Shown here: in pieces, positions 1 through 64,000 of the stretch
How positions within the stretch are numbered: position 1 is the first letter of the stretch
Layout: every line of letters starts with the position of its first letter
Assembly (NCBI GenBank): GCA_963845755.1
Contig: CAWJTV010000029.1
Location: 192,001-256,000, forward strand
Direction of reading: 5' to 3'
Length of the DNA: 64,000 bases
Source of the DNA: an uncultured Planctomycetota bacterium
GTDB lineage: Bacteria > Planctomycetota > Planctomycetia > Isosphaerales > Isosphaeraceae
The notes under the pieces: model-generated
Seen by the model: the letters and a program-made list of their open reading frames with translations, nothing else
The model's database searches: none
Told to the model about the DNA's origin: nothing
Program-made: the position numbers and the translations under genes

Positions 1-564
1 CGCCAGGTGGTTTTGTCGGCCCGCGAAGCGGTTCTTGTTCATCCGGCTCGTATCGGCTGGCTGGATGCCGCCGCCACGGTCTAAGGCGGCCGGTCATACG
101 GTGCGGTTCGCTCAGTGTAGATGTTAAGCGGCCGGGCCGGTGTAGGTCCACTGACGAGTCAATCGGCGTGGAGAAGAAGCCGATTCTCATAATAAGATTC
201 CGGCAGCGCGAGCGCGCGTTGTCGCACGGCGTTGCTCAGCGCGGGGGCGGGGAAAAGACAGCCATGTGGGAATTGACGGGAAGCGGGTTTCGAACCTATG
301 CACGGACAATCCCCATGCCCGCCGAGTCGGCGGGTTTTACAGATGTCGTTTGATGGCCAATTCCGACCAGGAGCCACCTCGGTCTCGTCGGGGATCACGT
401 CTCGCCATACTGGTCTATCAGGGGAGCGACCCCACACAGCCTTATCCGACGTTGGTGATCCGAGACAGAGCGCCACGCTTTTTCCACGGCTTTTCGCCTT
501 GGGGTCAGATCCGACGTTGTTCGGCCCCTGGTCCGGATGGTCACTCTGTGGGATCGGCCTCCCC

Positions 565-627
565 GGCGGGGACCCGGGGTCGGCGGGGACCCGGGGTCAA
601 ACTTGGCGGGGACCCGCGGTCAGACTT
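565..627. repeat. Three near-tandem copies of 17-bp GGCGGGGACCCGGGGTC (REP-like)
   Basis: Copies at 565-581, 582-598 and 605-621 (one mismatch); the last two are followed by AAACTT/AGACTT. Confidence 0.7.
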
Positions 628-694
628 TGTGATCTGTTTCTCGGCGGGTTCCCCAAAAACAACAGATACCGGCGGCGACGGAGCCCGCTCAGGC

Positions 695-940
695 TCAATC
701 CTCCAGGCCCAATTCCTGAAGCGATTGCGCCTTCAGCAGCACACGAGTCATCGCCTTGAGCCGCTCGGGTTCCAGACTCTCGAGGCGCTCCTGGGCAATG
801 GGACTCAATGGGCCGAAGCGTGCCTCGAGGAGCTCCTGGAGCGTCATCCGCAGGCCCTGTTGCAGGCCCTGTTGCAGGCCCTGTTGCAGGCCCTGTTGCA
901 GGCCCTGTTGCACGCCTCTCTCGAATGTCGTCACCGCCAT
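695..940 (-). CDS. Candidate nested in-frame small protein (RpnS-like intragenic antitoxin, 81 aa)
   Basis: AGGAG at 954-950, 9-nt spacer, in-frame ATG at 940 (MAVTTFERG...). Confidence 0.55.
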   Translation of the reverse strand: MAVTTFERGVQQGLQQGLQQGLQQGLQQGLRMTLQELLEARFGPLSPIAQERLESLEPERLKAMTRVLLKAQSLQELGLED

Positions 941-1657
941 GGCTTGGATCTCCTGATAGCGCTCGGTCTGAAGCAATGCCTCTAATTCTTGTGCTTGCGC
1001 CTCGTCCAGATTCGCGTAGGCCTCCAGGCAGTCCAACAGCAGATACCGCCGAAAATCATTCTCCCGCGCCTCGGCCAGCCGCCGCAATGCCTCGGCATGC
1101 ACGGCCGCGCGCTGTTCCGGCGGCACCCGCATCAGGGCCGTCAACGCCACTCCCAGCAGATGCTCCCCGGCCAGGTACTGCTCGACCGGGAGACCCGGCA
1201 GCCCCACGTAGGCATACGTGAAGGAGAGCAGCCGATGGTCCCAGTATGTCTCCTCATAGACGTCCCAGCCGATCCCGTCGAGCCCAACCTGTAAATACAG
1301 CGCGATGGGCAAGACGGGCAGATCGTACTTGCGGCGGAGCTGCTCGTAATACGAGAACATCCGGGGTCGGAGCACGACCACCGTGTCCCGGGCTTCGATC
1401 TCGACATGGATCAAGGTCAGCCAGCAGTCGCCGGGCTGTCCCGGTGCCGGAGGCGGTACCCCAGGGCGCAGGGGCAGGCGGGCGACCAGGTCGAGGGCGC
1501 GGCGCTCGCCCCGGGGCGGGTCGGTGAAGACCTCCTGTTCCAGCCAGTCAACGCGTGAGAAATCGAAGCGGTCGGCCCAGTCGGGGAAGAACGTCTGGAA
1601 GAATTCGGCGAAGAACGTCTTCAACAACACTTTGAACCGCTGGTCATGGTCTACCAT
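695..1657 (-). CDS. Rpn/YhgA-like PD-(D/E)XK nuclease (putative transposase family) with variable DUF4351-like C-terminus
   Basis: N-terminal DHDQRFK..FF.EF...FFP, D..(ALDLVA)..LIHVEIE, RMFSYY..L...Y.LPVLPIALYL; GGAGG RBS upstream; GxQQ repeat tail followed by LEARFG. Confidence 0.85.
   Translation of the reverse strand: MVDHDQRFKVLLKTFFAEFFQTFFPDWADRFDFSRVDWLEQEVFTDPPRGERRALDLVARLPLRPGVPPPAPGQPGDCWLTLIHVEIEARDTVVVLRPRMFSYYEQLRRKYDLPVLPIALYLQVGLDGIGWDVYEETYWDHRLLSFTYAYVGLPGLPVEQYLAGEHLLGVALTALMRVPPEQRAAVHAEALRRLAEARENDFRRYLLLDCLEAYANLDEAQAQELEALLQTERYQEIQAMAVTTFERGVQQGLQQGLQQGLQQGLQQGLRMTLQELLEARFGPLSPIAQERLESLEPERLKAMTRVLLKAQSLQELGLED
850..909. repeat. 5 perfect 12-bp tandem repeats (GCAGGCCCTGTT) encoding (QQGL)n
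   Basis: Directly visible. Confidence 0.95.
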
Positions 1658-1774
1658 GGCAGGCTCCTCCGCCGGCGCCTCGGTTCTGTCTTCGGACCAC
1701 GGTGCGGTGGCGCGGAATTATGCCATACCAGCCGCCAAGCTGAGGACCGCGGTCGTTTGCGAGTCTGCGCCGAA

Positions 1775-2300
1775 TCACTGGCCAGGGGTCCGAGTGGCCT
1801 GGAGCGCTTCGCGTGCGGCCTGGATGGTCTGATCGATATCGTCCTCGGTGTGCGCCGCGGAGACGAAGGCGGCTTCGAACTGGCTGCAAGGCAGGTAGAC
1901 GCCGCGGGCGAGCATCTCCCAGAAGAAGCGGGCGAAGCGCCGGGTGTCGCTCCGTCGCGCGTCGTCGTAGTTGCGCACGGGGCCGTCGTGGAAGAAGAGG
2001 GTCAGCATGCTGCCAACGCGCTGGACGACGTGGGGGATTCCGGCGTCGGAGGCGGCCCGGTCGAGCCCTTCAGCCAGCCGGGCCGAGAGGGCTTCGAGCC
2101 GATCGTAGGGGGAATGGTCGCGGAGCGAGCGCAGCGTGGTCAGTCCGGCGGCCATCGCCAGGGGATTGCCCGAGAGCGTGCCGGCCTGGTAGATCGGCCC
2201 GACCGGTGAGACATGGTCCATGATCGCGGCCGATGCGCCATAGGCCGCCGCGGGCAAGCCATCGCCGACCACCTTACCCAGGACCGACAGGTCGGGCGTG
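1775..2300 (-). pseudogene. hemL: Displaced 3' fragment of hemL (second copy, no 5' part)
   Basis: 1795-2300 aligns ungapped to 15891-16396 with about 12 substitutions; GKVVGDGLP instead of GKVVGGGLP; different last residues (ATRTPGQ vs ASRS). Confidence 0.95.
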
Positions 2301-2341
2301 TCTCCATTTCCGGCTGAAGCCAGACGGTTCCCTGTCGGAAT

Positions 2342-2410
2342 CGGCTCCTGACCACGTTGTCACCCGGCTCTTGACCACGTTGTCGCTCGGCTCCTGACCA
2401 CGTTGTTCTC
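2342..2410. repeat. 3 x 23-bp tandem repeat CGGCTC(C/T)TGACCACGTTGT-N4
   Basis: Units start at 2342, 2365 and 2388; near-palindromic core TGAC-C-ACGT-T-GTC. Confidence 0.9.
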
Positions 2411-2518
2411 TCGGCGGGAAACGGGTGGCCGAGGCCGTCCGAGGGCGCTCTCCATATCCGACAATCCGACATGCGTCCATTCACAACTCACTTCCTTTCG
2501 GTCGCAGATTAACGTAAA

Positions 2519-5500
2519 TTGGCGCACTTGATCCTCCCGCTCGATGGAGTGGAGCCGGTCCTGGAACCGGGTGGGGCGAGCCGATGGAAGGAAGCGCGGC
2601 AACCGGATTACGGCAGCGAGGTCATCGTGGACATCCCCCTCGGCGAAGACTTGAGAAACGTGCAGATTCGCGCCGAGAGCAGTCAAGCGTCGTCGCCGAC
2701 AAGCCCGATCGATTTCTCCTCCGACCCTGAGTTGGTCCGGGTCGTGACCGAGGGCGAGCGGCTGGCGTTTGGCCACCAGTTCAACCCGGCGTTCGCCACG
2801 GAAATCTCGATGATCGACCCGCTGCCCCACCAGCGAATCGCGGTCTACGACCACATGCTGACGCAGCCCCGCCTACGGTTCCTCCTGGGCGACGAGCCGG
2901 GGGCCGGCAAGACCATCATGGCGGGGCTCTACATTCGCGAGATGCTGGCGCGCCGGCTGCTACGCCGAATCCTGATCGTCCCTCCAGCCGGACTGATCGG
3001 CAACTGGGAGCGCGAACTGCGCACCCTGTTCGGTCTGGACTTCGAGATCGTCTCGGGGGCGGATTCCCGTGCCGGCAACCCGTTCACGGGGCCGAAAGGC
3101 GACCAGGTCATCGTCAGTGTCGATACCCTGGCGAGCGAGCGCACTTTCGCCCGGCTCCAGGAATCCGGCGTCGAGCCATATGACCTGGCGATCTTCGACG
3201 AGGCACACAAGCTCGGCGCCGACCGCCAGCCCGACTTCACCATCCGCAAGACCGACCGCTACCAGGTCGCCGAGGTGCTGGCGGGGATCCCGGCCGGCGA
3301 CTCCCGCTGGTCGCTCGACTGGGCCTGCAACCACCTGCTGCTGCTAACGGCCACGCCCCACATGGGCAAGGACTTCCCGTACTTCTGCCTCTGGCGGCTG
3401 CTGGAACCCGAGGTCCTGGCCACTGTGGACGCCTTCAACGCTTATCCGGCCGATGCGCGACGTCGCCATTTCCTCCGCCGGACGAAGGAGGAGATGGTTA
3501 GCTTCGAGGGCAAGCGCATCTATCCAGGACGCGTCAGCGACACGCTCAGCTACGACCTATCCCAGGGGGAGATCAGCGAGCAGGCCCTCTACGACCAGAC
3601 GACCGCGTACATCGAGACCTATTACAACCGCTCTCGCATCCTCAACCGCTCGGCGGCCCGGCTGGCCATGTCCGTCTTCCAGCGCCGGCTCGCCAGCTCG
3701 ACCTACGCCCTGCTGAGGTCCTTCGAGCGCCGCCTGGGAAAGCTCGACGGTCTGATCGTCGCTATCGAGTCGGGCCGGATCACGGCCGGCGAGCTGGCGG
3801 CGATGCAACGGAAGCTGGACGACACCAAGGACGTCTTCGAGGAGGAGACTGGCGACGAGGAGACCCCCAAGGGGGACCAGGAGGAGAACGAGATCGCCGA
3901 GGCCAAGGCGCTGGGGGGCGTCGTGGCCGTCTCCCTCGCGGAGCTGATCGCCGAGCGGGACCAGGTCCGGGCGCTGCTGGAGCTGGCCAAGCAGGTGGAC
4001 GCCAGGGGGGACGAGTCGAAGTTCGACAAGCTCCGCGAGGTCCTGGGCGACCCCGAGACCCGCGGGGAGAAGCTGATCCTCTTCACCGAGCACCGCGACA
4101 CCCTCGACTACCTGGTCCGGCGACTCGAAGGGCTGGGCTTCACCGGGCGGGTGGCCCAGATTCACGGCGGGATGGACTTCCGCGAGCGGGAGCAGCAAAT
4201 CGCCTTCTTCGAGAGAAAACTCCACGACGGCGGCGCCGAGTTCATGGTATGCACCGACGCGGCCGGCGAGGGGCTCAACATGCAGTTCGCCTGGCGGCTG
4301 CTGAACTGGGACCTGCCCTGGAACCCGGCCCGGCTGGAACAGAGGATGGGCCGAATCCACCGCTACAAGCAGGAGCACGACCCGGTCACCATCGTCAACC
4401 TCCTGGCCGGCAAGACCCGCGAGGGGCGAGTGATGAAGACCCTGTTGGACAAGCTCGAACGCATCCGCAAAGAACTGGGCCGGGACAAGGTCTTCGACGT
4501 GATCGGCCGGCTGTTCGAGGGCGTTAGCATCAAGGAGTACATGGAGCGGGCGGTCACGAGCGAGGGGGCCGATGCGGCTTGCCGCGCCCTGGAGGGGACG
4601 CTCACCAAGGAGCAGGTCGAGGCCCTGGAGGCGAAGGAGCGACGGATCTATGGCGACGGTGGCGACGTGAAGGCGTACCTGGCGGCCGAGCGGGCGAAGC
4701 TGGACCGCGAGGGCTGGCGCCGGCTGTTGCCCGGCTACGTTCGCCGGTTCGTCGAGAAGTCGGCCCCGTTGCTGGACCTGGGTATCGATGGCGACCTGGA
4801 CGAGACGTTCGCTCTCAAGCCGCTCCGGCCCGGCGCCCTCGACTTCCTCTGGAACCTTCTGGAGACCTACCCGCCGGCCCGCCGGCAACGCCTGACCGTC
4901 CACAAGCCCAGGGACGCCGCCGAGGCGTTATTCCTCCATCCGGGGGAGCCGGTATTCGACCGGTGGCGGGTCCACGTTTGCGAGCGGTTCGCCGACGCCG
5001 CCCGCCGGGGCGGGGTCTTCGTGGACCCGACGGCGGCGGCAGCGTACCTGTACCACCTGGTGGCCGTGTCGGTGTCGCGGCGGGCAGACCCATCGCACCC
5101 GACGCTGGCGAGGGCCGAGGTCCTGGAACACCGGCTGGTTGGTCTGCGCCAGTCGGAGGATGGGACCGTCGAGCAGTGCCCGGTGGGGCACCTGCTGCTC
5201 TTAAAGGGCGGTCGCGGTGTGCCGGCGGACGTGAGGTCCATCGCGTCGCGTGCGGACGAGTTGGCGGCGATCGCCCAGACCTTCGCTGCGGAGAAGATTG
5301 CCCGGCCTCTGGCCGAGGGACGCCGCCGCGCGCGTCTGGAGGATCTCCCCTCACGGCTGGAGTTCGTCTCGCGGGGTTTCGAGTACCAGGACGCCGAGCT
5401 GGCCCAGGCGCGGGGGAAGCTGCGGGACAAGGCCCTGGCCGGGGACCCGAGGGCCAGGGGCGAGATGACCAAGATCAGGGACCGGCAGAAGGCGCTGTCG

Positions 5501-6019
5501 GCCCGGAGCGAGGCGGCACTGGCGGCACTGAGACGCGAACCGGAGCTAATCGGGGCCGACGAGGTCTCGTTCCTGGCCCATGCCCTGGTGGTCCCGACCG
5601 ACGACCCCGAGGAGCGGAAACGGTACGATGCGGAGATCGAGGCGATCGCGGTGAAGGTCGCCTGGGCGTTCGAGGAAGCGGCAGGCGCCATGGTCAAGGA
5701 CGTCTCCAAGCCGCACCTGGCGCGAGCGGCCGGCCTGGAGGAAAACCCAGGGTTCGACTTGCTCTCCGATCGGCCGGGGCGGTTCCAGCGCGGCATCGAG
5801 GTCAAGGGGCGGGTCGGCGTCGGCGAGGTCGAGCTGACCGAGAACGAATGGGTCAAGGCGTGCAACCAGCGCGCGCGGTACTGGCTGTACGTGGTGTTTG
5901 ATTGCGGGACGTCGCATCCCCGGCTGCTGCGCGTGCAGGATCCGTTTGGTAAACTGATCGCTAAGGCCAAAGGGAGCGTGCGGATCGCTGCGCAGGAGGT
6001 CTTCGACGCCGCGGAATGA
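2519..6019 (+). CDS. SNF2-type SF2 helicase with C-terminal DUF3883 (NOV-C, PD-(D/E)XK) nuclease; start uncertain
   Basis: GDEPGAGKT, DEAH, LLLTATPH, TDAAGEGLNMQ, WNPARLEQRMGRIHR; C-terminal GFDLLS..IEVKG..LTENEW. Confidence 0.92.
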   Translation: MAHLILPLDGVEPVLEPGGASRWKEARQPDYGSEVIVDIPLGEDLRNVQIRAESSQASSPTSPIDFSSDPELVRVVTEGERLAFGHQFNPAFATEISMIDPLPHQRIAVYDHMLTQPRLRFLLGDEPGAGKTIMAGLYIREMLARRLLRRILIVPPAGLIGNWERELRTLFGLDFEIVSGADSRAGNPFTGPKGDQVIVSVDTLASERTFARLQESGVEPYDLAIFDEAHKLGADRQPDFTIRKTDRYQVAEVLAGIPAGDSRWSLDWACNHLLLLTATPHMGKDFPYFCLWRLLEPEVLATVDAFNAYPADARRRHFLRRTKEEMVSFEGKRIYPGRVSDTLSYDLSQGEISEQALYDQTTAYIETYYNRSRILNRSAARLAMSVFQRRLASSTYALLRSFERRLGKLDGLIVAIESGRITAGELAAMQRKLDDTKDVFEEETGDEETPKGDQEENEIAEAKALGGVVAVSLAELIAERDQVRALLELAKQVDARGDESKFDKLREVLGDPETRGEKLILFTEHRDTLDYLVRRLEGLGFTGRVAQIHGGMDFREREQQIAFFERKLHDGGAEFMVCTDAAGEGLNMQFAWRLLNWDLPWNPARLEQRMGRIHRYKQEHDPVTIVNLLAGKTREGRVMKTLLDKLERIRKELGRDKVFDVIGRLFEGVSIKEYMERAVTSEGADAACRALEGTLTKEQVEALEAKERRIYGDGGDVKAYLAAERAKLDREGWRRLLPGYVRRFVEKSAPLLDLGIDGDLDETFALKPLRPGALDFLWNLLETYPPARRQRLTVHKPRDAAEALFLHPGEPVFDRWRVHVCERFADAARRGGVFVDPTAAAAYLYHLVAVSVSRRADPSHPTLARAEVLEHRLVGLRQSEDGTVEQCPVGHLLLLKGGRGVPADVRSIASRADELAAIAQTFAAEKIARPLAEGRRRARLEDLPSRLEFVSRGFEYQDAELAQARGKLRDKALAGDPRARGEMTKIRDRQKALSARSEAALAALRREPELIGADEVSFLAHALVVPTDDPEERKRYDAEIEAIAVKVAWAFEEAAGAMVKDVSKPHLARAAGLEENPGFDLLSDRPGRFQRGIEVKGRVGVGEVELTENEWVKACNQRARYWLYVVFDCGTSHPRLLRVQDPFGKLIAKAKGSVRIAAQEVFDAAE

Positions 6020-6050
6020 GCCATTTCCCCCGCTAATCAGTGGTTGACTT

Positions 6051-6104
6051 ACTCGTTCCCACGCTCCGCGTGGGAATGCCGTCTTCGACGCTCCGCGTCG
6101 TCTT
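6051..6104 (+). repeat. REP/REPIN arm, left (54-bp perfect inverted repeat with 6703-6756)
   Basis: ACTCGTTCCCACGCTCCGCGTGGGAATGCC... contains hairpin TTCCCACGC-TCC-GCGTGGGAA. Confidence 0.95.
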
Positions 6105-6138
6105 TCTTCTTCGACAACGTTCGTCTTCATGAGTCGAG

Positions 6139-6681
6139 ATGCCTGAAATGGGACGCAGTCGCTACAAGTTCGGGGAAGCGGGGTTCCCGCACTTTGTGAC
6201 CTGTACAGTCGTTGGCTGGCTCCCCGTGTTCACAAGGCGCGAAACCGTTCAGATCCTTCTGGATTCCTGGCAGTTTCTCCAGGATCAGAATCGCGTGGTG
6301 CTCCTGGGCTACGTGGTACTCGAGAACCATATCCACTTCATCGCCACGGCCGAGGACCTGTCGACCGACGTTGGCGATTTCAAGTCGTATACGGCACGAC
6401 GGATCATCGACTACCTCAGTGAGCGACACGTGCGGACTCTGCTGGATGGCCTGGCGTATCACAAAGCCCGGCACAAAAGCGACCGCGAGTTTCAACTCTG
6501 GCAGGAAGGAAGCCATCCGAAAATCATCGAGACCGAGGCGATGATGAGCCAGAAGTTGAGCTACATCCACGACAACCCGGTGAAGCGGGGCTACGTGGAC
6601 GATCCGACGCATTGGAGATACTCCAGTGCCCGGAACTATGCGAAGATGGAGTCCTTGGTTTCGGTGACAACCGACTGGTAA
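6139..6681 (+). CDS. REP-associated tyrosine (HUH/Y1) transposase, RAYT
   Basis: HFVT.T, YVVLENHIH (HUH), FKSYTAR, WQEGSH, YIHDNPV..G.V....W.YSS; flanked by REP arms. Confidence 0.93.
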   Translation: MPEMGRSRYKFGEAGFPHFVTCTVVGWLPVFTRRETVQILLDSWQFLQDQNRVVLLGYVVLENHIHFIATAEDLSTDVGDFKSYTARRIIDYLSERHVRTLLDGLAYHKARHKSDREFQLWQEGSHPKIIETEAMMSQKLSYIHDNPVKRGYVDDPTHWRYSSARNYAKMESLVSVTTDW

Positions 6682-6702
6682 CTCGGTGCGAAGCCGGGGC
6701 CG

Positions 6703-6756
6703 AAGACGACGCGGAGCGTCGAAGACGGCATTCCCACGCGGAGCGTGGGAACGAGT
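6703..6756 (-). repeat. REP/REPIN arm, right
   Basis: Exact reverse complement of 6051-6104. Confidence 0.95.
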
Positions 6757-6808
6757 TCACAAGATTGCTGCGCAGGAGGTCTTCGCAACGGCGGAGAGGA
6801 TGTGAACG

Positions 6809-7084
6809 ATGGACGCAGCACAGAACGAAGAGATCGCCGAAATCTTCAACCGGGTCAAGAATTGGTCTCCGCCTCAGCGGATCACCCTGGCCCGGCGCAT
6901 TCTCGAGACGCTGGAAGCGTCCGCCACCGCGGAAGCTGGGAGCCAACCGAAGATTGAGGAGCCGAAGCGGGGCTGGCCCGTCGAGAGGGTGCTGGGGCTG
7001 CTCAAGACCGATCGCGAGCCGCCGGACGACGAGGAATGCCGCCGGATCATCGAGGAGGAACGATGGAAGAAGTACGGCTCTTGA
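6809..7084 (+). CDS. Small antitoxin-like protein (paralog 1, no intact toxin downstream)
   Basis: Similar to 7165-7500 at both ends (W(S)P.Q.I.L.R.IL..LE; TD..PP.DEE..RI.EEER..K). Confidence 0.7.
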   Translation: MDAAQNEEIAEIFNRVKNWSPPQRITLARRILETLEASATAEAGSQPKIEEPKRGWPVERVLGLLKTDREPPDDEECRRIIEEERWKKYGS

Positions 7085-7164
7085 GCGGCTCCTGACCGAG
7101 GGGGCCGATCGAGATGGACGGATCCCTGTCCAGGAATTCTCTGCGGCCCGGAGGGAGATTCACG

Positions 7165-7500
7165 ATGAGCCTTGCCGAAACTCATGAGATTGGAGAAGTC
7201 TGGGACCGCATCAACGTGTGGTCGCCGACTCAGAAAATCGCCCTGATGCGCAAGATTCTGGACTCGCTGGAAGACGGGAGTCCGACACCGGTCCCGCTAG
7301 CGGAGTCGGAATGGGGTCAGTCCGCGGCTCGATCACCCGGGCTGCCCGAGCGGGATCGAACCCAAGCCACCGGGAGCAATCAACCGCCGAAGAAAACGCT
7401 GGCCGACTTCCTCGGCGCGTTCCAGACGGACGGTCCTCCGCCGACCGACGAAGAGGTCCAGCGCATCCTTGAGGAGGAACGGATGAGGAAATCCGGATGA
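7165..7500 (+). CDS. Small antitoxin-like protein (paralog 2) coupled to PIN gene
   Basis: GGAGGGAG RBS before ATG 7165; ATGA overlap with the PIN gene. Confidence 0.72.
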   Translation: MSLAETHEIGEVWDRINVWSPTQKIALMRKILDSLEDGSPTPVPLAESEWGQSAARSPGLPERDRTQATGSNQPPKKTLADFLGAFQTDGPPPTDEEVQRILEEERMRKSG

Positions 7501-7925
7501 AACGACTCCTGCTCGATACGAACATCCTGCTCGACGTGCTCTTGCGTCGCCTGCCCTGGCAGGCCGAGGCCGAGGCGATACTCGAAGCCTTCCGGAGCGG
7601 ACAACTGGTTGTTGTCGTCTCACCGTTGACGATCGCCAACGCGTTCTACGTGGGCCGCCGGAGCGTGGGGACGGTCGCCACCAGAGTTTGGGTTCGCGAG
7701 TGCCTCGATGCGTTCGAGATCGTCCCGCTGGATCTGGCCATCCTCAAGGCTGCCGACCAGTTGCCCGGCTCGGATTTCGAGGATGGGATTCAGATCGCAT
7801 CGGCCGTCAATTCGGGCGTTGATGCCATCGTGACGCGTGATCCAAAGGGTTTCGCCGGTTCCTCGGTCCCTGTCCTCTCTCCCGCCGAATTGCTGGCCCT
7901 CCTGCCGAAGGACGACCATGCCTGA
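7497..7925 (+). CDS. PIN-domain (VapC-like) ribonuclease toxin
   Basis: LLDTNILLD, DFEDGIQIASA, IVTRD.KGF. Confidence 0.9.
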   Translation: MKRLLLDTNILLDVLLRRLPWQAEAEAILEAFRSGQLVVVVSPLTIANAFYVGRRSVGTVATRVWVRECLDAFEIVPLDLAILKAADQLPGSDFEDGIQIASAVNSGVDAIVTRDPKGFAGSSVPVLSPAELLALLPKDDHA

Positions 7926-10900
7926 AACCGACAAGCCCCGTCTGATCGAAGTGGCCTTCCCGCTCAAGCAGGCGTCGCTGGACTCGGTCCATGAGAAGAA
8001 CGTCCGGCATGGGCACATCTCGACGCTGCACATCTGGCCCGCCCGGCGACCGCTGGCGGCGTGCCGGGCGGCGCTGATCGCCACGCTGCTGCCTGATCCG
8101 GGGACGCCGCAGGCGAGGAAGGAACTGCTGGAGAAGATCGGCGGGAAGGTGGTCACCGAGGTCCAGAAGAAGAAGGTCGGCGGCAAGACGGTCGAGGTTG
8201 TCAAGGAGCGGACCGAGGGGGGCGTCCTGCGTTGGGGTAACGAGAACAGCCCGGACATGGACTGGTTCCGCGAGGAGATCAAGAAAGCGTACGGCGGGCG
8301 TGCGCCGAGGGTGCTCGACCCGTTCGCGGGCGGCGGTGCGATTCCCCTGGAGGCCATGCGGCTGGGCTGTGAGGCAACGGCCATCGACATCAATCCGGTC
8401 GCCTGGTTCATCCTCAAGTGCACCCTGGAGTATCCCCAGAAACTCGCCGGTCAGGTCCGACCGCTACCGAAATTCGCGCTCGAGTCCGCCGAGTTCATGG
8501 AGGCGTTCCTCAAGGGCTCGGGGAAGCTGACCAAGGCCCAGGTCGCAAAGGAATTGCCGAAGTACCAGCGCGGGCTGTTCCCGCCGCCCGATGTGGACCT
8601 GTCCTGGCACGTCCGGGCCTGGGGCTGGTGGGTGCTCCAGCGGCGCGGAAAGACCTGGAGCGGTTCTACCCCACCATCGACGGCAAGCTCACGGTCGCCT
8701 ACCTCTGGGCGCGGACGGTGACGTGCAAGAACTGCCGGGCAACCATTCCCCTGCTCAAGACTCGCTGGCTGTGCAAGAAGGAGAACAAACGGGTCGTCCT
8801 GACGATGGAGCCGAACGCAGACAAGACCGGCGTGGTCTTCGGCGTTCAAGCCGACGTGCCGGTTGTGGGTGGCAACGGGGCGCAAGGGGGGAGTACGACA
8901 AGCAGGTTGGACAGGGCACGATGTCGCGGTCGGGCGCCACCTGTCCGAGTTGCGGCGTCCCGAGCATGACGATGGAGGACATCCGCCTACAAGGTCGAGC
9001 CGGTCGGCTTGGTAGCGTCATGACCGCCGTCGTTGTGGACGGGGCGAGTGGCAAGGATTATCGGCCGCCAGTCCAGGATGACAGCCGGGCGGTTGACCAG
9101 GCTCAACCCGAGCTGGATCGAGTGTATAGGGACATCCCTTTCGGCCTGCCGGATGAGCCGATTGCCGGGAAAGACGCTCTCGGCATCCGCGTGCCCCTGT
9201 ATGGTCTGGATCGTTGGCGAAAACTGTTTACTCCCCGCCAACTATTCTCCATGGGAACATTCGTAAAGCACACGCGAGCAGCAAGAGAGGTCATTGAAAC
9301 CCTGGGACATCCACCGGAGTGGACGGAGGCGATAATCGCCTACCTCGCGCTGGCCCTCGACAGGCTTGCGGATCGTTGCAGCTCACTCTGCCAACCCGAT
9401 CCCAGTCCGACCCAGAGCGGCGTGATGCACACTTTCTCGAAGTTCGCGTTCCCATGAACTGGGATTTTATCGAGGGTGTACCTATTTCGGGGGCGAGCGG
9501 AGGCTTTTCGGGAGCATTGGAGTGGGTAGCGAAAGTCATCGAACAGAACAGCTTATCTGTTGCATGTCCGGCACCTGATATCGAGCATTCCCATGCTACA
9601 AGAAGTCTGGACAAGGCTTTTGACCTTATCGCAACCGATCCGCCTTACTATGACGCTATACCATATTCTGATCTCATGGATTTCTTCTATATATGGCTCC
9701 GGCGGACCCTGAACGGCCTGAACCCGGAGATTGGCTCCGCCTTCAGCGAAGCCCTGTCCCCGAAATGGAATCATGATGCAAATAACGGTGAGTTGATTGA
9801 TGATCCAAGTCGTTTCGGAGGAGACGCAACGAGGTCCAAGAGAGCCTACGAAGAGGGGATGTGCCTGGTCTTCGAGAACTGCTCTCGCTCGCTCGAAGCC
9901 GGTGGTCGTCTCGTTATCGTCTTCGCCCACAAGCAGCCCGACGCCTGGGAGACGCTGGTCTCAGCGATCATCCGGGCCGGTTTCGTTGTCGATGGAAGCT
10001 GGCCGATCCAGACCGAAAGGTTCGCGCGCACGCGAGCCCTCTCCTCTGCCGCTCTCTCCTCATCCGTCTGGCTCGTCTGCAAGAAGCGCCCCGAAGCAGC
10101 CCGCCCCGGCTGGGACAATCGCGTCCTCGACGAGATGCGACAGAACATACACGCCCGTCTCCGCGACTATTGGGACGCGGGCATTCGGGGTCCCGACTTC
10201 GTGTGGGCGGCGACCGGTCCGGCGATGGAGGCGTACAGCAAGCACCCGGTCGTGAAGAAGGCCAACGAACCGGGCAAGCTCATGGAGGTCGCCGAGTTCC
10301 TCCCGCCGTCCGCCGCCTGGTGGTCGATTTCGTCGTCGGCCGGGTCTTGACCGGCGAGCAGGGTGACGAGTCGGATGCGAGCGGGCTCGACGACGTCACG
10401 ACCTACTACATCCTGCACCGCCACGACTTCGGTATGGAGGACGCACCGATCGGGGCCTGCATCCTCTACGCCGTCTCGTGCAACCTGTCGGACAACGACC
10501 TGGCCAGCCGCCACGAGATCCTCCTCCGCACTGGCGGGTTGTCCGCCCCCGAGGAAGATGGCGAGGACGTTGACGCCGAGGAGGGGGCCGAATCCGACAC
10601 CGACGAGGAGCCCGAGGAGGGGACCGGCAGCACGGTCAAGCTGCGGCCCTGGCACCAGCGGAAGCGGAAGACGATGGGCTATGATGCGGAGGGCCGGCCC
10701 GCGCCGTTGATCGACCAGGTCCATCGCCTGATGCAGCTCTGGAAGGCGGGCGACGTGGTCAAGGTGGACGACTACCTCGACGCCCGAGCGCTCCGCAAGA
10801 ACACCCTGTTCCTCCACCTGCTCCAGGCCCTGATCGAACTGGCCGGCGAAGGGACCGAGGAGCGGGTCATCCTGGAGAACATCAGCAACCACCTGGCGGC

Positions 10901-10970
10901 CCGGGGCGTGGCGCCGGTGCGCACGGTTGCCCTACCCGGTTTCGGCGATGGCGACGAGAATGATGGGTGA
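7918..10970 (+). CDS. DUF1156 domain N6-adenine DNA methyltransferase (about 4 apparent frameshifts near 8643, 8885, 9448, 10302)
   Basis: RLIEVAFPL, LHIWPARRPLAACRA, VLDPFAGGGAIP, CxxC motifs, TDPPYYDAIPYSDL; pieces in successive frames join into one protein. Confidence 0.88.
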
Positions 10971-11009
10971 GAATCCACGAGCCGTTGATATCTCGCCGGA
11001 GGCTGTCAC

Positions 11010-11060
11010 ATGACCGAATCCCTGCACCTCAAGCGATTCAAGAACTTCCAGGACGCGTAG
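11010..11060 (+). pseudogene. 16-codon stub resembling the N-terminus of an ABC/AAA (OLD/SMC-like) ATPase
   Basis: GGAGG RBS then MTESLHLKRFKNFQDA-stop; no Walker A follows. Confidence 0.4.
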
Positions 11061-11268
11061 TTTCTGCAAAGTTGGGGCTACTCCAACCAAGGCGCGTGTT
11101 GCTTGCGTTCCGTCATGGATGGACGATCCCGGAACAGGGGCAATGGCCGGAGAGCGGCCAGGGCTCAGGGTCGAAACGCCAAGGCGATGAAGTCGCGACA
11201 AGAGTGCGCGAAACAGATGATAAGCTTGAAGCATTCCCTCTGGTCACTGGCCGTCGGGCAACATCATC

Positions 11269-11898
11269 ATGGCTTTTCTCGACTACCATCGTACTGTGGT
11301 CGGCTACCATGGCACGTCATCGAAGATCGCCGATGCCCTGGTGGAAGGGACGCCGTTCAGGGAAAGCGCCGACGTCGATGAATGGTTGGGCACCGGCGTC
11401 TATTTTTGGGAATATGCGCCCAAGCAAGCATGGCGGTGGGCGAAGCGATTCAACCAGATCAGCGACCCAGCCGTGGTCGGCGCGATGATCCGGCTGGGCA
11501 ATTGCTTCGACCTGCTGGATTCGATAAATATCGAGGCGCTGCAAAAGGCCAAAGATGGTATGGTGAGGCTGATGAGGCGGGAAGGCGTGAAGGTTCCCGA
11601 GAACAAGCGCATATACAAAAATCTGGACTGCGCCGTCTTCAACTACTTCTATCAAACGGTAGAGGATGAGGGCGGGCCGAAAATCGACAGTGCGAGGGCG
11701 GCCTATGTCCCGACGGAAAGCAGAAAAAGAATCTGGCGTGCGAGCTGGATCTACAAAGACACCCACATCCAAGTCTGCGTCCGCAACCAAAGCAACATCC
11801 TCGCCGTCTGGCACGCGCACCCCGACGGGCGCTACGGCAAAGTCAAAGAGGCGTCCGAAAGCGGTGGCGGCGTCGGCGGCGCCGAAGGTGGGCAGTGA
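11269..11898 (+). CDS. Hypothetical protein with ADP-ribosyltransferase-like motifs
   Basis: VVGYHGT, WLGTGVYFWE, LDCAVF, HIQVCVRN; visibly lower GC than flanks. Confidence 0.7.
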   Translation: MAFLDYHRTVVGYHGTSSKIADALVEGTPFRESADVDEWLGTGVYFWEYAPKQAWRWAKRFNQISDPAVVGAMIRLGNCFDLLDSINIEALQKAKDGMVRLMRREGVKVPENKRIYKNLDCAVFNYFYQTVEDEGGPKIDSARAAYVPTESRKRIWRASWIYKDTHIQVCVRNQSNILAVWHAHPDGRYGKVKEASESGGGVGGAEGGQ

Positions 11899-11902
11899 TT
11901 AC

Positions 11903-12019
11903 ATGCGCATTGCCAAGAGGATCGGCAAGATGTCGGGACCGGCGTTTCTGTCGTCGCTTCGGCGGGCGGGGATCATCACGGCGGAAGGTGCCTTGCAGGC
12001 GAAATACAAGAAAAAGTAG
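11903..12019 (+). CDS. Small basic partner protein (start uncertain, may extend to about 11834)
   Basis: MRIAKRIGKMSGPAFLSSLRRAGIITAEGALQAKYKKK immediately after the ART-like gene. Confidence 0.45.
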   Translation: MRIAKRIGKMSGPAFLSSLRRAGIITAEGALQAKYKKK

Positions 12020-12056
12020 GAGACTCCTCGCTGATCGCCACCGCCCGACGCTCCCC

Positions 12057-12085
12057 CTCGTTCCCACGCGGGGCGTCGGAACGAG
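12057..12085. repeat. Collapsed/degenerate REP of the 6051 family
   Basis: CTCGTTCCCACGCGGGGCGTCGGAACGAG matches the outer ends of both REP arms. Confidence 0.75.
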
Positions 12086-12138
12086 CTTAAAGCCGTTATG
12101 CGGCGCCGGTCAGCCGCAGCACCGGTTCGCCGGCTACT

Positions 12139-12405
12139 TTGTTGCGACTGCAATCCCCGGCCGAAGGACGATGCTTGGTCACGCTCGATCTGGATTTCTC
12201 GAACCCGTTCATCTTCCCGCCGGACCAGTACGCCGGAATCGCTGTCCTGCGTCTGCCCCGCAGGGTCTCACCGAATGATCTGTATGCCACGGTGACGGCT
12301 TTGGTCGCCGCTCTGGCCCGCGATTCCATTTTGGGAAAACTCTGGATCGTCGAACGACATCGCATCCGCGTGTATTTGCCGGATGAGGGGACCCCCGGAC
12401 TTTGA
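12139..12405 (+). pseudogene. 5'-truncated DUF5615 (PIN-like/Mut7-C) gene
   Basis: EGRCLVTLDLDF..P....GIAVLR and G.LWIVE..RIR present; the N-terminal xxDEN motif is missing. Confidence 0.7.
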
Positions 12406-12484
12406 CGCCAAAGACGCTCCGCCGGGAAATCCTGGAGACCCACTGAGTCATCGAGTCCCGCCCCAGTTGGAAGAAAGCCCCACC

Positions 12485-15400
12485 ATGACCAAGCTCCCCT
12501 GGACGCCCTGGCATCAGGTGGTCGAGCTCCGCCCCGACGTCCGCTCGGGCGAGCTGTCGCTGTCGCAGTTCGCCGCCGATCTGTACGACGTGATGATGGA
12601 CAAGGGAACGCCGGTCTATCGCACCCCCGCCGAGTTCTTCGCGCTGACCTTCCCGACGTACAACCTCCGCGAACTGGCCAAGGACGTGGTCCACCGGCTC
12701 GCCGGGAAGAACGACAAGACCATCCGACAGCTCGAACTGACCTACGGCGGCGGCAAGACGCACACCCTGATCACGCTGCTGCACCTGGTCCGCGACCCCA
12801 GGGGGCTGCCCGACCTGCCTGCCGTCCACGAGTTCCTCCAGCACATCGGGATGACGCCCCCCGCGACCCGGGTCGCCGCCCTGGCGTTCGACAAGCTCGA
12901 CGCCGAGAAGGGGATGGAGGTCAAGGGGCCGGCCGGCGAGAAGCGGTGGTTGCGGAATCCCTGGAGCGTCCTAGCCTTCCAGATTGCCGGCGCCGACGGA
13001 CTGCGGCTGCTCCACGCGGACGGCGACGACGCCGAGCGGGAGAGCGCCCCGGCAGAGAACCTGCTGGTCGATCTGCTGGCGATCCCCGGCAACAATGATC
13101 TCGCGACGTTGATCCTGATCGACGAGGTCCTGATGTACGCCCGCGAGAAGGTCGGGCTCGACCCGGCCTGGCGCAGCCGCCTGGTGAACTTCTTCCAGTA
13201 TCTCACCCAGGCCGCCACGAAGATCAACCGTTGCGCCGTCGTGGCGTCCCTGCTCGCGAGCGAGCCCAGCAAGAGCGACACGCTGGGCAAGGAGATCGCT
13301 CTGGAACTGTTTACCATCTTCCGTCGCGAGCGGGAGGAGGGCATCCAGCCCGTCCTGAAGGACGACGTTGCGGAGGTCCTACGCCGCCGCTTCTTCCAGC
13401 CCGATTCGATCCGAGACCGCGAGTCGTTTCGCTCGCACGCCGTCGCCGCGCTCAAGGGGGTGACCGACCACGACGACGCGACCGCCAAGGACGGCAAGAC
13501 CGCCGAGGAGCGGTTCCTCAAGAGCTACCCGTTCCACCCCGATCTGACGGAGGTCCTCTACACCAAGTGGACCCAGCTCGAGGGGTTCCAGCGGACCCGG
13601 GGCATCCTGCGGACGTTCGCCCTCGCATTGCGGGATGCCGTCGGCTGGGACCAGTCCCCACTGATCGGGGCGAACGTGTTCCTGAACGAGCCGGGCAAGG
13701 TGGAAGTGTCGGCGGCGGCGCGGGAACTGGCGAACGTCGCCGGGAGCGAGGAGTACGAGGGCAAGAAGCAGGACTGGACCGGCATCCTGGAGGGCGAACT
13801 GAGCAAGGCCCGCGACATCCAGGGCGAGACCTCTGGTCTGAGCCACCGCGAGGTTGAACAGGCGGTCTTCGCCACGTTCCTGCACTCGCAGCCGGTCGGC
13901 CAGAAGGCGGCACTTCGCGAGCTGACGGTCCTCCTCGGCCCGACCCGGCCCGACAAGATCGGGCTCGTCAAGGCCCTGCTTCGTTGGGTGGACACGTCGT
14001 ACTTCCTGGACGACCAATTCACCAACGAAGCGGGGGTCCAGGCCGACGGCCGGCGGGACGTCCCGAAGTCGTGGCGGTTGGGGTCGAAGCCAAACCTGAT
14101 CCAGATGCACCAGGATGCCTGCACGCGGGTCTCCGGCGAACTGGTCGAGGCGAAGCTGATCAAGACCATCGAGACGCTCAAGTCGTTGACGGCAGGCACG
14201 GCGGGCGACGGTTATAAGGTGAAGGTCCACAACCTGCCCGAGAAGCCTAACGATGTCACCGACGACGGCGACTTCCACTACGCCGTGCTGGAGCCGAGGG
14301 CTGCGTCCACGTCCGGAAACCCCAGCGCCGAGTCACGGCGATATCTCGACGAGACGACCGGGCCGGACCGCCCCCGCGTCTATCGCAACGCGGTGGTCCT
14401 GGGCGTGCCGTCGCGGGACGGGCTGGAGGTCGCCCGCGGCCGCATCCGCGACTACCTGGGCTGGGAGGAGGTCCAGTCGCAGTTGAATGACCAGGAGGTG
14501 GACCTGATCCGCCGGGAAACACTCGCGGCGAACCTGGAAGCGGCGAAGAAGAAGGTCCCCGAGTCCGTCCAGCAGGCGTACAACATCGTGGTCACCGTGT
14601 CCGAGGGCAATGACGTCCAGGCGTTCAAGTTGACGCTGGACACGGCGCGCCCGCTGTTCGACCAGATCAAGTCTGACCCTCGCTCTCGAATTCAGGAGAC
14701 GGCGGTCAGCTACGAGGCGCTGCTCCCCGAGGGTCCCTACGACCTGTGGCGGTCAGGGGAGACGGCCCGCCGCGTCAAGGACCTGGTCGGGGCCTTCGCG
14801 CAGTTCCCGCACCTGCCGAAGATGCTCAACCGGCAGGCCATCCTCGACACGCTCGTCCAGGGCTGCGAGGAGGGCCAGTTCGTCTTACGCCTGACGCGCC
14901 CCGACCGCTCGACCCGGACGATCTGGCGGCAGCAGCCGGACGAGGCCGACCTGAAGAACACGTCGATGGAGGTCGTGCTCCCCGAGTCGGCCGAGTTATC
15001 CGAGATCGAGCCGGCGCTGCTGGCCCCCAACGTGCTGCCCGATCTCTGGAAGAGTTCAGACATCACTCTCGCCGACATTCGCGGCTACTTCTCGGGCGGC
15101 AAGGTGATCAAGATCGCCCGTCAGGGCTACGACGAGCCAGTCACGATCCCCAAGGCTCCGCGATCCATCGTGGATGAGACGATCACCAGGGCGGTGAAGG
15201 AGGGCAACCTCTGGCTCACGGACGGGCCGACGAGCCTATACGCCGAGGATGTCCCCGCAGGACTCCTATCCGACGAGGCGCGGTTGCAGGCACCGCCATC
15301 GCCGATCCCCGCGAAGGACGTGCTGCCCGAGAGCCTGCCGGATGCCTGGGCTGGCGACGTCGCTACGGCACATGCGATCTCCGAGGCGCTCTCCGCCAAG

Positions 15401-15814
15401 GCGGGCAGGGCGCTGCCGTGGGCGACGGTCCGCACCGCCATCGACGGGGCATTCCACGGCCGGCTCCTGGAGCGGACCGTGGACTCCGGATCCTGGCCAT
15501 GCGAATTCGACGGGACGCGCCAGGTGAAGGTGCGGGTCCCCGAGTTGAAGCCGATCATCGACATCAACAAGCCCAAGGACGAACAGCCGAAACCCCCTGC
15601 CGGTGTTCTGGTGGCCTCGGCGTACCTCAAGCCTGGGGAGGTCCAGGACCTCGCGGAAGTGATCGGCGACGTGGGCGCGGCGGCCGTGGGGTACGACCTG
15701 AAGATCATATTGAGGATTGAGGTGGGAGCGGTCGGGAAGCGACCCCCGGATGACATCATCGCCAAGATCGACTCCAAGCTTGGCGAGGTGTCGAAAGATT
15801 TCAAACTTACCTGA
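12485..15814 (+). CDS. DUF499 family AAA+ ATPase
   Basis: PWHQVV.LRPDV..G.....FAADL, Walker A TYGGGKTH, Walker B LILIDEV, SYPFHP, FQRTRGILR. Confidence 0.9.
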   Translation: MTKLPWTPWHQVVELRPDVRSGELSLSQFAADLYDVMMDKGTPVYRTPAEFFALTFPTYNLRELAKDVVHRLAGKNDKTIRQLELTYGGGKTHTLITLLHLVRDPRGLPDLPAVHEFLQHIGMTPPATRVAALAFDKLDAEKGMEVKGPAGEKRWLRNPWSVLAFQIAGADGLRLLHADGDDAERESAPAENLLVDLLAIPGNNDLATLILIDEVLMYAREKVGLDPAWRSRLVNFFQYLTQAATKINRCAVVASLLASEPSKSDTLGKEIALELFTIFRREREEGIQPVLKDDVAEVLRRRFFQPDSIRDRESFRSHAVAALKGVTDHDDATAKDGKTAEERFLKSYPFHPDLTEVLYTKWTQLEGFQRTRGILRTFALALRDAVGWDQSPLIGANVFLNEPGKVEVSAAARELANVAGSEEYEGKKQDWTGILEGELSKARDIQGETSGLSHREVEQAVFATFLHSQPVGQKAALRELTVLLGPTRPDKIGLVKALLRWVDTSYFLDDQFTNEAGVQADGRRDVPKSWRLGSKPNLIQMHQDACTRVSGELVEAKLIKTIETLKSLTAGTAGDGYKVKVHNLPEKPNDVTDDGDFHYAVLEPRAASTSGNPSAESRRYLDETTGPDRPRVYRNAVVLGVPSRDGLEVARGRIRDYLGWEEVQSQLNDQEVDLIRRETLAANLEAAKKKVPESVQQAYNIVVTVSEGNDVQAFKLTLDTARPLFDQIKSDPRSRIQETAVSYEALLPEGPYDLWRSGETARRVKDLVGAFAQFPHLPKMLNRQAILDTLVQGCEEGQFVLRLTRPDRSTRTIWRQQPDEADLKNTSMEVVLPESAELSEIEPALLAPNVLPDLWKSSDITLADIRGYFSGGKVIKIARQGYDEPVTIPKAPRSIVDETITRAVKEGNLWLTDGPTSLYAEDVPAGLLSDEARLQAPPSPIPAKDVLPESLPDAWAGDVATAHAISEALSAKAGRALPWATVRTAIDGAFHGRLLERTVDSGSWPCEFDGTRQVKVRVPELKPIIDINKPKDEQPKPPAGVLVASAYLKPGEVQDLAEVIGDVGAAAVGYDLKIILRIEVGAVGKRPPDDIIAKIDSKLGEVSKDFKLT

Positions 15815-15865
15815 GTATAGCAGGGGGCTCAAGGCTGATCACATGGGAGTGAAACGGAGACGCAT

Positions 15866-15883
15866 CTAGATTTGCAAATCTAG
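15866..15883. promoter_or_regulatory. Perfect 18-bp palindrome CTAGATTTGCAAATCTAG overlapping the hemL stop
   Basis: Self-complementary, between convergent genes; function unknown. Confidence 0.45.
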
Positions 15884-17205
15884 CTCCGGCTGGCCTGGAG
15901 CGCTCCGCGAGCGGCCTGGATGGTCAGATCGATATCGTCCTCGGTGTGCGCCGCGGAGACGAAGGCGGCTTCGAACTGGCTGCACGGCAGGTAGACGCCG
16001 CGGGCGAGCATCTCCCAGAAGAAGCGGGCGAAGAGCCGGGTGTCGCTCCGTCTCGCGTCGTCGTAGTTGCGCACGGGGCCGTCGTGGAAGAAGAGGGTCA
16101 GCATGCTGCCGACGCGCTGGACGACGTGGGGGATTCCGGCGTCGGAGGCGGCCCGGTCGAGCCCTTCAGCCAGCCGGGCCGAGAGGGCTTCGAGCCGATC
16201 GTAGGGGGGCTGGTCGCGAAGCGAGCGCAGCGTGGTCAGTCCGGCGGCCATCGCCAGGGGATTGCCCGAGAGCGTGCCGGCCTGGTAGATCGGCCCGACC
16301 GGTGAGACATGGTCCATGATCGCGGCCGAGGCGCCATAGGCCGCCGCGGGCAAGCCACCGCCGACCACCTTACCCAGGACCGACAGGTCGGGCGTGATCC
16401 CATACAGGCCCTGGGCGCCGCCATAAGCCACGCGGAAGCCGGTCATCACCTCGTCGAAGATGAGCAAGGCTCCGTGTTTCCGGGTCAAGTCTCGGATCGC
16501 AGCGAGATAACCCACTTCCGGCGGGACCAGCCCCATGTTGCCGGCGATCGGCTCGAGCAAGACCGCGGCGACCTGGCCGGGGAATCGCTCCAGGGCCTCA
16601 GCCACCGCAGCCGCGTCGTTGAAGGGGCAGAGGATCGTGTCCTGCGTGGTGCCCTCGGTCACCCCGGGACTGTTGGGTGTCCCGAGCGTCGTGGCGGCCG
16701 AGCCGGCCTGGACCAGCAAGGCGTCGATGTGGCCGTGGTAGTGTCCGCTCATCTTGATGATCTTCGATCGGCCCGTGACGCCCCGTGCCACCCGGACGGC
16801 GGACATCGCCGCCTCGGTCCCCGACGAGACAAAACGCACCTTCTCGATCGACGGGACGGCTTCGGCCACCATCTCCGCGATCTCGACTTCGCGCAGGGTC
16901 GGCGCGCCGAAACTCGACCCCAACTCCAGCGCCTCGGCCACGGCCGCGCGGACCTCGGGATGGACATGCCCCAGGATCATAGGGCCCCACGATCCGATAT
17001 AATCAATATATTTATGATCATCAATGTCGTAAAGGTAGGCCCCTTCGGCGCGCGCGATGAATGGCGGCTCGCCGCCGACGGCGCCGAACGCCCGAGCCGG
17101 GCTGTTCACGCCGCCGGGGATCACGCGATTGGCCCGCGCGAAGGCCACGCGGCTCTGGGTGAGGTGGAAATCGGGTCGGGAGAGCGCGGGCGTCTCGGGC
17201 ATCAT
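15880..17205 (-). CDS. hemL: Glutamate-1-semialdehyde 2,1-aminomutase
   Basis: IPGGVNSPARAF, SSGTEA, FDEVMTGFR, GKVVGGGLP, YQAGTLSGNP. Confidence 0.97.
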   Translation of the reverse strand: MMPETPALSRPDFHLTQSRVAFARANRVIPGGVNSPARAFGAVGGEPPFIARAEGAYLYDIDDHKYIDYIGSWGPMILGHVHPEVRAAVAEALELGSSFGAPTLREVEIAEMVAEAVPSIEKVRFVSSGTEAAMSAVRVARGVTGRSKIIKMSGHYHGHIDALLVQAGSAATTLGTPNSPGVTEGTTQDTILCPFNDAAAVAEALERFPGQVAAVLLEPIAGNMGLVPPEVGYLAAIRDLTRKHGALLIFDEVMTGFRVAYGGAQGLYGITPDLSVLGKVVGGGLPAAAYGASAAIMDHVSPVGPIYQAGTLSGNPLAMAAGLTTLRSLRDQPPYDRLEALSARLAEGLDRAASDAGIPHVVQRVGSMLTLFFHDGPVRNYDDARRSDTRLFARFFWEMLARGVYLPCSQFEAAFVSAAHTEDDIDLTIQAARGALQASRS

Positions 17206-17302
17206 TCCTCCACGTTTTCTCCGATGGGGGACGTAGTCCAGGCCGAGGCGGATGCGTCCAACGATCCTCTTTCGGGCGATCCGGAAGGGGAAAGGCTACC
17301 GC

Positions 17303-17383
17303 CGTAAGTCCTTGCCGGGAAAATGCATTGCGACGAATCAGCCAAAGAAATCGCCGTAAATCCTTCGGTCTCAACAAGTTCCG
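17303..17383. repeat. Two 29-30 bp imperfect palindromes CGTAA(G/A)TCCTT...TT(G/C)CG
   Basis: 17303-17332 and 17355-17383; related left arms at 31168 and 45171. Confidence 0.55.
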
Positions 17384-17468
17384 GCCAAAGGTATGGCTTC
17401 GCGGATCGCCTCTCACCTGTTCTTCCACCTGTTCTCAGGGAGTCGCGTGGAGCCTGCCGTCGTGTCCA

Positions 17469-18474
<1,006 letters not shown>

Positions 18475-18664
18475 CTCGATGGGTCCTTTGTCCCTGAGTT
18501 CTTGAGTCCTTGGTTACTCGGTACGATCGACCGCGCCCCACTGGAATGCCCGAGAACAATCACCAGGTTACCCGGCGAGTTGCAGAGGGTTGCAAGTCGA
18601 ACTCGTGGCCCTCGCGGAGGAAAACCCAGGACCCAAGGACTCAGGACTCAAGGACCGATCCGAA

Positions 18665-21600
18665 TCAATGCCCCCGGCGCGAGGGGGGATGCGGCTGCGG
18701 GTGCAGCCGGACTTCATTGCCGTTGGCGTCGAAGCACTCGATCATCAGGTGCTCGGCCGGGGAATCCTCGGCGGAGCTGATCTGGATGGACATATTGCAA
18801 TCGACCTCCATCCGGGCGAGCTCCTTCCGCTTGCGGTTGTTCAAGTAGGTGGCGACGCTTGGGCTCACGGCGATCGCGATCCGGCGGATCTCGTCGCGAT
18901 GCGTGGCCAGGGCCAGCAGCCGCATGACGTCGATGGCCATGCTCTCGGCGGTCTTCACGACACCCGCGCCGGAACATTGCGAGCAGTCCTCGTAGATCGA
19001 TCGCTTCAGGCTGGGCCGGATCCGCTGGCGGGTCATCTCGATGAGGCCGAAGGCGCTCATGCGGAGGACCTTGGTCCGGGCGCGGTCGCGCTTGATGGCC
19101 TCGCGCAAGGCGCGCTCGACCCCGCGGCGGTGCCGCTCCTCACGCATATCGATGAAGTCGTTGACGATCACGCCGCCGAGGTCGCGAAGGCGGAGCTGGC
19201 GTGCGATCTCCCGGGCCGCCCGCAGGTTCATCTCGTAGGCGGTCCGCTCGGCGTCATCCTCCACGCGGAAGTTCCCCGAGTTGACGTCGATGGCGACCAG
19301 GGCCTCGGTCTGGTCGATGACGATCGAGCCGCCCTCCGGCAGCGGCACGTGTCGCCGCTGGATCTTGGAGATCTCGTCCTCGATGCCATACTTGTGGAAC
19401 AGGGGCACCTTCTCGTCGTAGAGCTTCAGCCGGTTGACGAACCGGGGCATGACGACGCGGAGGAAGTCCTGCGCCCGCTCGAACGCCGAGGGCTCGTCGA
19501 TCCAGATCGTGTCGATCTCCGAGGTGAAGATGTCGCGGATCGTCCGGATGATCATGTCCGATTCCTGGTAGATCGGCGTGGGTGCGCGGGACTTCTTGAT
19601 GCGGCGGAGGATCACCTTCCAGAGCCGCAGCAGGTAGGCCAGGTCGCGGGCCAGCTCGCGCTTGGTCCGCTCCAGTCCGGCGGTCCGGACGATGAAGCCC
19701 AGGCCCTTGGGGGGATTGAGCTCGAGCATGATCTCGCGGAGCTTGCGGCGCTGGCCCTCGTCGACGATCTTGCGCGAGACGCCGACGCGGTTGAGGCCGG
19801 GCATCAGCACGAGGTATCGGCCGGGGATGCTGATGTAGGTCGACAGGGTCGGACCCTTGGTGCCGATGCTCTCCTTGATGACCTGGATGAGGACCTCATC
19901 ACCGCGCCGGAAGATCTCCTGGATGGGCGGTTTGATCGGGCCACGGGTTCGACCGGGACGCCCGCCGCGGGCCGGCTCCTCGCCGGCTCGGGTCCGCGGT
20001 TCCGGGCCGCCGCGCAGGCCCATTTCGCGCTCGAGCTCCTCGATTTCCTCGATCTCCTTGCGGATCTCCTGCTCGAGCTCGGCGTCGATCTCCTCTTCGA
20101 CCACCGGCCGGGGCTCGTCGAGGACGAACTCCTCGTCTTCGAGCGTGTCGTGGCCGGCGCCGGCCATCTCTTCCAGGTCGAGGTCGTCGAAGTCGCCGAG
20201 CGATTGGGCGTCCGGACGCGTGCCACGCGCGAAGGGTCGCGTGGTCTCCTCGAGGGGAAAGTCTTCGAAGTCCGCCTCGAGCTCCTCCGGCTCCGAGAGT
20301 GATGACGCCTCGAACTGGCCCGGCTCACGGTCGTGATCCCGACGCCGGCCGCGTCGTCGGCGTCGTCTGCGTCCTTCGGGGCGGGCCGCGGCAGGTCCGG
20401 GGGACGCCTCGTCCTCCAACAGGTTCACTTCCTCATCGGGTGCGATGTCCGAGGGGCGACCGCCCGGGGTGTCCTCGAGCAGGTGTTCGGCCTCGCGCTC
20501 CGGCCACTCGGTATCGGGCGGAAAGAGTTCCGATCCGAACGTGGAATCGCCCGAGCGCAACCGTTCCCGGCGGGGGACGTAGCCCGGCTCGCCGGCGCGG
20601 GCGTGAGACCGCGGGCGTTCCCGGTCGCGGTCACGGGGCTGGTCGCGTTCCGGCTCGCGATCGCGACCGGGCACGATGGTCTCGGGACCACGACGGCGCT
20701 CGGACTCGTAGGGGCGATCGATGCTCGGCTCCGGAGTCGGTGGCGTCTCGGGCGGCCGATCCCAATCGCCGCCGCGGGAACGGATCGCCGCGCGCCCGCC
20801 GCGGCGGCGCTGCGGTTCCTCGAACCGCGGGATGTCTTCGAACTCCGGTTCACTGCGCGAGGGTTCGGCAGGCGGGGCGGCCCCGGGCTCGGGGACAAGG
20901 TGCTCCCCTCGTTCGGGTCCTGGTGCGGGACGCCCGCGACCAGGCCCAGTCGGCGTCCGGCCTCGGCTACGTCCCCGTCTTGGCTCCCGGCTGCCGAACG
21001 ACTCGATCTCCGGCTCCGGCAACCCGGGTTCCGGGCGATCCCGAGGCTCGCGCTCGGGCGGGAAGGCTGGCGGCACCCGATGGCGGGTGCGCTCGGAACC
21101 TTCCAGATCAGCCGGCCGATCCCGGTCGGACGAGGAACGGGAACGATGCGTGCGGCTGGGAGGTAGGTCGGGATCGAACGGCTCTTCCAGGTCGCGTTCC
21201 GGGGCCAGGAGCTCCGGCGGCTCGTCGTGCCGAGATTCCCGCTCGGACTGCCAGCCGATTCCCTCGTCCCAGCCCCGCTCGGGTGGCGAAGACCAGGTGT
21301 CTGGCTCCGACGGCTCGGACACCCTCGTGTCGATGTCTTCCGGCTCGTGCAAGCGCGCGGGCTCCGGCGGTGGCTCGGCGGGGGGGAGCTGGGTCTCCCA
21401 GTCGGGATCCTGGTCCGCCAACCCCTCGCCGAACCGCCGAGGTCGCTCCGAGCGATCGCGCCGGCCGCGGATCGACTGGTCGGGACGCTCGCGTTCGCGC
21501 CCCCTGTCGCGGTCGCGGTCGCGATCCCGATCGCGGGGCCGTTCCTCGCCTCGCGGAGGCGGACCGGGGAACGTCGGCGGAATGTCGCCGTGTTCGGCGG

Positions 21601-21963
21601 AGGGCCCCGGACGTCGTTCTTCCCGGCGCGGCCCGGCTCGCGGCGCGGCTCGCGCTTCCGGCCTCGCTCACGGTCTCGACCCCGCGTCCTCGTCTCCGGC
21701 TCTTCGTCACCCGGCGGGTGGCGATGGAAATACTGGGGCTCGACGTCCGAGACGTGCAGGAAGCCATTGCGGCCGACCGAGAAGTCGACGAACGCCGCCT
21801 GGATGGCCGGCTCGAGGTTGACGATCTTCCCCTTGTAAATGTTGCCCGTATAGCTCTCGTGGCTGGTCCGTTCGACGTACAACTCCTCGAGAACACCGTC
21901 TTCCACGATGGCGATGCGGCATTCTTCGGGCTGGAGCACGTTGATCAGCATTTCTTTCTTCAT
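18665..21963 (-). CDS. rne: Ribonuclease E/G family with long low-complexity insert in the S1 domain (frameshift near 21500)
   Basis: MKKEMLINV..GNIYKGKIVNLEPAIQAAFVDF..GFLH; QVIKE..GTKG, AIDVNSG, LRDLGGVIVNDFIDM. Confidence 0.92.
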
Positions 21964-22041
21964 GCGGTGTCTTTCCGGGACTTGCGCCGAGATCTCGGCG
22001 TCGATGGTCGATAAGGAATCTGTCCGGGTCCATGGAGGGTG

Positions 22042-22732
22042 TCAGGAACGCGCCGCGGCTTGCGAATCAGGCAGCCCGGCTGGTTGAAATTCGGTTTCCA
22101 GATCCACATCAGTGCGAACGAGGACGGCCCCTTCAGCCAGTGAATCGCGGAGGCTGAGGGCCTCGAGCAGTTCCTCCGGCCGGGCCGAGCCATCGGAGGC
22201 CACGGCGAGGCGGAAGCGGAGCAAACCCTCGTCCGTCAACTCGGCCCGGACGAGCTGCGCGGCGCAGGTCGAAGACCTGCTCACGGTCCCGCCGGCGCCG
22301 GATATGGGGCCAGGTCTTGGCGGAGAGCAAGGCATCCAGAGCGGCCCGAACCTGGCCGAGGCGCCCGCCGGCCACCGGGACTTCGTACTCGACCGAGCGC
22401 GGCCGCGGCGCGGCTGCATCGGACGGCAGTAACCGCGCCTCGACCCAGTTGAATCCCGGCGGCGCAACGGCCGTGAGCCGCTCCAGGACCTGGGATGGCT
22501 CCCACGGCTCCAGGAGCTCGAGATCCACGATCTCGCGCCGAGCCTCGATCCCCAATCCCAGGGCCAGGCCGAAGGTCATCTTCGGCCGCGGGTTGAAGCC
22601 TTGAGTCACGGCGATCGGCACGTGCGCGCGGCGGATCATCCGCTCGAGGCAGCGCAGGAGGTCCAGATGGCTGACGAATCGAAGGTCTCCGCATTTGGCG
22701 AAGCGGAGACGCACCTTGGTGGCTCTTGTCAT
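22042..22732 (-). CDS. TIGR03936 / DUF2344 radical SAM-linked protein (frameshift near 22260)
   Basis: RLRFAK.GDLRFVSHLDL.R..ER..RRA, QGFNPRPK, C-terminal GSARPEELL. Confidence 0.88.
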
Positions 22733-23082
22733 ATTCGGCGGCCGCGCGGGCCGCTCCGAATCCATCGCGACGGATGGGGGATAACCGGCCGATTCGGGCG
22801 CCGGCCTCCTCATCATCCTCTGAGCTCTTGAGAAAGGCGTCTCGGGTGGCAGACCGCCGGGATTGCTCCGCGGGGCCGAGTGGGCAGGGCCCGTCGGCGG
22901 CCGGCGAAGCAGGGAACCCGTTCGGAAGGGCTCGCCACGAGTCGCACGTAGAATTTGGCTCAATGCCGTTTGGTCTTACGCAAGGCGGCACTCGATCGTC
23001 TGGCTGTCGCACGGCTGTCTCGGACGATCGGCCGAGCCGATCCAATCCGGGACGCAGAGAGGGACCCGCCCGACCAGGGCCA

Positions 23083-24849
23083 TTAACCGATGTCCGGCGG
23101 CATGACGGGCGGCTCCGGCAAGAACCGGCGCAACGCCGCCTCGAGCCGCTCGGCCACCTCGTGCGCCGTCTCCAGGCCCAGCACCTCGGCGGCCACTTCT
23201 TCCGCATCCCGGAGCCGGATCTCGCGGATGACCCGCTTGATCTCAGGCAACTGGTGCGGGGGCATGCTCAATTGGCGGATCCCGAGGCCCAGCAGGAGCA
23301 TCGTGTAGAGCGGCTCGCCACCCATCGTCCCGCAGACGGTGGCCGCGATCCCGCCGTTGCGGGCGGCTTCGACCACCATGGCAATGAGGCGGAGTACGGC
23401 AGGATCGGCGGCACAATACAGATTGGCGACGGTCTCGTTGGTCCGGTCAACGGCCAGAGTGTACTGGATCAGGTCATTCGTTCCGATGGAGAAGAAATCC
23501 ACCTCCTTCGCCAGATGATCGGCAATCAGAGCGGCGGCCGGTACTTCCACCATGACGCCGACCGGCAGTTTTTCGGGGATAGGCTGGCCCTCGGCCCTCA
23601 GCTCGGCGGCCACCTGATTGAGGATGGCCCGTGCGGCTCGCAATTCCGAGAGGGTCGTCACCAGTGGAAACAGGATCTGGACCGGGCCCAGCACGCTGGC
23701 GCGCAACACGGCCCGGAGTTGCGTTCGGAACAGCTCCGGCTCGCGGAGCGACAATCGGAGACTCCGTAGTCCCAGGGCCGGGTTGGGTTCGATGGAGCCG
23801 GTCTGGCGGTAGCCGACGAGCTTGTCGGCGCCCAGGTCCAGGGTGCGGATCGTGATCGGACGGCCGCCCAGCGACCGGACGACTCGGGCATACACCTCGA
23901 ACTGCTGATCTTCGCCCGGGGGCGCCTGGGCGTTCAAGAAGAGGAACTCGGTGCGAAACAACCCAACGCCCGCGGCCCCGCGCTCCAGACACGCGGCGAC
24001 CTCGTCGCCGAACTCGATATTGCCCCACAGCTCGATCCGGCAGCCGTCGCGGGTCTCGGCAGGCCGGTCGGCCTGGCTCGCCAGCACCTGGAACCGTGCC
24101 GATCGCTCCGCGGCCATCTGCCGATAGCGCCGCTGGGTCGGCTCATCGGGGTCGAGGATCAGCAAGCCCCGGTCGCCGTCGACGATGGCCAGGTGGCACG
24201 GTCGGGCGCGATCGAGGAACGGCCCCAGCCCGGCCACAGCGGGGATCTCCAGCGCGGCGGCCACGATGGCCGTGTGGCTGGACCGGCCGCCCACTTCGGT
24301 GGCGAAGCCGGGTACTTGCCGGGAGTCCAGTCCCGCGGCCTCGCTCGGCGTCAGGTCATGCGCCAGCACGATGGCGGGCGCGGCGAGCTCGTTGGGCAAC
24401 GGGTCGTGCCGCTCTCCCATCAGGTGGCCGAGGATTCGGGCCTGGATGTCGCGAAGATCGACGGCGCGGGCGGCGAAGTGCGACGCGCCCATCCGTTCCA
24501 ACCGCGAGGCGTACGCCTCCAGGACCTCGGCCACGGCGTGCTCGGCCGGGATCCCTTCCTGCTCGATGAGCTGGCGGGTCTCGTGCCGGAGGGTCGGGTC
24601 GGCGATCATGCGGCTGTGGGCCCCCAGGATCTCGGCATACTGCGGCCCCAGTCGGTTGCGAACCTCGACCTCATCGCGGTCGGCCCCGGCTCGCGCGGCC
24701 TCCAGGCCCCGATCCAGCCGCTCCCGCTCGCTGGCGAGGGCTCCCTCGGCGATCGAGCGGGGCGGTAGGTGCCAACCGCGCGGGTCCAGCACAACCACCG
24801 GGCCCAGGGCGATCCCCGGGCTGATCGCGATCCCACGCAGGACCTGCAT
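23083..24849 (-). CDS. ptsI: PEP-protein phosphotransferase (PTS enzyme I)
   Basis: GG.SSHTAIVA, GVGLFRTEFLF, SIGTNDLIQY. Confidence 0.95.
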   Translation of the reverse strand: MQVLRGIAISPGIALGPVVVLDPRGWHLPPRSIAEGALASERERLDRGLEAARAGADRDEVEVRNRLGPQYAEILGAHSRMIADPTLRHETRQLIEQEGIPAEHAVAEVLEAYASRLERMGASHFAARAVDLRDIQARILGHLMGERHDPLPNELAAPAIVLAHDLTPSEAAGLDSRQVPGFATEVGGRSSHTAIVAAALEIPAVAGLGPFLDRARPCHLAIVDGDRGLLILDPDEPTQRRYRQMAAERSARFQVLASQADRPAETRDGCRIELWGNIEFGDEVAACLERGAAGVGLFRTEFLFLNAQAPPGEDQQFEVYARVVRSLGGRPITIRTLDLGADKLVGYRQTGSIEPNPALGLRSLRLSLREPELFRTQLRAVLRASVLGPVQILFPLVTTLSELRAARAILNQVAAELRAEGQPIPEKLPVGVMVEVPAAALIADHLAKEVDFFSIGTNDLIQYTLAVDRTNETVANLYCAADPAVLRLIAMVVEAARNGGIAATVCGTMGGEPLYTMLLLGLGIRQLSMPPHQLPEIKRVIREIRLRDAEEVAAEVLGLETAHEVAERLEAALRRFLPEPPVMPPDIG

Positions 24850-25010
24850 CGGCCGCGTGGGGAACGTCCCGGTTGAATTGGCTTTGACCGAACTCCGCAT
24901 GTCGGGATTTCCAGGAAAGAGGCGAGTCGACCAGTTGCCACCCTGCGCCGGCTGCCCGCGACCCGATGGCGACCGGCCTCCGTGGCTTGCCGGTCAGGTG
25001 AGTGCGTCTC

Positions 25011-25350
25011 TCACCCTCGCTGGGACGGCTCCGTACCCGGTTGTGCCTCGAGCGGCTGGCCATTCTCGTCCTCGTAAAACCGGGCCGAGGCCAGAGCAGC
25101 CAGCGCCGCGACGGCCTCCTCCGCGTCGGGCCCTCGGGCCTCCAATTCCAGGCGCGACCCGCACTCGGCGGCCATCATCGTCAAACCCAGGAAGCCCTTG
25201 CCGTCAACCTCATTGCCATTGAACCGGACCCGGATGTCCGCCTGGAACCGTGAGGCCAGCTCCACAAATTTCTGGGCGGGCCGGAAGTGCAGGCCGAGAC
25301 TGTTCGAGATCTCGATCCAGCGCCTGGGCGACAGTCGTATCTTGGCTCAT
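25011..25350 (-). CDS. ptsH: HPr phosphocarrier (frameshift near 25325)
   Basis: N.LGLHFRPA in the corrected frame, VDGKGFLGL, GPDAEEA. Confidence 0.88.
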
Positions 25351-25585
25351 CGGCGGCTCGATCGGAGTGGGCCGGGGACAAGCGACCGCCGGGCTCCCTT
25401 GGAAGCCCCCGCGGCCCGGATCGTCTTCGCGTTCCATGGTGAGGGCTCCCACCAAGAATCCCTCTGGCCGACGGCTCACCCCCGGCGACAGCACGAGGGA
25501 TGCGACCCGTCGGAGTCCGGATGGCCCTGGTCCGCCCCGGATCCGACCGCCGTCGCATCCGCCATTGGGGCACCGGGCTGAACCC

Positions 25586-26056
25586 TCATGCCGACCCGTG
25601 GTCGGCCTCCTCCAGGACATTGATGACGTTCTCGCGCGTCTGAGCCTGGCGCAAGAAGCTGACAAAACGTTCGTCCTTCAGGTGTCGGGAGATATTCTCC
25701 AACGCCCGGAGATGGTCGCCGGGCTGATTCTGAGGCGAGACGAGTAAGAAGAAGATATCGACCGGCTCGCCATCCAAGGCCGCGAAATCGACGCCGCGTC
25801 GCGAGAGGGCAACCGTCCCGATCAACCGCTGGAGCGTCGGATGCCGAGTATGCGGGACCGCAACCCCCTGGCCGATGCCCGTCGAGCCGAGTTCCTCGCG
25901 ACCGAGAATCGCCCGGATCACACTCTCCACATCGTTCTCGCTCAGCCGGCCGGCATGGTGAAGGCTCCCCACCATCTCGCGGATTGCCTCCTCCTTGGCC
26001 ATAGCCTGCAAGTCGACAACGATCGCCTCTCGTACCACGAAATCCAAGAGCTTCAT
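25586..26056 (-). CDS. ptsN: PTS EIIA (fructose/nitrogen type)
   Basis: REELGSTGIGQGVAVPH, DFAALDGEPV. Confidence 0.9.
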   Translation of the reverse strand: MKLLDFVVREAIVVDLQAMAKEEAIREMVGSLHHAGRLSENDVESVIRAILGREELGSTGIGQGVAVPHTRHPTLQRLIGTVALSRRGVDFAALDGEPVDIFFLLVSPQNQPGDHLRALENISRHLKDERFVSFLRQAQTRENVINVLEEADHGSA

Positions 26057-26222
26057 CCGCCCCTCCATCGACGGGCCGACCTGCCGACGGTTGACTTTCC
26101 GGCGCCCTGGCCCCGGCGCGGTCCACTCCAAACAACGATTCGCTCGCCTCAATAACGGGACGACCGCCGTTGCCCCGGCTTGCCACTGCCGTGACGTGAT
26201 GGGGTCCGAGCCTATGCCCCAG

Positions 26223-26605
26223 TCAGACCTCGTCGCGATCGCTACCGGTCTCCTCAGGAGACAGCGGAGACTCTAATTCTTCAAACAATGAACCGCCCAG
26301 GGTTGCATCACCTTTGTGCTTCTGCACCCGCTCTTTGTAGCGCCGGAGCTGATGTTCGATTTTGTGGACACAAGCATCCATAGCCGCTTCTGGCGTCGAG
26401 CCCGATTCGCGGGCCACAAAGTCGTGCTTGTGTTCCGCCGAGACCAGGATCTCGATATCCCAGGCATGCTTGACGTGGTCCACTGCGACTTCGATCGCCA
26501 TGAGTTGAACCGAAATATTTCAGCAGTTTCTCGGCCTTATCATGCAAGTAGCGGTGTTGGTCGGCGTCCAATCCAGCATGGCGCAGTCGAAATCTCGATT
26601 TGCAC
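26223..26605 (-). CDS. hpf: Ribosome hibernation factor HPF/RaiA (frameshifted)
   Basis: VQIEIS..., KAEKLLKYF, KIEHQLRRYKE; classic position upstream of ptsN. Confidence 0.85.
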
Positions 26606-26879
26606 CCAGAGGCTCCTAGCTAAGTCAACCGGTCACCCTCGCCGTCACAGACAAGGGCGACTACTAAAAATAACCCCATTCCCACCAACCGGTCAAGACC
26701 GCTCCGCCTCGAAGGCCAGCGACCCGCGGCTACTCCTCAGTTGCAACGTCCACAGAATGAACACGTTTCGGAGGGTGCTATCTCGCCGGACAGCCATCTC
26801 GCACGCGGGGCGGGCCGACACGCCTTCTCCCAACCATCAAACGGCGACCGGCGCAAGCAATGGCTTAATTTGACGCCTT

Positions 26880-27339
26880 TTAGGGATCGCCGACGGGGGG
26901 GATTCCACGTTTTATGACCCGCTGGGAAACTGGCTGATCTTGGCTTTCAGCGTGTCCGGTCGAGCCGGGGTAACGCCGTTCCAGGTCGCTCAGGAAGCGG
27001 TCGATCTGCTCCATCCCCTTGCGATGTACCCTGGGGAATCGGCGACGAAGCCAAGCTTCCACCTTGCCAAAGCCCTCGGGCCAGAGGATCAACCCGCCGG
27101 CGACCAGGGCCGGGACACCCGGACCCGGGAGGACGAAGCCGACGACGCCCGCCGAGAGGAGCATGACTCCCAGTTCTTTCGGCGGCTTCCGCGCGGACCC
27201 GGCCAGGGCTTTCGTTTCGGTCGAACAAATCCGGTGCGGTCGCAAGGGTCGCCGGGGCTAGACCGGCCGGCACCGCCTCAACAGGACAAGCCTCCGCCCC
27301 TACCGCTTCCGGCAATCCGTCCGAGTTCGTGTCCGACAT
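26880..27339 (-). CDS. Small membrane protein, PGP-hairpin paralog A (frameshift near 27190)
   Basis: GGAGG RBS, PKELGVMLL..G..G..LPGP, RFLSDLERRYP. Confidence 0.75.
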
Positions 27340-27377
27340 CGATACCTCCGTTCGCCTCACGCATCCGCCCCGATCGA

Positions 27378-27785
27378 TCAGCCCAAGGACGTCGTCTCAT
27401 GCACCGATCCCGGGTAACGCCGCTCCAGGTCGGATAAGAAGTGCTCGATCTGCCGGATGCCGGTATCATACATCCTGGGAGCGACCTTCATCATCCAATG
27501 CTCCACCTTCTGGAAGGCCGAGGGCCAGAGGGCCAGTCCACCCGCGACGAGGAACGGCGACCCGACGGGGCCGGGCAGCAGCACCCCTGCGGTCCCGACG
27601 ACGATCAAGAGCACGCCGATCTCCGGGGGCAGTTTCTGCAACCGCGGTTCGGCCTGGAGGGCCGGCTCTTCACCCCCTGCTCGATCGTCGGCCCGCGACG
27701 ACTGCTCCTCGGATCGTTTGGGATATCGTCTGGAGAAATCGCTCCGGAATCGCTCGATCGCCCAACATGCGGGTGCGTTCTTCAT
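27378..27785 (-). CDS. Small membrane protein, PGP-hairpin paralog B
   Basis: LPPEIGVLL...G..G.LLPGP, HFLSDLERRYP. Confidence 0.8.
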   Translation of the reverse strand: MKNAPACWAIERFRSDFSRRYPKRSEEQSSRADDRAGGEEPALQAEPRLQKLPPEIGVLLIVVGTAGVLLPGPVGSPFLVAGGLALWPSAFQKVEHWMMKVAPRMYDTGIRQIEHFLSDLERRYPGSVHETTSLG

Positions 27786-28158
27786 AACCTGTCCTACCTC
27801 TCACAATGACCCTAACCTTTAATCGGAAGCCGGGTGAATGACGCGGCGCCAGGGCCCTTCCGCGGGAAGAAGCAGAGTGTGACCCATGATAACAGATTAT
27901 CTCCGCAAGTGCGGGGCCGATCGACGATTCCTGCCGTGGTGAATGTATAATTAGGATCGCCGCGGTTCTATGGATCGGGGAGCCGTGAATCCGTTCGGCT
28001 CATGGACAGTTGTTTGCCATGTGGTGGACAAGGCAGCACTCAACGTGCGGAGTACTGGGGCCCCGCTCGCTGGAGAGCAGCGAGCGTGCCGGGATGCGAA
28101 CGCGTCCCATAGGGGGAACGAGGCACGGCGGCGAATCGAATCGGACGGGGAAGCGATC

Positions 28159-29331
28159 ATGATCGAACAAGCGGGTCATGGGGGAGGTGCCGAGTTCCAG
28201 GTGGTCGTGATGGGATCCGGGCCGGTGGGAAAGACCTCGCTCATCAATGCGATGCTCGGCCGCTCAGTGGGCGAGACCGGGGCCACGATGGGTACGACCC
28301 GCGGCGGCCAGGTGCACACCCATGTGGTCGAGGGAGTGGAAGGGGCATTGTTTTTGACGGATACTCCCGGTCTCGGCGAGGCCGGCCCCGAGGGCTCGGC
28401 ACGCGAGGTCGAGTCGATCAACCTGGCGAACCGAGCCGATCTGCTGGTTTTCGTCGTCGATCACGACCTGACCCGGGCCGATTGCCGGACCGTGATGGAG
28501 TTGGTGCGGCGGGGCAAGCGATTGATCGTAGCCCTGAACAAGAAAGACCGCTTCACCGAGGAGGATCGCGAGGCCATCCTGACCAAGCTTCACGAGCGGC
28601 TGGGGGGCTTCGTCCCGGTCGAGGACATCGTGGCCGTCGCCGCCAAACCGGCCCCTGTTCCGGTCCGTATCCGCAGGCCCGATGGGGCGACGGAGACCGT
28701 GCTGGAAGAAGAGCTGCCGGATCTGGAGAACCTGGAAGGTCGGGTGGCGGCGGTGCTCGCACGCGAGGGGGACGCTCTCCGCGCCGGCAATCTCCTGCTT
28801 CGCGCCCGGATGCGTGAGCAGGCCGAACGGGACCGGATCGCCCGGCAACGGCGTGCGAAGGCCGGGACGATCATGGATCGACACCAGTGGCTCGCGGCGG
28901 TGACCGCATTCGCCAACCCGGTCCTCGCGCTGGGCCCGATGGCCGTCGGTGCCGTGCAGCTCCGGATGCTCAGCGAGATGGCCGCCGTCTATGATGTGCA
29001 GCTTTCGTCGGAGTTCGTCGAGAAAGTCGGGCATCAGATGGCCCAGACCCTCTTGAAGCTGGGAGTCGCCGAGGCGGCGGCCAGCGTGCTGGCCGGCTTC
29101 TTCAAGTTCAACCCGCTGGGTTTCGCGGCCGGTGGCATCGTCCAGGCCGTGACGATGGCCTATCTCACCCGCCTGGCCGGTGCCTCGTTCCTGGAATACC
29201 TGGAGCAAGGCCAAACCTGGGGCGAAGGCGGTATGCAAGCGATGCTGTCGCGCCAACTCGAGGAAACCCGTCGGTCGGAGTGGCTCCTGCAGTTCGCCAA
29301 GATGGCGATCCAGCGCCTGTTGCGGCGGTGA
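28159..29331 (+). CDS. Era-like GTPase with C-terminal DUF697 (YcjF-like) membrane domain
   Basis: G1 GSGPVGKTS, G3 DTPG, G4 NKKD; hydrophobic C-terminal helices. Confidence 0.85.
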   Translation: MIEQAGHGGGAEFQVVVMGSGPVGKTSLINAMLGRSVGETGATMGTTRGGQVHTHVVEGVEGALFLTDTPGLGEAGPEGSAREVESINLANRADLLVFVVDHDLTRADCRTVMELVRRGKRLIVALNKKDRFTEEDREAILTKLHERLGGFVPVEDIVAVAAKPAPVPVRIRRPDGATETVLEEELPDLENLEGRVAAVLAREGDALRAGNLLLRARMREQAERDRIARQRRAKAGTIMDRHQWLAAVTAFANPVLALGPMAVGAVQLRMLSEMAAVYDVQLSSEFVEKVGHQMAQTLLKLGVAEAAASVLAGFFKFNPLGFAAGGIVQAVTMAYLTRLAGASFLEYLEQGQTWGEGGMQAMLSRQLEETRRSEWLLQFAKMAIQRLLRR

Positions 29332-29446
29332 GGCGGTTCCGGGACGATGCCGACCCGGTCGCCCGGCGGCTCCGGAGTCGAATCCGCCACGCATCTCTGA
29401 GGCCCCGCCCGGTCCCTCGCCAGGTGCCGCGGGGAGACGGTTCTTG

Positions 29447-29938
29447 TCACCGCCCGCGACGCGCCGGCCGAATCGCGATGTCTCGCGGCAACGAATCGGG
29501 ATAGCGCCTGGCCAGGTCCAATCGGAATTGAGTCACGAGACCAACCAGGACGCGGAAGACCCTGGGAAACCGTCGCGCCAGGGGGGCGCCAGATTGCTCG
29601 ATCAGTCTCGGCCGAAGGGCGACGACTCCCAGCAGGATGAACGAAAACCCGGGGGGAATGGGACCGGGGATCACGACGCCGAACGTCCCGAGGACGAGCA
29701 GCGTGACCCCCAACTCCTTGGGAAGTCCGTCGAGTTGGCGGGCAAGCTCCAGGTGTAGCGGCGGAGTCGGAGGTCCGCTCGAGGGCTTGACCACAGGGAT
29801 CAACCGACCTGAAGGAGGGGTGGACGATTGAGTCGCCGACTGAAGATGGGGCACATCAATCTCCTCATTGCGTCGAATTCCTCGAAGAGACGCGGTGTCG
29901 AGGATCGACGAAGTCCCATCCTCGCCACCCTGCGGCAA
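29447..29938 (-). CDS. Small membrane protein, PGP-hairpin paralog C (start uncertain)
   Basis: LPKELGVTLL..G..G..IPGP, FRLDLARRYP. Confidence 0.75.
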   Translation of the reverse strand: MPQGGEDGTSSILDTASLRGIRRNEEIDVPHLQSATQSSTPPSGRLIPVVKPSSGPPTPPLHLELARQLDGLPKELGVTLLVLGTFGVVIPGPIPPGFSFILLGVVALRPRLIEQSGAPLARRFPRVFRVLVGLVTQFRLDLARRYPDSLPRDIAIRPARRGR

Positions 29939-30405
29939 CCTATCTCCCTCGGCAGAGAAGGTTTTGTAAAGTCCGCGCCCGGTTCGAACACTCAGTATGG
30001 ACTGGCCCCGGTCGCATTACCAGCTCTTCGTTCGCATAGTCGATGAAAGGAATGAAGTGGGTGGTCAACGAGTGGTACTCTGATAGGCTTATGCGAATGC
30101 GGGCGGAACCACCGGCGCGTTCCTGCACGGCAACGTCAACATCGGCTTCGAGACGCTGTCGTCCCCGTCGCTAGGTCCGAGAGAGAGATGCACTCTATCC
30201 CAAGAACGACCTGATGATCAGCAGCGTCTTGATGCTCCAGATCCAGGGCGAGACGGCTCTTGATCTTGTCGAAATCCTTGGCGCCGCGGGTCCCGGCGAC
30301 CATGCCGCCGCGAGGAACCGCAGCTCCGGCCTCGTCACTCGCTTCGCTATTCGCTCGTTCTGGCGCGAACCTTGGGAAAACTCCCGCCGGTACCGTCTCG
30401 CGCGC

Positions 30406-30855
30406 TCATCGCTTGCGATGTGACCGCGTCACCTTGGCATTCCCGCCTCGATGCGCACCGCGATGCCGGTGGTTGGTCTTCGATTTGGAGGGACTGTCAC
30501 CCTCGGTCTCATCTTCCTCGTGGAGAACCTCCTCGATCGTCTCCGCGCTCCACCCCTCCACTTGCTCGCGTGCGGCGATGGCGCCGTCAACCAGGCCATG
30601 AACCATGGCGTTGTCCTTGGGCACCATGCGAGCGACCAGCATCACCGGGAAGACGACGCCGTATGATAGCCCATAACATGATGTGTAAACTAGTCGGCTC
30701 ATGAACTGGCCGATGGCGGGGATGGCGCCGGATATCCGTTCCTGCGCGTCGTACGCGCCCTGCCTGACGGCTACCAGGGCCGAATCTACGACATTGCCCG
30801 AATTGTGGAGCGGAGCAGACGAGCCAGCCTGGCCTGTTAAGGCCTGTGCACACAT
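30406..30855 (-). CDS. Hypothetical protein with one hydrophobic segment
   Basis: Protein-like ORF: VYTSCYGLSYGVVFP..LVA..VP.DN..VHGL.DGA.AA. Confidence 0.7.
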   Translation of the reverse strand: MCAQALTGQAGSSAPLHNSGNVVDSALVAVRQGAYDAQERISGAIPAIGQFMSRLVYTSCYGLSYGVVFPVMLVARMVPKDNAMVHGLVDGAIAAREQVEGWSAETIEEVLHEEDETEGDSPSKSKTNHRHRGAHRGGNAKVTRSHRKR

Positions 30856-31209
30856 GGCATGAATCCTTGTCTCAAGGTACCTGGTTTCTCAGATGGTGAT
30901 GCAGGATGGGTCCGCCGGGGAAACACGAGTCACGACCATGGGTTCGCAGTCTCGAACGCAAGCCGGCGCGGGATTAACATGGTTTCGCGAACACGAACTC
31001 GCAGCGTTCAGGCGAATGTTTGCAAAAACCGAGCCGGTTCGCAAGAAACGGAGCAGGGATTCGTCCGGAAAGTGAACTGGTTTCGCAGGGTACTATCATG
31101 CCGCCCAGTCATCCCGTATCGTAGGCCGGCCGGTGTGCATTTCCCCGAATCACCGAGAGGGGACTTCCGTAAGCCTTGTTCAGGTTAGCGTTTTCGAGGA
31201 TCATCCACG

Positions 31210-32919
<1,710 letters not shown>

Positions 32920-33672
32920 GGATCCCGTTGTCTTTCGGGGATCGATCGTTTCGACCGCCCACGACCGGCGGAACGGTGCGGTGGGGCCTCCGGGCCGGCG
33001 ATCTTGCCTGGCCCGACCGCTCAGCTCCTGCTCCGGCCGTGAGTAAACTCTCCTTCAACGAAGTGCGACTCTCCCTTCCCTGCATCCGGAGCCTCGGCGT
33101 GACAGTCCTGCCACGACTCCGGGGCTTCAGTAGCCCGGACGGAATCCTCCAGGGGCTCCTCTCCGGGACCAAGGTGCTCGAGATGAGCGGTCGCGCCGGG
33201 CTTCCCGGATTCTGCGATCGGATCGGATGCGCCGGCTTTGTGGGTCAGAAAGGATCGGGGGCGTGCTGTCAAGATCGCGGACAAGGGACACCTCCCCGCG
33301 CATCGCGGGTAGAACCAGGGCAGCTTGGGGTGAGTTTCCGGCCCGTATCGGGCCGTACTCGATTCTCTACCCGTCCTGCCCGCAGCCGGTCGTCGATCGC
33401 GACCGGCCACCCGCCCGGCCGACCTGGCCGAGCGTCCTGAGCGTGGCTTCTGCTCATCCCGCTGCTCCTTCGAATCCAACGGAGCGAGGCACCAGCAATT
33501 CGGGATGACGGACCCGCGCTCTTTACGATAGTCTAACGCCTCATTCGCCGCGCGGCCAGCAAGACCGAGCCGGAAATCGGGGCAGACCCGCTCGCGATCC
33601 TGGTCTCACCCAGATTGTTGACTCTTGAAGACAGCCAATCAAACGGGCCGTTTTGCGAGGATGAGTCCTCCG

Positions 33673-34173
33673 ATGCGAGTGGGAATCCTGTCCGATACCC
33701 ATGATCAAGTGACCAGAACCAAGGCTGCCGTGACCCGACTGCTGGATGCCGGCGCCCAGGTCTTGGTTCACTGCGGTGATATCACCATCCCCGAAGTCGT
33801 CTACGAGCTGAATCCGCTCCCAAGTTATTTCGTCTTTGGGAATTGTGACGAGGACCTCGAGGGTCTCAGGCAAGCGATCGCGGCCGTAGGAGGTACAGCG
33901 CTTGAACGCGGAGGGTTGATTGAACTGGCGGGTCGCCGCCTGGCGGTCACTCATGGCGACTCGGACCGAGAACTCCATCGCCTCGAGGCCCAGGAACCCC
34001 ACTATCTGCTGACCGGCCATACACATCGGGTGACCGACCAGAGGCGCGGCTCGATGCGATGCATCAATCCCGGTGCGTTGCATCGTGCTCCTCAGTGGAC
34101 CGTCGCCTTGCTGGATCTCGAATCGGATGAACTGAGCGTGTTGACGATTCCCAACATCATGTCGCGCAATTGA
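33673..34173 (+). CDS. YfcE-like metallophosphoesterase
   Basis: SDTH, HCGD, GNCD, THG, GHTH, NPG. Confidence 0.92.
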   Translation: MRVGILSDTHDQVTRTKAAVTRLLDAGAQVLVHCGDITIPEVVYELNPLPSYFVFGNCDEDLEGLRQAIAAVGGTALERGGLIELAGRRLAVTHGDSDRELHRLEAQEPHYLLTGHTHRVTDQRRGSMRCINPGALHRAPQWTVALLDLESDELSVLTIPNIMSRN

Positions 34174-34352
34174 AACACTCCCCCGGGCGAGCTAGCCGTG
34201 TTGACACCTTCTCGATAGAATCCCATAGACCCCTCAGACCAGGATCGCGACAGGCTCCCCGGCTGGTCGCGTTTTGTGTCCGAGACCTCTCGACGATGAG
34301 ACACCCAATTGATTCGGGTCGCTGTCAATACCTACCAAGACCTGGAGGGGTT

Positions 34353-35691
34353 ATGCGTCTTTGCCTGGTCGAAGATATGGCCGCCGGCGGACTCGAACCA
34401 CTGACCTTGACGCGTCCTGTGCATGAATTGCTCCTGGGCGCGACGACGCTCGCGAACAAGCTTGTGCGGGTCTTTGGGATCGGGCCTGGCCCGCAACGCC
34501 GTGGGTGTGTGATCCGCTCACCGCTGGCGGCCGTGCAGCGACAGCGCGATCCGCACACCGTGGTCAACGACCGCGATTGGCTGGCGCGGGGGGCGGTGAT
34601 CGTGGCCAACAGCCGTTGGGTTCCCTCGTCGGGCTTCTCGATACCCGATGATCCGGGCCCGTGGGTGGGCCTGTGCGAGGGGCAGCCGGCCTGCGCGCTG
34701 GTCGGCCCTGAGGACGCGGTCTCGCTGGAGCCGCAGAATGTTGAACGCGTGGTTCGAGCGAATCGCGGCCAGGTATGGAGGATCGGATTTCGGCGGCGAG
34801 TGGATCGCTCGCCCTTGGGACCTGGTCGCTCGCAACGGAGCCCATCTCGAGCGTGACTTCGCCGAGGGAGGGCATGGCGGAGTCACCAACCGGCACTTGA
34901 CCACGATGGCATTGGTAGGGCCCGCCGATCGGCTCCGCGTTCACGACACCGCCCGCATCGACCCCTATACCGTCTTCGACACGACGAACGGTCCGATCAT
35001 CCTGGGGCCGAACGTCTGGGTCCAGCCGTTCACGCGGATCGAGGGCCCGTGCGCGATCGCCGCCGACACCCAACTCTTCCGGGCCAACTTGCGGGGCTGC
35101 GTGACGATCGGGCCCCACTGCCGGATTGGCGGCGAGGTCGAGGCCGCGATCGTGCATGGATACTCCAATAAGTATCATGAAGGTTTCCTCGGCCACGCTT
35201 ATGTCGGCGAGTGGGTCAACCTCGGGGCGATCACATCCAACAGCGACCTGCGCAACGACTATGGTGAGGTGTCCGTCCCGCTCCAGGGCGACCCGATCCC
35301 GACCGGCCAGGCCAAGGTCGGTTGTTTTATCGGCGACCATACGCGGACCGGCATGGGGAGCATGCTCAATACGGGTACGTCGATTGGCGTGATGTGCAAC
35401 GTCCTGCCGGCGGGGATCCTGCTGCCCAAGCACGTCCCGTCGTTCACCGCCGTGCTTTACGGCCGCGTCGCTCCCGGTTTCGATCTCGAAAAGATCTTCG
35501 AGACCGCTCGCATCGTCATGAGCCGGCGCGGCAAGGTCTTCAACGAGGCCGAAGAACAACTCTACCTGTCGCTCTACGACCAGACCCGCCTCGAACGCGA
35601 GCGCGCCTTCCAGCGGACCCACGATCGGCGGGGCGATTCCTGGCCGATCGTTCAGGCCGCTCGGCTCGATCGGCCCTATGCCATTCGGTAA
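34353..35691 (+). CDS. Putative sugar nucleotidyltransferase with hexapeptide repeats (GlmU-like; frameshift near 34745)
   Basis: PLTLTRPVHEL..G, IGGEVE, NKYHEGFLGH.Y.GEWVNLGA. Confidence 0.85.
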
Positions 35692-35975
35692 GACGCAGTC
35701 TCGGGCCGCGGATGCCTCCGAAATCCAGGAGAACTGGGCCGACGATCCGAGGTGACGCCGGGCATGGACCGCAATGAGTGACCCATTGAGCCGAATCGGT
35801 GAAGTCCTTCAAGGGTCCTTGAGGACGACGAGCTCAGCATCACCAGGGACACGCTCTTGGAGGACGCCACCGCCGCCCTCGAGCCACTCGCCCGCCGAGC
35901 CGGTGACGACGAGATTCGGCGGATCGCCCTCCTCGAGCAGGAGTGACGGCACGAGCACGAGGCTCCATTAATTTT

Positions 35976-36002
35976 TATCTAATAATATATTAATATTAGA
36001 TA
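35976..36002. promoter_or_regulatory. AT-rich inverted repeat TATCTAATA-N9-TATTAGATA
   Basis: Perfect 9-bp arms inside an approximately 37-bp nearly all-AT tract. Confidence 0.5.
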
Positions 36003-36211
36003 TGGCTTATGACGGTTGGGCAGTTCTTGCTTGCAAGATCTTGCTCGACGAGCAAACTCGTGCGCCCCGATCCCGCTCAACCGATCCGAGATGTCCGCGG
36101 ACTTGCTGGTTCGAGGCGGATCAATTAACATGCCCCTTTATCCTTCCAGCAAACGACCCAACCTGACGGCTCGTCTTCGTGATCGGCTCTCGGTGAGGGA
36201 GGGAGTCGCAA

Positions 36212-37927
36212 ATGTACCGCCTCTTTGCACGGGATCGCTCCTGGCCGGACATCATACAGCAAAATTATTATGTAATCATTCCCGTCTTACTCGTTTTTCT
36301 TTACACAGCACATTTGCTCTGGTTCATGATCCCGAATTCGCGTGATGTGACGAGCGAGTCATACGAGCCGATCAAGACGCTCAAGTTCTTCCACAGCAAG
36401 GGCAAGTCCTTCCACAAGTGGGGGCCGATGCCGTGTTTCGTATACGGGCCGGTTTACGCGCCATTCCTCGGTTACTGGGTGCTCTCGAAAGATGTCGGCA
36501 AGATCAGTGAAGATTACCCTTATGGCTTGAAGCGGCCGTTCGAGCAAATCGGGGCATTGATCGTGGCGGGGCGGGCCGCGGGCCTCGCCACGATGGTCAT
36601 CTGCATGGCCATCTACGCGGTCTCTCTCCACCGCTTGACGGGTTCGCGGCGGGCGGCATTCCTGGCGGTCTTGCTCTGCTTGGCAACGTCTCCCGAGATC
36701 CTCGGCACGGCCATCTCGACGAGACCGGATGGGATGATGCTGTCCTTCCTCATGGTATCGATGGCGGCGTATGCCGTGATCCTCCGCGACGGACTGAACT
36801 GGAAGCGAGGGCTGTTTCTCTCTTTGTTCGCGGTGTTTTCCATCTCCTGCAAGGAATTGACGGCCCTCGTCTTCGTTCTCCCCTATCTGGGTTTGGGACT
36901 CGCGGGCTTGATCCAGTCGAGTCGGGAGCCTGGGTCGAGGAGGGGGTTTCTCGCGAATTTCGGCTTCACGGTGGCTGCGGGGCTTCTCGCTTATGCCCTC
37001 TGCAATGTCGTCTATGCCCCCGCCATCTGGGCCGAACGGATGAAGTACTGGCTCGTCGGCGAGGGAAAGGATCCTGCGATCTGGGCCCCCTCGAACTACA
37101 CGAGCATGGCGTACCTGCGTGAGGCCCTGGAAGGGTTACTGTTGAACTTCGGTTACGGAGGGTTGGCGATCGTCTGCCTGAGCCTGTTGGTCCTCGCCGT
37201 ATTCCCGGTCAAACATCGAATCCTGCTTGTCTTGCCATCCCTGGGGTTCCTCAGCTCGATCTTGCTCACGGCCGGGTACATGCCTGCCTACTTCCTCAGT
37301 CCCCTGAACGTGACGCTGACGCTTCCCGTCGCATCGATGCTCGCGTTCGCCGACCAGCGATGGTTTGCGTGCGGCTCGCGGCTCATGCGTACGGTCGTCA
37401 CAGCCATGATGGTGGTTCTCTGCACCTCGAATATCCTGAACGGCAACTTTGCGTGGTTCTTCCTCTATTGCAGACCGGATTGGAGCACGGAACAGTACTG
37501 CTTGCGTTCGGTCGGTCGGAACGAGCTGATCCATACGGGGAGTTTCAACGAGATCAATCCGAATTCTCATCGACTGGAATACCTTGGATTTCACGTTAAC
37601 GAGCGAAGTCTTTTCTCCATGCTTGTTAACCGCGAAGAAATGCCCAGTTTGATCATCCTCCCCAAGCAAGGGAAAAAATGGCTTGATCAATTTGCGGAAC
37701 GCCCGATGCGCGCCAAGTTAGTAAGTAGCACGTTGGGCATCACGGTCAACCGACTGCCGGATCTGGAGACGATCGGCTATCGACTCGTCGAGACCTTGCG
37801 TCCCGAAGTCCCCCGGCTCCTTCAATCGCCGCTCGTCCCTCCTCCTTGGACGAATTACCTCGAAGGCTGCGAGCTGCTCATTTATCGCAAGGCGAGTACG
37901 CCAGCGGCCGGTCTTCCCGGCCCGTGA
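36212..37927 (+). CDS. Multi-pass membrane protein, probable GT-C (ArnT/PMT-like) glycosyltransferase
   Basis: About 11 hydrophobic segments, TRPD and SCKE motifs; lower GC than flanks. Confidence 0.65.
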   Translation: MYRLFARDRSWPDIIQQNYYVIIPVLLVFLYTAHLLWFMIPNSRDVTSESYEPIKTLKFFHSKGKSFHKWGPMPCFVYGPVYAPFLGYWVLSKDVGKISEDYPYGLKRPFEQIGALIVAGRAAGLATMVICMAIYAVSLHRLTGSRRAAFLAVLLCLATSPEILGTAISTRPDGMMLSFLMVSMAAYAVILRDGLNWKRGLFLSLFAVFSISCKELTALVFVLPYLGLGLAGLIQSSREPGSRRGFLANFGFTVAAGLLAYALCNVVYAPAIWAERMKYWLVGEGKDPAIWAPSNYTSMAYLREALEGLLLNFGYGGLAIVCLSLLVLAVFPVKHRILLVLPSLGFLSSILLTAGYMPAYFLSPLNVTLTLPVASMLAFADQRWFACGSRLMRTVVTAMMVVLCTSNILNGNFAWFFLYCRPDWSTEQYCLRSVGRNELIHTGSFNEINPNSHRLEYLGFHVNERSLFSMLVNREEMPSLIILPKQGKKWLDQFAERPMRAKLVSSTLGITVNRLPDLETIGYRLVETLRPEVPRLLQSPLVPPPWTNYLEGCELLIYRKASTPAAGLPGP

Positions 37928-37994
37928 GTCGTTCGACTGCCGCGAGAAGCGTCGATCCTGCGAGAGGATTGCCCGGTCCGGGTGTCCGGGTGTC

Positions 37995-39246
37995 TCAGTT
38001 CCGTTTGAAGTGATACCAGACGACGTTATGGGTCGCCCCGCCGACGGCGACGACATCGGGTATGCCGTCGCCGTCGATGTCGCCGCCGCGTAGATCCTGC
38101 GCGGCGATGTCGCGATCGAGCACCGTGCGGGACCACGTCTTCTTGACCTGGTCGAAGTCGTAGAGCGAGACTCGGTGATCGTTGCCGCGATGGCCGGCGA
38201 AGACCTCGTCGTCACCGTCGGCGTCGACGTCTGCGACCCACAGCGCGTGGCCGTCTGCCAGGGTGTCGTCGAGCACGGTCCGCGGCTCGATTCGTTGGAC
38301 GTCGGGACCCGGTGCGTGCGGCCGGCGCAAGGACACGAGGCGGACGCACACGCGATTGCCATGCCAGGGCTCGATTGTGGCCAGGAGGCGGCGTCCATCC
38401 TTCATCTTGCCGACATGGATCTCGCTGGCACCCCGCTTCCCCAGCGAGGCCTTATTGTCGGCCGAAGTAAGCATGTATTCATGCCACCGCGGTGGATCGT
38501 TCCCGGTGGGGGACGGGCGGCTCCCAGCAGGAGACCGCCGTGCCCAGGTCATCGGCCGTCGCGATCCAGGAACGACCGTCCTGAAAGAGGTTGACGACGT
38601 CGATGGCGTGCAGAATCGGCCAGGCGAAGATTCTCTCGAATTCCGGCAGGCCCTTGTGCCAATCGAACTTTCGAAAGATCCCCAGCCTCGCCGGATCGGA
38701 ATACGCCGGCGGCTTGGCCTCCGGGCCGAAGATCGGCGCGACCACCAGGTCGAGATGCCTGTCTCCATCGACGTCGCCCCATCTCAGCCGGTGGATGCTG
38801 GGGATTTCCGCGACCGGCACGAGCTTCCAGGGGGCATCCGAACCCTGGCCCTGGACTGCCAGGAGCAGCTTGCCGGTCGTCGGCCGGGTCATGGCGAATT
38901 CATAGGCGATCGCGATTTCCGCCTTGCCGTCGCCGTCGACATCGGCCGTGGCGCTGGAAATGATACCGGGCGTCTGCTTCCCGCTGGTCACGAGGCGCTT
39001 CTTCCACGTCGGGTTCTCGTACCATGCACAGGTACTTCCCCCGACCGCAACGATATCCGGTTTCTGGTCACCGTTGACGTCCGCTACCTCGACTTGATAG
39101 GCGCCCGGGAAGTTGTTGTCGATGACTCGGCGCTCCTGGCAGTAGGCTGTACCCAATAGGCAGGGCGGGCAGTAGGCCGCAGGCAGCAGGTAGTAGGCAG
39201 TCAAGACAATGACACGGACCGGAAACGGGGCGGGCCGGGCTTTCAT
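37995..39246 (-). CDS. Secreted FG-GAP/VCBS repeat beta-propeller protein (frameshift near 38520)
   Basis: Repeated D(V/I)(N/D)GDGxxD motifs, EPWHGN, GHALWVAD. Confidence 0.82.
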
Positions 39247-39332
39247 GGGATAGCTCCAGGTTCTGCTGGCCGAAACGAACGCTTCACCGAAGGACGAAAC
39301 GAGAAACACAGCATCGCTTCCTCTTACTGCCT

Positions 39333-39442
39333 AACGCGGCCTTCGGCCGCAACCCAATCGGGATTCCCGATTCGAGATTCCGGATTCCCGAAGGGGAATG
39401 ATCCGGGAATCCGGAATCGCGAATCCGGAATTCGGAATCCCC
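39333..39442. repeat. Dispersed hairpin element copy 1: GCGGCCTTCGGCCGC head plus inverted heptamer arrays
   Basis: First 34 bp identical to 62679-62712. Confidence 0.85.
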
Positions 39443-39488
39443 AGATGCGCGGCACGGCGAGGGATCCTCCGGAGGACGACGCTACTGT

Positions 39489-40354
39489 CTACTGCGCGAA
39501 ACCCCACCCCTTCGGGACACCGGCTGTATTCTCGGGTTTGACCATGACCTGGGAGAGGTCAACATCCTGCTGGATCTCGCTCTCGGCGAGCTTGAGCCGA
39601 TTTTCGAGGTGTGCGATCTTCTGCTCGAGGAGCAAGACCCGAGCCTCGAGCTCGTCGGGACGGCGCGGCCTCGGAACCTCGGGATAGCCGAGCTGGCGTT
39701 GCAAGGCGGAGAAGAGGTACATCGGGTCGCGCCCCGATTCGCGCGCGCGATCTTCCCCTCCTTAACGCCGAACAGGGTTGGGAACTTGGGGGTGAACTCG
39801 GGGTTCAGACGTTGGCGATCCTTGACGTAATTCTCGGACCTCACATAGATCAGGTCGGCGAAATCGACGTCGCCGAGCCGGCTGCGGAGCGTCAGGATAT
39901 AGTCGTGCCAGTCTTCGTTGTACGACGGATCATCCGCCATGGCGGCCAGGCCCTGGGTGTAACCCAGGCGATTGCGGGCCAGGGCCTCGAATTGATACAC
40001 GAACAAGGCCGGGAGCGAGGGGTTCTCGGCCTTGAACTTGGCCTCCCGCTCCAGGATCAAGAGGGCCTGTTCGATGGCGAACCGGCTGATGTCGTGCTCG
40101 GCCTGGTTGATCACATGGGTCTGAAACGGCGTGAAATAATGACGAATCCGGGCCATGGCCGGTCCCATCAGGCCCGATCCCTTGATCTCGGTGTGGAGGA
40201 ATGAGACCGCCAGCGGCAGCCGGGTGGTCGAGAGCAGCTCCTCGCCGATCCGCGACAGGATGTCCTGGGAGGGCAGCCCGTCGACCAGACGCTCGCGGAA
40301 CGTGTGGAAGAAGTAGGCCTGCTCGATGTATTCCTCGCGCTCCAGAACGGGCAT
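39489..40354 (-). CDS. Conserved hypothetical protein (frameshift near 39730)
   Basis: LEREEYIEQAYFF...LFG.KEGKIARAN continues as LYLFSALQRQLGYP in the next frame. Confidence 0.8.
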
Positions 40355-40405
40355 CGGGTGACCTCCTTCGCGGCTTCAGCGGTCGTGGGATCGTTGCGAT
40401 CGCGA

Positions 40406-42025
40406 TCAGGGAGTCACGCTGTTCGAAGCGGCTCTCCGGTGGATGAACAGGTCGCCCACGGCCGCCTTCATCTCGCGGTCCAGTCGCTGGGCGAGCCTGG
40501 CATCGAGGACGCTGCCGTGATCGCGGTTCGGGATGATCTCGACGACCGCGTCGCTGCCGAGCTTCATCAGGGACTTCTTCAACAACTGGACCGCCCCTTC
40601 GAGGTAGAAGGTATCCAGGCCCCCGGTGATCACGTGCAGCTTCCCCTTGAGTTTCGGGGCAAGTTTGGGCCAGTTCCGCTCGAGGACGAGCCGAATGTCG
40701 TAGGCCTCCCAGGCCTTGGCCACCTCGGGGTCGATGGCCGCGGTGGAGCGGTCCCAGAGCTTGCGCGGCCGGCCATCGCGGTCGATCGGGCTGAAAACGG
40801 CTTCGAACGAGCCGAGTTGGCCCCCCCAACCGATCACATCGTCCATCTTCGAGAAATGGTCGTAGAACAGGATTGGACGCGTGCCCATGCGCGCGATGGG
40901 CCGGCGATTCCCCGCGCGATCGCGGAACATGTTCTCGCCGGGAGCGTACAGGTCGATCTTCTGGAAGTCCCGGAAATCGACCGGGTCCGGGCTGGTGGAC
41001 CAAGTGCCGCCGAAGACGTCCGGATAGGTCACCTGGAGCCAGAGACTACTCCAGCCGCCCGAGGAATGGCCGTTGAGCAGCCGCGCCCGCGGATCGGCGA
41101 TTGCCGGAAACGTCTTCTCGAGATGGGGGATGAATTCCTCGATCAACGCCGCGCCGCGGGGACCATTCGTCGCACCATCGGCAAACACGTGGTGACCGGT
41201 ACCGCAATCCGGATCGAGCACCACTCGGATGAAGTCCTTGCCGGCGGCCATCCTCGACTCGTTCGCGAACCGAGACGCCATGAAGTGATCGCCGCCGAAG
41301 CCCGGGATGATGTAGAGCGTCGGACGCTTCGCGGGATGGCCTTCGTGGACCAAGTCCAAGGGGAGGATCACCGCAGCGCGGTGCATGATCGGTCGATGGT
41401 AGAATGCCGAGAGTTTCGGGCTCGGCAACGTAACCAGCTTGATCCGATCGGTCTCCGGGAACTTACGCGGCGGCACGATCTTGTCCACTTTCAGCGCGAT
41501 CGCCCCCCCCTCCCTGGGGCCGAGGTTGGCGTGAACGACCGGCCCGTAGGCATTCCCATCGCCATCGCCGATCCGATGGGTATCCCGGTTGAAACGAACG
41601 ACCGCCTGGATCGCGTAGCGCCCCGGCTCGATCTCGCCCAACGGTGTCGGGAATCCCACGGCCCGCGAGTCGATCCGCAGGGGGTTACCCGGTTGCCAGT
41701 CCTGGATCTCCATGGCGAAGAAGGGTTGCGGCCGGAACCAGTCGGGCCCGAGTCGCGGTTCCGCCGACGAGCCATCCGAGCCGAGCATCACATACACACG
41801 CGCCGTGATCGGCTTCTTGTGCACGATGGGCGAAGCGGTGATCTCGAAGATCGGGGACTGGCCATCCGGATCGACGCGTGCCTCATCGCCGTACGATCCG
41901 GCGCCGATCACCGCCAGCACCGCCAATGCGCGCACGATTCCCGGGAGCAGTCGAGTGGCCGGGAGAGCCGCTCGGCCCGGCTTGCGCGGACCGGATTTCG
42001 CGACGGCAAGGGGAGAGTCCATCAT
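40406..42025 (-). CDS. Secreted alpha/beta-hydrolase (putative esterase family)
   Basis: GHSSGG nucleophile elbow, DTFYL, terminal DH. Confidence 0.85.
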   Translation of the reverse strand: MMDSPLAVAKSGPRKPGRAALPATRLLPGIVRALAVLAVIGAGSYGDEARVDPDGQSPIFEITASPIVHKKPITARVYVMLGSDGSSAEPRLGPDWFRPQPFFAMEIQDWQPGNPLRIDSRAVGFPTPLGEIEPGRYAIQAVVRFNRDTHRIGDGDGNAYGPVVHANLGPREGGAIALKVDKIVPPRKFPETDRIKLVTLPSPKLSAFYHRPIMHRAAVILPLDLVHEGHPAKRPTLYIIPGFGGDHFMASRFANESRMAAGKDFIRVVLDPDCGTGHHVFADGATNGPRGAALIEEFIPHLEKTFPAIADPRARLLNGHSSGGWSSLWLQVTYPDVFGGTWSTSPDPVDFRDFQKIDLYAPGENMFRDRAGNRRPIARMGTRPILFYDHFSKMDDVIGWGGQLGSFEAVFSPIDRDGRPRKLWDRSTAAIDPEVAKAWEAYDIRLVLERNWPKLAPKLKGKLHVITGGLDTFYLEGAVQLLKKSLMKLGSDAVVEIIPNRDHGSVLDARLAQRLDREMKAAVGDLFIHRRAASNSVTP

Positions 42026-42115
42026 GAATTGGCCTCGGTCTGGATCAAGAGTTGAGGAAAGCCCAGGACACCGTGATCGGGCCCGGATCGTAGTGCAAGT
42101 TCGTTGCACGGTCCT

Positions 42116-42712
42116 TCACCCGGCTCGAAGGTTGAGGTCGAGCAACTCCGGCACGGGCAGGAGCGGATGGTCGCGCAGGAGTTGCTCGCGGGTCAAGAGG
42201 GGCACCGGGGTGAAGAATCGGGCGGCCAGTCGGGCGGAGCCCATCACGCACTCCTTCTCCAGGACATAATAGCGATTGTACTGGTCGATCACCGCGTTGG
42301 CGGCCTGGAGTTTCATGCCGTCGAGAAACTGGACCCAGCGGTCATTGAAGCGCCGGACGGCGCCGATCAAGTCGCGGGCGATCCCGAACTGCTTGCGAAG
42401 CGACGTCGGCGATTCGGCCCATTGGGGCGGTTCGGCCTCGGAAAGCGGCCAGAGCGACTCGATGGAGGTCGAGAAGACCCTCGCCCAGTCCCCGGGGCCG
42501 GTCGCGGAGCGGGCCCACTGTCGCAGGCGGACATGAACCATGTCGAGTCGTTCGCCGCGTGCCCGTCGGCAACGTTCGGCCATGCGGCGCAACGTGTCTT
42601 CCAGTTCCTGGCCACGCTGCGCGAAGGAGGGGGCGTCGAAGAGGCCCATCATCTCCTTGATCTCGGCCTCGACCTCGCCCACGGTCGTCAGGGTCTCGTC
42701 CGGCTCATCCAC
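42116..42712 (-). CDS. Conserved hypothetical protein
   Basis: Clean ORF in operon context; YNRYYVLEKEC. Confidence 0.75.
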   Translation of the reverse strand: MDEPDETLTTVGEVEAEIKEMMGLFDAPSFAQRGQELEDTLRRMAERCRRARGERLDMVHVRLRQWARSATGPGDWARVFSTSIESLWPLSEAEPPQWAESPTSLRKQFGIARDLIGAVRRFNDRWVQFLDGMKLQAANAVIDQYNRYYVLEKECVMGSARLAARFFTPVPLLTREQLLRDHPLLPVPELLDLNLRAG

Positions 42713-42743
42713 GAGATTCGACCTCGATGATTCGTTGCGGGTT

Positions 42744-44301
42744 CTACGTCCCGGGTTCCGGAGGCTCAGCGGACGTGGCCCGGAGGTTCAAGCTCCGCCG
42801 ATAGTGCCAGGTTTGCCGCTTGGGTCCGAGGGCCTTGGTGCGCTCGGCCCAGGCCCGAGCCACGCCTTCGAGAGCCTTTCGGGGATCCTCTCCCGTGAGC
42901 GCCGCCGCGCGGCCCTTGTCGAGATCCTCGAGGTAGCCCTCGGCGCCGGGGATCCGCAGCCCCGGGACGACCCGATCGGAGAGCAAGGTCCGACTGACCG
43001 CGTCCGACCAGAGTCGGGAATCGACGTCGGCCGCCGAGGTCGGATCGGGCAGGCCTTCGCTCATCTGGCTGATCCGGAACGGCAGCATGGGGAAAGACCG
43101 CTCGCCGCGAATCCGATCGGAGCTCTCGGGACTGGCCAGGTAGCGGATGAAGTCGATCCCCGCCTCGAGCTGAGAACCGGAGACTCCCCGACGGACTCCG
43201 GCCAACCAACCGCCACCATGGGGGAGATAGCTTGGTGCGTTCCGTCCCGGGGGTTTCACCCACGACTTGGAGGTCGGCTCGAAGACCCGCTCCGAGCCCG
43301 GCAACGGGGCCACGCCGAGCCGTTTGCCGTGGGACCAATTCGAGGCGCGTTCCGCCCGATCGATCAACATCGCGACCTGACCCGAATGAAACGCTGCACG
43401 GACCGCGTTCCCATCGAGCTTCTCCAGCCCCGGGCGGGCCCGACCTCTTCAAGGCGATCGCGCCCTGGAGGGCCTCGATGAACGGGGCTGTGTCGATGCG
43501 CGGCGTCATCTTCTCCGAGTCGAAGAGGAACGAGAATTGATCGGGATGCTGGCCCAGGCTGGCGGCCCGCGCCAGGTACGTCGCATTGCCCAGGCCCTCG
43601 GCGTCCGCGCCCAGCACCAGGGCGATGCCGTGATCGGGACTCCCGTCGCCGTCCCAATCGCGGCCCTCGAAGAACCGGGCCAGTGCATCCAGCTCCACCC
43701 AGGTCTTGGGCGCCTCCAGTTTCAAGCCTTTCTCGCGTGCCGCGGCGAGATTCGCATCGCGCTCGAAGGCGTCGCGGCGATAGATCAGCACCAGCGCCGA
43801 GCCGCCGATGGGCAGGGCCACACGATCGTTGCCATAGCGAGAGACCTGATCGCGGTAAGCCGGCGCGATGTCCATGTAATGAAAGCTGTCCTCACGTTTC
43901 GGCTCGTCTTCCGATCGGGCGCGTTCGCCGACTTCCACGGATTCGTCCGGCACCGGCGGCATGACGGTTTCATTCGGGATGGTCGCGAGGATTCTTGCAT
44001 CTACCAACGCGCCCAACAGGTGGGCCGGGAACACCAAGACCTCGACGTCCCCGACCGACTCCAGAGACAGCGGCTGCTCCCGGATCGCGATCTCGCCGTG
44101 ACGCGACGCCACCCACTCCCCGCGCTGCGCCTCCACGCCCTTCAGTAGTGCCGTATCTCCCAGAGCCCCGACCTTCAGCGTCAACCCGGGGAACGTCGGG
44201 ATCGTGGGCAGGGGGACTTTCGTCTCGGTCCAGCAGCCGGATGACGACGCCATCACGATCGCGAACAGCAAGCTGAAGAGAAACCCGCGCCACTTCCGCA
44301 T
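42744..44301 (-). CDS. Extracellular solute-binding lipoprotein (frameshift near 43410)
   Basis: Lipobox-like SSGC, ALPIGG..LVLIYRRD, PKTW.EL. Confidence 0.8.
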
Positions 44302-44771
44302 CGATTGCTCCGGCAAGCCTGGATCGCCTCGCGAAGATTCACCGATCGCGCCCGGCCCTCCGACGCGATGGACAGTTCCATCGTACGAAATCACAACGAA
44401 GCGGGTCAAACCGCGGGAAGCGGCCAGTGGCAAGCAGGCGATGGTAACATTCCGACGGGCCTCCGTCTCCATGGTCCCTCACACGTTGTGGCACAGTCCC
44501 CGACCATGCGACCTGGTCGCCCGAAGGTCTCCCGCTCACGACCCCGACGCGAGATCTCGGGTCGTGCAGACCGCGAACTTTGGAGACTCACGCCGAACGG
44601 ACGAGCGCGGCCGGGCGTCAGCAGGACCGTCATACTCATCTACGATGCTTCCGGGGGAGTTCTCCGGATCGAGACGAAATTGCGGTCTGCAATGATTAGA
44701 GCGCTTCGGAAATTTGCGCAGATTTTACTGATTCGAGAGGATTCGTTGATAAGGTGGTCTGCGCGGGCAGA

Positions 44772-44880
44772 TTGGGTTCGTTTTGAGGGATTCTGGGCCT
44801 CTCCGCGCGGGTGGTTGGCTTCGTTTTGAGGAATTCTGGTGAGGTTGCCTGGGCGGTTGGGTTCGTTTTTTCGGAATCGG
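44772..44880. repeat. Three spaced copies of TTGG(G/C)TTCGTTTT..GGA(A/T)T..GG, period 42-43 bp
   Basis: Copies start at 44772, 44815 and 44857. Confidence 0.75.
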
Positions 44881-45519
44881 GTTCCTGCAGCTCATGAGTT
44901 GTTGGGCTAGTTCGTTGGAACTCGAAGATATCAAGCACGAATTAATGGAACCATCCACCTAAACTGTAATGGCTAACTGCGTCACCGTGGCTGAGTGGAT
45001 TCAACGCAACTTCGCGGGCTCGGTTCCCAACTCGGAGCCCTCGTCGCGGCGAACCGCGATGGCAGACAATCTGCCAGGACTCAAGCCAAGAACGAAGGTC
45101 TATTGATTAGGATGCCGCAACTTTGAAAAAACAGGAACGCATTATGGCCGAAACGGGCAGGAATCGTGATGTAAATCCTTACTCAACAGAGAAATAAATT
45201 TTTCGAGAATTTCTGGGAGCCGGTAGATTAGCTCGGGCGCGGCTGTTCGATGATCGCATCTGGCCGCGAGGGATCGGACTGGCATCCTACTGACACGTCG
45301 CAACTTGCCTCGAAGGGTTTAGAACCTACCATCCCGGGGCAACGCCACGAGGACTGGCCTCGGTTGAGCGCGGAAAACGGGAACTGGGTCCCTCCCCGCG
45401 TGTGCCAGCCCCGAGATCGAGGCGACCACACAGGGGCGGGAGCCAGTCCCCGTTTTTCGGATCCGTATCCCTCGCGAGCGATTCACGGCTCTGGAGCCGA
45501 TCCCATTGAGAACCTGGCA

Positions 45520-46606
45520 TCACGACCTTCGGATTCCGACTCCGCTATGGCCCGAACTGACCCGGGCATGGCTTGCTGGACGCGGGATCGATGTCCGGGC
45601 ACGATCGTGGTCGAGAAAGACACTCCCGTCGGCGACACCGCGGAGCTTCTCCATCGCGCGTTCCTCGATCTGCCGGACGCGTTCCTTGGAGATCTGAAGG
45701 AGCTTGCCGAGCTGGTTGAGCGAATGCCGCGGCTCCCCATCCAGGCCGAACCTCAGTTTGAGGACTGTCTGCTCTCGGGAGGTCAAGGTCCGGAGGATCG
45801 AGCCCAGGAATTCGACCGACTCACGATCGTCATGGTCCGGCTCCCCAACGGCCGAGAGGAGGTTGGCCAGGGGGGTAATTTCATCGACCTGGCACGGAGC
45901 ATCGAGCGAAATCTGGGTCCGGATGGCGGCGAAGTCTCGAGGGTCAACGACAGACCGAACCTTTTTCGGAGGAACGACTTCCGCGAAAAGATCTCTCTTC
46001 GCGTCCGAGGCGTGCGCCATGGCGTGTGCCAGCCGTTGAAGTTGTTTCGGGTTCAATCGGACCGGATACGCGCCGCCCGCGATCGCACGTTGCATCGCCT
46101 GGCGTATCCACCATCCCGCGTAGGTGGCCAGACGTGTCGTGTTCGCGGTGTCGAACCGGTCGATGGCCGCCATCAGGCCGCAGAAGCCTTCCTGGATCAG
46201 GTCGGCCGCGGAAATGCCCCGGTTGAAGAAGCGTTTTGCGATATGCGCGACCAGGCGGGAGTTGGCCATGGCCAGCGCGTTACGGATCTCTTGGTAGCGG
46301 CGTGCCCGGAGTGCAATCGCGAGCGTCGCCGGTTCGAGGGCCTTTACGTTGGTCGCCAGGTCGTGCATCACGCGCTGGAACTCGACGTCCGGAATGGCGA
46401 CACCCCATTCCGATCCGTCGGAACGGCGGGTGGTTCGGAGCAGCACGTCTTTCGCGTCGGCCAGCTCCAAGAGCAGCTCGCGTTCTCGCGAGGCGCTCGA
46501 TGACGTTCGCCTCCGGCGCGTCCAGGAACCAGCGTCGCGGGCCTTCGGGGTCGGGATGGTTCTGCGTCCACATCGGTGAGTACCTGAAAGAAGAGATAGA
46601 TGGCAT
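45520..46606 (-). CDS. Sigma-70 family (RpoD/RpoS-like) sigma factor; start uncertain, probable frameshift near 46490
   Basis: ANSRLVAHIAKRF, DLIQEG..GL..AIDRFD, ATYAGWWIRQ, LRFGL...SKERVRQIE. Confidence 0.85.
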
Positions 46607-46915
46607 TGTCTCGATTCCTCCAACACAAAGCGCGCGGTCCGGACCCGCCGGTCGTGAGCCGGATCGGTTGCCGGGGTCGGTGAGAGGCGGACGCTCGTCG
46701 CGTCGATCGCAAGTCGATGGATGACCGTATGGGAATGATTGACCGGCCGATCAGGATCAGCCGTCCTCGCCTCTCCCATCTCTCTAACGGCCGACCTGGG
46801 CGGGTGTCTCATGGCTGGCCGTTTCTTTTGTATTTTTCCCTTCGGGCCGGGATCAGGTAGGATAGAGAGGTCGGGCTAACCTCAAGGCGAACCGGCGAAA
46901 GAGATCCCAGGACAC

Positions 46916-46940
46916 GGGGACAGGCACCTCGAAGACTCGG
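46916..46940 (+). repeat. 25-bp REP-like direct repeat, copy 1
   Basis: GGGGACAGGCACCTCGAAGACTCGG identical to 47774-47798. Confidence 0.9.
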
Positions 46941-47008
46941 GGGCAGTCCGTTTCCGGGGATCTCTCGACAGCGATGCCGGTGGGTGTTTCGACGAGGAAG
47001 GAGGGACC

Positions 47009-47750
47009 GTGGAGAAGGTCGATGTCGAGCCGCGTCTCACGGACCTATCAACCCAGTGGAACCTGGTCTTCCTGACCCAGGTGGGCCAGCCGGAGGAAGC
47101 CCAGCGCGCGGCGGCACAACTGATGTGCCGCTATGCCGGTGCGGTCCACCGATACCTGCTGAAGGCGTTGAAAGACCCTCACGCCGCCGAGGAGCTGGAT
47201 CAGGAGTTCGCGCTCCGATTCCTCCGGGGCGATTTCCGCAATGTTCAACCCGAGTCGCGGCCGGTTTCGCGATTACGTGAAGCGGGCCGTCCAGAACCTG
47301 ATGAACGATTACTACCGACGGAAGCGCCCGGTCCTTCCCCTGGACTCGGACGTCATCGAGCCGGCCGTGGAGGACGAGGGGCTGGCCCGGTTCGAACAGC
47401 AGTTCACCCAGAGCTGGCGGAACGACTTGCTCGACCGAGCGTGGACCGCCGTCAAGGAGATGGAAAGCCGGACGGGACAGCCGCATCATACGGTCCTTCG
47501 AATTCGCGTGGATTCTCCGGAGCTCAACTCGAGCGGATGGGCGGCACGGCTGGCCAAGGCCGTGGGACATCCGGTAACGCCGGGCGCGTTCCGGCAGGCC
47601 TTGCAACGCGCGCGGCGGGCCTTTACCGGACATCTGATCCATGAAGTGGCCGCGAGCCTGGATACTCCGAGTGAGCGGGCGATGGAGGAGGAGCTGGCGG
47701 AGCTCGAGCTCTTGGAGTACTGCCGTCCTTACCTGAACGGCAACAATTGA
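47009..47750 (+). CDS. ECF-type sigma factor (frameshift near 47245)
   Basis: STQW.LV, RYAGAVHRYL, AEELDQEF, RGRFRDYVK, RQALQRAR. Confidence 0.82.
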
Positions 47751-47773
47751 GGACTTGTCGGTTACTTCCCAGA

Positions 47774-47798
47774 GGGGACAGGCACCTCGAAGACTCGG
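47774..47798 (+). repeat. 25-bp REP-like direct repeat, copy 2
   Basis: Followed by ACCCAGTCCCC, closing a hairpin with the GGGGAC start. Confidence 0.9.
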
Positions 47799-47967
47799 AC
47801 CCAGTCCCCGGTGGAAAACCTCCCGTAGAGCCTTGTCGGGCCGAGCCGGTCTGTGGAAATCCTCATCGCAAATCGGCTCATGGAACGAAGTCGCCTGGTC
47901 GCGGACGACGCACTTAACAGGCGAGGTCTTTGACCTGGCAAATCCTCCGGCGGTTGATCAAGGCGCC

Positions 47968-49086
47968 TCAGGCGTGGCCGGTCGTCACCTTGTCGAAAAC
48001 CCGGCAAAAGTTTCCGCCGCCGATCTTGCCGATCTCGCCGGGCGTGAAACCCTGGCTCAGCATCTCCGCGACGGCCGCCTTGAAGAATCCGCCGGACAGG
48101 CCGGGCCAAGCGGCGTTGGTGGATTGGCCGGCCCGGGAGGACAGGATGTCGGTGTCGCTGCCGATGCCGACGTGGTCGATGCCGACGGCATCCACCAACG
48201 CCTTGATGCCCGCGACGTACTCGCCCATCGAGTCGGACAGTTTGGTCCACACGCCGATCACGCCGCCGGCGTCCGCAACCACGCGGGCGTGGTCCTTGCT
48301 GATCAGCCGCGGGGCCATCATTTTCGCCATCCGGGGGTTCTTGCCCGCCCGCGTGTCGAGGCTGGTGTGGGAGACGATCACCGGCTGCGTGGACACCTTC
48401 AGCGCGCCGAGCACGGTCTCGTGGCTGGCGTGGGCGAGGTCGACGACGATGCCCAGCCGGTTGCACTCCTTGACGACGGCCGCGCCGAAGGGGGTCAGGC
48501 CGCCCAGGCGGGGGGGCTCGGTGTAGATGTCGCCGAGCGGCTCGACCTTATCGCCTTTATCGTGCAGCAATTGGAGGTGCCGGAGCCCGCGCTTGTACAC
48601 CTCTTCCACCCGCTCGAGGTGTCCTTCCAGGAAATGCGCCCCTTCGATCGACTGGACGAGGGCCGGCTGGCCCTTGTCGTGTGCGACCTGGAGGTCTTTC
48701 CGGTTCATAGCGCGGGTCAGGCGGTCCTTTCCTAACAGGCCGTCGACTGCGGTGAGCCCTTGCAGGAACCTGGCGTAGGGCTCGCGGGCGTTGAAGTCGA
48801 GGCGGAAGGCCGCGCAGACGGCCGTCAACCTCGAGCGCTTGATCTCGTCGGCCAGGTCAAGGTTGGACTGTGACTTCTGTTGCTCCTTCCGACCCTGCTC
48901 GGGCCTTGCCCCGCCCGGTGTGACATGGTTGTGCATGTCGATGCCGATGGTGCCGGCCAGGACCTCCGCGACCCGCGGATCCTCCGTGTCGGCCTGCGCC
49001 CGGAGCCATTCCGGCACGAGCAACACCGCGACGTTCGCCCCGACCGCTCCCGTCAGAAATTCTCGCCGCGTATGACTCCATTGCAT
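47968..49086 (-). CDS. Tat-exported membrane dipeptidase family (peptidase M19)
   Basis: TRREFL signal, DMHNH, SIEG, VDLAH, VSHT, DHVGIGSD. Confidence 0.88.
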   Translation of the reverse strand: MQWSHTRREFLTGAVGANVAVLLVPEWLRAQADTEDPRVAEVLAGTIGIDMHNHVTPGGARPEQGRKEQQKSQSNLDLADEIKRSRLTAVCAAFRLDFNAREPYARFLQGLTAVDGLLGKDRLTRAMNRKDLQVAHDKGQPALVQSIEGAHFLEGHLERVEEVYKRGLRHLQLLHDKGDKVEPLGDIYTEPPRLGGLTPFGAAVVKECNRLGIVVDLAHASHETVLGALKVSTQPVIVSHTSLDTRAGKNPRMAKMMAPRLISKDHARVVADAGGVIGVWTKLSDSMGEYVAGIKALVDAVGIDHVGIGSDTDILSSRAGQSTNAAWPGLSGGFFKAAVAEMLSQGFTPGEIGKIGGGNFCRVFDKVTTGHA

Positions 49087-49699
49087 GTATGACACCCTGG
49101 ATATGAGTGAGAGTTGGGATACGGGGTGATTCTCGAAAGTTACCTGAAAATACTCGCCTTGCAGCGCGGCGTCCCTCATGCTGCGACAGGTTTCGGCATC
49201 GCCGATCCCCAGCGATGTCCGCGCGTTTCTCGACGTCGTGAGAGGCCTACGGGTCTTTCCAACACCGGGTCTCCCGGCTGACAGCCACTCAATCCCGCAC
49301 CCTGTGCCTCGCCGAGTAAACGCCGGCCCGGCGGTTGCGGCAAGAGTCGCCAGGACAAGGATGATCGCCGTGTCTTCGGTGAGGCTACCCCGAGCCGAGA
49401 GAGCGAGCACGCCGTTGCGAGCGTGCCCAGAAACACACAGTAGCGGAGTGGGATGTGAGCCAAGTTTATCTGATCCTAACTTCGCAAGGCATTACTGATC
49501 CCCGCGAGACTTGACTCCATCCGCGCCTGCGGGACGGCCTATCATTAATGCGAGATTATAACGGCCGCCCCCTCTCTCGGGTGGAGAGGAATTCTAAAAT
49601 CCCCTTCATTATTGAACCCCCCGCCCGATGACTCGTGTGCGACCCAGGCCGGACCGCCGACCGCGCACAGGAAGTCCGCATTATCTGTAGGACTTCGAG

Positions 49700-49825
49700 T
49701 TCGATCCCTGGACGCTGGCCTCGAGCGTGCTGGACTTCAATCTCGGGATCGAGGCGTTCCAGCTCCTGGTGATCCTGGCCGCGATGCCCTGGCTCGTGCT
49801 CCTGGCCCGCTCTCACGTCTACTGA
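49700..49825 (+). pseudogene. Fragment of a HupE/UreJ-type membrane protein
   Basis: One frame reads SVLDFNLGIEAFQLLVILAAMPWL-stop with no start. Confidence 0.5.
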
Positions 49826-50206
49826 GGCCGGCGCGGGCAGACTCCGCAGAATCGGGGACTGGGCCTTAGAATCCCACCACGCGGAGCGGAGCCACCACCC
49901 CCGCTACAAGGCGACGTGCGGCCGTGACCTGTTCGGCGACTGGACCGCGACCATCCGCTACGAACGCAACGTACTCGCACCGATTCCTCGGCATTCCGGG
50001 CAAACCTCATCGCTCGCCGAAGGCGCGATGGTCCCGACCAATAGGGCGCGGTCCTCGGTCTTGTCGTGCCCCACCCCGCGAAGTAGCATGGCGACTTGTC
50101 CATCGCCCGTCTCCGTGGTCAGCACGTCGCCCGGCTTGCCGCGAGGCGTACAGCCAGTTAGCCCCGCGAGAGTCGGCAGTCGATTGCTTCATGAGGCTCA
50201 GCCAAG

Positions 50207-51994
50207 ATGATCCCATCGAACGTAACTCGAGCGCTTGCAGTGGCCCTTCCTACGATCTTGGGGCTCGCGCGACATCGCCTCGGGATACTCACCGTCCTGG
50301 TCGCACTCCCGGCCGCCGTCGCTCGTGCCCAGGTCGGCGAGGCGCCGCCCAAGCCGGCCTTCGCGGACAGCACGCCGGTGATCTCGCACGAGGACCTGAC
50401 CAAGGTCTCCCTCCCGAACACGACCATCGATTCGGTCGAGCTCAACGCCGCGGACGGGTCCTGCCGTGTCCGAGCGACCGTGACACATCCCCCGACGGGG
50501 TGTCGGGTGAAGGTGTTCGTCGCCCTGCCTACGAAGGGTTGGAATGGGCGGTTCCAAGGAACCGGCGGGGGTGGATATGTCGGCGGGAATCCCAATGGTT
50601 TGCGCGGGCCGTTGCGTTCGGGCTACGCGACAGCCGCCACCGACACCGGACACGAAGGGGGTAGCGGGAGCTTTGCCCTGGGAGCTGACGGCCGGTTGGA
50701 CTGGCATGCCGTCCAGGACTACGCGTACCTCGGCATCCATGAGATGACCGTGGTGGGTAAGGCGTTGACGAAGGCGTTCTACGGCAAGGCCCCGCGCTCT
50801 TCCTATTTCGTGGGCGGCTCGACGGGCGGTCGCCAGGGATTGATGGAGGCGCAACGCTATCCGGAGGACTACGACGGCATCATCTCCGCCTGTCCGGCCA
50901 TCAACTGGCATCGATTCCTCCCCGCGGACCTCTGGCCGCAGGTGGTCATGGTTGCCGCCGGGAATTTCGTGACGAAGGCCAAGCTCGATGCGGTCACAGC
51001 CGCCGCCGTGGCGTCCGGTGACGTCCTGGACGGCGTCACCGACGGCGTGATCGATGATCCCTCGCGTTGCACCTACGATCCGAAGGAGTTGGTGGGCACC
51101 AAGGTCGGCGACAGCACATTCACCGAAGCCGACGCGGAGGTGGTCCGGAAGATCTGGGAAGGTCCCCGGGGACAGGATGGGAAGTTCCTCTGGTACGGCC
51201 TGGCGCGCGGCACGGACCTTTCCGCGCTCGCCGGGACGGGTGGTTCGCCACTCACAGGAAAGCCGTTCTCCATACCACAGGAATGGTTCCAGTACTTTCT
51301 GCTCCAGGACCCGAAATGGAACTGGACGACGCTCACGCCGGCGGGGTTCGAGCGGCTTTGGAAGAAATCAGTTGAGGAATTCGGGGCCGTCATCGGGACA
51401 GACGACCCGGACTTGAGCCGATTTCGCGACCGGGGTGGCAAGATCATCATCACGCACGGCCTGGCCGACCAGCTCATCCCGGCCGATGGAACCATCGACT
51501 ATTACAATCGCGTCTTACAGCGGATGGGCGGCAGGGAAAAGGTCGGGCGGTTTGCTCGCTTGTTTCTCGCGCCGGGCGTCGATCACGGGTTCCGCGGCCC
51601 TGGCGCCACCCCGGTCGGCCAGATGGAGGCGATCCTGCGCTGGGTCGAGGAGGGCACACCCCCAGACAAGCTGATGGCGGAGCACCGGGACCGAAGCGGC
51701 AAGGTGACCCGGACCCGTCCGTTATTCCCGTATCCGCAGGTGTCCAGGTACAAAGGCAACGGGAGCACGGACGAAGCGGAGAACTTCGTGAGCAGCTCGG
51801 CCCGCAGATTGAAGCCAAGCTCCGCCGAGTCAATGTTCATAGGCGTGGCCCGAGGCCGGTCTCGAGGCCCCGGGGCCCGAGCTGGCTCAATCGCTCTTCG
51901 GTCCTGGCGAGCTCGGGGCACTGCAGTGTGGACTGAAGGTCGCAGGCTCGTCGGAGCGCGTCCCGGGCGAGGGAGAACCGACCCTGCTCGGTGA
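50207..51994 (+). CDS. Tannase/feruloyl esterase family hydrolase; family-like sequence ends near 51795 and the ORF runs on into the convergent gene
   Basis: WNGRFQG.GGGG, ATDTGH, GGSTGGRQG, HG.AD, PGVDHG, WVEEG..P, RPL.PYP. Confidence 0.9.
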   Translation: MIPSNVTRALAVALPTILGLARHRLGILTVLVALPAAVARAQVGEAPPKPAFADSTPVISHEDLTKVSLPNTTIDSVELNAADGSCRVRATVTHPPTGCRVKVFVALPTKGWNGRFQGTGGGGYVGGNPNGLRGPLRSGYATAATDTGHEGGSGSFALGADGRLDWHAVQDYAYLGIHEMTVVGKALTKAFYGKAPRSSYFVGGSTGGRQGLMEAQRYPEDYDGIISACPAINWHRFLPADLWPQVVMVAAGNFVTKAKLDAVTAAAVASGDVLDGVTDGVIDDPSRCTYDPKELVGTKVGDSTFTEADAEVVRKIWEGPRGQDGKFLWYGLARGTDLSALAGTGGSPLTGKPFSIPQEWFQYFLLQDPKWNWTTLTPAGFERLWKKSVEEFGAVIGTDDPDLSRFRDRGGKIIITHGLADQLIPADGTIDYYNRVLQRMGGREKVGRFARLFLAPGVDHGFRGPGATPVGQMEAILRWVEEGTPPDKLMAEHRDRSGKVTRTRPLFPYPQVSRYKGNGSTDEAENFVSSSARRLKPSSAESMFIGVARGRSRGPGARAGSIALRSWRARGTAVWTEGRRLVGARPGRGRTDPAR

Positions 51995-54900
51995 GGACCT
52001 CCCCGAGCAGCACGAGGGCATCGGCCGCCCCCCAGGCGTACTCGCACTCCGGGTGCTGCGCACCGGGGGCGACCAGTTCGCCGAGAGGCAGGTCCGGCCG
52101 GGAGGCCGGGGCACCGTCCTCCGTCAGGATCCCATTTAGAGCCCCGAGCGCCGACCGCTCGGCGGCCTCCAGGAAGGCCCCTCTCTGCGGGGAGCCTCGG
52201 TCGGGGATCGAATGGGCCCGGGCCAGGGCGAGGCGGGACCGCAGGTTGAGGAAGTCCACATGGGCCAGGCCGAGCCCGCATTGCCGGGCCAGGATCAGGC
52301 CCTCGCGCGACTCCGAATCGGCCGCCTCATACTCCCCCCGATCGGTCATCGCCCGCGCGCGAATCAGGTGATACTGGCAGAGGTGCTCCGCCGACCCCGA
52401 TCGCAGGATCCAGGGCGCCTCGCGTTCGAGGCCGGCCAGGGCCCGGTCGGCATGCCCCTCCCGTCGATCGACCTCGGCCAGGACGAGCCGCGTCCGGACC
52501 TGCTCGGGGACGTGCCGCAAGGCGCCCTTGAAACCCTCCAGGTCGGCCGCGGCCACCGCCCGGGCTCGGGCGAATTCCCCCTTCATCAGCGGCAGGTCCG
52601 CGTTGACCAGGGCCTCCCCCCAACCCAGGTCGAATGGAACATCAAGGGCATCCGGCCGCCCCATGAGGAAGGCCGCGATCGCCCGCGAGTGCTGCCAGCC
52701 GACCTTGTCGCGCACGACCCGAGGCAGGAATCCCCGGAGGCAGAGGACCGCCCCCGACCAGATCGGCCGGACCTTCGAGAGGAGGTCGAAACTCGCGCGG
52801 AGGTCGCCGACGCCCCGCAGGTACCAGGCCAGGTCGAGGTCGTTCGGACACGCCCGGAAGTACCGGAGAATCCGCGCCCCTCGCGCGAACTCCCCGAGCA
52901 CCTTGCCGAGGTGTTCCCGGCCGCCCATCCGCCTCGAGTAGAGCCCATAGGCCTCCGCCTCGTTCCCCGAATGGACGGTGTGGTAGATCACTTCCTCCAG
53001 GGCATCGAGCAGAGCCGGATCCTCCGGATTGGCCGATCCCGGGCGGAAACGGAGGGTCACCCCGGACGTGTTCGGCTCGATGTCCGGGACCTCAAAATCA
53101 TCGGACCCGTCTTCGAGGGACCGGATACAGTCGTCGATCCGCCCTACGCTCGCCCGCGACAGCCGCTGCTCATGCCGCGACAGGAACCCGCGGAGCTGGT
53201 CGATCAGCTTCTTCCGGGCGCCGAGAACAACCTCGTAGTCGAGAAACAACAGCCAATCCTCGTGCGGTTGCCTCGACCCCGCGTCGCCGATGCTCGACCA
53301 GGACAGCCTCTCGAAGTCGCGTCGCCCCGGCCCTATCCCGCGGCTGGAGAAGCAACACCGGACGTTGTCGTACCACGGAACGACAACGTACTCGCACGCG
53401 TCCGATTCGCCGTCGCTCGGGCTGAGAGCGGATCGGTGCAGCCAGAGCTGCCACGAAATCCGCAAGTCGTCGTTGGTGTAGGACTGGCCGTCGCTCAACT
53501 CCAGATCGGGTAGAGGGATTGCCGCGGACCCATCTTCCAGGTCCCGGATACAGCCGTCGATCCGCCCCGCGCACGCCCGCGACAGCCGCTGCCCATGACG
53601 CGACAGGAACCCGCGGAGACGTCCCGAAAAGTCGGAAAGGTTAAAACATTCGACTTTGAAGTGACATTCACGGAATTCTCGCAGGAATAAATCCTGGAGA
53701 TGCATGACCTCGACCTTTGACACCTTCTCCCACTCGTGGGCCACGTCCAGGCCGCAGTCGAACATCAGCTTCTTGCCGACGACGCGGTGCGCGGCTGAGG
53801 CGTCCGTGAAGATCCGGTAGAAGTGGTCGCGGACGGCCGGGTGGGCGGTGTAACCGCCGCCTGGCTCGGGGAGCAGCAAGTGCAGCCGGGCGAGCCGCCC
53901 GAACTCGGCCTCGGTGCAACCCGACAGGTCACCGCAGAGAGCGGGCACGTCGGTCCGGGAGAAGATGGAGTGGAGGGCCTCGCTGGACGCACCCGTGCGG
54001 AAGAGGCAGAACCGCACCAGCAGATCGAGCTCCCGGGAGGAAAGGGACTTCTCGTAGGCACGGAGGACGCGGGCGAGCTTGCGCTCCTCGAGGGTGTCGG
54101 AGTCGAGCCGGGGCTCCTCCAGCCGGGCGGCCGCGGCGGGTTCGCCGTCGCAGAACGCCGCGAGGTAGGCCCCCACGTGGTCGAGGGTCAGGGCATGCGA
54201 GCCGTACTCGTCGAGCACCGCGTCGACGCCCGATCGTCCCCCCGGACCCCGTGCCGTCGCAGGAGCTGCCGCGCCGCCTGCCGGTCGAGCTCGGTCGACC
54301 TCCCGCCGGGCGTACCCGCAGCCCTCCCAGCCGTGGAGGTCGGGGACGGGGAACCGGGTGGTGATCAGGCATCTGGTCCGCCCAGCCCCCGCGGCCAGCC
54401 GGGTGACGGCCTGCCGGAGCAGCGGGTCCTCCAGCTCGCCGAACCCCCGCTTGAGGTCGCCAGGCGGCCGTTGGACCCGCTCCAGGCCGTCCAGGACGAG
54501 GAGATTCCTCCCGCCGTCGTCCAGCATCTCGGTGAGTCGGTAGAGCAACCCGGCGCCGGACGATTCCGGCTTCAGCCCGCGACTGAAGTAGCGGTACGCG
54601 TGCCGCAGGAAATTGCTCACATCCTGGTCGACGTAGAAACTCCAGACGAATAGCCCGTCGGGCCGGTCCGCTCCGGCCGCGGGATCCAGGAGTCCCGACA
54701 CGAAGGCCGAGGCGATCGCGGTCTTGCCTGCGCCCCCCAATCCGATCAGCGCCAGGACATGACCATCCGCCGCACCCCGCCAGAAACCCCGCACGGCGTC
54801 GAGCTCCTCGACCCGCCCCACGAACAGGGGAGCCGATGGGAGCGGATGGACGATCCCCTCATGGAGATCAGCGAGGCGGTCAGCCCCCGCCGTCGGCTCG

Positions 54901-55223
54901 AGGCCAGGTCCAAGGCCGGCCGCGAGTCTGTGCTCGTGCGAAGAGGAGACCTCGTCGACACCGTCGTCGATCGGCCGGACGAGGGTCGGGAAATCGACAT
55001 CCGGGAGGTCCATCCGGACCACCCGAGCGAGATCCCGGAGCCCGTTCCTGGACTGAGAGGCGTCGCGGAGGATGCTCATCCAGACGTCACGTATGTCGCC
55101 GGCGCGGGAGAGGAATCCGGTCGATCGGCCGGCCTTCTCCGCGACGACACGGGCGCTCGCCGGGTCTGGGTAATTGCGGACCAAGAGGTCCAGGAGACCG
55201 GTCAAGGAGTCGTCCCAACTCAT
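51837..55223 (-). CDS. EAD1-like N-terminal domain + STAND/NB-ARC-like NTPase + helical repeats (local compensating frameshifts near 54240-54290)
   Basis: L...YPDPASAR.V..AG...W..IL..A; FVGR..EL, GLGGAGKT, LLVLDGLE, LITTR, HALTL, HPAVRDHF. Confidence 0.8.
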   Translation of the reverse strand: MSWDDSLTGLLDLLVRNYPDPASARVVAEKAGRSTGFLSRAGDIRDVWMSILRDASQSRNGLRDLARVVRMDLPDVDFPTLVRPIDDGVDEVSSSHEHRLAAGLGPGLEPTAGADRLADLHEGIVHPLPSAPLFVGRVEELDAVRGFWRGAADGHVLALIGLGGAGKTAIASAFVSGLLDPAAGADRPDGLFVWSFYVDQDVSNFLRHAYRYFSRGLKPESSGAGLLYRLTEMLDDGGRNLLVLDGLERVQRPPGDLKRGFGELEDPLLRQAVTRLAAGAGRTRCLITTRFPVPDLHGWEGCGYARREVDRARPAGGAAAPATARGPGGRSGVDAVLDEYGSHALTLDHVGAYLAAFCDGEPAAAARLEEPRLDSDTLEERKLARVLRAYEKSLSSRELDLLVRFCLFRTGASSEALHSIFSRTDVPALCGDLSGCTEAEFGRLARLHLLLPEPGGGYTAHPAVRDHFYRIFTDASAAHRVVGKKLMFDCGLDVAHEWEKVSKVEVMHLQDLFLREFRECHFKVECFNLSDFSGRLRGFLSRHGQRLSRACAGRIDGCIRDLEDGSAAIPLPDLELSDGQSYTNDDLRISWQLWLHRSALSPSDGESDACEYVVVPWYDNVRCCFSSRGIGPGRRDFERLSWSSIGDAGSRQPHEDWLLFLDYEVVLGARKKLIDQLRGFLSRHEQRLSRASVGRIDDCIRSLEDGSDDFEVPDIEPNTSGVTLRFRPGSANPEDPALLDALEEVIYHTVHSGNEAEAYGLYSRRMGGREHLGKVLGEFARGARILRYFRACPNDLDLAWYLRGVGDLRASFDLLSKVRPIWSGAVLCLRGFLPRVVRDKVGWQHSRAIAAFLMGRPDALDVPFDLGWGEALVNADLPLMKGEFARARAVAAADLEGFKGALRHVPEQVRTRLVLAEVDRREGHADRALAGLEREAPWILRSGSAEHLCQYHLIRARAMTDRGEYEAADSESREGLILARQCGLGLAHVDFLNLRSRLALARAHSIPDRGSPQRGAFLEAAERSALGALNGILTEDGAPASRPDLPLGELVAPGAQHPECEYAWGAADALVLLGEVLTEQGRFSLARDALRRACDLQSTLQCPELARTEERLSQLGPRGLETGLGPRL
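53102..53618. repeat. 94-bp in-frame internal direct repeat (53102-53195 and 53525-53618)
   Basis: LRGFLSRH(G/E)QRLSRA..GRID.CIR.LEDGS twice, 423 bp apart. Confidence 0.9.
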
Positions 55224-55622
55224 AAACTCGCACCGAAACACGCGTGATTCATGGACGTCGCGGGTCAGCAGGACGGGTCATACGCGAAAACACGACCGAC
55301 ATCTCGTGAGAATGCCCTTTGATTCAAATCCGCATTCTTCCTGGCGATCGAGGGTTTCGAGAGATGGCCATTGTCCCGCCCGAGGCGACGCGACGCAAGC
55401 GCGTCAAGGTCCGCGACCGAAACGAGGTGCTCTGCGCCGGCGGGGGGCGTCAGGGCGAGGCAGAAGCTTTTCGAGCTGAGCTCATGGTCCAAGATTCGGC
55501 AGCGCAGCCACCATCGCGCCCCAGGGGCCGCTGCTGTCTGACACTCTGTCCGAACCACGAACGGCGTTTTGAGACGGGCCGCACCGAGGTCCGGCCGATC
55601 ACCGAGCGGCAGCTTCCGGAGG

Positions 55623-56970
55623 TCAGATGCTTTGCACGTCGGCCATGTACACATTATCGCAATGGCCGGCATCAGAGTTGTAGATGACCCAGCGGTCGTC
55701 GGGGCTGAAACTAGGGTGGCCGTGGCTGGCCTGGGTGTCGCCAGGAGCTCCCGTGCCAGGCGAGGCGGCGGATCTGGACGTGTCCGTTGATGTGCGTCAT
55801 CAGCCCGATGTACTGGTTGCCGTCCTTGTCACTGGCGGAAAGGTAGGCCCCGTCGCCGACCACCAGCGTATTGTCGGAATTCGACTGCACGTGTCCGGGC
55901 CGGGGTCCCGGGAAGCGGTACTGACGGACCCACGTGCCGTCGGGGAGGATGAAAGCGTTATACTCCTCGCGGCCGCCCTCGCGGTCCAGCGTGTACTGGA
56001 ATCCCACATCGCCCTGCCGCGTGAAGTACTCGTGCACGCACGATTCACCAGGCCTCTGGGGATACAGCGGCGCAGCCTTGCGCGCCTGCTGGTGGCGCAG
56101 GTCCACGATCCACATCCGCTGCTGCACGCAGGTGCTCCCACCCTCGTGACAGAAGAGGATCAGGTTCGGATCGGTGGGGTGGATCAGGACGTGGCTGATC
56201 CAGGTCGCCTCGCCCCAGGGGGCCACCGCGTCGCCCGTCTCGGTGTCGATCCGCATGACGACCGAGTGAGGATGCTGATAAAAGCGCTCGTGCATCGTGG
56301 AGTAGATGCGGCCGGTCTCCGTGCTCTGCGCGGTCTCCTCGATATAGGCGAAGGCCACGTAGCGGCCGTCGGCGGTGCAGGTGGGCAGGGCCGGCTTGAA
56401 CCCGGCCGGCACGCGGTACAGTTCGCGGTCCTTCAGCGTGTTCGTGTCAACCGCCCGGAGCACCCGGTCGTCGAAGTAGAAGAGCCGGCCGCCCCGCGCC
56501 AGGCATGCCATGTTGGGCTCGAGCTTTTGGCCGGCGGTCAGTTGCACCAGGCGCGCGGCAGGGATGTCCAGCAGGTGCCACTGGTACGTGCCGGTGCGGT
56601 TCGAGATGAAGACGGTGTTGTCGGCGTCGTTTCCGACGAAGGCCCAGGAGGTGAAGTACGGGTGGATGTTGCTCGATCCGTCGCCGGTGAGCCGGCGGAC
56701 GCGACCGCCCGTTTTCGGGTCCTTCGACTCCTTGATCTCGCCGCGGACGTCCTGGACCCTGCCCCGGCCACCGCTCGCCGCCGGCGCGGCGGCGCCGGTC
56801 GCTGGTTTCGGTTCCTGCTCAGGCTCGGCGGCCACCAGCGGGTTCGCCGCCGCCATCGAGACGGCCGCCGCGCCGCCGGCCGCGGCCAGACCCGTGAGGA
56901 AGTGTCAACGGTCAACACGGTTCCCTTGCGAGATAACACGGTCGGACTCTGACCTCTCTCGACTCGCCAT
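55623..56970 (-). pseudogene. Oligogalacturonate lyase (Ogl)-family beta-propeller with in-frame TGA in the Tat motif and a frameshift near 55740
   Basis: DPKTG..V.RLT, HPYF, FCHEG, QRMW, HEYF, HP.FSPD; DR-stop-HFL at 56907. Confidence 0.65.
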
Positions 56971-57006
56971 GATCGTCCCCTTTCTGAGCGGCTTCACGAT
57001 CCCCGT

Positions 57007-58681
57007 TCACTCGCCCCGTTGCTTCAACCAGAGCAGCCACGGCCTCCAGTCGAGCGCCCCCAGGCTCAGCACCTTGCCTCCCTCGAGGCTGCCGCCGTAG
57101 GCGTCGAACACGGTGCCGAGGCTCAGGCCAATCCACTTCGCGTCGAACCGGCCGGGCGCGTCGGTGAGGTCGAGGTGAAACCCCCCGCGAAGCGATCTCC
57201 GCGATGGATCGCCGGGCGGCCTGCTGGACATGTAGATCAGGTAGCCTCGGCCGGGCTCGCCCAGGCACGAGACGACCTCGGGGTTGTCGACGACGTCGAG
57301 GGGTTTCATCCGCGGCAGGTCGGACGCCAGGTGTGTGCGGATGAACTCATAGACGGACAGGATGTGCTCGCAACCCAGCGGCATCTCGTACGTCGGCGGA
57401 TGCTCGCGCACGTAGTCGAGCCCGCGCAGCAGCATCGACCCTCCGGCCATCAGGAACGCCATCGTCTGCTCCTGATCCGCGCCGATGGTGAGCAGGAGGG
57501 CCTTGTTGGGGTAAAGACGCCGGTATTCTTTCACCTGCTGGTAGATTTGCGCGGGCGTCATCCGGCTCGCGCCGCCAACGTACCGCCCGGGCACGTCCTG
57601 ACCGCCCCGTGGCGCAACCAGGCCGCCGTCACGGGTCGAATGCCAGTAGCGTAGGTCGATCGTGTCGATCCGTGGCTTATGGCGGTCATCTTGAAGCACC
57701 GCGTCCACGACATCCCTGGTCGCACCCACCCCGATGTGCACTTTCCGGCCCGACTGCCGCTCCCATTCCAGGATCGTCTCGAGCCAGAACTGCAGGAACG
57801 CGAGCGGGCCGGTGTACTCCAGGCTCGTCAGGAACACGACATTGCGGTTGTCTCGCAGGTTGTCGAGGCAATGGGTGATGTACTGCCGGTGCAATTCACG
57901 CCGCAGACGATGCGTCGTGTCGTAGAACGCATGGGCCGCCGGCGTCGTGTCGGGCAGGTCCGTGGCCTGGATGCAGTTCACGGGGCGCCAGGGGAAGTCG
58001 CAGTAGTGGGCCTGCGTCTCCAGCAAGTTGTGCTGATTGTAGAAGTTGAAGACGAGGATGCACCCCTTGCGGTCGCACAGGTCGGCGAACTCCTTGATCC
58101 GGGCAAAATACCAGGGGTTGAATGTTGACAGGTCGTACAGGGGCAAGCCGTCCCACGCCTGACCTTGTTTGCTACGGCCCCAGGGCATCTCCAGGAACGG
58201 GCCGACGACGTTGCCGTCGCCGCGGCGCTGAACGTCGTGGGCGTCGCGCCGGCGGTCATACCACAACGGCGGAGTGTGCTCGAAGCCGGGGAAGCCATAC
58301 GTGCGGCATGCTGTCAGTCAGTTTGTCCAGATCCTCCGTCAGGTTGGGCCCGGACCGACCCGGTGCGTTCCGGATGAGACTGGGACGGAGCGGACAGTCC
58401 GTCCACCAGCCCGTGGGCAGGCCGCGATACCCTCCCCACCAGTCGTTATGCAGCCCATAGCCCCAGATGGCCCGCCCGTTCTGGAAGTACCAGCCGTTGG
58501 AGGTCGCCAGCGGAGCCGGCTCTCGAGGTCCCTGTTGCACCGAGGCAGCGTTCGGCGACGGACCGGCGGACACCGCGAGGCTTGCCCCACCCCCCAGTGC
58601 GGCCAGGCCCTCCAGGAAACGGCGGCGGCTCGTCCGATTCGCCTGCGAGTCGTCCGACGTCGACAGCGGTATCCGCCGCAT
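57007..58681 (-). CDS. Tat-exported DUF6298-like protein (frameshift near 58300)
   Basis: SRRRFL signal, LTEDLDKLTD.M, WYDRRRD.H, YDL..FNPWYF.R. Confidence 0.7.
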
Positions 58682-58984
58682 GTTCGCACCCGAACTTTCT
58701 CGTCGAGAGGACCACAATCCCCCACCCCTCTTCCTGACGTTTCAAACGCAGAGGCGGGCGGGGAGACGGAACGGTGTGCCGATCGTCAAGTTGCGACTCG
58801 AGTCCAGGAATCGTTCGTCCTCGTCTGCCGAGTTCGGGAACAGTTTACCACGACGGTGGACCCGCCATAAACACGCAAGCGAGGTACGCTTGGCGGGACT
58901 TGAGAGTTGCTCTATCAGTGATTTTATGAACACTGAATAAAAATCGGTGAGTTATACAACTCCCGTTCCGGTCCTGACCACGAC

Positions 58985-59413
58985 GTGCGGCTGGACAGGC
59001 TGGCACGGACGGCCAAGGGATTGACCAGCCTGTTCGAGGACCTGATCCGGCGGAAGGTGAATTTCATCAGCCTCAAGGACGGACTCGACCTGGTCACACC
59101 GGCGGGTCGGTTGATGGCGAACATCCTGGCCGGAGTTGCGGCCTACGAGACCGAGGTCCGGGCGAAAAGGATTCTCTCGGGCCAGGCCGCGGCGAGAGAG
59201 CGAGGTGTCCGCTGGGGCAGCTCGAACCGAGGCCGTCGAATCCGGGCCACAGTCGAACCGATCGCGGTCATGCGGCGCTTGAGGTCGGAGGGTGGAGAAA
59301 TCGCCGCGATCGCGAGGGCCACTCGGCTATCCCGCCCGACGATCTATCGGATTCTCGCCGAGGCTGTAACACCTCATCTGGATTCAGCGATGGAGGATCG
59401 GTCGGCAGGTTAG
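58985..59413 (+). pseudogene. 5'-truncated serine resolvase/invertase
   Basis: RLDRLAR, D..TPAGRL, C-terminal HTH (IARATRLSRPTIYR); catalytic YxRVS region absent. Confidence 0.82.
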
Positions 59414-59431
59414 CTTGCGGAACGGGTCCCG

Positions 59432-59463
59432 TGTAAGCTCTAGATTAGAAATCAGATGTTACA
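59432..59463. other. 32-bp recombination-site-like palindrome TGTAA-N22-TTACA
   Basis: Matches 59959-59990 in length and arms. Confidence 0.5.
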
Positions 59464-59624
59464 GAGGTGCGGGGTCCCGTGTCGGGGAAGTGGGGGAGCA
59501 AAACCGTGGAATGTCCGCCCAACGGGTCCGACCGAATTTGGAATCGCAGTTGCCAGGACTCTCGCCATGCCCTTACGACCCCGGAAGCGAAAAACGACGA
59601 TTTCCCTCAAGGGGGAGGTTTCCT

Positions 59625-59963
59625 ATGGACGGTAACATGGTCGGCCTGGTCGGCGGAATCGCCGGGGGAGTGGCCGGCGTCGTGGGAGGTATCGTCGGCA
59701 CGTACTTCAGCATCAAGAACACGAAGGGCCCCAGGGAGCGGGCCTTCGTGATCCGGGCCGCAGTCCTCTGTTGGCTTGGAGTCTCAGCCTTCCTGGATTG
59801 CCTCTTCGTGGTGCGCCTGTACTCCTGGGGTTCGCTGCTCTGGGTCGTCTATCTGCCGCTGCTGTTCTGGTTCATCAGATGGGCGAATGAGGGACAGGCC
59901 GGTGCCAGGGTCGAGGACATGACCCAGGCCGATCTGCCAGGCCGCCAAGCAGGTGGTGCGTAA
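59625..59963 (+). CDS. Small three-helix membrane protein
   Basis: GGAGG RBS; glycine-rich TM, GTYFSIKNTKGPRERAF. Confidence 0.78.
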   Translation: MDGNMVGLVGGIAGGVAGVVGGIVGTYFSIKNTKGPRERAFVIRAAVLCWLGVSAFLDCLFVVRLYSWGSLLWVVYLPLLFWFIRWANEGQAGARVEDMTQADLPGRQAGGA

Positions 59964-59990
59964 CCCTTCAGCTCTGATTCACGTGTTACG
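59959..59990. other. 32-bp recombination-site-like palindrome CGTAA-N22-TTACG
   Basis: Overlaps the stop codon of 59625-59963. Confidence 0.5.
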
Positions 59991-60026
59991 CCAAATGCCC
60001 GAAATGAGCATTCCGCCAGAAGGCGG

Positions 60027-60050
60027 GTCCGCTGCAGCCGGTTGTCAGAA
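60027..60050 (-). other. First half of an attC-like site (degenerate R'' plus L'')
   Basis: TTCTGAC-AACCGGCTGCAGCGGAC 10 bp after the VOC stop codon. Confidence 0.6.
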
Positions 60051-60060
60051 GGCCGTTGGT

Positions 60061-60456
60061 TCACGCGCGATTGAGCTGCCACGAGACACCGAAGCGATCA
60101 TTGACCCAGGCGAACTTCGTGCTGAACCCATAGCTCCCCGGCGGCATGAGGACCGAACCACCGTCCGAGAGTCGAGCGAACGCCTGATCCAGTTCGGACT
60201 CGCTCTCGCACTCCACGAATAAGGACATGGACGGGGTAAAGGTGAAGGCGTGCCTGATGGGGCTGTCGATGCAGATCACCGGTTGTCCGGCGAGTGTGCA
60301 GTCAGCCCGCTTGACGCTACCCTCCGAGCCCATTTCGCCTGGGCCATACCGCTCGATTCGCACGACCTGCGAACCCGGGAACAAGGTCACGTAGAAGTTC
60401 ATGGCCGCTTCGGCGGTCCCCTCGAACATCAGGAACGGAGTGACCGAATGTGCCAC
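60061..60456 (-). CDS. VOC / PhnB-like (3-demethylubiquinone methyltransferase family) protein
   Basis: TPFLMF.G.AE.AM.FY, F.FTP.MSL.V, W..DRFGVSWQL. Confidence 0.92.
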   Translation of the reverse strand: MAHSVTPFLMFEGTAEAAMNFYVTLFPGSQVVRIERYGPGEMGSEGSVKRADCTLAGQPVICIDSPIRHAFTFTPSMSLFVECESESELDQAFARLSDGGSVLMPPGSYGFSTKFAWVNDRFGVSWQLNRA

Positions 60457-60501
60457 CGTCTCATCCCTCCTCGACTGAGTCGCAAGACCATCGCCTGTGC
60501 C

Positions 60502-60521
60502 GCCTAACGCCCGGCTCAGCG
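60502..60521 (-). other. Second half of an attC-like site (L' plus R' GTTAGGC)
   Basis: CGCTGAGCCGGGC-GTTAGGC about 45 bp upstream of the VOC start. Confidence 0.65.
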
Positions 60522-61009
60522 ACCCGTGTCGTTATTCGACTGGAAAGCATGGTTACTCGTCCAGGCATTAGGCTGACAATTTCGACGGAGGTTCTGATTC
60601 GACGTACAAAATCTCTTTGATCCGTCTGGCATACTCACCCATTACACATCGAACACTTGCAAGTTTCCCCCTCCGGCGGTTGTCAGACGTTCATAATTCG
60701 GGCGATCGCCATTCCCAAAGATACCACGCCGCACGCCTGGTCGCACTACCCTTGAGCCCGCACGAGCCGGTCGCGACGCTGAGGGGAGAAGCGGTCTTTC
60801 GGGAAGACCGCCCCTCTTCGCACCGGTGACGGCTGTCTCTTCGGTCGTCCCATGGCGAGGGAGAGTGGGTTCCTACCGATCAAGCCCGGCGTCATTCTCA
60901 TTACCGGAAAGCTGCACCCTGCGGCAACGCTCCTGCTCAGGGCGATTTTTGGGACGAGTTAGCTCGCTTACCTTTTACATTGCACACGCCCTGAGGCACT
61001 GCGAATTCA

Positions 61010-61097
61010 CCCCCCGAACCCCCCTTCGCAAGGGGGGACAGGAAACGGGCATTTCCCGATCAATATCCCACCCTTGCGAAGGGGGGGTTCGGGGGGG
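61010..61097. repeat. REPIN-like long hairpin CCCCCCGAACCCCCCTTCGCAAGGGGGG...CCCTTGCGAAGGGGGGGTTCGGGGGG
   Basis: Nested inverted repeats. Confidence 0.85.
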
Positions 61098-61501
61098 TTC
61101 TTCGGGAGCAGGCTTCACGTGTGGGCCACACAACCGTGAGGCACTCGAGAGCTTCACGCTTGAATGGAGATCGCCGGACGGAGCCGGCTCCTACAAAACG
61201 ACGTTGGTCCGGCCGAAAGTCCGGGTGAAGGAAAGGACTCTGTCCCCCCGACCGTCAGCCACCCAAGCGTTAATCGCTCCTGGGAGGAGTTGCGTTCTGT
61301 CGCAGGTTCTTGCGCATCCGGACCGCGTTGACAACCGCCGGGGTTCCGGATAAAGTCCGGCCGCACGTCGCGACTGTGTCACGGCGGAACAGGGCTCCCC
61401 GCTCTCGGGCCGGGGGCTCATGGACGATGAGGAAACCGGGCGATCCCAAGGACGGAGACGCATTCCGGCAGGTGTTCCGTTCTGACGGGCGAGGGTGAAT
61501 C

Positions 61502-62659
61502 ATGGACGATGTCCCCGCCGGTCCGGCGAGCTTGGGGCCGCGGAGGCCGTCGCTCTCGGTGGTGGTTCCCGTGCGCAACGGGGGCCGCAACTTCGGGCGC
61601 TGCCTCCGGCGGCTCCGTGACTCCCTCCTGGCCGATTTCGAGCTGATCGTCGTCAACGACGGTTCGACCGACGATTCGGCCTCTCTCGCCCGGCAGGCGG
61701 GGGCGATCGTCGTTCGCAACCCGACCCCGCAGGGTCCCGCCGCCGCGCGGAACCTCGGCGCCAAGACCGCCTCAGCCCCCCTGATCTTCTTCCTGGACGC
61801 GGACGTTGCCGTCCACCCCGAAACCCTCGGTCGCGCGCTGGCGCGGTTCGATGCGGACCCGGGGCTCTCGGCGCTCTTCGGCTCCTACGACGATGCACCG
61901 GCCGCGCCGGGCCTGGTCAGCCAGTACCGAAACCTGCTCCATCATTTCGTCCATCAGAATGGACCATTCCTCGACAACATCCGGCCGGCCCATACCTTCT
62001 GGACCGGATGCGGGGTCATCCGACGGGAACACTTCCTCGAGTTCGGCGGGTTCGACCCGAGGCTCTATCCTCGTCCGGCGATCGAGGACATCGAATTCGG
62101 ATATCGACTGACCCGCGCGGGCCACCGCATCGTCCTGGCTCGCGACGTGCTGGCGACCCACCTGAAACGGTGGACGCTCCGCGAGATGGTCCGCACCGAC
62201 ATCTTTCAGCGGGGCGTACCGTGGATGCTCCTGATCCGGCGAACCGGGATCGTCGAGACCGACCTGAACGTCAAGGCCCAACAGAAGGCGTGCGTCGCCT
62301 TGACCGGATCGACGCTGATGGCCGCCGCAGGCAGCATCGTAGTCCCCTGGCTCGCCGGCCTGGTGGTGATGGGACTGGTCGCGATCGTCGCCTTGAACCG
62401 TGCGTTCTTCGCGTTCCTCGCCCGACGCCGCGGGACTGCATTTGCCTGCGCCGCGCTGCCGCTGCATCTGGTGTATTACTGCTGCTGCGGGCTTTCGGTC
62501 GTGATCGCAACGGTCTACTGGCAGTGGAACCGGCCGCGGATGGTCCCGGTGCGATCGCAGCCTCCGGAACGCGTCGATCGAGGGACTGTTCCGGCACCCC
62601 ATCTGGCCGCCGACCGGCAGGCCGCCGGTTCCCGGCGCAGCGGGCCGAAGTCGCCGTGA
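61502..62659 (+). CDS. Glycosyltransferase family 2
   Basis: SVVVPVRN, VNDGSTD, GPAAARN.G, FLDAD, IEDIEF. Confidence 0.93.
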   Translation: MDDVPAGPASLGPRRPSLSVVVPVRNGGRNFGRCLRRLRDSLLADFELIVVNDGSTDDSASLARQAGAIVVRNPTPQGPAAARNLGAKTASAPLIFFLDADVAVHPETLGRALARFDADPGLSALFGSYDDAPAAPGLVSQYRNLLHHFVHQNGPFLDNIRPAHTFWTGCGVIRREHFLEFGGFDPRLYPRPAIEDIEFGYRLTRAGHRIVLARDVLATHLKRWTLREMVRTDIFQRGVPWMLLIRRTGIVETDLNVKAQQKACVALTGSTLMAAAGSIVVPWLAGLVVMGLVAIVALNRAFFAFLARRRGTAFACAALPLHLVYYCCCGLSVVIATVYWQWNRPRMVPVRSQPPERVDRGTVPAPHLAADRQAAGSRRSGPKSP

Positions 62660-62678
62660 TCGCGCCTGGGAACTTCCG

Positions 62679-62785
62679 AACGCGGCCTTCGGCCGCAACC
62701 CAATCGGGATTCGAGATTCGAGATTCATAATTCCAGATGGGGAATGGTTCGGGAATCTTGGATTCGGAATCTTGAATCTTGAATT
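62679..62785. repeat. Dispersed hairpin element copy 2
   Basis: Same head and GGGGAATG-containing loop as 39333; heptamer arms differ. Confidence 0.85.
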
Positions 62786-62858
62786 GCCGGTATGCGCAGG
62801 GCGCGAAGATCCTATGGAGATCCACTCTGACCGTCCGCCAACTGACGTGAGCCCGACC

Positions 62859-64000
62859 ATGCGAATCGGAATTGACGGAAGCTGCCTGTCCAATCGCCGG
62901 GGATTCGGCCGGTTCGCGCGCGGCTACTCGAGGCACTCGCGCGTCGGGCGACTCATCATGAATTCCAGGTGTTCGTCGATCGCCCTTCCTCGGACTCCGT
63001 CGAAATCCCCGAGCGATTCGAACGGGTCGTGGTGGACGTCGGCGAGGCCCCGAGCCGGGCGGCGTCGGCCCAGGGACGTCAACGGTTCCGCGACATGATG
63101 AGCATGGGACGGGCTGTGGCGCGATCCGGCCTCGACCTGATCTACTTCCCCGCCACCTACAGTTTCTTCCCAGTCTGGAATGCGGGCAAGTTGGTCGTGA
63201 CCATGCACGACACCCTGCCGCTGTCGCATCCCGAGCTGATCTTCCCCCGGCTGAGCGGCCGGATCGCCTGGCGGCTCAAGGAGTCCGTCGCGGCGCACTG
63301 GGCCGACCGGATCGTGACGGTCTCCCAGTCCTCGCGCCGGTCCATCGAGGACTGGCTGGGGCGGGCCGACCCGCGGATCCGCGTCATCACCGAAGGCCCG
63401 GACCCCATCTTCGGCCCTCGTGCCGATGACGGCGTGACGGAGGCGACCCTTCGCCGGCATGGCCTTCACTCGGGCGAGCGATTCCTGCTCTACGTCGGGG
63501 GGCTGAGCCCGCACAAGAACTTGCTCCGCCTCGTCGCGGCCTTCGCGCGATCGGCCGAGGCCGATGTCCGCCTCGTCCTCACGGGTGATGTGAACGACGT
63601 CTTTCACACCCACGTCCCCGAGATCCGCGCGGCGATCGAACGCGATCAACTCGGCCAGCGCGTGCTGCTGACGGGGTTCGTCCCGGACGACGACCTCGTC
63701 CATCTCTACAACCGCGCTTACGCCCTGGTCCAGCCTTCGTTGCTGGAGGGATTCGGCCTTCCGGCCATCGAAGCGATGGCCTGCGGCACCCCCGTGATCG
63801 CGAGTCGAGCCGGATCGTTGCCGGAAGTGATCGGCGCGGCGGGTTGCTTTTTCGATCCGACCGATATCGACTCCATCGCCCAGGCCATCCGCGGCCTGCT
63901 GGCCGAGCCCGGCCGTCGCGATGAGCTGGCTCGATGCGCGCTCGAGCGATCCACGCACTTCACCTGGGATGCCGCCGCGCCGCCCTGCTCGACTGTTTCG
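62859..64000 (+). CDS. Glycosyltransferase family 4 (frameshift near 62925; runs to the window edge)
   Basis: MRIGID, TMHD, YVGG..PHKN, EGFGLPAIEAMACGTPV. Confidence 0.9.

What the first reader, a model, noticed from the sequence alone, without database searches (positions are those of the whole stretch)
1795..16396. Integrase-free 13.6-kb defence island anchored in hemL by a 506-bp duplication of the gene's 3' end
Seen: 1795-2300 and 15891-16396 align without gaps (about 12 substitutions by manual count, roughly 97.6%). The homology starts a few codons before the PLP-lysine motif GKVVGGG. hemL stays intact, while the orphan copy has G-to-D in that motif. No tyrosine or serine integrase or DDE transposase lies between the repeats. 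Known: elements that integrate into coding genes carry a replacement 3' end, but they normally encode an integrase and att duplications are usually much shorter. Inference: the island arrived as a circle carrying a hemL tail from a close relative and integrated by single-crossover homologous recombination, or by an integrase acting in trans. It could excise the same way, which would make hemL a swappable docking site for defence cargo.
Basis: partly seen in the sequence, partly recalled or inferred. Interest (0 to 1): 0.8.

Follow-up and report, generated by a model that had tools for sequence, protein, structure and literature searches.

The report
Defence genes between duplicated gene tails
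A known three-gene anti-phage system sits behind a haem-synthesis gene between two copies of that gene's end, a real scar of DNA gained by ordinary recombination that recurs behind about ten other genes of the same soil bacterium, so it is not a special docking site.

Summary
The repeat is real: 506 bp, ungapped, 12 substitutions; hemL is intact and the orphan tail carries G283D. Short-read contigs bridge the orphan-side junction. The cargo is a known Hma system (HmaA/B/C) with embedded genes, including a RAYT; no integrase, resolvase or rve transposase lies inside. New: the orphan-side junction is a 26-bp stub of an IS3-family left end fused to hemL at a microhomology. A same-genus genome has the empty hemL-Rpn arrangement with the orphan-type C-terminus, so the intact gene carries the incoming end. 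hemL is not a special dock: 1 of 111 relatives shows a second piece. But 11 of 38 two-copy repeats in this genome have the same intact-gene/cargo/orphan-tail layout against 1 head-type, and relatives repeat it at the same genes with other breakpoints. Best reading: integrase-free capture of a relative's DNA by end-joining plus single crossover, a product shown in E. coli (PMC3240628). The scan reported this layout before in six other genomes.

The parts
695..1657 (-). Rpn/YhgA-like gene (DUF4351 tail); resident downstream neighbour of hemL, outside the insert
   Evidence: Pfam DUF4351 below cut-off; Atlas neighbours DUF4351 54-62%, Transposase_31 12%; abuts the hemL end in G001
1775..2300 (-). 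Orphan hemL 3' tail (codons 270-end), resident-type C-terminus ATRTPGQ*, carries G283D; 1795-2300 is the repeat
   Evidence: same length and T-x-T-x-G-x-stop pattern as the G001 end; 8 of the 12 variant sites covered by short-read contigs with 0 differences
2290..2300 (-). Microhomology between hemL and the inner continuation of the IS3 left end
   Evidence: 9 of 11 bases match the C12 copy, the best of 1315 positions in hemL; 8 of 11 for C13 (5 of 1315), 6 of 11 for C42 (78 of 1315)
2301..2326 (-). 26-bp stub of an IS3-family left inverted repeat, tip facing the island, body missing
   Evidence: 2-3 mismatches to IS ends on C42, C12, C13; at 2 mismatches or fewer 4 sites for the real 24-mer and 0 for each of 10 shuffles; alignment; C12 element is IS3 family above cut-off
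2344..2410 (.). Three tandem 23-bp repeats upstream of hmaA, unexplained
   Evidence: unique as an array in the genome, 0 of 120 relatives, 1 unrelated hit in genome contigs, 0 in viral contigs, 0 in plasmids
2519..6019 (+). hmaA: SNF2 helicase with C-terminal NOV_C/DUF3883 nuclease domain
   Evidence: PADLOC HmaA E 7.5e-148; Pfam
6051..6756 (+). RAYT gene (6139-6681) between two 54-bp inverted REP copies, embedded in Hma
   Evidence: NF047646 above cut-off; REPs identical and dispersed in dozens of copies in the genome; homology to G001 hmaA stops at 6050
6809..7925 (+). Two small antitoxin-like ORFs and a PIN-domain gene
   Evidence: PIN_3 E 3.6e-15 for 7497-7925; the two small ORFs have no family hit, antitoxin-like is inference
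7902..10970 (+). hmaB: DUF1156 DNA methylase, in several frames in this assembly (probably long-read errors)
   Evidence: PADLOC HmaB hits over profile 9-796 in four pieces; single-base gaps of the same kind break hemB; one short-read contig shows an extra base at one break
11269..11898 (+). Embedded PD-T4-9A-like gene (weak ADP-ribosyltransferase-like signal)
   Evidence: PADLOC PD-T4-9_A E 1.1e-7; Pfam PARP E 0.041, below cut-off
12139..12405 (+). DUF5615 (PIN-like) fragment
12488..15814 (+). hmaC: DUF499 AAA+ ATPase, ends 66 bp from the hemL stop, convergent
   Evidence: PADLOC HmaC E 1.5e-73; Pfam DUF499
15866..15883 (.). 18-bp perfect palindrome overlapping the hemL stop codon, single copy in the genome
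   Evidence: not scored as a T-tailed terminator
15880..17205 (-). Intact hemL with incoming 3' end ASRS*; 15891-16396 is the second repeat copy
   Evidence: TIGR00713 above cut-off; stop at the same codon as 21 of 28 family tails read

Best explanation
An integrase-free, additive gene capture. SHOWN: the resident arrangement is hemL followed by the Rpn-like gene; the genome now reads hemL(5' part + incoming end) - Hma system - IS3 left-end stub - old hemL tail - Rpn-like gene. INFERRED: a close relative carried Hma directly behind its own hemL, with an IS3 copy in front of hmaA. A linear piece of that DNA (one end inside hemL, the other just inside the IS3) entered the cell, its two ends were joined at a short imperfect homology, and the circle was inserted by a RecA single crossover within the shared hemL tail. 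That keeps the essential gene whole, duplicates the tail and displaces the resident end downstream, where it is silent and has picked up G283D. The cassette is not self-mobile; it can be lost again by RecA crossover between the repeats, and crossovers beyond the first 38 bp would leave a hemL without G283D. The same process has left about ten similar scars in this genome.
For: Repeat and polarity. Empty site in G001: contig C14 ends and C31 begins within the last codons of hemL, abutting with a 1-base overlap, giving an orphan-type C-terminus followed by the Rpn-like gene. The intact end is a natural hemL end: 21 of 28 family tails stop at the same codon, so the donor was a hemL allele. Two-allele signal: 6 of 12 differences are synonymous (26.6% of sites; p 0.07) and 5 of 6 amino-acid differences fall in variable columns (67 of 168; p 0.04); the orphan's S333 and R391 are the second commonest residues in 40 relatives. 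IS3 stub plus microhomology at the joint. In E. coli conjugation with one-sided homology, 56 of 60 Lac- clones carried a duplication of the gene end, 109-950 bp in the 14 sequenced, ascribed to recircularisation and single crossover (PMC3240628, passages). RecA and ComEC present. Independent cases have different breakpoints and cargo: DAO-family gene 381 bp (G000) against 456 bp (G001), DUF1501 gene 224 against 424 bp, metF 660 against 196 bp in G072. The DAO-family locus is 96-97% identical between G000 and G001 against 84% upstream, so these species do exchange DNA.
Against: Neither a donor-type locus (hemL next to Hma without orphan) nor a circle nor an empty site of this strain was found. 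In the first 461 bp, 7 differences are orphan-derived and 2 intact-derived, which also fits a copy of one resident allele followed by decay. The microhomology is strong for one IS copy but ordinary (78 of 1315) for the copy whose repeat is closest, C42. No Ku was found in G000 or G001 (88% and 87% complete), so the end-joining enzyme is unnamed. A linear homology-facilitated event or a later deletion gives the same sequence. The G001 empty site is split over two contigs.
Confidence: 0.45

Rival explanations
1. Homology-facilitated illegitimate recombination or replicative template switching from linear DNA: crossover with the donor in or near the hemL end, and return to the resident hemL 506 bp upstream at the IS3 microhomology, so that most of the repeat is a copy of the resident allele. 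No circle is needed.
For: One-sided homology plus a 3-10 bp microhomology is the HFIR signature (PMC3240628, passages) and is invoked for displaced 3' ends at T6SS/Rhs loci (PMC5361080, passages). Differences are denser in the last 45 bp (3 of 45 against 9 of 461, p 0.08) and 7:2 orphan:intact upstream of that.
Against: HFIR usually deletes resident DNA of similar size, and gave 4 of 60 clones in E. coli against 56 duplications by the circle route. Amino-acid differences avoid conserved columns more than decay predicts (p 0.04).
Confidence: 0.2
2. The present junction is secondary: a longer duplication (for example all of hemL or more) flanked the cargo, an IS3 inserted, and a later microhomology-mediated deletion removed the IS body and the 5' part of the spare hemL copy. 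The 506-bp length then says nothing about the entry event.
For: Only an IS stub is left, with its TG tip already changed to CG; a similar 33-bp stub exists on C22 with no duplicated gene behind it; the metF orphan shows scattered short matches upstream of its edge, as if eroded, and an ISL3-like element lies at the DUF1501 orphan edge.
Against: Needs three steps within about 2% divergence; recent cases in relatives (97-98.5% identical) are equally short (196-456 bp).
Confidence: 0.2
3. A site-specific integrative element whose integrase acts in trans or has been lost (as e14 in icd, or the H47 island), with the repeat as attL/attR.
For: Polarity always favours 3' ends (11:1 and 18:1), as for elements that restore their target gene; 43 tyrosine-recombinase matches exist elsewhere in the genome; integrase fragments lie beside the C33 epimerase case; the H47 island excises and integrates without its own recombinase and without RecA (PMC3191183, abstract); the 23-bp triple repeat could be arm sites (inference).
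Against: No fixed breakpoint: 0 of 111 relatives share it and analogous loci vary. The junction is an IS end. Related Hma systems sit at other loci.
Confidence: 0.1
4. Assembly chimera of two strains in a long-read metagenome assembly.
For: The assembly has frameshift errors in core genes; no listed contig bridges 15890/15891 or spans the whole island (32 pieces shown, 548 not shown).
Against: Two short-read contigs (172 and 190 nt, 0 differences, at least 75 nt on each side) join the orphan to the island; a truncated tail fused to an IS stub with G283D cannot be a second strain's working hemL; island-interior pieces match with 0 differences in the same runs. Those runs come from one study, possibly the campaign of the assembly.
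Confidence: 0.05

Closest known systems
Single-crossover (Campbell-type) integration of re-circularised incoming DNA in E. coli (Amarir-Bouhram et al., PMC3240628; passages seen)
   Same: One-sided homology with a gene end, product is a 109-950 bp duplication of that end around foreign DNA, RecA-dependent, no integrase.
   Different: Laboratory plasmid substrate; here a natural 13.6-kb defence cassette, with an IS3 stub at the joint; the circle was not observed.
C-terminal displacement and orphan 3' arrays at Rhs/CDI/T6SS loci (Kirchberger et al., PMC5361080; passages seen)
   Same: New module inserted behind a conserved anchor, old 3' end pushed downstream; serial stacking (seen here at the DAO-family gene).
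   Different: There the displaced part is a toxin/immunity module under diversifying selection; here it is the tail of housekeeping or metabolic genes and the cargo is unrelated to the gene.
Hma defence system (Payne et al. 2021, PMC8565338; Payne et al. 2024, 10.1101/2024.01.29.577857; Liu et al. 2024, PMC11232893; passages seen)
   Same: hmaA-hmaB-hmaC in order, HmaA with NOV_C nuclease, extra genes embedded (62.7% of 1,485 Hma systems have them).
   Different: hmaB is frameshifted in this assembly; embedded set (RAYT, PIN gene, PD-T4-9A-like) not matched to a named HEC system; activity untested.
Prophage e14 in E. coli icd with the icdC C-terminal pseudogene (PMC13626634; passages seen; the length of about 216 bp is recalled)
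   Same: Intact gene with replacement end, orphan C-terminal fragment at the far side, excision makes a chimeric gene.
   Different: e14 encodes its own integrase and has a fixed crossover (recalled); here none in cis and breakpoints vary.
H47 genomic island of E. coli (PMC3191183; abstract seen)
   Same: About 13 kb, long imperfect direct repeats, no recombinase of its own.
   Different: H47 recombines without RecA and its att sites are widespread in E. coli; here the repeat is a coding gene tail and no second hemL case with this breakpoint was found.
HGT hotspots lacking mobile elements (Oliveira et al., PMC5635113; passages seen)
   Same: Gene gain next to core genes without integrases, linked to homologous recombination in the flanking gene.
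   Different: Their model is double crossover (replacement); this case is additive and leaves a duplication.

Membership tests
Hma system | HmaA SNF2 helicase with C-terminal nuclease domain | tested here: met
   PADLOC HmaA E 7.5e-148, far above DrmD/BrxH; NOV_C above cut-off
Hma system | HmaB DUF1156 methylase | tested here: met
   Four frame pieces all hit HmaB best; integrity uncertain, breaks resemble those in hemB
Hma system | HmaC DUF499 ATPase, order A-B-C on one strand | tested here: met
   PADLOC HmaC E 1.5e-73; coordinates; same order in G001 and G012
Hma system | Anti-phage activity | not testable with these tools
   Shown for a Halomonas HmaA in PMC11232893, not for this copy
Integrase-mobilised genomic island (attL/attR) | Tyrosine or serine recombinase in the element | tested here: not met
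   No PF00589 or PF00239 match between the repeats
Integrase-mobilised genomic island (attL/attR) | Target gene restored by a replacement 3' end, displaced fragment at the far end | tested here: met
Integrase-mobilised genomic island (attL/attR) | Fixed crossover site reused by independent elements | tested here: not met
   0 of 111 relatives share the hemL breakpoint; breakpoints differ at three analogous genes
Integrase-mobilised genomic island (attL/attR) | Excised circle | tested here: inconclusive
   Only low-depth short-read contigs available; none informative
IS3-family element | Terminal inverted repeat of about 26 bp | tested here: met
   2-3 mismatches to three IS left ends; tip reads CG instead of TG
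IS3-family element | orfA/orfB transposase and right end | tested here: not met
   Absent at this site; no rve match in the island; it is a stub only
Homology-facilitated illegitimate recombination product | Microhomology of 3-10 bp at the non-homologous joint | tested here: met
   6 exact, 9 of 11 bases against the C12 copy; weaker against C42
Homology-facilitated illegitimate recombination product | Deletion of resident DNA at the joint | tested here: not met
   Resident tail and Rpn-like gene are retained; a duplication instead
Single-crossover insertion-duplication | Direct duplication of a few hundred bases of the homologous gene end around the insert | tested here: met
   506 bp, within the 109-950 bp of PMC3240628
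Single-crossover insertion-duplication | RecA dependence and circular intermediate | not testable with these tools
   recA present; dependence untested
RAYT/REP module | RAYT gene flanked by inverted REPs | tested here: met
   REPs bracket only 706 bp, not the island ends

The most novel reading that the evidence does not exclude
Very large soil planctomycete genomes grow by a recurrent, polar, integrase-free route: cargo from relatives is added behind the 3' ends of ordinary genes, each round pushing the old gene tail downstream (11:1 and 18:1 tail over head in this genome; three stacked tails at one gene shared in part with a sister species), with IS or REP ends often supplying the free end. 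Gene tails would then act as generic, reversible landing pads for defence and other cargo.
Probability: 0.3. Interest if true: 0.65.

Novelty: new member of a known kind. Interest (0 to 1): 0.38.

Why it matters
Most gene-transfer hotspots lack integrases (PMC5635113), and how cargo is added there rather than swapped is poorly documented in nature. This locus preserves both joints of such an event, including a readable microhomology, and the genome offers about ten more cases with a strong 3' bias. If the bias holds in other genomes, orphan gene tails give a simple marker to find, order and roughly date integrase-free acquisitions, which att-based island finders miss. The cargo itself (Hma) and the hemL site are ordinary.

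Tried and rejected
hemL as a general dock: family-wide DNA search gave one 76-80 bp decayed piece in G060 and one gene split over two contigs in G094 (5 candidates scored per genome, many fragmented assemblies). A class-wide protein search (301 genomes) could not separate orphan tails from paralogous aminotransferases, and 266 matches were not listed: inconclusive. Close strains: a degenerate hemL pattern found 0 metagenome stretches; the protein scan returned only relatives at 53-80% identity, with flanks of at most 10 kb, shorter than the island; two of the 80 loci had a second tblastn piece that I did not examine. The genus holds only one other genome. The 23-bp repeats as integrase arm sites, iterons or transposon ends: no second array found. 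RAYT as the island's mover: its REPs flank only itself. Ku-type end joining: not found. IS or repeat ends at all orphan junctions: several multi-copy hits, but 18 of 60 random 115-mers also had them, so no enrichment is claimed. The hypergeometric values printed used a threshold that only 2 of 6 sites met and were discarded; one search replaced them. No identity step along hemB-hemL against G001 that would mark a donor tract.
Full report
1. Observation. The two stretches align over 506 bases without gaps and with 12 substitutions. hemL is on the minus strand, so in gene direction the order is intact hemL (17205-15880), 13.6 kb of cargo, orphan tail (2300-1775), Rpn-like gene (1657-695). The window lies on a 460-kb contig of a 14.27-Mb, 49-contig assembly with no other hemL copy. 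Frameshifts in hemB and rne show that the assembly has single-base errors. Laying four public runs, a 172-nt contig of X1 (2216-2387) and a 190-nt contig of X2 (2186-2375) cross the orphan/island junction with 0 differences, and contigs with 0 differences cover 8 of the 12 variant sites in orphan form, including G283D. Both runs are from one study that may be the source campaign; none of the 32 pieces shown (548 not shown) crosses the other junction. The structure is therefore very probably real.

2. Cargo. PADLOC assigns 2519-6019 to HmaA, the pieces at 7902-10970 to HmaB and 12488-15814 to HmaC. Embedded are a RAYT between 54-bp inverted REPs of a family dispersed through the genome, a PIN gene, a PD-T4-9A-like gene and a DUF5615 fragment. 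Embedding is normal for Hma: 931 of 1,485 systems (10.1101/2024.01.29.577857, passages). Genome-wide family searches place no tyrosine integrase, serine resolvase or rve transposase between the repeats. Close HmaC homologues (50% identity or more) occur in 7 of 120 relatives, none on the contig that carries hemL, and 1 of 30 HmaC loci, the window's own, contains hemL.

3. Which tail is resident. In G001, the only other genome of the genus, contig C31 begins and contig C14 ends within the last codons of hemL, abutting with a one-base overlap; the end reads ATQTKGL* and runs on into the same Rpn-like gene. That is the orphan's pattern (ATRTPGQ*). The intact gene ends ASRS*, with its stop at the codon used by 21 of 28 family tails. 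So the orphan is the displaced resident end, and the intact gene carries an end from another hemL allele that had Hma 66 bp behind it.

4. The orphan-side joint. Bases 2301-2326 match the left ends of IS copies on C12, C13 and C42 with 2-3 mismatches; at 2 mismatches or fewer the real 24-mer has 4 sites in the genome and each of 10 shuffles has 0. The C12 element is IS3 family above cut-off. The tip faces hmaA and the IS body is replaced by hemL. The IS continuation matches hemL at exactly this point in 9 of 11 bases for C12 (best of 1315 positions), 8 of 11 for C13 (5 of 1315) and 6 of 11 for C42 (78 of 1315). This is a microhomology joint, not a transposase joint, which would lie at the tip (established IS3 mechanism, recalled).

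5. Divergence. Six differences are synonymous and six are not. Against outgroups, 7 in the first 461 bp are orphan-derived and 2 intact-derived; in the last 45 bp 2 are intact-derived and 1 is ambiguous. Only G283D hits an invariant residue; 5 of 6 changes are in variable columns (p 0.04), and the synonymous excess is borderline (p 0.07). This leans towards two alleles about 2% apart plus one decay mutation, but does not exclude a copy of one allele.

6. Is hemL special? No. Of 120 family genomes 111 match the tail; G060 has a second 76-80 bp piece 3.5 kb downstream with kinase cargo, and G094 is a gene split over two contigs. None of 80 metagenome hemL loci has a direct second copy, with limited flank. 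In contrast, a self-comparison of G000 found 88 two-copy direct repeats 1-80 kb apart. Of the 38 that are 150-1500 bp long and at least 85% identical, 11 have the layout intact gene, cargo, orphan tail and 1 has the mirror layout with an orphan head; of 83 at looser thresholds, 18 and 1. These rules were set after looking, use a crude codon score, and only six cases were read in detail, so the p values (0.006, 8e-5) are indicative. Cases include metF, a DAO-family oxidoreductase (sarcosine oxidase beta-like, name recalled), an epimerase and a DUF1501 gene. Relatives repeat the layout at the same genes with other breakpoints and cargo: G001 at the DAO-family gene (456 bp, 97%) and the DUF1501 gene (424 bp, 92%), G072 at metF (196 bp, 98.5%, 13.3 kb cargo; this repeat also covers the start of queG). 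At the DAO-family gene G000 holds three stacked pieces, the older layer shared with G001 at 96-97% identity against 84% upstream. For metF 1 of 113 matching relatives has a tail copy, about the same rate as for hemL, which fits a background process.

7. Mechanism. Variable breakpoints argue against an att site. The product is the one obtained in E. coli when incoming DNA has homology at one end only: 56 of 60 clones had a duplication of the gene end, 109-950 bp in the 14 sequenced, ascribed to trimming, re-circularisation and a RecA single crossover (PMC3240628, passages). I take this as most likely (0.45). Linear HFIR or template switching (0.2) and later trimming of a longer duplication through an IS3 (0.2) give the same sequence. 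A recombinase in trans (0.1) is not excluded, since the genome has 43 tyrosine-recombinase matches and the H47 island moves without its own enzyme (PMC3191183, abstract). Perfect runs of 110 and 97 bp should allow RecA excision; only crossovers in the first 38 bp would bring G283D into hemL. recA and comEC are present, Ku was not found.

8. Known and new. The cargo is a member of the Hma family. The architecture works like C-terminal displacement at Rhs/T6SS loci (PMC5361080, passages) and looks like e14/icdC (PMC13626634, passages) but fails the integrase and fixed-site tests. Searches listed no paper on a genome-wide excess of orphan gene tails; the library lacks most subscription papers and I read passages or abstracts only, no supplements. 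The scan itself has noted the layout in six other genomes (unchecked notes), one of them with about ten cases per genome. What this locus adds is the IS3 stub with a readable microhomology, the empty site in a sister species, the tail-over-head bias and the serial stack at another gene.

9. Verdict. Observation confirmed, interpretation partly supported. A real recombination scar around a known defence system; modest interest by itself (0.38), higher if the polar, genome-wide route is confirmed.

Noticed in passing
window 2344-2410: Three tandem 23-bp repeats with a pseudo-palindromic core between the IS3 stub and hmaA; not found as an array elsewhere. Could be repressor operators or a remnant of another element.
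   Followed up: partly
window 15866-15883: 18-bp perfect palindrome overlapping the hemL stop between convergent hemL and hmaC; single copy in the genome.
   Followed up: partly
window 6505-6756: The 3' part of the RAYT plus its REP matches about ten REP-flanked elements of roughly 250-300 bp elsewhere in the genome at about 80%: possible non-autonomous RAYT derivatives.
   Followed up: no
L110 (G000:C1:278100-284450) and L241 (G001:C12): Serial stack of tails of a DAO-family gene: three pieces in G000, two in G001, the region 96-97% identical between the two species; G001 also duplicates the next small gene (572 bp, 94%).
   Followed up: partly
L111 (G000:C44:94725-104175) and L244 (G072:C430): metF tail duplications around 8-kb and 13.3-kb cargo, both upstream of queG, in two genomes with different breakpoints.
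   Followed up: partly
L113 (G000:C36:432711-438666) and L242 (G001:C2): DUF1501 gene tail duplicated in both species (224 and 424 bp) with different toxin-antitoxin-like or defence-like cargo.
   Followed up: partly
L112 (G000:C33:307976-324630): 890-bp epimerase tail repeat around 14.9 kb, with tyrosine-integrase fragments behind both copies; the one case that may be a decayed integrative element.
   Followed up: partly
G001:C14 end and G001:C31 start (L050, L062): The sister genome's assembly breaks exactly within the last codons of hemL, which may reflect strain variation at this site.
   Followed up: no
window 17328-18474 and 18665-21963: hemB and rne are split by single-base gaps, as is hmaB: long-read errors are likely throughout.
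   Followed up: partly
window 242-564: About 320-bp non-coding element with four further copies at 92% in the genome, MITE-like.
   Followed up: no
window 53102-53195/53525-53618 and 39326-39450/62672-62797: Two other direct repeats in the window (94 bp at 89%, 127 bp at 81%).
   Followed up: no
G000:C22:175738-175770: A second isolated IS3 left-end stub of 33 bp, cut at about the same inner point, without a duplicated gene behind it.
   Followed up: partly

Follow-up and report, generated by a model that had tools for sequence, protein, structure and literature searches.

The helicase-end repeats that punctuate a planctomycete defence locus are probably scars of integrase-free recombination in the variable slot between the helicase and methylase genes of an Hma system. 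In the sequence, a RAYT gene bounded by REP elements separates the live helicase end from its orphan copy. Behind them comes a second unit of a probable helicase tail, an antitoxin gene and a PIN gene, which we read as older, and stubs of this kind, derived from either gene end, also occur in related loci. Such stacking with terminal scars recurs in related clusters and likely represents a known kind of event. We favor one-sided homologous recombination completed by an illegitimate joint over an ordered, integron-like array because stub lengths vary, both gene ends are used and most cassettes lack a stub. The accessible parts of the papers on these hotspots do not settle how extra genes come to lie inside Hma, BREX and restriction loci.

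An Hma locus within a hemL duplication

The window, a 64,000-nt stretch of a genome assembly from an uncultured planctomycete, contains three genes, in order and on one strand, whose best PADLOC matches are HmaA, HmaB and HmaC, in agreement with Pfam. By these matches the locus is an Hma system of helicase, methylase and ATPase (the accessible text of PMC12839542 also names it a type-1 BR system), and an anti-phage role is predicted from its gene content. The closest named relatives of the locus are planctomycete MAGs. Its features, with the evidence for each, are as follows.

1789..2300, - strand: last 512 nt of hemL as an orphan 3' fragment, with 97% identity to the intact copy, marking the left island boundary (alignment)
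2519..6019, + strand: hmaA, SNF2 helicase with a C-terminal DUF3883/NOV_C domain, start codon uncertain (Pfam; PADLOC HmaA E=7.5e-148 over residues 65-1161 of 1176)
5983..6019, + strand: tail 1, the live helicase 3' end, IAAQEVFDAAE-stop (direct sequence reading and comparison)
6020..6050, + strand: spacer of 31 nt, outside the duplication
6051..6104, + strand: left REP arm, 54 nt, hairpin-forming (repeat search and fold; 139 arm matches in the genome)
6139..6681, + strand: RAYT, REP-associated tyrosine transposase (NCBIfam NF047646, 95.9 bits against a cut-off of 80; tblastn)
6703..6756, - strand: right REP arm, a perfect inverted copy of the left arm (repeat search)
6763..6805, + strand: tail 2 (copy 2), orphan helicase end IAAQEVFATAERM-stop, holding the purine-rich leader of antitoxin 1 (repeat comparison, tail profiles, leader test)
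6809..7084, + strand: putative antitoxin 1 of 91 aa, now without its partner toxin (function proposed from its place ahead of PIN genes)
7081..7100, + strand: PIN toxin start stub, 20 nt, overlapping the antitoxin 1 stop (alignment)
7119..7164, + strand: copy 3, probably a decayed helicase tail in the role of antitoxin 2 leader; marginal when taken alone (alignment, nulls, profiles)
7165..7500, + strand: putative antitoxin 2, 111 aa, paralogue of antitoxin 1 (PF09720 below cut-off; alignment)
7497..7925, + strand: PIN-domain (VapC-like) toxin (PF13470, 57.2 bits)
7918..10350, + strand: hmaB, DUF1156 adenine methylase, split over at least three reading frames in the assembly (Pfam; PADLOC)
12383..15814, + strand: hmaC, DUF499 ATPase (Pfam; PADLOC)
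15880..17205, - strand: intact hemL, right bound of the island (profile matches)

The hemL duplication that had been proposed is real: 512 nt are shared between 1789-2300 and 15885-16396, both on the minus strand, with 14 differences, around a 13.6-kb Hma island. At the 14 differing sites outgroups agree with the intact gene at 6-8 and with the fragment at 2-5. Three tandem 23-nt repeats (2341-2406) lie just outside the hemL fragment, at the left edge of the island.

The PADLOC matches to HmaB are spread over three frames, for which a pseudogene and an assembly error are both possible, and the methylase frame shifts alike in the assemblies of relatives. Three small ORFs between methylase and ATPase (10967-12278) form a second embedded slot, within which 11269-11898 gives weak PADLOC matches to PD-T4-9_A (E=1e-7) and none in Pfam. 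The same genome carries a second, divergent Hma system (L143, G000:C25:130000-149000) with a 1.5-kb insert that lacks a stub, and a genome of the same genus has its Hma locus at another place, with another cassette. No relatives of the helicase or the RAYT were found on viral contigs.

Embedded genes are a published property of Hma systems. In the accessible text of two reports (Payne et al., bioRxiv 10.1101/2024.01.29.577857; PMC11232893), inserts are given for 62.7% of 1,485 systems in the former and about 66.5% in the latter, PIN proteins and mobility genes occur among them, and the helicase-methylase interval is an insertion hotspot. The locus shares with those systems its three core genes and its PIN and mobility genes; what differs is that terminus-specific stubs, and their link to long intervals, are counted in the present analysis. 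The accessible text of Payne et al. contains neither the word 'recombination' nor the word 'integron', and we found no joint-level mechanism in it.

Copies of the helicase end between the inserted genes

The helicase end at 5983-6015 reappears at 6763-6795 with 28 of 33 positions identical, including a 19-nt perfect core, and this copy 2 begins 6 nt after the right REP arm (6703-6756), all as originally predicted. The copy is also unique, in that a search of both strands of the 14.27-Mb genome for matches of at least 27/33 returned only copy 2 apart from the tail itself. Copy 2 reads IAAQEVFATAERM-stop at 6764-6805, and its first 23 nt differ from tail 1 at one site. Tails 1 and 2 are 85% alike and helicase-like at both ends, as two alleles would be. 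The stretches 5916-6066, 6747-7008 and 7056-7206 are matched, at 0-1 differences, by short contigs of a single study, in runs that are perhaps not independent of the assembly; none of these contigs has 31 letters on each side of the joint between REP arm and tail 2, and no joint removing the element plus one tail is listed among them. No RNA sequencing runs containing the locus were listed.

The third copy proposed at 7119-7152 stood in part. It is identical at 25 of 35 positions with one gap, but without the gap it reaches 20/33 (at 7121), less than the 21/33 that arises by chance at 6901. Against tail 1, the gapped score is equalled in 59-244 of 3000 genomic windows and in 15-69 of 1000 shuffles, and DNA and peptide profiles of relatives' helicase tails recovered copy 2 and missed copy 3. 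Anchored on the antitoxin start and set against sites matched for Shine-Dalgarno and ATG, the match is equalled by 6-7 of 3000 when compared with tails 1 and 2, and by 34 of 1500 when compared with the junctions of relatives. In our own judgement, copy 3 is rather probably the decayed tail of a second tail-antitoxin-PIN unit. A profile match in locus L004 lies inside an ORF and was rejected as chance.

The genes behind the orphan tails are related to one another, contrary to the claim that each copy precedes a different kind of cassette. Antitoxins 1 and 2 are paralogous (34.5% over 113 aa), and the whole of tail, antitoxin and PIN start at 6763-7100 aligns end to end with 7121-7510, with PIN reduced to a 20-nt stub after antitoxin 1. 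In 11 related loci a helicase tail precedes a member of the antitoxin 1 family. Compared with the helicase-antitoxin junctions of those loci, the 45-nt leader of antitoxin 1 scores above all 1500 control leaders; tail 2 is thus an ordinary helicase-antitoxin junction. These 11 relatives are distant, and the comparison included no conspecific genome. By direct reading, the last codons of the helicase contain the purine-rich leader of the next gene.

Related arrangements occur elsewhere. Locus L007 (G012:C104) has four tandem paralogous antitoxin genes between helicase and methylase, some with PIN start stubs, and one full PIN gene. In fetched DNA, L106 (G546:C3), L108 (G533:C204) and L070 (G044:C6) contain units of helicase tail, antitoxin and PIN with the helicase body absent or a fragment and the methylase absent, and at L106 the unit is flanked by direct repeats of about 180 nt.

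Gene-end stubs in homologous helicase-methylase intervals

The survey used longer stretches, one locus per place, for 155 loci including the window, with profiles of the helicase end and the methylase start. A helicase end and a full methylase were present in 114 loci including the window, and the contig-truncated or broken rest was left out; L144, in which the helicase is broken, was read by hand and stands outside the counts. Among the 113 other complete intervals, 30 had fewer than 150 nt between the genes and 83 had an insert. Gene-end stubs were present in 9 of the 83: four contain a helicase tail (L109, L182, L206, L209) and seven a methylase head (L008, L109, L129, L169, L192, L200, L209), two of these having both, so that five of the nine scarred intervals are head-only and two tail-only. 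The expectation that homologous loci with cassettes would contain terminal copies was therefore borne out for these nine, whose stubs are terminus-specific and mostly in long intervals, and failed for the 74 of 83 insert-bearing intervals without a stub.

Stubs were found in 6 of 11 intervals of at least 3 kb, 2 of 8 of 2-3 kb, 1 of 43 of 1-2 kb and 0 of 21 of 0.15-1 kb. The difference between 8/19 at 2 kb or more and 1/64 at 0.15-2 kb gives a Fisher p of 1.5e-5, which is overstated as kin are not independent. The copied segments are specific to the gene termini, with the last 150 nt of the helicase found in 4/83 and the first 150 nt of the methylase in 7/83, against 1 of 474 tests for six inner control segments. 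Stubs are a countable footprint, in that about one in nine insert-bearing intervals, and the stated 8 of 19 long ones, retain a piece of a flanking gene, and this footprint points to one-sided recombination together with selection that keeps the leader of the next gene. A literature search by title and start of abstract among openly accessible papers returned no description of gene-end stubs in Hma intervals.

No two loci agree in joint position or stub length, and with helicase stubs of about 30 to 230 nt a fixed site is absent; the integron-like site that had been envisaged finds no counterpart. Several stubs finish in a stop-start overlap with the next ORF (L109, L182). The layout at L109 and L209 is helicase, cassette A, a methylase head joined to a helicase tail, cassette B, methylase. 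The clearest serial case is L144 (G037:C50), where two methylase-head/helicase-tail joints divide three cassettes; at one joint both genes share a 5-nt overlap, and an in-frame fusion ORF of 116 aa is formed at one of the two. The pairing of tail and cassette is also broken, with the window's tail peptide preceding another cassette at L065 and that cassette following another tail at L002. Genome-wide, gene tails were not in excess among nearby repeats (67, compared with 59-69 for inner segments of 6343 ORFs), which argues that the stub effect is local to such loci.

First surveys, in which a tail copy was found in the window only (1/61 tested), were set aside because flanks were short, methylase-head stubs had been scored as methylase and an orphan tail at L069 had been scored as the real one. 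A 40/50 tail match at L184 fell below the set threshold and was left out of the count.

The RAYT element is likely a newcomer

The inserted element has the features of a REPtron, namely a RAYT family protein and inverted, multicopy, hairpin-forming REP arms. By tblastn this RAYT is the sole full-length close copy in the genome, in which the REP arm has 139 matches and forms 53 doublets. Within 1.2-kb flanks, Hma genes were present at 0/17 other loci of this RAYT family, which makes the REPtron a likely newcomer to the locus. The clade occupies different sites in relatives, with one shared flank among 18 loci, and one distant RAYT was found on plasmids.

A recombination model and its rivals

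Under the model we favor, DNA from a sister allele would enter by homologous crossover in one conserved gene, with the other side joined at a non-homologous point within the last codons of the resident helicase; an identical product would result if two tandem Hma copies collapsed by deletion. Joints sparing the final 30-230 nt would persist because this stretch contains a ribosome-binding site or a stop-start overlap for the next gene. Two such events may have occurred here, one placing the REPtron before antitoxin 1 and the other placing antitoxin 1 with its PIN stub before antitoxin 2, and the REPtron would be the newcomer. Since either gene end can be stranded, array order alone gives no age. 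We infer the crossover; neither a donor allele, in which the helicase is followed directly by this REPtron, nor an empty-site allele was found. Further findings count against the recombination model: tails and cassettes are not inherited as pairs (L065, L002), gene tails show no genome-wide excess among nearby repeats, and the joint 6 nt from the REP end must be a chance outcome, yet three other REP elements abut similarly.

That last point bears on a rather unlikely alternative, in which the RAYT itself made one of the two joints: an HUH transposase would nick beside a REP arm and transfer the end into a gene terminus, with the other side completed by homology or copying. The outcome would be an extended, imperfect duplication of the target, flush with one arm. 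The accessible text on E. coli TnpA-REP describes cleavage 5' or 3' of REP and strand transfer in vitro (PMC3333891). Of 46 RAYT loci, 29 including the window had recognisable arm ends (17 were left out), and a non-REP direct repeat abuts an arm at 0 nt in 2 of the 28 others: at L240, a 39-nt repeat of the tail of an FGE-sulfatase-domain gene in the window's layout, and at L244, a 147-nt duplication (98%) across the stop/start of an efflux gene pair. Flank repeats at L228, L234 and L252 were rejected as REP arrays. Random 700-nt pseudo-elements gave such repeats in 23/3000 cases, 5 without tandem arrays (binomial p=0.02 or 0.001), but the thresholds were taken from the window after the fact, the null is one genome not matched for intergenic position, and a looser criterion (score 44, 12 nt) was reached by 26/1500 pseudo-elements. 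Among the REP doublets of the genome, 120-nt flanks revealed a repeat near an arm end in the window only, and wider flanks added one of the 52 others (C5), with a 62-nt duplication from the arm end. Weighing against the RAYT as the maker of the joint, 26 of the 28 RAYT loci and 51 of the 52 doublets lack such a repeat, no RAYT was noted alongside the other Hma stubs, and the duplicated copies in the window differ at 5 of 33 sites. The wider proposal that this RAYT clade moves its own gene, inserting one REP end at a gene terminus and completing the second side by homology so as to leave a 30-150-nt target duplication abutting a REP arm, seems to us a little more doubtful again. A search among openly accessible papers returned none combining a REPtron with a target duplication. 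If true, the proposal would mean that RAYTs, regarded as non-jumping, have a way to spread, and that an enzyme exists for some of the integrase-free additions of cassettes to defence loci; should the duplications next to REP arms hold up, the long-open question of RAYT mobility becomes testable on defined substrates.

The original prediction was of a dedicated, polar, integron-like accretion in which each incoming cassette carries a helicase tail and older tails are pushed downstream in time order, and this now appears very improbable. Similarity does drop with distance at this locus, from 28/33 to a gapped 25/35, but a gradient cannot rest on two points. Tail stubs do recur (4/83 intervals, and twice in L144), and orphan units of tail, antitoxin and PIN exist without a helicase body in the fetched DNA of L106 and L108. 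That each cassette brings a tail finds no support in the 74 stubless inserts or in the four tandem antitoxins of L007, which show no tail copies; chronological order with fixed polarity is undercut by the excess of head-only over tail-only stubs, as head-only intervals (5/9) fit addition from the other end equally well, and by the variable joint positions. No integrase was found near the array among the 21 longer ORFs scanned at 1-21 kb of the window. Similarly improbable, in our view, is an isolated cis duplication by slippage or repair that made copy 2, with copy 3 a Shine-Dalgarno look-alike. The single difference in the first 23 nt of copy 2, and the failure of copy 3 in the tail profiles and its marginal score when unanchored, would suit such an origin. 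Against it, copy 2 sits where a helicase-to-antitoxin junction normally lies, copy 3 holds up against the Shine-Dalgarno-matched null (the 6-7/3000 above) and comes after a PIN stub, much as a head stub precedes other joints, and such stubs recur in relatives.

Relation to known systems

The claim of an undescribed mechanism is not sustained, as both long variable target duplications at stop/start sites and displacement of gene tips are already in print (accessible text of PMC2853133 and PMC2935791). The accessible text of Furuta et al. (2010, PMC2853133) describes insertion with long target duplication, in which long variable direct repeats of more than 30 bp arise without an integrase, often across a translation start or stop; the inserts are restriction-modification genes with no other mobile element, the empty site is known, and copies are identical at 43-47 of 46-47 positions. 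With a 33-nt repeat at 780-nt spacing, the present locus agrees with that class in repeat length (>30 bp) and insert size (<20 kb) but differs in that its insert is a transposase (RAYT) gene and its copies are 85% alike. In rhs loci, according to the accessible text of Jackson et al. (2009, PMC2935791), homologous recombination installs a new 3' end and shifts its predecessor downstream, so that arrays of orphan ends build up. There the tip is the cargo under selection and the array has a polarity, whereas at the present locus the stub serves as a leader or is non-coding baggage, and stubs come from both gene ends. In an rhs-type array the orphan pieces combine a conserved core with distinct functional tips; the stubs at this locus are 11-13 codons without a start and are displacement-like only.

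An integron is a row of cassettes behind a fixed gene. The locus shares that arrangement, but an integrase nearby, a constant recombination site and polar addition were not found there.

The inserted element itself resembles REPtrons with REPINs, as represented in the accessible text of two reports (PMC3333891; bioRxiv 10.1101/2021.07.10.451892), in having a single RAYT gene between inverted REP arms and numerous arm doublets genome-wide. The accessible text of the second (Bertels and Rainey) portrays RAYTs as non-jumping residents of a fixed site, whereas this RAYT clade occurs at varying sites in relatives, sometimes within long duplications.

REP doublets of about 300 nt that keep only the 3' end of the RAYT occur at G000 C28:386235, C30:185574, C40:54176, C42:402612, C5:108909 and others, and several of them are nested in a larger shared element with short terminal inverted repeats. 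A miniature element thus appears to spread a deleted REPtron. Two REPtrons from different genera, at L238 and L240, each follow an FGE-sulfatase-like gene; these genes are homologous (72% over 1.17 kb), and a tail copy is present in L240 only.
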